Position numbers and translations under genes: made by a program
Source: Erysipelotrichaceae bacterium
GTDB taxonomy: Bacteria; Bacillota_I; Bacilli_A; Erysipelotrichales; Erysipelotrichaceae
Direction: 5' to 3'
NCBI GenBank assembly: GCA_963676105.1
Contig: OY781039.1
Coordinates: 1,740,001-1,772,000, forward strand
DNA length: 32,000 nt
The notes under the pieces: generated by a model
What the model saw: the letters and a program-made list of their open reading frames with translations, nothing else
Databases searched by the model: none
What the model was told of the DNA's origin: nothing
In this document: positions 1-32,000 of the stretch, one piece after another
Layout: each line of letters starts with the position of its first letter
How positions within the stretch are numbered: the first letter of the stretch is position 1

Positions 1-42
1 TGAATCTTTCTTACAAGCACTACAAAGACAATCAACTGAAAC

Positions 43-66
43 AACCGAGTAAAATCGGTTTTTCAT
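43..66 (+). terminator. Rho-independent terminator of a gene entering from the left edge
   Basis: Hairpin AACCGA(43-48)-gtaaaa-TCGGTT(55-60) is followed by a T-rich stretch. A + strand frame open from position 2 (..LQRQSTETTE*) stops at TAA 50-52, inside the hairpin. Confidence 0.45.
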
Positions 67-83
67 TTTATTAATCATTCCTA

Positions 84-115
84 TTGACAGATTAAAGAAT
101 TGTAATTATTATAAT
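84..115 (+). promoter_or_regulatory. Sigma-A-type promoter of the fur-family/dps operon
   Basis: TTGACA at 84-89. TATTAT at 107-112 gives a 17-bp spacer; a TATAAT at 110-115 is also present. The RBS AAAGGA lies upstream of the ATG at 150. Confidence 0.45.
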
Positions 116-133
116 ATTATAATCATTACAATT
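98..133. promoter_or_regulatory. 36-bp near-perfect palindrome, a Fur/PerR-box-like operator overlapping the -10 region
   Basis: AATTGTAATtATTATAAT|ATTATAATcATTACAATT matches 17 of 18 positions per arm. The core TTATAAT/ATTATAA heptamers are those of the Bacillus PerR/Fur-type box consensus. Confidence 0.6.
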
Positions 134-149
134 ATATGAAAGGAACAAA

Positions 150-548
150 ATGAACTTTAAAGAAATTCTAATGAAACATGACATTCAACCATCAAACTAT
201 CGAATTAAGGTTTTAGAATGTTTAAGTCATTATGAAGAACATCCAACAGCGGAAGAGCTCTATCAAAGTTTATCAGATGTTTTTCCAACGATATCAAAGA
301 TGAGTGTCTATAACACAATCGAAGTTTTACTTAATGCTGGTCTAATTAAACGGATAACCATTGAAAACAATGAAGTACGTTATGACAGTATGTTAGAAAA
401 CCATGGTCACTTTAAATGTGAATCCTGTGGAAAAGTATTTAACTTCGACATTGATATGGATCACTTACCATTTAAGGGTTTAGAGAACTTTGAGATTGAT
501 AGTAAGGATGTGTACTTTAAAGGTATTTGTCCAGATTGTAATCATTAA
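150..548 (+). CDS. Fur-family metalloregulator (PerR-like by context)
   Basis: 132 aa with an N-terminal winged-helix region, an HGHFKCESCG motif and a C-terminal CPDC (two CxxC pairs, the structural Zn site of Fur/PerR/Zur). It sits directly upstream of dps and behind a palindromic operator. Confidence 0.85.
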   Translation: MNFKEILMKHDIQPSNYRIKVLECLSHYEEHPTAEELYQSLSDVFPTISKMSVYNTIEVLLNAGLIKRITIENNEVRYDSMLENHGHFKCESCGKVFNFDIDMDHLPFKGLENFEIDSKDVYFKGICPDCNH

Positions 549-583
549 TTTAAATTTAAAGCGCAGTTTGAAAGGAGTACAGT

Positions 584-1021
584 ATGTACAAAAAATTATG
601 TAAGTATTTAGCAAACCTTAACGTTCTTAACGTTAAACTTCACAACATTCATTGGAATGTCGTAGGACCTCAATTCATGAGTGTTCACAACTTCACAGAA
701 GAAGCTTATGACACCCTATTTGGCTATTATGATGATGTAGCTGAAATCCTAAAAATGAGAGGACATTATCCTCACGCATCTCTTGCGAAATATCTTGAAG
801 CGACAAGCATTAAAGAAATTGAATCAAAAGATATTTGTGTTGCAGACGCATTAAAATTGGTCAGTGATGACTTTGATGAAATGTTAGAATTAGCATTCAT
901 TATCCGTCGTGAAGCAGATGAACAAGGTGATGTAACTTTAGTTTCGACCCTTGAGGATCAAATTGCTTATTACCAAAAAAATCTTTGGTTTATTAAATCA
1001 ATGTTAACTAAAAAAGCTTAG
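584..1021 (+). CDS. dps: Dps-family DNA-protecting ferritin-like protein
   Basis: 145 aa. It carries the HWNVVGPQF...VHNFTEE motif typical of Dps ferroxidase-centre helices. RBS is GAAAGGAG. There is no terminator between it and the Fur-family gene. Confidence 0.9.
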   Translation: MYKKLCKYLANLNVLNVKLHNIHWNVVGPQFMSVHNFTEEAYDTLFGYYDDVAEILKMRGHYPHASLAKYLEATSIKEIESKDICVADALKLVSDDFDEMLELAFIIRREADEQGDVTLVSTLEDQIAYYQKNLWFIKSMLTKKA

Positions 1022-1027
1022 TTGAAT

Positions 1028-1055
1028 AAAGAGGTCAATAAATGACCTCTTTTAT
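1028..1055 (+). terminator. Rho-independent terminator after dps
   Basis: AGAGGTCA(1030-1037)-ataaa-TGACCTCT(1043-1050) is followed by TTTAT. Confidence 0.7.
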
Positions 1056-1056
1056 A

Positions 1057-1084
1057 TTGACTTCAGTGTTTAAAATGGTATATT
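1057..1084 (+). promoter_or_regulatory. Promoter of the DUF134/NifX operon
   Basis: TTGACT at 1057-1062, a 16-bp spacer, and an extended -10 TGgTATATT at 1076-1084. Confidence 0.55.
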
Positions 1085-1086
1085 AA

Positions 1087-1106
1087 TTATGAACATATGT
1101 TCATAA
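1087..1106. promoter_or_regulatory. Perfect 20-bp palindromic operator with a LexA/Cheo-box-like core
   Basis: TTATGAACAT|ATGTTCATAA is a perfect palindrome located between the -10 and the RBS (AAGGAGAAG). The inner 12 nt, GAACATATGTTC, equal the core of the B. subtilis LexA consensus CGAACATATGTTCG. Confidence 0.6.
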
Positions 1107-1115
1107 AGGAGAAGC

Positions 1116-1880
1116 ATGGGTCGACCACATAAAAAAAGATGTGTTAGTCATCGTCCACGATGCAATCAATTTACACCGCTATGTGCGCCTGATGAAGATG
1201 TCACATTGACTTTGGATGAGTTTGAAACCATTCAATGGATTGATGTAGAAGGATTGAGTCAAGAGAACTGTGCAAACGTTATGAACGTATCAAGAACTAC
1301 GGTACAAAGAGCTTATGCGAGTGCGCGTGAAAAAATTGGTTATGCGTTAGTTAATGGAGCAGCAATCAATATTGAAGGTGGACCAATTGAAATGGTTAAA
1401 CCTTCAGTAATTAATAAACATTTAAATGATAGAGGAGAATTACATTTGAAACTTGCGATTGGAATAATGAACAACAAAGTGTCTATGCATTTTGGACCAT
1501 GTAATGACTTTAGAATTATTACGATAGAAGACGGACAAGCTGTTAAATCAGAAGATATCCATGATGAAGTTCATGTTCATCAAGAACGTCCACAATTCTT
1601 GAAAAACCTAGGGATAGATGTATTGATTTTAGGTGGCATCGGGAAAGCTGCTTATAATCGTTTACTAGCATTAGATATTGAATGTATTGATGGGGCTGGG
1701 AAAGACTTAGATGAAGCACTTGAAGCCTATTTAAATAAAACGCTTGATAAGCCATTATTTGGTCATGCAAGCAATGGTCATGGAATGGGAAATCATGGTG
1801 TAAATGGACATGAACATCATGATCACGACCACATACATATCCACCACGCCAATGGTGGTAAGGGTAACAATAAAGCGTAG
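1116..1880 (+). CDS. Fusion protein: DUF134-type (UPF0251) HTH DNA-binding domain + NifX/NifB-like cofactor-binding domain + His-rich tail
   Basis: The N-terminus MGRPHKKRCVSHRPRCNQFTP...LTLDEFETIQWIDVEGLSQENCANVMNVSRTTVQRAYASAREK matches the DUF134 pattern (basic Cys-containing leader plus a sigma-70 region-4-like HTH). Residues ~110-210 are paralogous to the next ORF and look like the dinitrogenase FeMo-cofactor-binding (NifX/NifB C-terminal) fold family. The last 39 aa contain 11 His. Confidence 0.75.
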   Translation: MGRPHKKRCVSHRPRCNQFTPLCAPDEDVTLTLDEFETIQWIDVEGLSQENCANVMNVSRTTVQRAYASAREKIGYALVNGAAINIEGGPIEMVKPSVINKHLNDRGELHLKLAIGIMNNKVSMHFGPCNDFRIITIEDGQAVKSEDIHDEVHVHQERPQFLKNLGIDVLILGGIGKAAYNRLLALDIECIDGAGKDLDEALEAYLNKTLDKPLFGHASNGHGMGNHGVNGHEHHDHDHIHIHHANGGKGNNKA

Positions 1881-1951
1881 ATTTCTTCTTGCAACAACCA
1901 AAACGACTCTTTATCGTTATCCTTGCATATTTTGGCTTAAACATATATCTT

Positions 1952-1978
1952 AAAAAAGGTTTAATATAACCTTTTTTT
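1952..1978 (+). terminator. Weak intra-operon terminator or attenuator hairpin
   Basis: AAAAAAGGTT(1952-1961)-taatat-AACCTTTTTT(1968-1977). The stem is AT-rich with only a GG/CC core. The RBS GCAAGGAGAA of the next gene follows directly. Confidence 0.4.
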
Positions 1979-1997
1979 ATGCAAGGAGAAAAAATAT

Positions 1998-2336
1998 ATG
2001 TTATTGGCAATCGGTTTGGATAATGAAAATGTATCCAGTAATTTTGGAATGTGTAATGATTTTAGATTAGTTGAAATTGAAGATGGAATAGTTGTTTCTA
2101 CAAAAGATATCTTTAATGATGTTAATACCCATAAACAACGTCCACCATTTTTAAAATCATTAGGTGTTGATGTATTAGTCATGAATGGACTTGGCGCAAC
2201 AGCTTTTGATTTGCTTATTGGTTTAGGAATTCAATGTATTCATGGTCAAAATCTAAGTGCAGAAAAAGCGCTAGAAGCTTATTTAAATAATGAATTAACA
2301 ACTGAACTAGAATCAGTTGGTCCACACTGTTCTTAA
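1998..2336 (+). CDS. Stand-alone NifX/NifB-like (FeMo-cofactor-binding family) domain protein
   Basis: 112 aa. By eye, about half of ~100 aligned residues are identical to the C-terminal domain of the previous ORF (shared FG.CNDFR..EIEDG, QRP.FLK.LG.DVL, EALEAYLN). RBS is AAGGAGAA. Confidence 0.75.
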   Translation: MLLAIGLDNENVSSNFGMCNDFRLVEIEDGIVVSTKDIFNDVNTHKQRPPFLKSLGVDVLVMNGLGATAFDLLIGLGIQCIHGQNLSAEKALEAYLNNELTTELESVGPHCS

Positions 2337-2375
2337 TCAATTGACTTGCATTATTCAAGTTTTGTCCCTAGAATA

Positions 2376-2939
2376 ATGCACATGAGTCAGATAAAAAAAT
2401 ACAGTTTTATTTTCACATTAAGCATCTTTGCTTTATCTTTTATTAATATTATTTTTGCATTATTAGGACTGATTTGTTATTTCAGTCCTTTATACTTGTT
2501 TATGAAGTATAAGGATAAGACGTTTTGTAAAAAGTATTGTCCAAGAGCATCGCTTTTACAAACAATCTTTTCTAGGATTGGTTTACACAAACCTATTCCT
2601 AAATGGATGAATAATGAAAACATCAAAGAGTTTATGATCTATTATATGGGAGCTAATTTTATCTTTGCGATTCTTTCAACCACAATGATCTTCTTAGGAC
2701 GTATGGAACCGATGTCTTATATCCGATTGTTTATGGCTATTCCTACCTATGTTGAGTTACCTCAACTTATAACGATTGCTTTACCAGATTATTTAATTCA
2801 CTACAGTTATCGGATTCTATCGATGTTATTTTCATCGATATTAATTGGCTTTGTATTAGGTTTTATTTATGCCCCAAGAACATGGTGTGTGATATGTCCT
2901 GTTAATACATTAAGTGTACCTAGGAGTTTAAAAATATGA
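2376..2939 (+). CDS. Polytopic membrane protein with two Cys-x(2,3)-Cys-Pro motifs (NapH/NosR-type membrane 4Fe-4S-binding-like)
   Basis: It has several hydrophobic helices. FCKKYCPRASL and WCVICPVNTL resemble the (F/W)CxxxCP motif of membrane polyferredoxin-like proteins. The start is uncertain: ATG at 2376 or 2382, or TTG at 2346 as in the ORF track. Its stop overlaps the next start (ATGA). Confidence 0.6.
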   Translation: MHMSQIKKYSFIFTLSIFALSFINIIFALLGLICYFSPLYLFMKYKDKTFCKKYCPRASLLQTIFSRIGLHKPIPKWMNNENIKEFMIYYMGANFIFAILSTTMIFLGRMEPMSYIRLFMAIPTYVELPQLITIALPDYLIHYSYRILSMLFSSILIGFVLGFIYAPRTWCVICPVNTLSVPRSLKI

Positions 2940-3280
2940 TTAATCAAAAGACTGTTAATCTTTTCTACTATGCAGGATTAACATTACTAGTGTTTGATAT
3001 CTACAAAGCTTTTCAAGTAAATGCGTTTTGGGATATTTTTAAGAATCTAATTTTTATAGTTATCGTATTATATATGATATTTATTTATCCAAAAAGACGG
3101 TTAAATTTAACTGAAGATATCTTCTCTATTCTTTTTATATATTTCTTAGCCTATGGAATTCGATCAGTTATGAATGCTTACTACATAGGCATAATTGTTT
3201 CAATTATCTATACAGTCGGTATAATTGCTTATAAAGTGTATCGTAAGAAACACAAGTATTCTTTTTATTTAAAGAAGTAG
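2936..3280 (+). CDS. Small integral membrane protein, unknown function
   Basis: 114 aa with about 4 hydrophobic segments. It is translationally coupled to the upstream gene by a 4-nt overlap. Confidence 0.55.
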   Translation: MINQKTVNLFYYAGLTLLVFDIYKAFQVNAFWDIFKNLIFIVIVLYMIFIYPKRRLNLTEDIFSILFIYFLAYGIRSVMNAYYIGIIVSIIYTVGIIAYKVYRKKHKYSFYLKK

Positions 3281-3286
3281 GAGTTA

Positions 3287-3700
3287 ATGATGGAAGACTT
3301 AAAAGAGTTTACAGGATTTTTAATCATCGCTTCAATGGCTGTTTTATCATTTAGGTATGTATTAAAATTTGTATTTAAAAAATATGGTAAACAGTTAGAT
3401 GAAAGTCTAAGAGCTAAACTAGTATCTCTAATGACCTTCAATAAAAAGATTCATCCTTTTGTAGCCTATGCAGCTGTTGGCTTTGTTGTGTTGCATGTCT
3501 ATGTTGTGACTGGATTTAATTTGCGTTTTAATTTCACAGAACTAAGCGGGATATTTGCGGCATCATTTATTATTTTAAATATTATTGTTGGAATCTTAGG
3601 TCAATATGTTATGACTAAACCACGACCTAAATGGTTTAAATTTATGCATCGATTATTAACTGTATTAGCTATTATTACCATCATTATTCATGTTGATTAA
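3287..3700 (+). CDS. Four-TM membrane protein with two His-x13-His helices (cytochrome-b-like spacing)
   Basis: 137 aa with RBS TAGGAG. The predicted TM helices contain H56/H70 and H121/H135, exactly 14 residues apart in each helix. Confidence 0.6.
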   Translation: MMEDLKEFTGFLIIASMAVLSFRYVLKFVFKKYGKQLDESLRAKLVSLMTFNKKIHPFVAYAAVGFVVLHVYVVTGFNLRFNFTELSGIFAASFIILNIIVGILGQYVMTKPRPKWFKFMHRLLTVLAIITIIIHVD

Positions 3701-3734
3701 AAACCCTTGAGAACTTAACTCAAGGGTTTTTTTT
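3699..3734. terminator. Bidirectional rho-independent terminator between convergent genes
   Basis: AAAAA-CCCTTGAG(3704-3711)-aacttaa-CTCAAGGG(3719-3726)-TTTTTTTT. The stop codon of the minus-strand GGDEF gene lies in the stem. Confidence 0.75.
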
Positions 3735-5270
3735 ATCATAGATAACGACTCTATTACGACCAGTTGTTTTAGCCTTATACATCGCTTTGTCCGCTTTTGA
3801 GATAAGTGCATCAAGATTATCGTTTTCATCTGCAAATGCCACACCAGCACTTATGGTTAATTTAAAACTAGGATCTTCTTTAATAAATGAAAATTCCTGC
3901 ACATCACTTAATGTTCGTTGAGCAAGTTTAAGTGCTTCACTTTGACTATCAATTTTAATCAATACAACAAACTCTTCACCACCATATCGAGTGACAATAT
4001 CAGAGCTTCTAAACCGTTTTCTAAGTAATGCGCCAATATTTCGAATGACATCATCACCAACCGCATGACCATAGGTGTCATTGACGACTTTAAAGAAATC
4101 AATATCGAAGAATAATACAGCTAGTTTATAGAATTCATTATGATTAGATGATAACCAGTTGTTACCTTGATCAATAAGTTCACGTCGATTATTAAGTGAA
4201 CTGAGTTCATCGGTTTTAGATAATTTTTCAAGTTCTATTCTTGATTTAACTTTGTTTGTTGTTTGATTTATGATTTTTAAACGCCCTACCACTTTTCCTG
4301 AATTATTTTCAATGGATCTGGTTTTAACTTCCCAATATTCATCATGTTCAAAACTATAATATTCAAATATACCTGCATTATTGTTAAAAACTTCTTGTAA
4401 GTCTTTGTTTTGATTTAAGATGGTGTATTCAGAGTTAATCGCATTTTTATTTAATTCAACTGAATGGTGGTTTAAAAACTTTTCAGCTTCAAAGTTATAA
4501 TCCAGCACAATGTTACGATTACTAATAACGATAATTCCATCATGGCTTGATTGAAATAAATCAAAACGTACTTTGGACTTAAGTTGTAAGTTATCATTCA
4601 ATATTATTGAAACTGCTAATATAAATACACTTATAGGTAAGACGAGTGCTGTGTAATCTAAAGGTAGATTAAAAGGATCAAAGAGTCCAATTAAAACCGC
4701 AATAACAGGGAGAATACTGGCAAGTAACATCGCTCCATATTTCCGTTTCTCATTTGGTCCGCTTTTTACAAATTCAATCACAAACATAACGATAACGGCT
4801 AAGGTTAGAACTAATACATAAACAATATGTATGTAATAACCTAAACCAGAAGTTGTGTTGATTAGCCAAAAATTATCCAATTGAACTAAATGAGGATCAG
4901 AATAGAACCCGTTATGGAAATCATTGGTAAAACGCATGAGTATTGTGATAAATGGAAGTATGAAAAATATAAATGAAGTAAGTGAAAAGAATTTCTTAAT
5001 TTTCCCTAAATAAAGCAAACTAACAACTAGCCAGACTGAATTAATTAACGGGATAGGTATGTATTCAAAATCAACCCAAAAGATGGCTGCTTCAACGGTA
5101 TGGCTGTTGAGTTCAGCAAGATATCCAAAATCATACATAAATACCAACAACATTAAAAAGGCAAGGGCATAGGAATATTCACTCTTACCATTATTTATTA
5201 AATAGAAAGCTAAAAAAGTTGTGATTAATGCCGCGATAAAAATATACATCGTTATAATGTTCAACAACAT
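3720..5270 (-). CDS. Membrane-anchored diguanylate cyclase (multi-TM sensor + PAS-like linker + GGDEF)
   Basis: 516 aa. The N-terminal ~230 aa form 7-8 hydrophobic helices. The C-terminal domain has RYGGEEFVVL (a GGEEF active site) with an RSSD I-site five residues upstream, plus DIDFFKVVNDTYGH. RBS is AAAAGGAGAG. Confidence 0.9.
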   Translation of the reverse strand: MLLNIITMYIFIAALITTFLAFYLINNGKSEYSYALAFLMLLVFMYDFGYLAELNSHTVEAAIFWVDFEYIPIPLINSVWLVVSLLYLGKIKKFFSLTSFIFFILPFITILMRFTNDFHNGFYSDPHLVQLDNFWLINTTSGLGYYIHIVYVLVLTLAVIVMFVIEFVKSGPNEKRKYGAMLLASILPVIAVLIGLFDPFNLPLDYTALVLPISVFILAVSIILNDNLQLKSKVRFDLFQSSHDGIIVISNRNIVLDYNFEAEKFLNHHSVELNKNAINSEYTILNQNKDLQEVFNNNAGIFEYYSFEHDEYWEVKTRSIENNSGKVVGRLKIINQTTNKVKSRIELEKLSKTDELSSLNNRRELIDQGNNWLSSNHNEFYKLAVLFFDIDFFKVVNDTYGHAVGDDVIRNIGALLRKRFRSSDIVTRYGGEEFVVLIKIDSQSEALKLAQRTLSDVQEFSFIKEDPSFKLTISAGVAFADENDNLDALISKADKAMYKAKTTGRNRVVIYDKKNP

Positions 5271-5365
5271 AGCGCTCTCCTTTTTAAAACAACCTAATTT
5301 AAGTATAGTCTTATTTAAGCTCTTTTTCTATTATATATAAATTTGCCTATAATTAGTTAATGAAT

Positions 5366-5396
5366 ATTAAAAACCCCAATCAATTGATTGAGGTTT
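5366..5396 (-). terminator. Rho-independent terminator of the repeat-protein gene
   Basis: On the minus strand, CCTCAATC-aatt-GATTGGGG (one G-U pair) is followed by TTTTT. Confidence 0.65.
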
Positions 5397-5400
5397 AAGA

Positions 5401-6687
5401 CTAATTTCTTTTACCTGTTGTTGTAGGTTTTTGTTGAATCCCAGAGTCTTCAGGTCTTGATCCTGCTGCATCAGATGTTCCTGCATCAGGATTACTAAAT
5501 TCACCTGCACTAGGATTAGGTTCTTGTGATAGTATTTCTGGATATGTTGTTGATAATGTATCGTGGAGTAATTCTAAACTTTCAATATCTGTTGCGGTAG
5601 TCAAACTTGTTTCATAAGTTGAGGTGTCGTAACCTGCAGTACTTATTTGACTTAACCAATCTTGGATAATTGATGTTAATCTTTCAATTTGTACATCATC
5701 TTGAGAAAGACGTGGATTAGTGTCAAGGATATCGCTATAAGTACTTGTGATTTCGTCATATAAAGTTTGTAATGCATCAAGATCTTCTATGACACTTAAA
5801 CTTATTTCGTAATCTGTGGTTGTTATACCTGCATCAGTGAGTTGAATTAATAAATTTTCAATGCTTGAGGTTAAACGATCGATTTGTATATCATTGCGTG
5901 CAGACTCATTAGTTGGTAATACATCAACATATGTTGTAGTTAATTCATCTAATAAAGCTAACAAACTATCCAAATCAGTGTTATCGACTAGATTAGCTTC
6001 ATAAGCACTAACATCGATTCCTTGTTCAGTTAAGTTGATGAGTATTGCATTAATGTTTGTGATAACACGATCAACTGCACGTGTGCTTGTGTTGAGTTCA
6101 GGTAATATCGCAATGTCAGAATATTCGCTTTGTAGAGTATCGTATAAAGCCAATAACTCAACGGTGTTCGCATCAGCTAATATTGTTTCATAATCTGCAA
6201 TATCATATCCAGCTTCACTTAGATCTTCCAACCATGCACTGATAATTGAGGATAAGTGTAACTCTAAAAATGTATCAGTTGTTGAGTTGATTGTATCTAA
6301 AGAATTAATGTAGCTAGAAAGTATATCATTATATAAATTTTCTAAACCACTTAAATCTGCATCAACCAATTCTGTTTCATAACTTGTTGTATCAATGCCT
6401 AATAAACTTAATTGTGCTAACCAGTCATTAATAATCGTAGTTAATCTTTGGGTTGCTTCAACATTAACATCAATTGGCTCAGCAGCTCTTAAATCAACAT
6501 TGGTAAAGTTTGAGAAGAGTCCATCTTTACTGTAATAATGGCCATCCTCATATGCGAAGGAAAACATTTCATTTGAACTAACTGAAATGCTTGTTATTTC
6601 CTTGCGAATGACAGAATCTGAGTTTACTACTGAGAATGTAGCTGCTAGTGTTAATGAACTAAGTGTAAATAATAATTTATTTTTCAT
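5401..6687 (-). CDS. Secreted protein with five tandem ~63-aa helical repeats and a Pro/Gly/Ser/Asp-rich tail
   Basis: 428 aa. The N-terminal signal-like sequence is MKNKLLFTLSSLTLAATFSVVNS, with no lipobox Cys. Five repeats share the pattern ..RLTS.I..WL.QL..AG.D.S.YE..L..A.D...L..LYD.L.S.Y.DIL. RBS is AAAAGGAGA. Confidence 0.8.
   Translation of the reverse strand: MKNKLLFTLSSLTLAATFSVVNSDSVIRKEITSISVSSNEMFSFAYEDGHYYSKDGLFSNFTNVDLRAAEPIDVNVEATQRLTTIINDWLAQLSLLGIDTTSYETELVDADLSGLENLYNDILSSYINSLDTINSTTDTFLELHLSSIISAWLEDLSEAGYDIADYETILADANTVELLALYDTLQSEYSDIAILPELNTSTRAVDRVITNINAILINLTEQGIDVSAYEANLVDNTDLDSLLALLDELTTTYVDVLPTNESARNDIQIDRLTSSIENLLIQLTDAGITTTDYEISLSVIEDLDALQTLYDEITSTYSDILDTNPRLSQDDVQIERLTSIIQDWLSQISTAGYDTSTYETSLTTATDIESLELLHDTLSTTYPEILSQEPNPSAGEFSNPDAGTSDAAGSRPEDSGIQQKPTTTGKRN
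5530..6456 (-). repeat. Five tandem protein-level repeats (aa ~78-130, 141-194, 203-256, 267-321, 332-386)
   Basis: I aligned these by eye from the translation; the period is 62-65 aa. Similarity is at the protein level rather than as near-identical DNA. Confidence 0.8.
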
Positions 6688-6773
6688 GAATATCTCCTTT
6701 TATACAAATATAGATATTTGTAATCCGTTCACTACACTAGAGTTTGATTATTTTGTTTTAGACGAAAATTTAT

Positions 6774-6803
6774 ATAAAAAAAGAAATCCTTTTGGGATTT
6801 CTT
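6774..6803 (-). terminator. Rho-independent terminator after the anti-sigma-like gene
   Basis: On the minus strand, AAGAAATCC-caaaa-GGATTTCTT is followed by TTTTTTT. The stem overlaps the TAA stop at 6802-6804. Confidence 0.65.
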
Positions 6804-7899
6804 AGTTGTTTTTGCCACTTTGTGGACTACCTGTGTTCTCCTTTGGCGTTTGTGCTCCGTTTTCTGGGGCTTCACCTATTGGATCACCATCACCTGCATT
6901 ATCAGGTTTTTGAGGATCCTGTGCTGCGTTATCAGAAGGTGTTCCAGGATTTGGGTTTGGAGATTGATAATTAGATAATAAATCACCATATTCATCTAAG
7001 ATTTGATCATGTAATGCATGTAAGGTATCGATATCTGCCTCAACAAGTGTTGCTTCATATGCGGATACATCAATATCTTGTAGTGCTAATTCATCAATCA
7101 TACTTTGAATTTTAATCGTTAATTGATCAGCTGATATATCACTAATGTTAATTTGATAGGTATGTGTTAATTCAGTTAATTTGTCTTCATTTGAGAAAAC
7201 CTCTTTAACACTTAGATAGGTTCCATCCTCTTGTAGAATTTCGCCATTGATGACGTATAGTCCAACGGGTACATTTTTTTCATCTGCTTCAAATTTAGTT
7301 TGCATGTCAGATTTTAATTCAACCACATAGACTGAATTAAGTGTTTCACTTGTTTGGATACGATCTTGTATTTTGAGTTCTAAGGCTTCCTCACAATCGC
7401 TAGTGCATTCTTCATTTACTACGGTTGTGACTAATACGTAATCATCAATAATATCAGTGGTATCGATAAAACCAGCTTCAGTAGCTCTGGATACAATGGC
7501 TTCAATCGCTAAATCAACATCCATGCCAATTAAATCAGATACATCGATCGTTAGCGCATCATCATTTAATGACGCAATGGATTCAACCGTATTATCATCA
7601 TATACACTGATTTCAAAACTTGGATTAATATCAATCGATACATAAGCAATAACTGTTTTTTCTTGTATTACATCTATAATGCCTTCATCACTTGGGCTAT
7701 TAAGGAATGTGAAGACTAATACTGCACTTGCGGCTACTAAGATTGTAGCTAAGCCCTTTAACCATGTCTTGTTCATAAAATTCTCCCTTTTTTGTGTTTT
7801 AAAAGGTAAACCATCTTTTTGCGCACGAAGATATATTGCTTCTAAGGTTTTATCTTCATTGAAGAATATTGAATTTTGTCGTTGTTTATTCTTTTTCAT
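6802..7899 (-). CDS. Single-pass membrane anti-sigma-factor-like protein with an extracytoplasmic domain containing one copy of the neighbour's repeat
   Basis: 365 aa. It has a ~47-aa basic cytoplasmic N-terminus, a TM helix LATILVAASAVLVFTFL and a ~300-aa external part. It lies 38 nt downstream of an ECF sigma gene. RBS is AAAGGAG. From memory, the juxtamembrane segment AYVSIDINPSFEISV..SLNDDA resembles the post-TM region of RsgI-type anti-sigma factors; this is unverified. Confidence 0.7.
   Translation of the reverse strand: MKKNKQRQNSIFFNEDKTLEAIYLRAQKDGLPFKTQKRENFMNKTWLKGLATILVAASAVLVFTFLNSPSDEGIIDVIQEKTVIAYVSIDINPSFEISVYDDNTVESIASLNDDALTIDVSDLIGMDVDLAIEAIVSRATEAGFIDTTDIIDDYVLVTTVVNEECTSDCEEALELKIQDRIQTSETLNSVYVVELKSDMQTKFEADEKNVPVGLYVINGEILQEDGTYLSVKEVFSNEDKLTELTHTYQINISDISADQLTIKIQSMIDELALQDIDVSAYEATLVEADIDTLHALHDQILDEYGDLLSNYQSPNPNPGTPSDNAAQDPQKPDNAGDGDPIGEAPENGAQTPKENTGSPQSGKNN
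6976..7131 (-). repeat. Single copy (aa 257-308) of the ~63-aa helical repeat found 5x in the downstream gene
   Basis: ADQLTIKIQSMIDELALQDIDVSAYEATLVEADIDTLHALHDQILDEYGDLL aligns with repeat 3 of the neighbour (..INAILINLTEQGIDVSAYEANLVDNTDLDSLLALLDELTTTYVDVL). Codons differ (Ser is TCC here and AGT there), so the conservation is at the protein level. Confidence 0.75.
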
Positions 7900-7937
7900 C
7901 GGATGGCTCCTTTCACACCACTAGAGGGGTTAATTCT

Positions 7938-8450
7938 TTATTTAGACGAAAACTTATCTTTTAGTTTCAATAAATTTCGTTGGGCAATACTTTTTATCGT
8001 GCTCTCTGCGATATTTAATTTTTCTGATAATTCTCTAAAACTGATATCAAATCTGTAACGCGCAACCATGATTGTTTTATCCGGTTCACCTAAGTCATTG
8101 ATTTCTTCAAATATTTGATCTACAGTCGTTAAGTCTAACACTTCGTTTTCTAAATCACTTTGATCTTTAATGTTGTTAAAGATATATTCATCATTATATT
8201 TTAAAGTATCTTCTTTGTTATGTTGTTTATAGTAATTAGATATATGATGATTCGCAATGGTTTTAAGATATGCGCTGGGATATTCAATTTCTTTATCACT
8301 TTTTAACCAATGTTTATAGAAGTCATAAAAAACATCTTGAACAATATCTTGGGCATCGTTTACATTTTGTGTCTTTATTAAAACATGCTTCGATATGATC
8401 TCGTAGTTGGCATGATAGATATTTTCGAAATCTTCTATGTTTCTCTTCAC
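7938..8450 (-). CDS. ECF-type (group 4) sigma-70 family RNA polymerase sigma factor
   Basis: 170 aa. It has a region-2-like DAQDIVQDVFYDFYKHW and a region-4 HTH ISFRELSEKLNIAESTIKSIAQRNLLKL. The start is GTG with no Shine-Dalgarno. Confidence 0.85.
   Translation of the reverse strand: MKRNIEDFENIYHANYEIISKHVLIKTQNVNDAQDIVQDVFYDFYKHWLKSDKEIEYPSAYLKTIANHHISNYYKQHNKEDTLKYNDEYIFNNIKDQSDLENEVLDLTTVDQIFEEINDLGEPDKTIMVARYRFDISFRELSEKLNIAESTIKSIAQRNLLKLKDKFSSK
7945..7969 (-). promoter_or_regulatory. Candidate ECF-type promoter for the anti-sigma-like gene
   Basis: On the minus strand, TGAAAC (7969-7964) is followed by 15 nt and then CGTC (7948-7945), about 45 nt upstream of the ATG at 7899. This resembles the AAC/CGT pattern of ECF promoters. 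It lies within the 3' end of the sigma gene. Confidence 0.3.
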
Positions 8451-8456
8451 ATTTGC

Positions 8457-8465
8457 ATTGTAACA
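8457..8465 (-). promoter_or_regulatory. Extended -10 (TGtTACAAT) 6 nt upstream of the sigma-factor GTG start
   Basis: The minus strand reads cc-TGtTACAAT-gcaaat-GTG. A second extended -10, TGaTATAAT, lies at 8489-8497. No SD is present, which suggests a leaderless or very short-leader mRNA. Confidence 0.3.
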
Positions 8466-8769
8466 GGTAAATATGACGAAAATATAGCATTATATCAAAA
8501 AGATATGCCTCGATATAAAAGAAGTATAGTGAAACAAAATGCATAATTTTGAGTTCGATATCTTTAAGATATCCTTATAAATTTCGGATTTCTATGAAAA
8601 TCAACAAATATAATTAATTATTTCTAAATAAAAATCTAAATCTTATTTAATTTCTGAATTTTATTTTAGATTTTCCCAAAAAATCATTTATTAAAAAATA
8701 TCTTATTTTCACATTGTTTCATTTTGATGAAAATATTTCAGAGTGTGCTTAAAAATGACTGATTTTTTA

Positions 8770-8804
8770 TGTACAAGTGTATTCAATATTGATACACTGT
8801 TACA
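8770..8804. promoter_or_regulatory. Imperfect palindrome upstream of gltB, a candidate operator
   Basis: TGTACAAGTGTA-ttcaatattga-TACACTGTTACA. Inner arms are GTGTAT (8777-8782) and ATACAC (8792-8797), and there is a 10-bp perfect palindrome TCAATATTGA (8783-8792). It overlaps a possible -35 TTGATA (8789-8794) paired with a weak -10 AATAAT (8813-8818). Confidence 0.3.
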
Positions 8805-8888
8805 AATATCGGAATAATTAATCACAACTTTATTAAGCTAAAGTGTGTCTGGTATTTAATTCAATTAAGATGAAAAGGAGATTTATCA

Positions 8889-11800
8889 ATGAGTCAATCT
8901 TATGGTGCACCTGCTAAACAGGGCATGTATGATCCAAATTTAGAAAAAGACAATTGTGGTGTTGGTTTCATTGCCCAAATGAAGGGTAAGAAGTCCCATG
9001 ATATTGTTGCGCAAGGTATCCAAATTCTAGCTAATCTACACCATCGTGGTGCAGTCGGTGCTGATCCTTTAACAGGGGATGGCGCAGGTATTTTACTTCA
9101 AGTACCACACAAATTCTTAGGGAAAGTTGCGAAAGAAAATGGTTTTGAATTACCAAAAGCTGGTGAATATGGTGTAGGTATGATGTATCTACCTCAAGAA
9201 CCGAATGCACGTAATTTCTGTGAGGGTGTTGTTGAAAAGGTCGTTGAAGCTGAAGGTTTTAAAGTCTTAGGATGGCGTGAAGTACCTTTAAACATTAATG
9301 CATGTGGTCCAACCGCAAGTGGTACACGGCCAATTGTTAACCAAGTTTTCATTGAAATGGGTGATATGGATACTGCCGCATTTGAAAGAAAACTATACAT
9401 TATTCGTAAACAAATTGAATTAAGTATTAGTGAAGCACAACATGCTTATACTGAAAGTTTTTACGTATGTAGTTTATCCTCTAAAACAATCGTTTATAAA
9501 GGACAATTATTAGCATTTCAAATTCCTGAATTCTTCCCGGATTTAGTGGATACAGATATGGAAAGTGCGATTGCGCTTGTTCATCAACGTTTCTCAACAA
9601 ATACATTCCCATCTTGGGATCGTGCTCAACCATTTAGATATTTAGCACATAATGGTGAAATCAATACCTTACGTGGAAATGTTAACTGGATGAATGCCCG
9701 TGAAGGTGTTATTGAATCAGAAGTTTTTGGTGATGAACTTAAAAAAGTTTATCCAGTTATTGAGACAAATGGTTCTGACTCCGCTAACTTAGATAATGTT
9801 TTAGAACTATTACTCGCATCTGGTAAATCACTAGCACATGCGATTAGTATGCTCATTCCAGAAGCTTGGCAAGAACATGAAAATATGTCAGAAGATAAAA
9901 AAGGTTTCTATGAATACCATGCTGGTTTAATGGAACCTTGGGATGGTCCAGCCGCTGTTGCCTTTAGTGATGGTGTACAAGTTGGGGCAACCTTAGACAG
10001 AAACGGGTTACGTCCAGCACGTTACGCTGTGACTGAAGATGATGTCGTGGTCATGGCATCAGAAACAGGTGTTATTCCTTTCCCAACGGATTCAATTGTT
10101 AAAAAAGGAAGACTTCAACCAGGCAAAATGTTCTTAATTGATACTGAAGAAGGACGTATTATTTCTGATGAAGAAATTAAAGAACAATTATCAACTGCTA
10201 AACCATATAAAGAATGGGTTGAACGTAATAAACTCACTTTAGATGATTTAGCTGGTCATCATGATCATGTTCGATTAGATGACACGATGCTTCAAAACTT
10301 CCAAAATATCTTTGGATACTCTGAAGAAGAATTAAAGAAAATATTAACACCAATGGCTGTTGATGGTTCAGAAGCAATCGGTTCTATGGGGAATGATGCA
10401 GCATTAGCGGTTTTATCTGAAAAACCACAGATGCTTTATAACTACTTTAAACAACTGTTTGCACAAGTTACCAATCCTCCAATCGATCCAATTCGTGAAA
10501 AACTTGTTATGAGTAATATTCAATTATTGGGTGATCGTGGAAGTTTCTTAGGTGAAATGGATGCAGATACAGATATTAAATTCATTGAACTTAAACAACC
10601 AATCTTAACCAATGCTGAACTAGAGAAATTAGCTGCAGTTCGTTTAAAAGATTTCAGATCGATAAAATTTCCAACCATCTTCAATTTAAATGAAGGTGGC
10701 AAAGGTTTAGAAAATGCTTTAACTCGTTTAAATAAACAAGTTGAAGATGCGGTTAATGAAGGTTACAACATGATTATTCTTAGTGATAGAGCGGTTGAGA
10801 AAAACTCAGCAGCTATCCCTATGTTGTTGGCAGCTTCAGCAGTTCATCATCATTTAATTGATCAAAAACTACGTACTAAAGTGGATATTATCGTTGAAAC
10901 AGCGGATGCGAGAGATGTTATGCATATGGCATTACTTGTAGGTTATGGTGTTGATGCGATTAACCCATACTTAGCGTTTGATTCGATTGAAAAACTTGTT
11001 GAAGATAATCTTTATATCTACAACGATGAAATGACTGTTAAACAAGCTCATAAAAACTATATTAAAGCGATTGATAAAGGCTTACTCAAAATCTTCTCTA
11101 AGATGGGTATTGGAACTTTACAATCCTACCATGGTGCTCAAATCTTTGAAGCAGTTGGTTTAAACTCAGAAATCATTTCGAAATACTTTGAAGGTACTGT
11201 TTCACGTATTGAAGGAATTGGACTTGATGTCATTGCTGAAGAAGTTGCGATTAGACATAAAGCAGCTTATGCGATTAATAATCCATACATTGGTTTATTT
11301 GAAGGTGGTTCTCACCAATACCGTAAAGGTGGAGAAAATCATTTATTCAGTCCAGAAACCATTCATTTACTACAACACTCATGTCGTACAAATGACTATA
11401 AACTCTTTAAAGATTATTCCAAGATTATTAATGATCAAGCATCTCATTTAAATACGATTCGTGGTTTACTCCGCTTTAAGAGTCGTCCAAGTATATCAAT
11501 TGATGAAGTTGAACCAATTGAAAAGATTCTGCCTCGTTTTGCGACTGGCGCGATGAGTTTCGGATCTTTATCTAAAGAAGCTCATGAAAACTTAGCGAAA
11601 GCAATGAACATGATTGGTGGTAAATCCAATTCAGGTGAAGGCGGTGAATCAGTTGAACGTTACTATAACGATGCGACTCGCTCATCCATCAAACAAGTGG
11701 CATCTGGTCGTTTTGGAGTCACCACAGAATACTTAGTTAACTGTACAGAACTTCAAATTAAAATGGCGCAAGGTGCTAAAGCCGGTGAGGGTGGTCACTT

Positions 11801-13409
11801 ACCAGGACACAAAGTGTCTGAGGCGATTGCGAAAGTTAGACACTCAACACCAGGTATTTCATTAATTTCACCTCCTCCTCATCACGATATTTATTCAATT
11901 GAGGATTTAGCGCAACTCATTTATGACCTTAAGAACGTCAACGACAAAGCTCGTATCAATGTTAAGTTGGTTTCTGAAGCAGGTGTTGGGACGGTTGCGG
12001 CAGGTGTTTCTAAAGCACACGCAGATGTCGTTTTAATCGCAGGGCATGATGGTGGTACAGGGGCATCTCCTGTAAGTTCCATTAAATATGCAGGTCTACC
12101 TTGGGAGTTAGGATTAGCTGAAACTCAACAAACACTATTATTAAATGATTTACGTAGCCGTATTGTTGTCCAAACAGATGGTCAACTTAAAACAGGTCGT
12201 GATGTCGCGATCGCATGTCTACTAGGAGCTGAAGAATTTGGTTTTGCGACTGCACCGCTTGTGGTATCAGGTTGTATCATGATGCGTAAGTGTCAAAAGA
12301 ATACCTGTCCAGTTGGTGTTGCGACGCAAGATCCAGAACTTCGTAAACACTTTAAAGGTAAACCAGAACATGTTGTTAACTTCTTTACCTTTATCGCAAG
12401 TGAGCTTAGAGAATATATGGCTCAACTAGGTTTCAGAACGATTGATGAAATGATTGGTCGTGTGGATTGCTTAGAACCAAACACAGATATCATGAACTGG
12501 AAAACTCAAGGCATTAACTTTGATTCCATTCTTTATAAACCAGAATTACCTTCACGTATTCAAACGAAGAATACGATGAAACAAGATCACAACTTAGATG
12601 AAATCTTTGATAGAACACTCATTAAAGATGCGAAAGATGCGATTGAAAACGGGAAGAAAGTTTCTAAGAACTATGATATTAGAAATATTCATAGAACTGT
12701 TGGGACCATGTTAGCAGGTGAAATCACACGTGTTAATAAATCTGAAACATTAGCTGAAGATAGTATCCACTACAAATTTACAGGTAGTGCTGGACAATCT
12801 TTCTCAGCCTTTGGCGTTAAAGGTATGACTTTCGAACTTGAAGGTGATGCGAATGACTACATGGGTAAAGGTTTATCTGGTGGTAAGATTATTGTTTATC
12901 CACCAAAGGATGCGACGTATAAAGCTGAAGAAAACATTATTGTTGGTAATACATTACTTTATGGGGCAACCTCTGGGGATGTTTATATCAACGGTATTGC
13001 AGGTGAGCGTTTCGCTGTTCGTAACTCAGGTGTTAATGCGGTTGTTGAAGGAACAGGGGACCACGGTTGTGAATATATGACTGGTGGAACAGCTGTTGTC
13101 TTAGGACGAACTGGACGTAACTTCGGTGCTGGTATGAGTGGTGGTCAAGCCTTTGTCTTTGATGAGGCTGGTGACTTTGTTGAAAAACACTTAAATACTC
13201 AAATCGTTATGCATCTTCCGTTAGAGGATAAAGCGGATATTGAACTTGTTAAGTCAATGATTGAAAAACATGTTGAATATACAAACAGTCCTAAAGCGAC
13301 TGAAATTCTGAAGAACTTTGATAAGAACATTTCTAAATTTGTTCGTGTCATCGCACCAGAATACAAAGAAATTTTAGATAAAAGAGCAGCTGAAGCTGCA
13401 GGGAAATAG
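8889..13409 (+). CDS. gltB: Glutamate synthase large subunit
   Basis: 1506 aa. After a 22-aa propeptide comes the Ntn-amidotransferase Cys (..EKDN-CGVGF). It has an FMN/Fe-S central domain (..[10 protein letters not shown].., [15 protein letters not shown]) and a C-terminal GXGXG beta-helix domain. RBS is AAAAGGAGA. Confidence 0.97.
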
Positions 13410-13418
13410 GAGGACATC

Positions 13419-14888
13419 ATGGGTAAAGTTACAGGATTTAAAGAAATAGCTCGTAAAAATGGTGATTATTACGATCCTAAAAAACGTGTCCTTGATTGGA
13501 ACGATATCTATATCCCTCAAGATGAAGCTGGTATAAAAGAACAAGCAGCTCGTTGTATGGATTGTGGTGTGCCATTTTGTCATTCTAACTGTCCTTTAGG
13601 AAATATTATTCCTGATTTTAATGATTTGGTTTATAACGACCAATGGAAAAAAGCATTAGAAGTTTTACAAACAACAAATAACTTCCCTGAGTTTACTGGT
13701 AAGATTTGCCCAGCACTTTGTGAGGGTGGTTGTGTGCTTGGGTTAATTGCTGATCCAGTTGCGATTGAAGATATTGAACTTGCGATTGCGGAAAAAGGTT
13801 GGAAAGAAGGTTGGATTCAACCACAACCTCCACGTATTAAAACAGGTAAGAAAGTAGCGATTGTTGGATCTGGTCCTGCTGGTATGGCAGCGGCTCAACA
13901 ATTAGCACGTGCTGGACATGACGTTACTTTATTTGAAAGAAACGCTAATGTTGGTGGTGCAATGCGTTATGGCATTCCTGTTTATAAACTACCTAAATCA
14001 ATGATTGATCGTCGTGTTGATCAAATGAAAGCAGAAGGCGTTACGGTTAAATGTAATACCAATGTAGGTGTTGATATCACTAAAGATGAACTAATGGCAC
14101 AATTTGATGCGATTGGTTTAACTGGTGGATCAACTGAACCACGTGATTTAACTATCTCTGGTCGTGAACTTAATGGTTTACACTTTGCGACGGATTTCTT
14201 AAAAGAAGCCAATAGTGTAAATACAGGTGAGAAAGATACAGATTATGCGATTACTGCAAAAGGTAAAAGAGTAGTTGTCATCGGTGGTGGTGATACAGGT
14301 TCTGACTGTATTGGGACTAGTCTAAGACAAGGAGCTATTGAAGTTACTCAACTTGAGTTATTACCAATGCCTCCAAAAGAAAGAGATAACTCTCAACCTT
14401 GGCCTGTCTTCCCAAGACTTTATAAAACATCATCTTCACATAAAGAAGCGATGGCTGTTTTAGATCATGATATCCGTATGTTCTCAATTGGAACAAAAGA
14501 GTTTATCAATGATGGAAAAGGTAACCTTAAAGGTCTTAAATGCGTTAAGTTAGATTGGATTACACCAGAAGGTGGTGGCCGTCCACAAATGAAAGAGATT
14601 GAAGGATCTGAATTCATTATTGATGCCGAACTTTGTATGTTTGCGATGGGATTCTTACACCCAGAACACACAGGATTACTTGATGACTTAGGTGTTGAGT
14701 ATGATCCACGTGGTAATGTCGCAACTGATAAGTCTTATAAAACTAAAGTTGAGAAAGTATTTGCAGGTGGTGATATGAGAAGAGGTCAATCTCTTGTTGT
14801 TCATGCGATTGCAGATGGACGTAAGTTAGCTAAAGACATGGATGAGTTCTTAATGGGTGAATCCTATCTTAGAAGTTCATTAGGTTAA
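13419..14888 (+). CDS. gltD: Glutamate synthase small (NADPH) subunit
   Basis: 489 aa with N-terminal Fe-S cysteines (CMDCGVPFC, CPLGN, CPALCEGGC) and two Rossmann motifs (VAIVGSGPAGMAAA, VVVIGGGDTGSDC). It starts 9 nt after the gltB stop, with RBS GGAGGA. Confidence 0.95.
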   Translation: MGKVTGFKEIARKNGDYYDPKKRVLDWNDIYIPQDEAGIKEQAARCMDCGVPFCHSNCPLGNIIPDFNDLVYNDQWKKALEVLQTTNNFPEFTGKICPALCEGGCVLGLIADPVAIEDIELAIAEKGWKEGWIQPQPPRIKTGKKVAIVGSGPAGMAAAQQLARAGHDVTLFERNANVGGAMRYGIPVYKLPKSMIDRRVDQMKAEGVTVKCNTNVGVDITKDELMAQFDAIGLTGGSTEPRDLTISGRELNGLHFATDFLKEANSVNTGEKDTDYAITAKGKRVVVIGGGDTGSDCIGTSLRQGAIEVTQLELLPMPPKERDNSQPWPVFPRLYKTSSSHKEAMAVLDHDIRMFSIGTKEFINDGKGNLKGLKCVKLDWITPEGGGRPQMKEIEGSEFIIDAELCMFAMGFLHPEHTGLLDDLGVEYDPRGNVATDKSYKTKVEKVFAGGDMRRGQSLVVHAIADGRKLAKDMDEFLMGESYLRSSLG

Positions 14889-14898
14889 TATGAAACAA

Positions 14899-14934
14899 AA
14901 AGAACTGATTACTGTGGTAGTCAGTTCTTTTTTA
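14899..14934 (+). terminator. Rho-independent terminator after gltD
   Basis: AGAACTGA(14901-14908)...TCAGTTCT(14921-14928) is followed by TTTTT. Confidence 0.8.
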
Positions 14935-15006
14935 GTATGAATTATTTCATAGCTTATTGTTTTATGAGTTAAAATGAAAAAAGAGTAGCTAAAGGGGATA
15001 ATAATT

Positions 15007-15684
15007 ATGAATTTCACATTTTTGTACATCATAGGGGTTGTGTTGATATTATTTGTATTTTACGAATCCTATGGATTTTATCGAAGAGCTTATAAAAGAG
15101 GATTAGAAATTGGTATGAGTGAATCACAACTTAAAGAAACAACAAGAATGTCAGTTATCTTCTCGATTGTGCCTTCTATTCCTATTCTTATTGGATTAGT
15201 CACCATGATTCCACTTTTTGGTGATGTGGTCATTCCTTGGATTCGTCTGTCTGTTGTAGGTTCAGTTTCTTATGAAACCTATGCAGCGCTCGCAATAAAG
15301 AATGCAGCGAATATTTTGAGTTTAACAGATGATTTAAAAGTCTATTCCACAGCGATATGGACAATGACCATTTCCATTATGTCAGGTGCAATAATACTTT
15401 TATTCTTTTATCGATCATATCAAAGTAAATTAGCAGCCATTCGTGAAAAGAATGTTGCGTGGTCTAACATTCTAATATCAGCCTTATTCATGGGACTTGT
15501 AGGTACCATTGGTGCTCAGCAAATAACCATGGGTGGCTATAATGTTTTAGCTTTATTTATATCAATGGGTATCATGGGAATTTTAGGTGGTTTTTCGCTT
15601 AAATATAAATGGCTTGAAGAGTTTGCATTACCCATTTCAATTTTAGGTACATTGGTCGCAATGTACTTTGTGTTAGGGATGTGA
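15007..15684 (+). CDS. Polytopic membrane protein, unknown function (first of a coupled pair)
   Basis: 225 aa with about 6 hydrophobic segments. RBS is AAAGGGGA. Its stop overlaps the start of the next ORF. Confidence 0.65.
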   Translation: MNFTFLYIIGVVLILFVFYESYGFYRRAYKRGLEIGMSESQLKETTRMSVIFSIVPSIPILIGLVTMIPLFGDVVIPWIRLSVVGSVSYETYAALAIKNAANILSLTDDLKVYSTAIWTMTISIMSGAIILLFFYRSYQSKLAAIREKNVAWSNILISALFMGLVGTIGAQQITMGGYNVLALFISMGIMGILGGFSLKYKWLEEFALPISILGTLVAMYFVLGM

Positions 15685-16343
15685 TTATGAAAGATAATTA
15701 TATTGAACAAGTTCATAAACATGGATTTAGATTTGTGCTTATTGCAAGTTTATTAATGTTACTAGTACCACTTAGTTTTAGTGTTATTCATAATGCGTGG
15801 CCGACCCTTGATTTAGTGGTTGTTGGGATGATGTCTGTAGGTGTTATCTATATTCCAATAGGAATAATAGAAACATTTACTTATGCGCCAATGATGGGTG
15901 TTGGTGCAACATATCTAGCTAATATTACAGGGAATGTTTCTAATATGAAATTGCCTGTTGCATTATCTGCAATGAGACAAGCAAAAGTTGAAGCAGGAAG
16001 TGATGAAGGTGAAGTTATCGCGACCTTAGCGGTTGCCTCTAGTTCGATGGTGACCATGCTTATTATAGCGGTCGGTGTCATTATTCTTCTACCGTACTTA
16101 GATAGTATTAAAGAGTTCTTGGGACCTGTAACGGATTATTTAGTACCAGCAATTTTCGGAGCTTTAGGTTTTGTTTTTATCTTTAGAAACTGGAAGTTAA
16201 CGGTTGTTCCTTTAGTTAGTATGCTAATCTTATTTGCCTTTGTAATAAAAGATCCAAGTGTGCAACCAGCGTTAGTTCCTGTCGCATCAGTTCTTTCATT
16301 ATTGGCAGCACGTTTTATGTTTAAGAAAGGTTGGGTTAAATAA
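15681..16343 (+). CDS. Polytopic membrane protein, unknown function (second of a coupled pair)
   Basis: 220 aa and hydrophobic throughout. The start is GTG at 15681 (overlapping the upstream stop) or ATG at 15687. Its stop TAA shares one nucleotide with the ATG of the peptidase gene (TAATG). Confidence 0.65.
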   Translation: MIMKDNYIEQVHKHGFRFVLIASLLMLLVPLSFSVIHNAWPTLDLVVVGMMSVGVIYIPIGIIETFTYAPMMGVGATYLANITGNVSNMKLPVALSAMRQAKVEAGSDEGEVIATLAVASSSMVTMLIIAVGVIILLPYLDSIKEFLGPVTDYLVPAIFGALGFVFIFRNWKLTVVPLVSMLILFAFVIKDPSVQPALVPVASVLSLLAARFMFKKGWVK

Positions 16344-17677
16344 TGGATTTAAATTTAGCTAAAAAGCATCTACAAGATGCAATTCAATGTGAAACAGTAA
16401 GTTATTATGAACGCGAAAGAATAGATTTCAAAGAATATGATAAGTTCATAAAACTATTAAAGAAGAATTATCCACTTTTACACAAAAAAGCAAAACTTAT
16501 TAAGATTTTAGATTATTCATTGATCTTCCACATTAAAGGAAGTACAGATCAAAAACCAGTAGCGTTTATGGGGCATTATGATGTTGTGCCAGTATCGGAT
16601 TCATGGGTGAATAAACCGTTTGGTGGTGAAGAAATCGATGGCTATATCTATGGGCGAGGTACTTTAGATATGAAAGGTCATGTGATAGCACTCTTAGAAG
16701 CTATGGAAAGCTTACTTGAAGAAAAATATGAATTCGAAAGAGATGTATATCTGCTCTTTGGACATAATGAAGAAACGGGTTCATCAAGACCTGATTCAGG
16801 TGCATTAAACACGATGAACTATTTTAAAGATAAAGGTATTGAATTCTATTCAGTCATGGATGAAGGTGGTGCATTTATCGATGGAAAGAGTTTAGGGGTA
16901 AATGGTGTAGTTGCGCTCATAGGTGTTGGGGAAAAAGGTTACTTGGATGTTGAACTTACAGCCACACAAAATGGAGGTCATGCCTCCATGCCACCTGAAA
17001 GATCCGCTTTATTTGAAGTATTTGAAGCTGCTTCAAAAATGGAAAGTGATAAATTCAAACTTGATTTTAATGAAGCAACGGATGCGATGTTTGAGGGATT
17101 AATTCCATACATGGAAAATAAGATGAAGTTCATTTTTAAGAACCGTAAGCTTTTAAAATCAGCTGTTTTAAATGCTATGGCTAAAGATCCTAAAACAGCC
17201 GCAATAGTTAGAACAACATCAGTCATGACAATGGCACAAGGTTCAAAAGCACCAAATGTACTTCCTCAAGAGGCAAAAGTAAATATCAATTGTCGACTTG
17301 TACCGGGAGATAGCGTTGATCAAGTGTTAAAACGTATTCAAGAGAGAGTAGGTTCAAACATTAAAGTTGAAGCCATGCAAAGTACTGAACCAACAAGTAT
17401 TTCACCTGCTAATCATCCAAGTTTCAATGTGATTAAAAAAGCAGTTGAAAAAGTCTATCCTAGCTTTGTGACGACGGTACCATATTTAATGATTGCAGCA
17501 ACTGATTCACGTGTTTACCATGGTTTAGCTGAAGGTGTATATCGTATTAATCCTTTTGAATCAGCTTATGCAGATTTACATACCGTACACGCTGATGATG
17601 AAAGAGTTAGTTTAGATTCATACTACAAAGGTATTGAGTTCTTTAAAGAAATATTAATGAATGCCTCAAAGGTATAA
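16343..17677 (+). CDS. M20/M25/M40-family metallopeptidase (carboxypeptidase/dipeptidase-like)
   Basis: 444 aa. It carries the metal-ligand motifs of the M20 family: GHYDVVP, GRGTLDMKG, GHNEETG and MDEGG. Confidence 0.85.
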   Translation: MDLNLAKKHLQDAIQCETVSYYERERIDFKEYDKFIKLLKKNYPLLHKKAKLIKILDYSLIFHIKGSTDQKPVAFMGHYDVVPVSDSWVNKPFGGEEIDGYIYGRGTLDMKGHVIALLEAMESLLEEKYEFERDVYLLFGHNEETGSSRPDSGALNTMNYFKDKGIEFYSVMDEGGAFIDGKSLGVNGVVALIGVGEKGYLDVELTATQNGGHASMPPERSALFEVFEAASKMESDKFKLDFNEATDAMFEGLIPYMENKMKFIFKNRKLLKSAVLNAMAKDPKTAAIVRTTSVMTMAQGSKAPNVLPQEAKVNINCRLVPGDSVDQVLKRIQERVGSNIKVEAMQSTEPTSISPANHPSFNVIKKAVEKVYPSFVTTVPYLMIAATDSRVYHGLAEGVYRINPFESAYADLHTVHADDERVSLDSYYKGIEFFKEILMNASKV

Positions 17678-17683
17678 AAAAAG

Positions 17684-17691
17684 CATTTAGA
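17684..17691 (+). repeat. Left target-site duplication CATTTAGA
   Basis: It is identical to 18270-18277 and abuts the left TIR directly. Confidence 0.8.
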
Positions 17692-17710
17692 GGTTCTACT
17701 TAGAGAATCG
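17692..17710 (+). repeat. Left terminal inverted repeat GGTTCTACTTAGAGAATCG
   Basis: It is the exact reverse complement of 18251-18269. Extended inward, 24 of 26 positions match. Confidence 0.85.
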
Positions 17711-17772
17711 AGACTTATACACATATATTTTTTAAATATATAAATATTGAAAAAGAGTTTTGAATGAGTAAA

Positions 17773-17808
17773 TAAAATAAAAGCAACAATTTTTTTTGAT
17801 TGTCGCTT
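17773..17808 (-). terminator. Rho-independent terminator of the 41-aa peptide gene
   Basis: On the minus strand, AAGCGACAAT-caaaaaaa-ATTGTTGCTT (one mismatch) is followed by TTATTTTATTT. Confidence 0.55.
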
Positions 17809-17835
17809 TAATGAATTAAGCATAAGAAAATTTGA

Positions 17836-17961
17836 CTATTTCCCCTTATTATTAATTTCTTGGTTAGCCTCAATGATTGCTGACTTAATTACGTACTTTA
17901 AAACAATCATTGAAATACCAAAGTAAATGAAGCCTAATATGCTTGAAACAAAGAATTCCAT
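17836..17961 (-). CDS. 41-aa single-TM peptide encoded inside the mobile element
   Basis: I translated it by hand: MEFFVSSILGFIYFGISMIVLKYVIKSAIIEANQEINNKGK*. A strong SD GGGGGAG lies 6 nt upstream of the ATG, and it has its own terminator downstream. It falls below the ORF-track length cutoff. Confidence 0.55.
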   Translation of the reverse strand: MEFFVSSILGFIYFGISMIVLKYVIKSAIIEANQEINNKGK

Positions 17962-18167
17962 CAATTTCTCCCCCGAATTTTATGAATAGCGGTTACTATT
18001 TCTTTTTTATTATAAGTCTATTAACCATAAACAATTCATTAAAATATGTTTTGCAGATTCTTAAATTAGTCAGGGTAAATTATAACTATCTATTAAACAA
18101 AAAGACACTACATAAAATTTAGTTAAGTAGAAATCATTTCTCGAAAGAACCATAATTTAGTAAAGAT

Positions 18168-18192
18168 AAAACCGAGCAACTAACTCGGTTTT
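18168..18192. terminator. Bidirectional terminator inside the element, now serving plsC
   Basis: AAAACCGAG(18168-18176)-caactaa-CTCGGTTTT(18184-18192). A T-run follows on both strands. Confidence 0.7.
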
Positions 18193-18250
18193 ATTGCATA
18201 AAAATGCTTCAATATAATCCAACAAAATATCTTTAAGGTGCACTAGGTCC

Positions 18251-18269
18251 CGATTCTCTAAGTAGAACC
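18251..18269 (-). repeat. Right terminal inverted repeat
   Basis: CGATTCTCTAAGTAGAACC is the reverse complement of 17692-17710. Confidence 0.85.
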
Positions 18270-18277
18270 CATTTAGA
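18270..18277 (+). repeat. Right target-site duplication CATTTAGA
   Basis: It is identical to 17684-17691 and abuts the right TIR directly. Confidence 0.8.
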
Positions 18278-18288
18278 GATGAATTTCT

Positions 18289-18972
18289 CTAAGCGCTTTT
18301 TAGTTTAGTCTTAATCATTTCAACACATTCATTCATCACTTCATCATGACTTTTTTGTCTGAAGTCTTCAGGTAAAAGTGGAGGATGAAAGTGTACTGAA
18401 AGTGTATGTTTTACAGGACTTGTTCCATCGCATTCAAAACCATAGTTTTGAGTCACTGGTACAATTTTAGCTTTAGCTAAGAAAGCTGGAAGTACAGCAC
18501 CAGCTTTAAAGGGTAGTAAGTCTTGTCCTTTAGCTCGTGTTCCTTCAGGAAACACTAGAACTGATTTATTTGATTTTAAGAAACGAGTTGCTTGTCTAAG
18601 CATACTCACGTTTTGATCAAAATCATCTCGATCAAAAGTAATAAACTCGATGAGTTTGCCCCAATCTGCAATGACAGGTAACTTTAAGTTTTCCTTTTTA
18701 GAAATAAAAGTCATTGGATTTGGGTTAGCTGCGATAAGGAGTAATGGATCAAAGGTTCCTTGATGATTTGATATGTAGTAAACCGCTTCATCAGTTGGAA
18801 TATTATCGATACCAGTGAATTCAGTTTCTAGTTTTAAATCTTTGTAAAAGCCTTTACAGATATCATGAATAATCGCATAACGACCGGCAAAATCGAGTGG
18901 CTCTGCTTCTTTGGTTTTAAGTTTTGCCTTGACTAAGGTTTTAGAAAACTTTAACCATTGTGTAATCTTCAC
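18289..18972 (-). CDS. plsC: 1-acyl-sn-glycerol-3-phosphate acyltransferase
   Basis: 227 aa with the acyltransferase motifs NHQGTFDP (HX4D) and FPEGTR. It overlaps the fabZ stop by 1 nt. Confidence 0.85.
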   Translation of the reverse strand: MKITQWLKFSKTLVKAKLKTKEAEPLDFAGRYAIIHDICKGFYKDLKLETEFTGIDNIPTDEAVYYISNHQGTFDPLLLIAANPNPMTFISKKENLKLPVIADWGKLIEFITFDRDDFDQNVSMLRQATRFLKSNKSVLVFPEGTRAKGQDLLPFKAGAVLPAFLAKAKIVPVTQNYGFECDGTSPVKHTLSVHFHPPLLPEDFRQKSHDEVMNECVEMIKTKLKSA

Positions 18973-19400
18973 TAGACACCTACTTTAAAAATTAAATCAG
19001 CACTCGCAGCAACTTTATCGTTTACACTTGCTTCAGCATGGGCAAAGCCAACTGAACCACGAAGTTTAGTGAGTTTTACATGTAGTTTCATGGTGTCACC
19101 TGGATAAACAGGTTGTTTGAACCGCACATTATCCATACCTGCAAAGAAAGCAATTTTTCCTTTGAATTCTTCTTTAGATAAAAGAAGAACTGCTCCTGTT
19201 TGAGCTAATGCTTCCATGATCATAACACCTGGTAGGATGTGATGCTCTGGGAAGTGACCCATGAATTGCATTTCATTAGCTGATACGGCTTTTACGCCAA
19301 TGATTTCATCGTCGCCAATGATTTCATCGATACGATCAACTAAGAGAAATGGATAACGATGAGGAATGATTTCTTGAATTTGATTTGAATTATAAATCAT
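18972..19400 (-). CDS. fabZ: 3-hydroxyacyl-ACP dehydratase
   Basis: 142 aa with the FabZ signature HFPEHHILPGVMIMEALAQ. Confidence 0.93.
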   Translation of the reverse strand: MIYNSNQIQEIIPHRYPFLLVDRIDEIIGDDEIIGVKAVSANEMQFMGHFPEHHILPGVMIMEALAQTGAVLLLSKEEFKGKIAFFAGMDNVRFKQPVYPGDTMKLHVKLTKLRGSVGFAHAEASVNDKVAASADLIFKVGV

Positions 19401-19401
19401 C

Positions 19402-20640
19402 TTAACCCTCCCATTTCTTCATAATGATTGAAGCATTATGTCCACCAAAACCAAGTGAGTTACTCATAACATAAGTTAAATCAGATTTTCTTGGTGTATT
19501 AGGTACGATATCTAAATCGCAGAGTTCATCTGGATTTTGATAATTGATAGTTGCAGGAATTAAGTTGTTTTGTAAAGCTTTAACACAGATAATCGCTTCA
19601 ACAGCACCAGATGCCCCTAATAGATGACCTGTATAAGATTTTGTTGAAGATACAGGTACTTTATAAGCATAATCACCAAATGTTTTCTTAACTGCTTTAG
19701 TTTCAGTTTTATCATTTAATGGCGTTGAAGTACCATGGGCATTGATATATGAAATATCAGTTGCTTGAAGTTGTGCATCTTCAATCGCAAGTTGCATTGC
19801 GTAAGCACCCATTGCGCCATCTTCTAGTGGTGCAGTGATATGGTTTGCATCACATGTTGCACCATAACCAACCATTTCAGCATAGATTTTTGCGCCACGT
19901 TTTTTAGCATGTTCTAATTCTTCTAGAATTAAGACAGCGCCACCTTCACCCATGACAAATCCTGATCGGTCTGCATCAAATGGGATAGATGCACGGTTTT
20001 TATCTTCTCCTGTGTGTAAGGCTCTCATAACGGCAAATCCAGCGATTCCTACAGGTGTAATGGCTGCTTCTGATCCACCGGTTAACATGATGTCTTGATA
20101 ACCATCACGGATTTTATGGAAAGCTTCACCAATTGCGTTAGTACCAGCAGCACAGGCAGTTACTACTGAATAACATTGTCCTTGAGCTTTTTGATCAATC
20201 GCAACTTCACCAGCTGCTAAGTTGATTAATGTTTTTGGGATAAAGAAAGGGGAAATTCGTGAAGGTCCTCTTTCAGTTAAACTATTGCGTGCATCTTCTA
20301 ATGATTGAAGTCCACCAATACCACTACCTAGGATACAACCATATCGAAGGGCATTGATTTCTTCAACATTTAAGTTCGCATCGGCAACAGCTTGTTTAGC
20401 CGCAATACGTGCAAATAATGTAAATAAATCATTATTTTTACTTTCACGTAATGTGAAATATTGCTCAGTATCTAAATCTTTAACTTCGGCTGCTAATTTT
20501 GCCTTGTGATCAGTTGTATCAAATTTACTAATGAAGTCAATGCCACATTTACCTTCTTCAATACTTGTCCAAAGTTCATCAACAGTGTTTCCGATTGGGC
20601 TTACAACACCTAAACCTGTAATTACAACTCTTCTTTTCAT
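19402..20640 (-). CDS. fabF: 3-oxoacyl-ACP synthase II
   Basis: It has the motifs VVTACAAGTNAIG (active-site Cys), NAHGTSTPLND and GHLLGASG. I prefer the start MKRRVVITGLG at 20640, which has SD GAGGTGG. The ORF-track start at 20676 would overlap fabG by 26 nt. Confidence 0.93.
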   Translation of the reverse strand: MKRRVVITGLGVVSPIGNTVDELWTSIEEGKCGIDFISKFDTTDHKAKLAAEVKDLDTEQYFTLRESKNNDLFTLFARIAAKQAVADANLNVEEINALRYGCILGSGIGGLQSLEDARNSLTERGPSRISPFFIPKTLINLAAGEVAIDQKAQGQCYSVVTACAAGTNAIGEAFHKIRDGYQDIMLTGGSEAAITPVGIAGFAVMRALHTGEDKNRASIPFDADRSGFVMGEGGAVLILEELEHAKKRGAKIYAEMVGYGATCDANHITAPLEDGAMGAYAMQLAIEDAQLQATDISYINAHGTSTPLNDKTETKAVKKTFGDYAYKVPVSSTKSYTGHLLGASGAVEAIICVKALQNNLIPATINYQNPDELCDLDIVPNTPRKSDLTYVMSNSLGFGGHNASIIMKKWEG

Positions 20641-20650
20641 TTCATCCACC

Positions 20651-21385
20651 TCACATAACCATTCCGCCATCAACATTGATGACTTGACCTGTAATATAAC
20701 TTGCGTTGTCAGAAGCTAGAAATAATGCCGCATGGGCTATATCTTCTGTACTTCCAAAACGATTTAAAGGGATTTGTTTAAGAATTCCTTCTTTGACATT
20801 ATCATTTAAGACATCTGTCATTTTTGTTTGAATAAAACCAGGGGCAATCGCATTAACTGTAATGTTTCTACTTGCGAGTTCTCTTGCGACTGATTTTGTA
20901 AAAGCTATTAAGCCACCTTTAGATGCTGCATAGTTGGCTTGACCAGCATTACCTATTTGACCAATTACACTAGCCATATTAATGATACGACCATATCTTG
21001 CCTTCATCATTGGTTTTAAAACAGCTTGAGTGACATTAAAGGCACCTTTTAGATTTGTTTCTAATACCGCATCGAAGTCTTCTTCTTTCATGCGCATAAG
21101 AAGTCCGTCTCTTGTAATACCTGAGTTATTCACAAGGACATCAATCTTTTCAAATTTTTCAAGTGTAGCATTTATCATAGTTTGAACTGACTCTGCATTT
21201 GACACATCACATCCAACGACTAAAGTTTCAACACCTAAATTTTCGCATTCTTTCGCAACAGCTTCTGCACCATCTTTAGAACGTGCATAGTTGATCACAA
21301 CATTGTATCCTTCTTTGGCAAAGGCTAAGGCAACGCCTGCCCCAATGCCACCTGAGGATCCTGTAATTAAAGCGACTTTACTCAT
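20651..21385 (-). CDS. fabG: 3-oxoacyl-ACP reductase
   Basis: 244 aa SDR with ITGSSGGIG and the catalytic motif NYAASKGG. Confidence 0.93.
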   Translation of the reverse strand: MSKVALITGSSGGIGAGVALAFAKEGYNVVINYARSKDGAEAVAKECENLGVETLVVGCDVSNAESVQTMINATLEKFEKIDVLVNNSGITRDGLLMRMKEEDFDAVLETNLKGAFNVTQAVLKPMMKARYGRIINMASVIGQIGNAGQANYAASKGGLIAFTKSVARELASRNITVNAIAPGFIQTKMTDVLNDNVKEGILKQIPLNRFGSTEDIAHAALFLASDNASYITGQVINVDGGMVM

Positions 21386-22302
21386 ACTAATATTCCTTTC
21401 AATTGATTGAGCTGTTCCATTGATTCAACGGTATATACATCAACATTTTCATTTATTTGTTTTACAAATGAAGTGAGTGTTTTACCTGGTCCAATCTCAA
21501 TAAATGTATCAATACCATCGAGTATCATTTGCGAAACCATTTTCTCAAATAATACTGAATTGGAGATTTGGCGGGTTAATAAGTCTTTTGAGAACTCAGC
21601 TGTTTCTCCAATGACGTTATAGTAAACTGGCATGTCTGGTGTTTTAAATTCAATAGGATCTAAAACTTGACCTAAGTTCTTGCTTGCCTCATTTAATAAA
21701 GCAGAATGGAAAGCACCAGAAACTCTTAGTGGTATAACACGTCCAACTTTTTCTTCTTTTAGGACTTCTTCGGCCTTTTTAAGACCTTTAAGTTCACCCG
21801 TTAAAACAATTTGTTTGGGTGAGTTATAGTTCGCAATTTGAACTAAACCATGATCTTGAATATCATCTTTCATGATTCTCTCAGCAATATACGCTTGATC
21901 ACCATTAATGACGGCAGTCATACCTGTGGTTCCGCTAGGCAAAGCTGTAGCCATTATGATGCCTCTTTGTCTTACGATATTTAAGGCTGTATTGAAGTCA
22001 ATCGCATTTGCATAAGTTAAAGCACTATATTCGCCTAAACTTAAACCACCCACAGCACTTGGTTTAATTCCTAAAGATTCAACCGCTTTGGCAATCGCTA
22101 TTGAAGTTGCGAGCAAACATGACTGAGTATATTCAGTTTGATTAATTCGACCTTCAGCATCTGTAAAACAGATTTCTTTTAAATCAAAATCTAAGTCAAC
22201 TGAATCATAAACAGCTTTAGATACGTCAGATTCTTGGTAGAAATCAGATCCCATACCAACTTTTTGGGCACCTTGGCCAGCAAATAAGAATGCTATTTTC
22301 AT
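21382..22302 (-). CDS. fabD: Malonyl-CoA:ACP transacylase
   Basis: 306 aa with FAGQGAQ and the active-site motif GLSLGEYSA. Confidence 0.93.
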   Translation of the reverse strand: MKIAFLFAGQGAQKVGMGSDFYQESDVSKAVYDSVDLDFDLKEICFTDAEGRINQTEYTQSCLLATSIAIAKAVESLGIKPSAVGGLSLGEYSALTYANAIDFNTALNIVRQRGIIMATALPSGTTGMTAVINGDQAYIAERIMKDDIQDHGLVQIANYNSPKQIVLTGELKGLKKAEEVLKEEKVGRVIPLRVSGAFHSALLNEASKNLGQVLDPIEFKTPDMPVYYNVIGETAEFSKDLLTRQISNSVLFEKMVSQMILDGIDTFIEIGPGKTLTSFVKQINENVDVYTVESMEQLNQLKGILV

Positions 22303-23360
22303 GTCGCTAATCCCTCCTTCATCTCTGATAGTAATTCAGCCATTAAATCATGGACTGAATAGAGTTTTTTAACACGATAACCATTCGATCCTGTAAAGAC
22401 TAAGCCTTCATCCGTATTACCTTTAACCGCTTCAATTAAAGCTTCAGTAATACAGTAAGGAGTGGTCGGAGGATGACATGGTTTTAAACAGTTCACACAG
22501 TGAATTGGTGGAACACGTTGTTCTCTCATCTTCTTAACAAATGGATTGACCCAAGCACGACCATGATAGCCAGCAGGAGATATAACGAAGTCGATATCTT
22601 CTTCTTTACCATTGAGGAAGACTTCTTTAAATTTCATATCAGCATCACATTCATAAGTACCGATGAAACGTGTTGCCATCTGTACGGCATCTGCGCCTAA
22701 TTTAATAAATTTTGCAATGTCAAAGCCAGTGAATACACCACCCGCCGCAACAATAGGAATTTGATGACCTAAGTTTTCAATCGCAGCTTTTGTCTCAACG
22801 ACGATTTCTTCTAAACTTTGGGTTGTCTTAGCTCTTAGATCTGCAATATCAAAGCCTAAGTGACCACCTGCCATGGGACCTTCAATAATAATGAAATCAG
22901 GTAAACGATTGTGTCGACTTAACCAGCGTTTACATAAAAGTACAGCAGCTTTAGCACTTGATACAATGGGTGCTAAGGCAATTTTTGGGTTTGTGATAAA
23001 TGATGGGAGTTCAAGTGGTAAGCCAGCACCTGAAATGACGACATCAATGTCTAAATCATTCATGGATTTGGCATAATCACCATAGTATTCCATCGCAACC
23101 ATTAAGTTGATGCCTAAAGCACCTTTACCACCTGCAATTTCTCTTGCCTTTGCGACTTCTTCTTTTAAAGCTTCAATATTTGCCTTGACGGTTTGTCTAA
23201 CAAAATTTTCTTTACGATAGCCAGGTTGTGCAGCAGAAAGGACCCCGAGTCCTCCTTCTTTCATCACATGACCTGCAAGATTGGATAAGCTAACACCTAT
23301 CCCCATACCACCTTGTATAATAGGGACTTCAAGTTCGATATTGTTGAACTTTAAACTCAT
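22299..23360 (-). CDS. Second NMO/NPD-family flavoprotein (FabK paralog) with a C-terminal Cys cluster
   Basis: 353 aa. It has the TIM-barrel FMN motifs PIIQGGMG and GPMAGGHLG, and VAAGGV. It diverges from the adjacent canonical FabK and has the unique motif CVNCLKPCHPPTTPYC near the C-terminus. Confidence 0.75.
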   Translation of the reverse strand: MSLKFNNIELEVPIIQGGMGIGVSLSNLAGHVMKEGGLGVLSAAQPGYRKENFVRQTVKANIEALKEEVAKAREIAGGKGALGINLMVAMEYYGDYAKSMNDLDIDVVISGAGLPLELPSFITNPKIALAPIVSSAKAAVLLCKRWLSRHNRLPDFIIIEGPMAGGHLGFDIADLRAKTTQSLEEIVVETKAAIENLGHQIPIVAAGGVFTGFDIAKFIKLGADAVQMATRFIGTYECDADMKFKEVFLNGKEEDIDFVISPAGYHGRAWVNPFVKKMREQRVPPIHCVNCLKPCHPPTTPYCITEALIEAVKGNTDEGLVFTGSNGYRVKKLYSVHDLMAELLSEMKEGLAT

Positions 23361-24301
23361 TTTAAGTCCTTTAATTTAGTCTCTAAATGTGAGAATTGAA
23401 CTTTTGCGTCAGCTGTCATGTTTACAAAGATGTCTCTTAAGGTGGTTTTTTCTTTGACTAAACCAGCGATTTGACCCATCATTACAGAACCTGTATCCAT
23501 ATCCCCATCAAAGACAGCACGACGTAAAGACCCGAGTGTTAAACGCTCGAAATGTTCACGATCTGCGCCTTCCTTTTCTAATTTTAAGTATTCATTAGAC
23601 ATACGATTTTTCTTAATACGTACTGGAGCCCCTAAACTACGTCCAGTAACAACAGTATCAGTATCTTTTGATGAAATAATCGCTTGTCGATAGTTTTCAT
23701 GAATTGGACACTCTTCAGCAGCCAATAAGACAGTACCAAGTTGAACACCAATAGCACCTAAACTCAGAGCTGCATTAAAACCACGACCATCGGCAATACC
23801 ACCAGCTGCGATAACTGGAATACTTAGCGCATCAACGACTTGTGGAATTAAAGTCATTGTAGTAAGTTCACCAACATGACCTCCAGCTTCAGTCCCTTCC
23901 GCAATAACCATATCAGCTCCAGCTCTTTCCATACGGCGAGCAAGTGCAACTGTTGGAATAATTGGGATAATCATGATACCTAACTCTTTAAGTTTAGCCA
24001 TGTATTTACCAGGGTTACCAGCACCCGTTGTGACAACGGCAGGTTTTAACTCGTAAATCACTTCAAAAATATCATCTGAGTGTGGGTTCATAAGCATTAC
24101 GTTGACCCCAAAAGGTTTATCCGTTAATGCACGACATTTCTCAATGGATTCACGTACTAAATCAGGTGTCATAGCACCAGTTCCAATAATGCCTAAACCA
24201 CCCTCATTTGATACAGCTGCGGCAAATTCAGCCGTTGCGATGTTAGCCATAGCACCTTGTACAATCGGGAATTCAATACCTAGTTTTTCATTTAATAACA
24301 T
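23357..24301 (-). CDS. fabK: Enoyl-ACP reductase II (FMN-dependent)
   Basis: 314 aa. Long stretches match streptococcal FabK as I recall it: DKPFGVNVML, VVTTGAGNPGKYM, ADMVIAEGTEAGGHVGELTTMTL and IPVIAAGGIADGRG. Confidence 0.9.
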   Translation of the reverse strand: MLLNEKLGIEFPIVQGAMANIATAEFAAAVSNEGGLGIIGTGAMTPDLVRESIEKCRALTDKPFGVNVMLMNPHSDDIFEVIYELKPAVVTTGAGNPGKYMAKLKELGIMIIPIIPTVALARRMERAGADMVIAEGTEAGGHVGELTTMTLIPQVVDALSIPVIAAGGIADGRGFNAALSLGAIGVQLGTVLLAAEECPIHENYRQAIISSKDTDTVVTGRSLGAPVRIKKNRMSNEYLKLEKEGADREHFERLTLGSLRRAVFDGDMDTGSVMMGQIAGLVKEKTTLRDIFVNMTADAKVQFSHLETKLKDLK

Positions 24302-24313
24302 ATTTGTTTCTCC

Positions 24314-25288
24314 TTAGATTTCAAGGTAGCTTGCGCCCCAGGCTAAACCTGCGCCAAAGCCAACCAAGATTACTTTCTGTCCTTTTTTAAGAACACCTTT
24401 GTTCTTCATTTCTGCTAGAGCAATCGGAATCGTTGCGCTAGATGTATTTCCGTATTCTTGTAGATTGGTATAAAACTTATCTTCAGCAAAGCCCATTTTC
24501 TTAGCCACATGGCTTAAGATTCTTAGATTTGCTTGATGAGGAATAATCCAATCAATATCATCCAATGTTTTATTTGCTTGAGCTAAGACTTGATTAATCG
24601 CATCAGCCATCGCCACAACCGCAAATCTAAACACGGGTTGACCCTTCATTCTTAGATAACCAAAGTTTGCGGGGTGATTTTGAATAGAGGCATTGAGTGG
24701 AATTTTATCCGTTGTCAGAACGCCTTCTTCATCCCCTTTAGAATTTGCATAGTGATACCAATCACTCGCATCATCATCTTTTCGAAGAATCATGGCACCA
24801 GCCCCATCTCCAAAGAGGACACAGGTTGTTCGATCTTCATAATCTAAAATTTTACTTAAAGTTTCAGCTCCAATAATTAGGGCTGTTTTAACCATGCCAG
24901 AATTGATTAAGGCATGAGCTGTTTGTAGGGTTAAGACAAAACCCGTACATGCCCCATTGATGTCAAAGGCCATGACTTGTTTATCATTAATACCTAAACC
25001 TGCTTGAACAAGACCAGCCGTTGATGGCATTTGACCATCTGCCGAGAAGGTTGCGACTAGTATCGCATCTAATTCATCAGCTTCAATATTCGCATCTTTT
25101 AAGGCAGCTTGTGCCGCTTTAAGTGCTAAATCAGATGTATTTTCATTAATAGAGAAATAGCGTGATTGAATCCCTGTTCTTTCACGAATCCACTCATCTG
25201 AGGTATCAATGTATTTTGCCATGTCGTCATTAGTGACTAAATTATCTGGATGAGCTAAACCGTAACCTAAGACCTTTAAGCCTTTCAT
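24314..25288 (-). CDS. fabH: 3-oxoacyl-ACP synthase III
   Basis: 324 aa with the motifs NGACTGF (Cys), PHQANLRI (His) and GNTSSATIP (Asn). Confidence 0.93.
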   Translation of the reverse strand: MKGLKVLGYGLAHPDNLVTNDDMAKYIDTSDEWIRERTGIQSRYFSINENTSDLALKAAQAALKDANIEADELDAILVATFSADGQMPSTAGLVQAGLGINDKQVMAFDINGACTGFVLTLQTAHALINSGMVKTALIIGAETLSKILDYEDRTTCVLFGDGAGAMILRKDDDASDWYHYANSKGDEEGVLTTDKIPLNASIQNHPANFGYLRMKGQPVFRFAVVAMADAINQVLAQANKTLDDIDWIIPHQANLRILSHVAKKMGFAEDKFYTNLQEYGNTSSATIPIALAEMKNKGVLKKGQKVILVGFGAGLAWGASYLEI

Positions 25289-26082
25289 ACACGTTTACCC
25301 ACTTTTCTAAATTTGTCATAGCGTTGATTGACTAAAGCAGTCGTTGATAATTTGTTTAAATCAGTTAAATCTTTTCTTAGATAAGTTTTTATTTGATCTA
25401 AACTAGGTTTTGGATTGACCCCTAAACCTTCTTCAGCTTCAGTGATAATATGGTCAATTAAACCCTTATTATCTAAATCATAGGCTGTACATTCCATAAG
25501 TTCAGCCGCTTCTTGAGCACGACTTCCATCTTTCCATAAGATAGAAGCGAAACCTTCTGGTGAAAGAATTGAATAGATGGCATTTTCAAACATATAAATT
25601 CGATCAGCCACTGATAAAGCTAAAGCACCACCTGAGCCACCTTCGGATAAAACAATCGCAATTACTGGTGTTTTGAGTGATGAGAAGAAGCGTAAACTTT
25701 CCGCAATCGCTTGAGCTTGACCTCTTTCTTCTGCGCCTTTACCAGGATAAGCACCTGCAGTATCAATGATGGTAATAATAGGGCGTTTAAACTTTTCTGC
25801 TTGTGCAGCTAATCGCATTGCTTTACGATAGCCTTCAGGATTTAACATTCCAAAGTTACGTACCATGTTTTCTTCTAAGTTACGACCTTTAGATTGCGCT
25901 AAAACAGTAACTGGCATACCTTCAAATGTGGCTAAACCAGCTAGTAATGCTTTATCATCTCCAAAGTATCGATCCCCTGATAATTCAAAGAAATCATCAA
26001 AGAGTAAAGGAACGATATCGAGTGATTTAAGACGATTGGTTTTACGCGCTTCAGTAACGCGATCCCATGCGCTTTTAGTCAT
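25285..26082 (-). CDS. accA: Acetyl-CoA carboxylase carboxyltransferase alpha subunit (short form)
   Basis: 265 aa with NFGM..PEGYRKA, DTAGAYPG and EGGSGGALA. It lacks the ~50-aa N-terminal extension of E. coli AccA. Confidence 0.9.
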   Translation of the reverse strand: MTKSAWDRVTEARKTNRLKSLDIVPLLFDDFFELSGDRYFGDDKALLAGLATFEGMPVTVLAQSKGRNLEENMVRNFGMLNPEGYRKAMRLAAQAEKFKRPIITIIDTAGAYPGKGAEERGQAQAIAESLRFFSSLKTPVIAIVLSEGGSGGALALSVADRIYMFENAIYSILSPEGFASILWKDGSRAQEAAELMECTAYDLDNKGLIDHIITEAEEGLGVNPKPSLDQIKTYLRKDLTDLNKLSTTALVNQRYDKFRKVGKRV

Positions 26083-26083
26083 A

Positions 26084-26956
26084 CTATTTCGCTCCTTTCG
26101 TGTGCAATTTAATTAAGTTTGATAAGACTTTTCGTTGATCTTTACGATCAACAATCGCATCGACAAAACCTTTTTCTAAGACAAACTCTGCACTTTGGAA
26201 GTTTTCAGGTAATTGTTCAGAAATAGTTTTTTCAATAACGCGACGTCCTGCAAAACCAACGAGTGCTTTAGGTTCAGCTAAAATCACATCTCCTAACATC
26301 GCAAAGGATGCGGAAACACCACCGGTTGTTGGATGGGTTAAGACAACTGTATAGAATAATCCTTTTTGTGAGAATTTCTCTAAGGCAGCGGATGTTTTAA
26401 CCATTTGAAATAAAGACATGATGCCTTCTTGCATACGAGCACCACCTGAGGCAGTGAATATCACAAGCGGTAATTTTTTGCGTGTTGCGAGTTCAATTAA
26501 ACGAGTGATTTTTTCACCCACGATTTGACCCATAGATCCCATCATAAAAGAAGGATCCATAACGGCTATCGCAAGTCGTTGATCATCGATTTTTCCAAAT
26601 CCAGTCACAACCGCTTCATTTAAGCCACTATTTTTTGTATAACGTGCAAGTTTAAGGTTATAGTCAGGGAACTGATTAATACCTTTTGAATTCGCACGAG
26701 AATAAATTTCTTTAAAACTCTTTTCATCTAATAGGGTATCTAAACGATCATAAGCATTAACTTTAAAGTGATGATGACAGCTAGGACATGTATATACATG
26801 TTTAGCTAAATCAGAATGTGGGATTGGGTACTGACACTCAGGACAGACTTCTACATTCAGTTCATTTTCAGTCACTTCTTTATCTGTAGTTTTACGATCA
26901 AATAATTTTTGAAAGAGATTTAGTTTTTGTCTACGTTTCTGAAAGGGTTGATTCAC
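26084..26956 (-). CDS. accD: Acetyl-CoA carboxylase carboxyltransferase beta subunit
   Basis: 290 aa with an N-terminal zinc ribbon (CPECQ...CPSCHHH) and SGGARMQEG. It has a GTG start with SD GAGGAG and overlaps the 3' end of accC by 26 nt. Confidence 0.92.
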   Translation of the reverse strand: MNQPFQKRRQKLNLFQKLFDRKTTDKEVTENELNVEVCPECQYPIPHSDLAKHVYTCPSCHHHFKVNAYDRLDTLLDEKSFKEIYSRANSKGINQFPDYNLKLARYTKNSGLNEAVVTGFGKIDDQRLAIAVMDPSFMMGSMGQIVGEKITRLIELATRKKLPLVIFTASGGARMQEGIMSLFQMVKTSAALEKFSQKGLFYTVVLTHPTTGGVSASFAMLGDVILAEPKALVGFAGRRVIEKTISEQLPENFQSAEFVLEKGFVDAIVDRKDQRKVLSNLIKLHTKGAK

Positions 26957-28307
26957 GTTGTTTTAACTCCTCGATCCAACCAGCTGCAAAATCTGTGGTA
27001 TAACGACCACCGATAAAGCCTGGTGAATGCATGGTGAAGTAACAAAACTCCACGTTATTATCGATGCCCTCTATGATGAATTCTTCTAATGCAGCGCGCA
27101 TTTTCTTAATCGCATTGAGTCGAGTATCACCCATGACGATTAGTTTTGCGATCATAGAATCATAGAAAGGCGGTAATTTATAACCGGTATAGATGGCAGA
27201 GTCCACACGGACATCTTTGCCACCTGGCATATGTGAGAAAGATATTTGACCAGCTGAAGGTTTGAAATCATTTCTGAAATCTTCAGCATTGATACGACAT
27301 TCAATCGCGTGACCTAATATCTTGATATCTTCTTGATTAAGTGAGAGATGTAAACCTGAGGCAACTTTAATCATGTTTTTAATTAAATCGACCCCTGTAA
27401 TCATCTCTGTAACAGGATGTTCTACCTGGATACGGGTATTCATTTCCATAAAATGGTGATGACCTTCAGCATCCATTAGAAATTCTACTGTTCCGGCACT
27501 GTCATAACCCACTGCCTCTGCAGCCTTAAGTGCATCACGGCAGATTTCTTCACGTTTTTCGTGAGAGAGCATATGACATGGTGCTTCCTCAATGACTTTT
27601 TGGTGTCGTCTTTGGAAAGAACAGTCTCTTTCATATAAGTGAAGGACTTTACCATATTTATCGGCAAGTATTTGAACCTCGATGTGTTTGGCGGCATCGT
27701 GCATTTTTTCAATGTAGAGACCATCATCACCGAAGTAGTTTTGAGCTTCTTGTTTAAGAATAGGGTATGCATCTTTGAAGCCTTGTTCATCGTCAATACG
27801 ACGAATCCCACGACCTCCACCACCTGCAGCAGCTTTCAACATAATTGGATAGCCGACTTCAGCAGCTTGTTTTATACCTTCTTCTACTGAACTTAATAGT
27901 TCAATAGATCCAGCGATGATTGGCACATTCGCTTTGTGCATGATTTGACGAGCATTGATTTTATTTCCCATCATATCAATGACCTTTGAACTAGGACCAA
28001 TCCAAATTAAACCCATGTCTTCGACTAAACGGGCAAAATGAGCATTTTCAGATAAAAATCCGAAACCTGGATGAATGGCATCACAGCCACTTAAATGAGC
28101 GGCTGTGAGTATATTATTCATATTTAAATAGGAATCTTTGGATAAAGCAGAACCTACGCAGTAGGCTTCATCCGCTAATTGAACATGTAAAGAATCGCGA
28201 TCAGCTTCAGAATAAATCGCAACAGCTTTTATTCCAATGTCTTTACAAGCTCGAATGATACGGACTGCAATTTCTCCACGATTCGCAATCAGTACTTTAT
28301 GGATCAT
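26931..28307 (-). CDS. accC: Biotin carboxylase
   Basis: 458 aa. The N-terminus is KVLIANRGEIAVRIIRAC, followed by ATP-grasp motifs and EMNTRIQVEHPVTE. Confidence 0.95.
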   Translation of the reverse strand: MIHKVLIANRGEIAVRIIRACKDIGIKAVAIYSEADRDSLHVQLADEAYCVGSALSKDSYLNMNNILTAAHLSGCDAIHPGFGFLSENAHFARLVEDMGLIWIGPSSKVIDMMGNKINARQIMHKANVPIIAGSIELLSSVEEGIKQAAEVGYPIMLKAAAGGGGRGIRRIDDEQGFKDAYPILKQEAQNYFGDDGLYIEKMHDAAKHIEVQILADKYGKVLHLYERDCSFQRRHQKVIEEAPCHMLSHEKREEICRDALKAAEAVGYDSAGTVEFLMDAEGHHHFMEMNTRIQVEHPVTEMITGVDLIKNMIKVASGLHLSLNQEDIKILGHAIECRINAEDFRNDFKPSAGQISFSHMPGGKDVRVDSAIYTGYKLPPFYDSMIAKLIVMGDTRLNAIKKMRAALEEFIIEGIDNNVEFCYFTMHSPGFIGGRYTTDFAAGWIEELKQRESTLSET

Positions 28308-28308
28308 C

Positions 28309-28752
28309 TTAGGCTCCTAATTCAATCAAACGTTGATTGAATTCAACCATGCCACCATTATCAACTAAGATTGATTTAACAGTTCCATCGCATGGTGCTT
28401 TGATTTCGTTCATGACTTTCATCGCTTCAACTAAGCAAACCACTTCACCTTTTTTAACAAATTGTCCGACTTCCACATAAGGTTTTGCTTGTGGATTTGG
28501 GGCAGTGTAAAAAGTACCGACTAACGGCGCAGTTACATAGTTAGAATCATCGACTTCAGCTACCGCAACAGCTTCAGTACCTGTAGCAGTAGGCGCAACC
28601 ATTGCAGGTTGTGCAGCAGCCACTTGAGTAATCAATTGTTGAGTGCTCTCTTTCTTTAATAAGACGCGATGACCATCTTCTTCAATTTCAAGTTCATGTA
28701 CACCGCTTTTTTCAAAAACGGCAATCAGTTTTTTAAGTTCTGTTAGATCCAT
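28309..28752 (-). CDS. accB: Biotin carboxyl carrier protein
   Basis: 147 aa with an Ala/Pro/Thr-rich linker and the biotinylation motif EAMKVMNEI. Confidence 0.93.
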   Translation of the reverse strand: MDLTELKKLIAVFEKSGVHELEIEEDGHRVLLKKESTQQLITQVAAAQPAMVAPTATGTEAVAVAEVDDSNYVTAPLVGTFYTAPNPQAKPYVEVGQFVKKGEVVCLVEAMKVMNEIKAPCDGTVKSILVDNGGMVEFNQRLIELGA

Positions 28753-28779
28753 AAAAGTTCTCCTTAATCTAATAATTGT

Positions 28780-29007
28780 TTAAGCTTTTTTTGCGTTAAC
28801 GATATCAACGATGTCTTGAACAGTTACAAGATTAACAAGTTCTTCGTCTTCAATGCGAACATCAAATTCTGTTTCAAGTTCTAATGCAAGTTCAACAGCT
28901 GATAAAGAATCGATATCTAAATCTTCACGGATTTTTGCTTCAGGTGTAACTGCAGCTGGGTCTACGTGAATTGCATTCACTAAAACATTTTTAATTTGTT
29001 CAAACAT
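28780..29007 (-). CDS. acpP: Acyl carrier protein
   Basis: 75 aa, acidic, with the phosphopantetheine-attachment motif DLDIDSLSAVEL. RBS is GAGAGGAGAA. Confidence 0.93.
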   Translation of the reverse strand: MFEQIKNVLVNAIHVDPAAVTPEAKIREDLDIDSLSAVELALELETEFDVRIEDEELVNLVTVQDIVDIVNAKKA

Positions 29008-29091
29008 AAAATTCTCCTCTCGCCACTTTGGCGTTTGCCCTTAGGCACATCGATAGTTTATTAAGATGAGAAAGACACAACAAGTTCAAAT

Positions 29092-29111
29092 TGTGAAAAA
29101 GATGTGAAAAG
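29092..29111. promoter_or_regulatory. Tandem direct repeats TGTGAAAAA / TGTGAAAAG upstream of acpP
   Basis: The copies at 29092-29100 and 29103-29111 have starts 11 bp apart. On the minus strand they read cTTTTCACAtcTTTTTCACAAtTTGAAC, abutting a -35-like TTGAAC. A degenerate copy TGTGCAAAAA lies at 29143-29152. Confidence 0.4.
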
Positions 29112-29162
29112 AGTGATTTTTTACTAAGTCAGGTCTTTTGAATGTGCAAAAAACGAAGTAAG

Positions 29163-29191
29163 TTGTGAAAAATACTGGTATAATTTCACAA
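29163..29191. promoter_or_regulatory. Palindrome TTGTGAAA-N13-TTTCACAA overlapping the birA -10
   Basis: The 8-bp perfect arms (29163-29170 and 29184-29191) bracket the extended -10 TGgTATAAT (29176-29184). The arms use the same TGTGAAA word as the upstream direct repeats. Confidence 0.5.
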
Positions 29192-29974
29192 ATGAAAGAA
29201 ATCAAAATTCCACTTTTGGACCCAAAAAGACTCAATAATGAACTAAAATTGATGGATTTTAGGATAAATATTGTAGATTCATGTCCAAGTACTAATGATG
29301 AACTCAAAAAACAGATTGATTCACTTAGACATAAAACAGTTTTGTTAACGGAAGAACAGACTGCAGGAAAAGGACGCCAAAATAGACAATTCATATCTAA
29401 TAAATCAAAGGGAATTTATTGTTCACTATTATGGAAAATGAAATTCGATCCTCAACAAGTGCGTTGGTTTTCTTTAATGTCATCATTCGCAATCGGGGAT
29501 GCATTAAGAAAACAAACCGGACTCGACATTCAAATTAAATGGCCAAACGATCTATATATTAATAAGAAGAAATGTGCAGGCATCTTGATAGAAAGCGAAA
29601 TAAGTTCTGATCAAAAAGACATTAGTTTAGTCTGTGGTTTTGGGATAAACGTTTATCATCAAGTCTTTAATAATGAATTAGATACTAAAGTTACATCAAT
29701 CGAAGATCACTATGATAAGGGTTTAGACCGCAATGATTTAATCATTGAAATCTTAAAATCATTGAATCATTATTTATCAAGACCTTATACACAAGCCTCA
29801 AAAACTTTATATGAGAAATATTTAATCTTGCCGAATACTTTTTTAAATATTGAACATCATGGAATGGTATTTAAGGCAAAACTTAATGGCATCAATGAAG
29901 ATGGTTATATGGAATGCATAAAAGAAAACGGAGAGCACATGGTACTATCCGTTGAAGAAATTCATTTTGTTTGA
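29192..29974 (+). CDS. birA: Biotin--[acetyl-CoA-carboxylase] ligase, class I (no N-terminal HTH)
   Basis: It carries GKGRQNRQFIS (the GRGRxGRxW-type biotin loop) and KWPNDLYINKKKCAGILIE. The ATG at 29192 lies 7 nt after the -10. The ORF-track alternative is GTG at 29165. At about 260 aa it is too short to include a DNA-binding domain. Confidence 0.85.
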   Translation: MKEIKIPLLDPKRLNNELKLMDFRINIVDSCPSTNDELKKQIDSLRHKTVLLTEEQTAGKGRQNRQFISNKSKGIYCSLLWKMKFDPQQVRWFSLMSSFAIGDALRKQTGLDIQIKWPNDLYINKKKCAGILIESEISSDQKDISLVCGFGINVYHQVFNNELDTKVTSIEDHYDKGLDRNDLIIEILKSLNHYLSRPYTQASKTLYEKYLILPNTFLNIEHHGMVFKAKLNGINEDGYMECIKENGEHMVLSVEEIHFV

Positions 29975-30891
29975 TGTGCTTTAACATCATCGAGCACGCG
30001 TTGATAAAAGTAACCTTCACGTACACCATAGGATGATAATCTAAAGCTTTGTGCTTTAATTTTTTTCATGAGTTCAAATAGAATTAGTGAACCAGGAATG
30101 AGTGTTGTTAAACGCTCAGGGACTTGGTTTACAATCACTTCAGCTAAAGCTTTTGGGTCTTCGGTGGCTGAGTCCATAAATTGATTAAGAATGTCATAAG
30201 ACATCTGCATATCATAAATAGATTGTTGAATATCATATTTAGCTTGATGGACACGCATAAGAGCACGTGCTGATCCACCAATGCCAAACATGGTCTCAAC
30301 TTCGATTTTATCTAACCAATCGATTTGTGCTAATAAATTTTGAATCTCAATACGCATTAACATCATTTCACCATTGCTTGGTAAAATCTCTTGAACATGA
30401 TTGATATAAGTATTTAAACTACCCATTGGGATTGAGACAGTATGTATCGCTTTGTCGTGTTTGAAATACGTAATTTCAGTGGATGCGCCACCAACATCAA
30501 CACTGACACCTTCGATAGGAAGTTCAATATTTCTTTTTAAACCTTCAAAACCATAGATGCTTTCTTCTTTCGCATCCAATAAATCAATCTTATGTTGGAT
30601 GGCATCTTCAATCTGAGTTTTAACAGCTTCTGAATTTTGAATGTTACGAACAGATGCAGTTGCGAAGATATGAAGTTCAACAACATCTTTAGTACGTGCG
30701 ATCATCATCAGTTCTTTAAGATTTTCAATAATGGTTTCTATACCCATTTTGCTCATTTGTCCATCAACGATGTACTTGGCACTTTGAGCTTGTCTTTTGA
30801 TATTAGTGGTTTTTAAAAGACTTTGACCATCCCAGGTATAAACAACTAAACGAATTGTGTTTGATCCTAGGTCAATAATTCCAATACGCAT
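29962..30891 (-). CDS. Ppx/GppA-family phosphatase (exopolyphosphatase / pppGpp phosphohydrolase-like)
   Basis: 309 aa. The N-terminal ASKHA phosphate-1 motif is IGIIDLGSNTIRLVVY, and there is a second motif VDVGGASTE. RBS is GAGGA. Confidence 0.85.
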   Translation of the reverse strand: MRIGIIDLGSNTIRLVVYTWDGQSLLKTTNIKRQAQSAKYIVDGQMSKMGIETIIENLKELMMIARTKDVVELHIFATASVRNIQNSEAVKTQIEDAIQHKIDLLDAKEESIYGFEGLKRNIELPIEGVSVDVGGASTEITYFKHDKAIHTVSIPMGSLNTYINHVQEILPSNGEMMLMRIEIQNLLAQIDWLDKIEVETMFGIGGSARALMRVHQAKYDIQQSIYDMQMSYDILNQFMDSATEDPKALAEVIVNQVPERLTTLIPGSLILFELMKKIKAQSFRLSSYGVREGYFYQRVLDDVKAHQTK

Positions 30892-30954
30892 ATGATCCTC
30901 GATTCTACATCAAGTAAAACTTGGTGGGATAATATCATTTTAGTACAAATATCT

Positions 30955-30982
30955 TTGATATTCGTAAAAAAGTGCTTACAAT
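30955..30982 (+). promoter_or_regulatory. Promoter of the LacI-family gene (leaderless layout)
   Basis: TTGATA (30955-30960), a 16-bp spacer and TACAAT (30977-30982). Only 6 nt (agaagc) separate the -10 from the ATG at 30989, and there is no SD. Confidence 0.5.
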
Positions 30983-30988
30983 AGAAGC

Positions 30989-31969
30989 ATGATTAATATT
31001 AAAGAGATAGCAAAGAAGGCTAACGTTGGTGTTGGAACCGTTTCCAGGGTTATTAATAATTCAGGGTATGTTTCTCAAAAGACACGTGAGAAGGTTGAAA
31101 AGGTTATAGCTGAAACGGGTTATCACTCAAATGAAATCGCTCGAAGCATGAGTACACAACACAATAATATTGTGGCTTTTCTATTGCCTAACTCTACGCA
31201 TTATTTCTTTGGTAGTTTAATTCATGAGGTTGAACAAGAACTTTATCGCAAAGGTTATCACCTAATGTTATGTCAATCATCTGAACAATTAGAAAAAGAA
31301 ATTATTTATATTGATTTATTAAAAAAACGACGTGTTGATGGGATTATTCTTTTATCCAATAATGATATTGAAGATTACTTAAATGAAACTATGCCAATTG
31401 TAACCTTTGACCGTAAGTTTGATTTTTTACCTTATGTAGCTTCTGATAACTACCAAGGTGGTGTTTTAGCTGCACAACGTTTAATTAAACAAGGTTGTAA
31501 ACATTTTGCCTTTGTCGGGGATGATGCACAAGGTGAACATACTAGTGTTAAAACAGATGTTAGTAATCGACGCCACGGATTTATTGAAGAATTAAAGCGT
31601 CAAGGAGTAGAGAGTATCCTTAATGTTGAATATCCATTAGGTGATTATAATTATGTCCCTGACTATGTTTACGATACGATCCTAGAACATACAGAACTGG
31701 ATGGAATTTTCTGTAATAATGACAACATTGCTTCAGAAATCGTTATGCATTTAGAGAGTAGTAATAAAAGTGTTCCACAAGATGTCAAGGTTATAGGCTT
31801 TGATGGTGGTGCCTACGGATTTAATTTGGGTCGAAATATTACGTCCATTGTTCAAGATACTCATGAGCTATCAATCGCTTTAGTCGCAAGTTTAATTGAT
31901 CTTATGAAAAAACGAAAAACCAGTAATAAAATAGTGCCAGTTAGTCTTTCTGATGGTGAAACTGGCTAA
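30989..31969 (+). CDS. LacI/GalR-family transcriptional regulator
   Basis: 326 aa with the N-terminal HTH IKEIAKKANVGVGTVSRVINNSGYVSQKTREKV and a periplasmic-binding-protein-like sugar-binding core. Confidence 0.9.
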   Translation: MINIKEIAKKANVGVGTVSRVINNSGYVSQKTREKVEKVIAETGYHSNEIARSMSTQHNNIVAFLLPNSTHYFFGSLIHEVEQELYRKGYHLMLCQSSEQLEKEIIYIDLLKKRRVDGIILLSNNDIEDYLNETMPIVTFDRKFDFLPYVASDNYQGGVLAAQRLIKQGCKHFAFVGDDAQGEHTSVKTDVSNRRHGFIEELKRQGVESILNVEYPLGDYNYVPDYVYDTILEHTELDGIFCNNDNIASEIVMHLESSNKSVPQDVKVIGFDGGAYGFNLGRNITSIVQDTHELSIALVASLIDLMKKRKTSNKIVPVSLSDGETG

Positions 31970-31988
31970 ATTTTCACATAGTAAGTAT

Positions 31989-32000
31989 TGACAGCGCTTT
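31989..32000. promoter_or_regulatory. Truncated cre/LacI-type operator-like half palindrome overlapping a TTGACA
   Basis: TGACAGCGCTTT, compared with the cre core TGAAAGCGCTTTCA, shows 1 mismatch over the 12 visible nt. TTGACA lies at 31988-31993. The window edge cuts the site. Confidence 0.25.

Follow-up and report, generated by a model that had tools for sequence, protein, structure and literature searches.

The sigma/anti-sigma pair encoded on the minus strand of the stretch of Erysipelotrichaceae DNA that we analysed (32 kb in full, hereafter the window) is of the known self-cleaving, RsgI/SEAL-like type, and what is new is the gene that follows it, which encodes a duplicated and secreted version of the anti-sigma factor's outer arm. 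We assign a probability of about 55% to the reading which best explains the locus as a whole, namely a SEAL-type pair with RsgI-like release of the sigma factor, accompanied by a secreted arm that acts as a competitor. The source organism represents an uncultured lineage with a single assembly. All three consecutive minus-strand open reading frames lie where the original prediction had placed them, and its descriptions (an ECF sigma factor, a single-pass anti-sigma-like protein, and a signal-peptide protein with five helical modules) are correct; in the ORF listing of the window, the sigma and anti-sigma genes are separated by 38 nt on the same strand. The features concerned are as follows.

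7938..8450 (-), ECF-type sigma factor gene, 170 aa, GTG start
6802..7899 (-), single-pass SEAL-type (RsgI-like) anti-sigma gene, 365 aa
7816..7857 (-), cytoplasmic N-terminal helix, presumed sigma-binding element, aa 15-28 (AF2 pLDDT about 66-70)
7702..7767 (-), transmembrane helix, aa 45-66 (AF2 helix; mean Kyte-Doolittle hydropathy 2.12)
7237..7653 (-), SEAL / RsgI_M autoproteolytic domain, aa 83-221 (Pfam, Foldseek)
7618..7632 (-), DINPS motif, aa 90-94, with predicted autocleavage bond N92/P93
7189..7230 (-), EDGTYLSVKEVFSN segment, aa 224-237, most N-terminal demonstrable protein match to the repeat protein
6961..7137 (-), three-helix module, the 'sixth copy', aa 255-313 (module HMM, AF2)
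6805..6960 (-), disordered P/N/G/D-rich tail ending GKNN, aa 314-365 (pLDDT 32-35)
6781..6803 (-), terminator-like hairpin with U-run, overlapping the anti-sigma stop codon (consensus scan; -9.3 kcal/mol, z -3.7)
6724..6774 (-), relic of the sigma-3'-end / anti-sigma-5'-UTR junction, paralogue of 7908-7958 (local alignment)
5401..6687 (-), repeat-protein gene, 428 aa: signal peptide, EDG..FSN remnant, five modules, disordered tail
6619..6687 (-), predicted Sec signal peptide, aa 1-23 (MKNK, 17-aa hydrophobic stretch, VNS/DS; read from sequence)
5521..6462 (-), five tandem modules at 6271-6462, 6079-6270, 5887-6078, 5692-5886 and 5521-5691 (alignment, module HMM)
5404..5520 (-), disordered tail ending GKRN, repeat protein aa 390-428 (pLDDT about 30)
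5371..5396 (-), ancestral anti-sigma terminator, now after the repeat gene (hairpin -13.3 kcal/mol)

The membrane protein is an RsgI-like anti-sigma factor carrying a SEAL autoproteolytic domain, as evidenced by (i) the Pfam family RsgI_M (PF23750), which matches residues 85-217 with 70.2 bits against a gathering cut-off of 25.3 (E 3.4e-19), (ii) the fold, and (iii) the DINPS motif. In the AF2 model (mean pLDDT 75, with SEAL domain and module >90), the top Foldseek match of the domain in the PDB is the SEAL domain of Bacillus subtilis RsgI (8T9N; E 6e-9, TM 0.88, r.m.s.d. 1.9 Å), and the next matches are periplasmic domains of Clostridium thermocellum RsgI1/2/6/9; TM values for 8HDJ, 8HEQ, 8HER, 8U9O and 8HEP are 0.63-0.74. 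The scissile Asn-Pro, flanked by Asp and Ser, that is expected in the β1-β2 hairpin of a SEAL domain is present as D90-I-N92-P93-S94 between predicted strands 83-90 and 94-100, and a disordered region follows the domain, as is likewise expected. DINPS is found in 109 of 112 homologues, and I91, N92, P93, S94 and F95 are invariant. RsgI cleaves itself at a conserved Asn-Pro between β1 and β2 (PMC10328401, PMC10556640), after which, according to the RsgI literature, both fragments are retained together. Motif and fold hence suggest that the window protein, too, would undergo enzyme-independent autoproteolysis with the fragments remaining associated. This identity of residues 83-221, which the original prediction had not noticed, probably supplies the signalling mechanism.

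The sigma factor is a small protein with two matched Pfam regions, Sigma70_r2 (aa 27-79) and Sigma70_r4 (aa 115-164). It scores 55.4 bits with the NCBIfam sigma70-ECF model TIGR02937 (cut-off 42.9), and its best, and only, PDB relative is the ECF sigma factor SigW. Membership in the ECF class (group 4) is thus indicated by σ2 and σ4 alone, small size and the ECF superfamily model, and also by the adjoining same-strand gene for a transmembrane anti-sigma factor. A SigI model is absent among the top NCBIfam matches, and the protein is not of the canonical SigI type, composed of σ2 and a SigI-specific C-terminal domain, but has the Sigma70_r2/Sigma70_r4 and TIGR02937 matches instead. The inhibitory domain of the canonical SigI/RsgI system is the RsgI_N β-barrel (PF12791; PMC6582324). 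Pfam yields no RsgI_N match in the window anti-sigma factor or its 103 closest homologues, whereas the domain is present in the distant homologues P0104-P0111; the N-terminus is predicted to be helical, not a β-barrel of this kind. An HxxxCxxC zinc motif, said earlier to be absent, indeed does not occur in the sequence of the 44-aa cytoplasmic part. A pattern FNED..L..I..A is kept at the N-terminus across the family alignment, and together with the predicted structure it suggests that the helix of residues 15-28 would bind the sigma factor.

The 112 anti-sigma homologues are, where named, all from Erysipelotrichaceae. The layout SEAL domain, module and disordered tail, with an ECF-type sigma factor, is conserved in roughly 50 loci of this family, 46 of the 52 loci with a module-bearing anti-sigma ORF have a homologous sigma ORF immediately upstream of it, and the pair often occurs in multiple copies per genome. 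The module keeps its position after the SEAL domain family-wide, in one to four copies per anti-sigma factor; the EDGTYLSVKEVFSN segment is conserved throughout, and 65 of the 112 homologues end in GKx(x). In the window protein the module is predicted as three helices (257-273, 279-286 and 290-310; pLDDT 92-95), followed by residues 313-365 with pLDDT <50. Within this family the module belongs to the ectodomain by ancestry and is conserved there, which reverses the direction of sharing assumed in the original prediction: the neighbour is a derived anti-sigma paralogue.

The similarity of the two proteins is not confined to the module. The sixth copy claimed earlier at residues 257-308 of the anti-sigma factor is indeed homologous, since an HMM built from the five modules of the repeat protein alone matches residues 258-312 (42 bits, E 3.8e-15), and BLASTP aligns residues 243-365 with 312-428 of the repeat protein (E 1.3e-11). 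Both peptides quoted in support were found, at residues 274-308 (nt 6976-7080) and at repeat-protein residues 222-257, with serine encoded by TCC in one copy and AGT in the other, as had been stated. The module copies are 26-45% identical in protein, with third codon positions at chance level; the sixth copy is, again as proposed, not a recent duplicate. Colinear with the module on its N-terminal side, EDGTYLSVKEVFSN pairs with EDGHYYSKDGLFSN (repeat protein aa 47-60; z 3.4, with 14 of 2000 shuffles reaching the score), and on its C-terminal side the P/N/G/S-rich tails, ending in GKNN and GKRN, respectively, are likewise colinear (z 2.7). A six-frame scan of the window reveals the module in no gene beyond these two.

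In the repeat protein, a predicted signal peptide with an h-region hydropathy of 1.89 precedes modules of ~64 aa at residues 76-139, 140-203, 204-267, 268-332 and 333-389, each matching the module HMM with 86-98 bits. Eight positions are invariant in their alignment (I9, Y26, E27, L30, L39, L42, Y50, L54), and AF2 in single-sequence mode gives each module a long, a short and again a long helix, although with low confidence (pLDDT 58). The gene is an intact ORF of 1287 nt and 428 codons, open in DNA of about 33% GC, with an AAAGGAG ribosome-binding site 7 nt ahead of its ATG; a consensus scan between the new terminator and the start codon found no promoter-like site. The intact frame, the ribosome-binding site, the conserved core residues of the modules and the GK(R/N)N terminus are evidence that the gene is likely being maintained.

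Only 18 matches to the module at E<=1e-3 were obtained among 1.84 billion representative proteins, so the possibility, named in the original prediction as one that would speak against it, that the module is a promiscuous surface repeat does not apply. The same search turned up no other protein with five modules, and among 5.8 billion clusters the repeat protein matches itself only. GA and GA-like modules (PF01468, PF17573) show a possible remote likeness to the module in having about 45-55 aa, three helices and tandem arrays, and share in register the pattern L..L..aG(I/Y)..s.Y...L..A.t.e.l.aL..e(I/L). Neither module-bearing protein, however, has a Pfam match to GA, GA-like or FIVAR at E<=1, and profile comparisons are marginal: 52% probability (E 1.4e-4) in hhalign for the GA-like repeats of P0122 (E 2e-4 in the library search), and E 0.23 and 0.91 for the PDB GA modules 2N35 and 1GJS. 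Unlike those modules, the window module shows no sign of albumin or immunoglobulin binding. Tandem arrays of a related module are also seen in archaeal secreted proteins with no sigma system nearby.

The origin of the repeat gene can be read from its flanks. Upstream, the junction relic aligns with a score of 42 (shuffle mean 17.2 ± 2.7, reached by 0 of 5000 shuffles) and about 80% identity over 50 nt, and of 1120 genomic windows none gives a better non-self match. Downstream, the hairpin at 5371..5396 and the promoter and start of a GGDEF gene are orthologous to the sequence right after the anti-sigma stop codon in the closest relative (L001). Since one flank thus corresponds to that of the L001 anti-sigma gene and the other is a diverged copy of the junction, the repeat gene is to be regarded as a tandem copy of the anti-sigma gene that has been remodelled. 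Judged from these alignments, a segment of ~1.2 kb, reaching from the interior of the sigma 3' region to the anti-sigma stop codon, was duplicated in tandem; the second copy retained the arm that follows the SEAL domain (EDG..FSN segment, module and tail), in which one module became five, and no longer has the SEAL domain or the part for sigma binding; its N-terminus now resembles a signal peptide. The hairpin at 6781..6803 aligns with sigma 3' coding sequence and therefore arose within the duplicated segment. The first 46 residues of the repeat protein (z 1.4-3.7 against the anti-sigma factor) have no confident mapping, so that a route via two internal deletions is one possibility only. None of the relatives examined has the repeat gene, not even one whose anti-sigma factor is 78% identical, and the gene is confined to the window's lineage: outgroups have neither the GGDEF nor the repeat gene, L001 has the GGDEF gene only, and the window has both. 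Among 11 diagnostic sites of the relic, counted by hand, 4 match the window and 5 match L001; this near-equality leaves the dating ambiguous, and the duplication may be as old as the split of the two, with later loss from L001.

The original prediction took the shared module to mean that the secreted protein binds the module of the anti-sigma factor homotypically, as a ligand or co-sensor controlling sigma release. The genes are adjacent and the modules homologous, and Asp at position 275 in the turn of the module, found in the window anti-sigma factor alone where 88 of 89 relatives and all five repeat-protein modules have Gly, could reflect co-adaptation. Yet shared ancestry fully accounts for the common module, and the sharing is for this reason no evidence of homotypic binding. 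Moreover, there is no indication of module self-association, and lineage-specific changes in the anti-sigma module are not in excess (4 in the window, 4 in L001). The trio, which occurs in 1 of about 52 loci, is also not conserved as a unit, an outcome that the original prediction had itself named as speaking against it; everywhere else the pair functions without the repeat gene. We consider such an interaction improbable. To dismiss the repeat gene as a decaying by-product of tandem duplication that awaits deletion would fit its being a singleton in all databases searched, its large divergence and the undetected promoter. This is more improbable still, given a frame of 1287 nt still open in AT-rich DNA, a good ribosome-binding site and signal-peptide-like start, and a hydrophobic core with eight invariant positions shared by the five modules despite saturated synonymous sites.

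A more serious contender, although we are inclined to doubt it, is that the copy has left the signalling role and acts on its own in the envelope or outside the cell (as a rod-like spacer, an adhesin or a matrix component, for example), without feedback on the sigma factor. The terminator-like hairpins on both flanks suggest a separate transcription unit, the modules have strongly diverged from the parent (26-41% identity), and both the possible remote likeness to GA-like three-helix bundles of Gram-positive surface proteins and the archaeal arrays would be in keeping with such a role. On the other hand, no anchor motif or new domain was gained, and that the disordered tail was retained, with the GK(R/N)N terminus typical of the family, speaks for continued use of the arm's ancestral targeting.

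By the preferred reading, a pair with RsgI-like release and a competing free arm, the anti-sigma factor would, as extrapolated from the RsgI literature, cleave itself constitutively at N92/P93 with the fragments held together by the SEAL β-sheet. The tail or module of the arm would engage the cell wall or an external ligand, force on the arm would pull the ectodomain off, and a site-2 protease, as in RsgI, would then cut the membrane stub and free the sigma factor. As the cytoplasmic half is not RsgI-like, this cascade is extrapolated from the ectodomain alone. The weakest step is that the repeat protein, as a free, secreted and multivalent arm, would go to the same envelope target. There it would most likely compete with, or buffer, engagement of the sensor arm and so act as a threshold-setting decoy, which would not need direct binding to the sensor's module.

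The anti-sigma factor shares with B. subtilis RsgI (27% identity; TM 0.88 to 8T9N) the single-pass topology, the juxtamembrane SEAL domain with conserved Asn-Pro, a polar/charged disordered C-terminal tail and a gene directly downstream of that for the sigma factor (Brunet 2022, PMC9732909; Brogan 2023, PMC10556640). In contrast to the B. subtilis system, its partner is a 170-aa ECF-type sigma factor (σ2 and σ4) instead of SigI, its cytoplasmic part is a short helix instead of an RsgI_N β-barrel, a conserved three-helix module separates SEAL domain and tail, and the short tail, of about 53 aa, has a conserved GKx(x) at its end. RsgI1-9/SigI1-9 of C. thermocellum likewise have an autocleaving periplasmic domain, several paralogous pairs per genome and variable C-terminal sensing parts (Chen 2023, PMC10328401; Wei 2019, PMC6582324), but in the window family the C-terminus comprises one to four helical modules and a tail without a carbohydrate-binding domain, and the sigma/anti-sigma interface is of another type. 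B. subtilis RsgI senses through its disordered tail, and PBP1 has a tail of similar kind with which it acts at the same sites in the cell wall (PMC9732909), which provides a precedent for a second envelope protein with an anti-sigma-type disordered tail. PBP1 is, however, an enzyme unrelated to RsgI, whereas sensor arm and repeat protein are directly paralogous and the latter has no catalytic domain.

Soluble decoy paralogues of membrane receptors, in which a secreted protein derives from the ligand-engaging part of a sensor, are a general concept, of which we know no bacterial SEAL or RsgI example. As a secreted derivative of a membrane sensor's arm, the repeat protein resembles such decoys, and by analogy the free arm may plausibly serve as a decoy or competitor. 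It is tempting, if decidedly speculative and in our estimate unlikely in this full form, to picture a bacterial mechanosensor that has a secreted paralogue as its decoy, in which a five-module copy of the force-receiving arm would occupy the same wall sites or ligand and thereby set the threshold for sigma activation. If expression of the repeat protein were also to depend on the sigma factor, a negative feedback loop would be closed.

The locus brings together a SEAL/RsgI-type sensor, an ECF sigma factor, an unnamed helical module and a lineage-specific, predicted secreted paralogue of the sensor arm. Here SEAL denotes the autoproteolytic RsgI_M ectodomain (aa 83-221 of the anti-sigma factor), and the arm comprises the EDG..FSN segment, the module and the tail that follow it. 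The three open reading frames of the original prediction are exact, and none of their products carries a name in databases:

7938-8450, minus strand: ECF sigma factor (170 aa)
6802-7899, minus strand: anti-sigma factor, a membrane protein with one module (365 aa)
5401-6687, minus strand: repeat protein with five tandem modules (428 aa)

The five modules predicted for the repeat protein lie at aa 76-139, 140-203, 204-267, 268-332 and 333-389 (lengths 57-65 aa), and a profile built from these alone retrieves the postulated sixth copy at aa 258-312 of the anti-sigma factor (42 bits, E 3.8e-15), while a six-frame scan of the 32-kb window found no module besides those in these two proteins. The peptides quoted earlier and their TCC and AGT serine codons are likewise correct, and since protein identity between copies is 26-45% with third codon positions at chance level, none of the copies is a recent duplicate, as had been proposed. 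Similarity between the two proteins extends beyond the module: on its N-terminal side EDGTYLSVKEVFSN of the anti-sigma factor matches EDGHYYSKDGLFSN of the repeat protein, and on its C-terminal side both have P/N/G/S-rich tails, ending in GKNN and GKRN, respectively.

The sigma factor comprises regions 2 and 4, scores 55.4 bits against the ECF superfamily model TIGR02937 (cut-off 42.9), and has SigW as its sole PDB relative. Residues 85-217 of the membrane protein match Pfam RsgI_M (E 3.4e-19), the domain at the centre of RsgI anti-sigma factors. In the AlphaFold model of the anti-sigma factor, for which 98 homologues served as input, the SEAL domain (pLDDT above 90) has its best PDB match in the SEAL domain of B. 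subtilis RsgI (8T9N; TM 0.88, r.m.s.d. 1.9 Å), followed by C. thermocellum RsgI1/2/6/9. The module follows with helices 257-273, 279-286 and 290-310 (pLDDT 92-95), the tail (aa 313-365) is disordered with a pLDDT of about 33, and a short helix is predicted at the N-terminus. RsgI_N (PF12791), canonically a β-barrel that binds a SigI-specific domain (PMC6582324), is absent from the window anti-sigma factor and its 103 closest homologues, whereas distant matches do have it. The cytoplasmic half is hence not RsgI-like, and the pair is of ECF type in its cytoplasmic half and of RsgI type in its extracellular half. In contrast to SigI/RsgI, a short helical N-terminus takes the place of the SigI/RsgI_N interface in coupling the SEAL ectodomain to a sigma factor, here of ECF type, so that extracellular sensing and cytoplasmic inhibitory halves emerge as interchangeable parts.

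We found 112 homologues of the anti-sigma factor, the named ones being from Erysipelotrichaceae MAGs except for one from a Candidatus Izemoplasma, and a scan of GTDB species genomes yielded 78 loci, with two or three paralogous pairs in several genomes. Such pairs, sometimes in tandem, occur in single Erysipelotrichaceae genomes (loci L017/L026, L028/L037/L052, L012/L029/L060 and L014/L031/L041), which in this respect resemble C. thermocellum with its multiple SigI/RsgI pairs. An ECF-like sigma ORF lies directly 5' of 46 of the 52 module-bearing anti-sigma ORFs. The module keeps a constant position across the family, where its consensus approximates kLreRlE.aL.kLe.nGvD.teyR.RLenA..eemLqIQaEvk, and mostly occurs once; two to four tandem copies are found in eight or more anti-sigma factors (Erysipelotrichaceae loci L007, L027, L041, L042, L052, L056 and L060; proteins P0094, P0097, P0098, P0127 and P0128). 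Module amplification has therefore occurred repeatedly, and copy numbers that range between one and four suggest ongoing tuning of the arm's reach or valency.

The module is otherwise rare, since a full HMMER search returned only 18 matches at E<=1e-3 from 1.84 billion representative proteins. Outside the anti-sigma family these comprise two proteins with short 'GYDTSAYE' repeats, one surface protein that resembles protein L and has Pfam GA-like domains in register with the module, and small archaeal secreted proteins, each bearing three or four modules of a related 'GYDVSAI' type. Three of the latter (module profile E 1e-11 to 5e-4) have the tandem pattern 'L..L...GYDVSAI..A..GD.ETA..L', and no Pfam family covering them was found; their neighbours eIF-1a, CofH and MJ1433 point to methanogen-like archaea as hosts:

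P0119, locus L088, 1901-2761: secreted archaeal-type module protein
P0125, locus L090, 6001-6900: secreted archaeal-type module protein
P0115, locus L009, 262-975: secreted archaeal-type module protein

Because comparisons with GA or GA-like profiles remain marginal (hhalign probability 52%; E 0.23-0.91 for PDB GA modules), the module is GA-like in shape only; it represents a previously unnamed three-helix unit between a SEAL domain and a disordered tail.

Sigma factor, anti-sigma factor and repeat protein are not conserved as a unit, which goes against the original prediction. The repeat gene has no homologue besides itself among 5.8 billion protein clusters, and is absent 3' of the anti-sigma gene in the relatives with genomic context (anti-sigma identities of 78%, 63%, 60%, 53% and 40%) and from all 78 genome loci. 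To judge from sequence, it arose from the anti-sigma gene by copying and remodelling, and the two products are colinear over the EDG..FSN segment, the module and the tail up to its terminus. At the repeat-gene stop codon the sequence runs TAG tcttaaacctcaatcaattgattggggttttt, followed by the promoter and start of a GGDEF gene; at the anti-sigma stop codon in L001, the locus of the closest relative, it runs TAA tctaaacctcaatcccattgaggtttttt, followed by the same GGDEF start, and the DNA 3' of the two stop codons is orthologous. On the other side, the repeat gene is preceded by 50 nt (6774-6724) that share about 80% identity with the junction where the sigma 3' end meets the anti-sigma start (7958-7908); the alignment score is 42 versus 17.2 ± 2.7 in shuffles (reached in 0 of 5000), and no other non-self match in the window is better. 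In the alignment of this junction relic, the terminator-like hairpin at the anti-sigma stop codon, which is new, aligns with sigma coding sequence. Most simply, a segment of about 1.2 kb that begins within the 3' end of the sigma gene and closes with the stop codon of the anti-sigma gene would have been duplicated in tandem, after which the second copy would have lost its sigma-binding and SEAL parts and raised its module number to five. The polarity of this gain follows from synteny: in outgroups the FUR-ferritin-DUF134 block comes at once after the anti-sigma gene, an inserted GGDEF gene separates the two in L001 and the window, and only the window has the repeat gene. Four diagnostic sites of the relic agree with the window and five with L001 (counted by hand), so the duplication may date back to around the split of these two lineages. 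One end of the birth of the repeat gene can be traced to the base pair, and the locus provides a clean, boundary-resolved case in which a new gene arose as a tandem duplicate that lost domains and expanded an internal repeat. The GGDEF gene itself encodes a 7TM-GGDEF diguanylate cyclase (3720-5270, minus strand; L001 9215-10780) and is missing in relatives further removed; in L001 an in-frame TAG interrupts it close to the start, reflecting either a pseudogene or a sequencing error.

Several further lines of analysis were set aside. The motif ATTTTCGTC occurs only twice in the window, 5' of the sigma gene and 5' of the repeat gene (0.48 expected; at least two in 7 of 100 shuffles), but was rejected as evidence for a shared ECF promoter because the repeat-gene occurrence is a relic of the sigma 3' coding end (AAG TTT TCG TCT AAA) brought by the duplication, and because the motif is not conserved 5' of orthologous sigma genes. 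The element conserved there is a TGATATAAT extended -10 (8489-8497, minus strand), shared, together with a TTTCACTATACTTCTTTTATAT block further upstream, by the window, L001 and a second relative's locus, L002; the two probably serve the sigma operon as a promoter of housekeeping type. Residues 1-46 of the repeat protein reach only z 1.4-3.7 against the TM and β1 region of the anti-sigma factor in local and cheap-long-gap alignments, and blastn of the repeat-gene 5' region gave no match beyond the junction relic. Dating by synonymous sites lacks resolving power, since codon bias lifts the chance level of identical codons to 0.51-0.55 (0.50 between repeats, 0.60 between anti-sigma factor and repeats, 0.62-0.72 between orthologues). 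A fold search with the single-sequence model of the repeat protein (pLDDT 58) gave no match at E<=0.001, and its Pfam matches (Phage_connect_2, DUF2203 and others), all under their cut-offs, are noise. Relaxed evolution of the window anti-sigma module was likewise dismissed: with four lineage-specific changes versus four in L001 there is no general acceleration or excess, and only G275D stands out. This position in the helix1-helix2 turn (7075-7077) is Asp in the window anti-sigma factor alone and Gly in 88 of 89 family members, and all five repeat-protein modules retain Gly at the equivalent position.

SEAL domains cut themselves at a conserved Asn-Pro between β1 and β2, the fragments of RsgI being held together via the β-sheet until removal of the ectodomain permits site-2 proteolysis and sigma release (PMC10556640, PMC10328401). 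The cleavage motif D90-I-N92-P93-S94 is present in the window anti-sigma factor, and DINPS in 109 of the 112 homologues. We infer that the pair signals in an RsgI-like manner, through steps shown for RsgI proteins and not for the window anti-sigma factor: the latter would constitutively cut itself at N92|P93 with the ectodomain remaining attached via the β-sheet, engagement of cell wall or ligand would pull the arm and remove the ectodomain, and intramembrane cleavage would then free the sigma factor. The mechanism is thus borrowed from relatives for a locus known from one uncultured genome. No site-2 protease gene was found in the 32-kb window, where the surrounding genes (18289-28752, minus strand; 8889-14888 and 150-1880, plus strand) are ordinary housekeeping ones, including a fab/acc fatty-acid synthesis cluster, gltB-gltD for glutamate synthase and FUR-ferritin-DUF134.

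As to the role of the repeat protein, the disordered tail of B. subtilis RsgI is the sensing element, and PBP1 bears a similar tail that functions at the same wall sites (PMC9732909). By analogy, the repeat protein would be a free, multivalent copy of the arm, expected to go where the sensor arm goes, and competition or buffering, i.e., action as a decoy, may be its most economical role (probability roughly 0.2-0.3). A neofunctionalised envelope protein that exerts no feedback on the sigma factor is almost as likely. That the gene is a non-functional relic seems unlikely: an uninterrupted ORF of 1287 nt at a GC content of about 33%, the ribosome-binding site AAAGGAG, a signal-peptide-like N-terminus (MKNK, 17 hydrophobic residues, VNS|DS), eight module positions invariant in all five copies although synonymous sites are saturated, and retention of the family-typical GK(R/N)N terminus suggest that it is functional. 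The gene is flanked by terminator-like hairpins on both sides (-9.3 and -13.3 kcal/mol), and the 114-nt spacer 5' of it showed no promoter of sigma-70 type. The control of sigma release by homotypic module-module binding, as originally envisaged, is doubtful. It drew its main argument from the shared module, for which common ancestry now accounts, and the trio is not conserved. The original observations stand, and their interpretation holds in part.

GKx(x) ends 65 of the 112 anti-sigma homologues, most commonly as GKGN, and is encoded at 6805-6816 in the anti-sigma gene and at 5404-5415 in the repeat gene; that the extreme C-terminus is conserved, although the rest of the tail is disordered, may point to a specific signal for recognition or anchoring. 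With its sensor arm also encoded as a free, predicted secreted protein, the window genome represents a natural experiment, and if the SEAL force model is right, the free arm should compete with the sensor.

Follow-up and report, generated by a model that had tools for sequence, protein, structure and literature searches.

Several described systems are close to the element reported here. Mobile insertion cassettes are known from the Bacillus cereus group, where MIC231 comes from IS231 (De Palmenaer et al. 2004, cited in PMC3129680). The IS1595 family includes members that carry passenger genes (Siguier, Gagnevin and Chandler 2009, as summarised in PMC8101967 and PMC3129680), and the norm given for its target-site duplication is 8 bp (PMC8101967). 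In staphylococci, IS1272 and TnSha1 of the IS1182 family insert into terminator hairpins, with no primary-sequence consensus at the target (PMC4923244). Against this background, we analysed a window of DNA (the whole 32-kb stretch under study) in which positions 17692-18269 very probably constitute a 578-bp mobile insertion cassette, namely, a non-autonomous element that has a passenger gene in place of a transposase, is served by an IS1595-like enzyme encoded elsewhere, and belongs to a family that selects terminators. By itself, the element in the window is unremarkable, being a cassette that lacks a transposase, and the mobile insertion cassette is a known kind of element; the IS1595-like branch to which it is assigned is undescribed.

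Structure of the element and its insertion site

The element lies in a 611-nt gap between two convergent genes, encoding an M20-family peptidase and a PlsC-like acyltransferase, the latter being the first gene of a minus-strand fab cluster (Table 1). The stop codons of the two genes are at 17675-17677 and 18289-18291, as an earlier note on this DNA had placed them. The left end reads GGTTCTACTTAGAGAATCG (17692-17710), and its exact reverse complement forms the right end (18251-18269); extended inward (17692-17717 and 18244-18269), these terminal inverted repeats (TIRs) match at 24 of 26 positions, the first 19 being perfect. Even when up to three mismatches are tolerated, the window contains no further occurrence of the 19-mer, and the number of chance matches expected from 100 shuffles is zero. 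Both ends are directly abutted by the direct repeat CATTTAGA (17684-17691 and 18270-18277), the signature of a target-site duplication (TSD). A repeat-finding tool gives 9 nt for this repeat because the following G doubles as the first base of the left TIR, and a duplication of 9 bp is ruled out by the other copies in the family, where it is 8 bp. Hence, the TIR coordinates, the extents of perfect and extended matching, and the 8-bp TSD that the earlier note had described are all borne out, the last with the same length in other family members. The TIR also shares a stretch of 9 nt with the arm of the target hairpin (TTCTCTAAG); this identity is absent at every other insertion site, and we therefore treat it as a coincidence.

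No transposase ORF is present inside the element, nor was one found elsewhere in the 32-kb window, either in the ORF list or by tblastn with the transposase described below, in keeping with the earlier description of the element as non-autonomous. Its sole conserved ORF encodes 41 amino acids. A 59-aa ORF on the plus strand (17943-18122) was rejected as a gene, as seven of its residues differ between the window and the copy at locus L007 (see below). An Rfam search of the whole window at gathering thresholds, and of 17500-18500 at E-values of up to 10, gave no credible match; likewise, no match was obtained for the element in plasmids (blastn) or for its end in a scan of viral contigs.

Removal of the element together with one copy of the repeat restores the empty site AAAAAGCATTTAGAGAtgaattTCTCTAAGCGCTTTTT, and the predicted sequence of the pre-insertion site is AAAAAGCATTTAGAGATGAATTTCTCTAAGCGCTTTTT. 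On a recount, the reconstructed hairpin contains 14 Watson-Crick pairs, one G-U pair and one mismatch out of 16, the same as in the earlier note, and it folds at -17.3 kcal/mol (z = -5.3 versus shuffles). The right arm of this ancestral terminator overlaps the last codons of plsC; read on the plsC strand, the hairpin is now followed by GGGTTCTACTT, and the T-tract is gone. The element has a hairpin of its own at 18166-18194, which folds at -13.9 kcal/mol on the plus strand and -15.4 kcal/mol on the minus strand, and a AAAACCGAG...CTCGGTTTT hairpin is found 66-104 nt inside the end at L007, L033, L013 and L031. The hairpin probably now substitutes for the lost T-tract of plsC. The earlier suggestion of an internal bidirectional terminator replacing that of plsC thus holds for the hairpin and its conserved subterminal position, with termination at it being the predicted part.

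Table 1. Features of the cassette and of its surroundings in the window
Feature	Coordinates	Strand	Basis and remarks
M20-family peptidase gene, left neighbour, convergent with plsC	16343..17677	+	Pfam PF01546 (E 1.3e-31), PF07687 (E 2.3e-14)
Left remnant of ancestral bidirectional terminator	17678..17691	.	A-tract AAAAAG and left TSD copy CATTTAGA (17684-17691)
Left TIR, 'B' end of cassette	17692..17717	+	First 19 nt perfect, 24 of 26 over the longer repeat; L007-L018 and L031 have elements bounded by an identical 19-mer
Predicted intrinsic terminator of peptide gene, AAAGCGACAATcaaaaaaaATTGTTGCTTT then TATTTTATTT	17780..17809	-	Terminator scan; -11.0 kcal/mol
Cargo gene, 41-aa peptide MEFFVSSILGFIYFGISMIVLKYVIKSAIIEANQEINNKGK	17836..17961	-	ORF list; ATG 17961-17959, stop 17838-17836
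Putative ribosome-binding site GGGGGAG, 6 nt upstream of ATG	17968..17974	-	Read from sequence; invariant in three cassette copies
TATAAT, -10-like hexamer of putative promoter, ~45 nt upstream of ATG	18009..18014	-	Read from sequence
Predicted bidirectional intrinsic terminator ATAAAACCGAGcaactaaCTCGGTTTTAT, subterminal at 'A' end, now downstream of plsC	18166..18194	.	Folding, family conservation
Right TIR, 'A' end	18244..18269	-	Conserved subterminal GTGCACC motif next inward
Right TSD copy CATTTAGA (18270-18277) and remainder of ancestral terminator	18270..18301	.	GA-tgaatt-TCTCTAAGCGC-TTTTT
PlsC-like acyltransferase gene, right neighbour	18289..18972	-	Pfam PF01553 (E 1.3e-26); synteny kept in L001, L004 and L005

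Unoccupied sites and copies at other loci

The orthologous peptidase-plsC junction, to which the earlier note had directed attention, is unoccupied at all four loci in relatives: the gap measures 16 nt (L001/L002), 9 nt (L004) and 25 nt (L005), with the neighbourhood kept and the peptidase being 93%, 80% and 79% identical, respectively, to that of the window at the amino acid level. Each has one hairpin terminator common to the peptidase and plsC, and homologous single hairpins stand at the position of the left remnant in L001, L004 and L005. The arms of the hairpin co-vary between species, and in all of them the right arm codes for the PlsC C-terminus. On this comparison, three related genomes show unoccupied forms of the insertion site. 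An exact pre-insertion allele was not recovered for this strain, the closest relative having 93% protein identity and a different hairpin sequence, and an exact-protein look-up of the window peptidase and PlsC returned no record.

One of the genomes that is empty at this junction (OY760660.1, locus L004) carries a copy of 576 bp elsewhere (L007, positions 318-893). The identity of this copy to the element in the window is 93.4%, as against 77% for the peptidase DNA and 82% for the plsC DNA of the same two genomes; its flanks are unrelated to those in the window, and its duplication, CAATTGTT/CAATTGCT, falls within the terminator AAAAGGAGCAATTGCTCCTTATTTTT. A third copy (L033, positions 2695-3268) is 76% identical, with both ends changed together to CGCTCTACTGGGAGAATCG, and has a perfect 8-bp duplication, GAAATTCC, within the terminator AAAAAACTGGAAATTCCAGTTTTTT. 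No genome was seen to have more than one copy, with one in the window and one perfect-ended locus in the 1.95-Mb chromosome OY760660.1. The search for copies elsewhere, which the earlier note had also raised, thus yielded two at unrelated loci, besides autonomous elements that share the ends (see below). Because the element is single copy per genome and carries a gene, we prefer the term mobile insertion cassette to MITE; of the double label first given to it, the former half stands and the latter fits less well. Taken together, the unoccupied sites, the copies and the same-ended family with its autonomous partners sustain the central reading of that note, namely, a non-autonomous element with TIRs and a TSD lodged in an ancestral bidirectional terminator.

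Preference for intrinsic terminators

Beyond these copies, the identical 19-mer bounds cassettes of 626-1267 bp in metagenomes, whose cargo differs, with an alpha/beta hydrolase and small membrane proteins among it. All nine sites (the window, L007, L033, L008, L009, L010, L012, L014 and L013/L015) have a duplication of 8 bp, with perfect copies in five and a match at 7/8 positions in four. When the insertion sites that can be reconstructed are folded, eight of nine form A-tract/hairpin/T-tract terminators with energies of -7 to -21 kcal/mol, L013/L015 being the insertion at a site without a hairpin. By hand count, the duplication is centred no more than about 1.5 nt from the hairpin dyad at seven of the eight hairpin sites; in the window, unlike the other sites, it is 9 nt off the dyad. 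None of the insertions seen was in a promoter-side intergenic region. These observations support landing in terminators as a property of the whole family rather than luck, and the family appears, from the sites and the transposase sequences, to be an IS1595-like branch that homes to terminators.

It could be argued that what we see are the survivors of selection against genic insertions, and that the transposase itself makes no such choice. Every observed insertion is indeed a fixed survivor, the orthologous junctions, with their gaps of just 9-25 nt, are wholly terminator, and the bias could partly arise in compact genomes in which convergent gaps are nearly all terminator. However, passive survival within a terminator of 30-40 bp would not yield the observed centring on the dyad, no insertion was seen in promoter-side regions, where there is usually more room and insertion is likewise tolerated, and the terminators at both ends of the element fit adaptation to a terminator niche. 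Hence, we consider survivorship unlikely as the explanation and favour target choice by the transposase.

Extending target choice to the whole family, we tentatively propose, as a real possibility rather than a probability, that these transposons form an undescribed IS1595-like branch, that they recognise intrinsic terminators by structure and cut them with an 8-bp stagger whose centre is the hairpin dyad, and that they carry their own bidirectional terminators just inside both ends, such that insertions are transcriptionally near-neutral for the convergent host genes. In this "safe-harbour" fashion, they might ferry cargo as diverse as an orphan membrane peptide of 41 aa and whole type I restriction-modification systems across distantly related Bacillota. 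The literature on IS1595 in conjunction with terminators, hairpins or MITEs, in the papers that could be searched, contained no report of terminator targeting or of paired subterminal terminators. The family offers a natural data set of terminator-hairpin insertions with intact 8-bp duplications, which bears on terminator recognition by DDE transposases, and elements that replace the terminators they destroy would be natural examples of transcriptionally insulated insertion.

The passenger gene

The 41-aa product is predicted to have one hydrophobic (transmembrane) helix followed by a charged C-terminal tail. Relative to the window, the ORF in L007 shows five synonymous changes and one conservative change, and that in L033 retains 83% amino acid identity and is the best-conserved interior segment; this pattern of substitution indicates that the ORF is under purifying selection. 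The peptide family has no match in Pfam, NCBIfam or PADLOC. Only two clusters of it are found in protein collections, and an exhaustive search of representatives gave only its own cluster. The TATAAT hexamer listed in Table 1 was not called by a two-hexamer promoter scan. In L033, the predicted terminator downstream of the gene retains its stem, in which the alignment as read shows one compensatory change from A-T to G-C and two one-sided changes. Expression of the peptide from these signals is probable.

One possibility is that the cargo represents a type I toxin-antitoxin module, which might stabilise the cassette or the host region. Its length, helix and charged tail, the selection on the ORF, the very strong ribosome-binding site, and the presence of its own terminator with further terminators on either side are reminiscent of such a module, and a conserved promoter-like site is found on the opposite strand at 18128-18156. 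However, this site points away from the gene, and neither the promoter scan nor the three-copy alignment gave a convincing antisense promoter overlapping it. Further, no antisense RNA was found to overlap the ORF or its 5' end, the ribosome-binding site is not sequestered, the Rfam search, which covered known antitoxin RNAs, had no match, as with the protein family databases, and the three copies are too few for covariation. A toxin-antitoxin function is therefore doubtful, and we retain the reading of the gene as a passenger for an orphan membrane peptide. In this regard, the small cassettes appear to move orphan membrane peptides with a directly testable function, and their full-length relatives type I restriction-modification systems.

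The cognate transposase

A 493-aa ORF is situated directly inside the shared repeat at L016, L015, L019, L020 and L031. The 19-mer GGTTCTACTTAGAGAATCG itself adjoins the transposase genes in L016 and L015 and is the right end of L031, an 8.2-kb transposon with both ends. In L016, a homologue of the cargo of the L012 cassette is found downstream of the transposase, which links the cassettes with the transposase-bearing forms. A type I restriction-modification system is the passenger of the full-length relatives. None of the loci had an autonomous element bounded on both sides and flanked by a matching duplication: L031 is two-ended with mismatched flanks, and L013 and L015 jointly give matching flanks on two contigs.

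The 493-aa protein is recovered by the NCBIfam IS1595 transposase model NF033547 with E 1.4e-17 and 64.3 bits (cut-off 75), by Pfam PF12762 with E 0.0039 and a score of 17.7 (cut-off 27), and by the IS1/IS1595 zinc domain model NF050000 with E 8.3e-6 and 26.3 bits (cut-off 28). As the NCBIfam and Pfam scores fall under the curated cut-offs, the assignment to IS1595 rests on profile-profile comparison, in which hhalign against PF12762-bearing proteins gave a probability of 99.9% and E 1e-37 over 300 columns (region 24-382). An N-terminal zinc ribbon is present, in a region that aligns with the zinc ribbon of IS1595-type proteins; C49, C72, C75, D157, D246 and N320 are invariant, and C52 is found in at least 90% of the sequences. 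An AlphaFold model (pLDDT 80) has an RNase-H fold, with DDE transposases and integrases as its best matches. Taking these findings together, the cognate transposase appears to belong to a divergent, unnamed branch of IS1595. An unannotated interval of 578 bp is thus linked with a clade of transposases comprising about 55 protein clusters, which the curated family models miss and which are mostly unnamed in their sources, the few names being generic ("hypothetical," "transposase-like"). A tblastn search of plasmids and phages with the transposase had no match. It was seen neither in the window nor on the 1.95-Mb and 1.96-Mb chromosomes that carry the peptide cassette; therefore, the element may now be stranded.

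These data bear on the earlier, tentative assignment to the IS6/IS26 family, under which the element would be a derivative with IS257/IS1216-like ends moved by an IS6 transposase via cointegrates. The 8-bp duplication agrees with this, as do the first six bases, GGTTCT, which match IS257/IS1216 ends as given in that note. However, the agreement is limited to these 6 nt, a duplication of 8 bp is equally the IS1595 norm (PMC8101967), and all the transposases adjoining these ends are of the zinc-ribbon IS1595 type, with no IS6/IS240 domain detected in Pfam and NCBIfam scans. Because the transposase at these ends is IS1595-type, we regard the assignment as wrong and an IS6 derivation as highly improbable. 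That the repeats are fortuitous or purely structural in a long intergenic spacer with nothing mobile, as the single copy in the window, the lack of a nearby transposase and the AT-rich sequence might suggest, has a negligible probability in light of the zero chance matches expected, the relatives with unoccupied sites, the 93%-identical copy at a different locus in a genome whose core genes are 77-82% identical, and the recurrence of the ends around unrelated cargo and transposase genes.

A model for insertion

For the mobile insertion cassette that we favour, we propose the following mechanism. The 493-aa enzyme, with its N-terminal four-cysteine zinc ribbon and RNase-H-fold catalytic core, would be supplied from elsewhere and act in trans, binding the 19-26-bp inverted repeats and inserting the element at a target whose strands are cut 8 bp apart; repair of this stagger would generate the CATTTAGA duplication. 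The family probably selects intrinsic terminators (A-tract, hairpin, T-tract), and here the terminator shared by the peptidase and plsC would have been struck, in its left arm. The hairpin at 18166-18194 would then stop plsC transcripts about 100 nt past the stop codon and might also insulate the cargo peptide gene.

Comparison with known systems

The cassette most resembles MIC231 in its organization: its TIRs match those of a cognate insertion sequence exactly, it lacks a transposase but has at least one passenger gene and a TSD, the interiors are modular and differ among copies, and mobilisation in trans is presumed. It differs in that the transposase here is IS1595-like, whereas IS231 is of the IS4 family, and in that insertion is almost exclusively in terminator hairpins, the subterminal terminators are conserved and the cargo is an orphan 41-aa peptide. 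With IS1595, the elements that have these ends share the 8-bp duplications, a single transposase ORF, an N-terminal zinc ribbon and DDE-type core, ends most of which start with GG, and full-length relatives with passenger genes. In contrast to that family, the transposase here, at about 493 aa, continues past the aligned region 24-382 for about 110 C-terminal aa (residues ~385-493), has N at the third catalytic position followed by E/R rather than the family K at +7 (as read from the alignment), and is under the curated Pfam and NCBIfam cut-offs. Insertion in terminator hairpins and the movement of a passenger gene recall IS1272 and TnSha1, whose transposase family differs; insertion of IS1272 removes part of the hairpin and leaves no target duplication, whereas a clean 8-bp duplication is made here and both hairpin halves are kept. 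The likeness to IS6/IS26 elements (IS257, IS1216, ISS1) consists of the 8-bp duplication and the GGTTCT start; beyond GGTTCT, their conserved GGTTCTGTTGCAAAGT-like end is unmatched, and the enzyme associated with the ends here is not an IS6-type transposase.

Insertion into the peptidase-plsC terminator

Between the genes for the M20 peptidase and PlsC, the window carries GGTTCTACTTAGAGAATCG (17692-17710) and, facing it, the exact reverse complement (18251-18269). These arms can be extended to 26 nt, of which 24 match, and CATTTAGA directly abuts both of them (17684-17691 and 18270-18277). With up to three mismatches allowed, the 19-mer has only two sites in the 32-kb window and no match across 100 shuffles. 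The left repeat starts with G, which accounts for a ninth matching base; as other family members show, the duplication itself is 8 bp. Deletion of the element with one repeat copy yields AAAAAGCATTTAGAGAtgaattTCTCTAAGCGCTTTTT, a reconstructed site folding at -17.3 kcal/mol (z = -5.3), whose hairpin has by our count 14 Watson-Crick pairs, one G-U pair, and one mismatch over 16 positions. Direct reading of the region thus reproduced every detail of what the earlier note had described, namely, the inverted repeats, the 8-bp duplication, their coordinates, and the hairpin pairing. The right repeat also contains TTCTCTAAG (18254-18262), the very sequence that forms the right arm of the target hairpin (18285-18293); we regard this as a coincidence, because other insertion sites lack such similarity.

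Peptidase orthologues with 93%, 80%, and 79% amino-acid identity lie on contigs that retain the order DUF5058 protein, peptidase, and then plsC-fabZ-fabF-fabG-fabD on the opposite strand; the peptidase-plsC gap is 16, 9, and 25 nt in these relatives versus 611 nt in the window. In the relatives, one A-tract/hairpin/T-tract terminator (-12 to -15 kcal/mol) makes up the whole gap, and its right arm overlaps the final plsC codons. The arms vary between species yet remain complementary (GCAATTAG/CTAATTGC, GCGC/GCGC, and, in the reconstructed site of the window, GCATTTAGAGA/TCTCTAAGCGC); hence, as judged from this covariation, the right arm at 18286-18301 has its partner in the left piece at 17678-17691, now orphaned. 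Exact-protein look-ups of the window peptidase and PlsC returned no record, and a same-strain empty allele was not found.

The stretch directly upstream of the peptidase (15007-16343) encodes two membrane proteins, of 225 and 220 aa, the first of which matches the DUF5058 protein of the relatives; stops and starts abut or overlap from one gene to the next. The arrangement, which is kept in L003-L005, suggests a transporter-peptidase operon.

Copies at other loci

A 19-mer scan covering one genome per species recovered two inverted sites in the Erysipelotrichaceae MAG chromosome OY760660.1 (1,948,504 bp), the same genome whose peptidase-plsC site (L004) is empty. This copy (L007, 318-893; 576 bp) shares 93.4% identity with that of the window, with similarity ending exactly at the repeats, and its flanks, AAAAGGAG-CAATTGTT / CAATTGCT-CCTTATTTTT, form an 8-bp duplication (7/8 matching) within a terminator. 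Between the two genomes, the peptidase and plsC DNAs are 77% and 82% identical, respectively. As a largely noncoding element at a different locus is better conserved than these core genes, the comparison indicates that it moved after the two lineages split. The cargo peptide has a single other homologue, which led to a third copy (L033, 2695-3268) with 76% overall identity. Its two ends have changed together to CGCTCTACTGGGAGAATCG, and a perfect duplication, GAAATTCC, lies within AAAAAACTGGAAATTCCAGTTTTTT. The empty sites in relatives and the copies at other loci bear out the earlier reading of a non-autonomous mobile element, which we classify from sequence as a mobile insertion cassette belonging to an unnamed IS1595-like branch. 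The cassette was found in one copy per genome, and the chromosomes that bear it showed no cognate transposase.

Transposase-bearing relatives

In two loci with the same ends (L016 and L015), a 493-aa ORF directly follows the repeat; in L016, a homologue of the L012 cargo lies downstream of it, linking the full-length elements to the cassettes. This ORF matched the NCBIfam "IS1595 family transposase" model (E 1.4e-17; 64.3 bits, under the 75-bit cut-off) and the IS1/IS1595 zinc-binding domain (E 8e-6), and in Pfam it gave sub-threshold matches to DDE_Tnp_IS1595 and Zn_ribbon_IS1595 and none to IS6. Its homologues (490-510 aa) form about 55 clusters, mostly unnamed by their sources and otherwise bearing generic names; in their alignment, C49, C72, C75, D157/E158, D246, and N320/H323 are invariant, and C52 is present in at least 90% of sequences. 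A profile-profile comparison with PF12762-bearing proteins covered the zinc ribbon through the catalytic core (probability 99.9%, E 1e-37), and the best structural matches of the AlphaFold model (pLDDT 80) were DDE transposases and retroviral integrases. Hallmarks of the IS1595 family are a zinc finger, a DDE domain, and duplications of 8 bp (PMC8101967). Taken together, the family-profile, alignment, and model matches identify the predicted cognate enzyme as a divergent IS1595-family transposase, short of the curated NCBIfam and Pfam cut-offs, and the tentative IS6 suggestion made earlier is not supported.

Positions 100-8276 of L031 constitute one complete transposon, with the transposase, a CLB_0814-family gene, hsdM, hsdS, and hsdR between the same ends; no duplication is common to its two flanks. 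Such full-length relatives (also L019, L024-L028, L030, and L032) are 8.2-kb transposons with a complete type I restriction-modification system, and several of their contigs begin exactly at the repeat, as expected where assembly breaks at repeated sequence. Two contigs of one metagenome (L013, 1145-2201, and L015, 1-553) belong to a single insertion, each holding one end, with the duplication CCATATTA. The transposase N-terminus lies at one end, and at the other lie the conserved terminator and an ORF whose translation has a putative Dam-like DNA methyltransferase motif.

Cargo and terminator replacement

A metagenome scan yielded eleven further loci with these ends. The ends enclose cassettes of 626-1267 bp with interiors unrelated to that of the window, encoding a 73-aa membrane protein (L008), a 287-aa alpha/beta hydrolase (L009; PF00561, E 1.7e-25), a 76-aa membrane protein plus a 74-aa protein (L010/L017), a 144-aa protein (L012), or a 93-aa membrane protein (L014). 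Ruminococcaceae MAG RUG12659 (L006) has two same-orientation ends 494 nt apart (3552-3570 and 4046-4064), with no inverted partner within 8 kb. A near-consensus promoter, TTGACA-16 nt-TATAAT, comes after the first; the two could represent solo ends or an element that has been rearranged.

Features of the window element and its neighbors, the element in minus-strand order
Feature	Position	Strand	Remark
M20 peptidase gene	16343-17677	+	convergent neighbor, left
PlsC-type acyltransferase gene	18289-18972	-	convergent neighbor, right
Right ("A") repeat	18269-18244	-	
GTGCACC motif	inward of "A" repeat	-	conserved
Bidirectional terminator	18194-18166	both	
Spacer	between bidirectional terminator and TATAAT-like hexamer	-	about 150 nt, moderately conserved
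TATAAT-like hexamer	18014-18009	-	
Ribosome-binding site	17974-17968	-	GGGGGAG
41-aa ORF	17961-17836	-	
Terminator of 41-aa ORF	17809-17780	-	
Left ("B") repeat	beyond ORF terminator		opposite end of the element

Inside the element, conservation is highest in the peptide gene, which differs from the L007 copy by five synonymous changes and one conservative change; in L033, the peptide retains 83% amino-acid identity, and the stem of its terminator is still paired, with one compensatory change. The peptide is an orphan: just two clusters of it exist among 5.8 billion, a search of 1.84 billion representatives returned its own alone, and Pfam, NCBIfam, and PADLOC gave no match. Its size and hydrophobicity resemble those of type I toxins, but an antisense RNA was not evident in Rfam and promoter/terminator scans, and we consider such a function unlikely.

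On the plsC strand, the old hairpin persists via the right duplication copy, but GGGTTCTACTT has taken the place of its T-tract; the first good terminator after it is the bidirectional one within the element. The peptidase strand has no good terminator ahead of that one, so that read-through from the peptidase would likely run antisense to the peptide gene. In L007, L033, L013, and the 8.2-kb transposon L031, the AAAACCGAG...CTCGGTTTT hairpin recurs at the same subterminal place. Transposase-bearing copies have another conserved hairpin, AAAGAGGTT...AACCTCTTT, which lies 30-57 nt inward of the opposite end. These shared hairpins uphold the earlier idea of a replacement terminator and point to the element-supplied terminator being a family trait. 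Immediately upstream of the subterminal terminator is an outward-facing promoter-like TAGAAA-17 nt-CATAAT (18128-18156, plus strand); the same alignment columns in L033 read TAGATA-17 nt-TATAAT, with a changed spacer.

Target choice

The empty site can be reconstructed for nine insertions, and in eight of them (the window, L007, L033, L008, L009, L010, L012, and L014) it is an A-tract/hairpin/T-tract terminator, the L013/L015 site (-0.8 kcal/mol) being the sole non-hairpin; in single-end loci, an A-tract lies 10-16 nt beyond the repeat. Part of this siting may reflect survivorship in compact genomes. However, by our count, the center of the duplication is no more than about 1.5 nt from the hairpin dyad in seven of the eight, which argues for active choice of the target; the outlier is the window, with its duplication 9 nt off-center and an unusually long stem. 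One-base mismatches separate the duplication copies in half of the eight bounded cassette insertions (L007, L009, L010, and L012), in which the 19-nt ends are perfect; that the search selected such ends accounts for this contrast only in part. Three of the four mismatches are C/T and would convert a G-C pair of the target hairpin to G-T.

IS1630, of the IS30 family, also targets terminator hairpins. Terminator targeting by IS1595 elements was not reported in the literature searched, which excluded the founding paper. To us, the more interesting result is that this branch consistently inserts into terminators and carries subterminal terminators of its own. A further precedent for targeting terminator hairpins comes from a different family: IS1272/TnSha1 removes part of the hairpin instead of duplicating it (PMC4923244).
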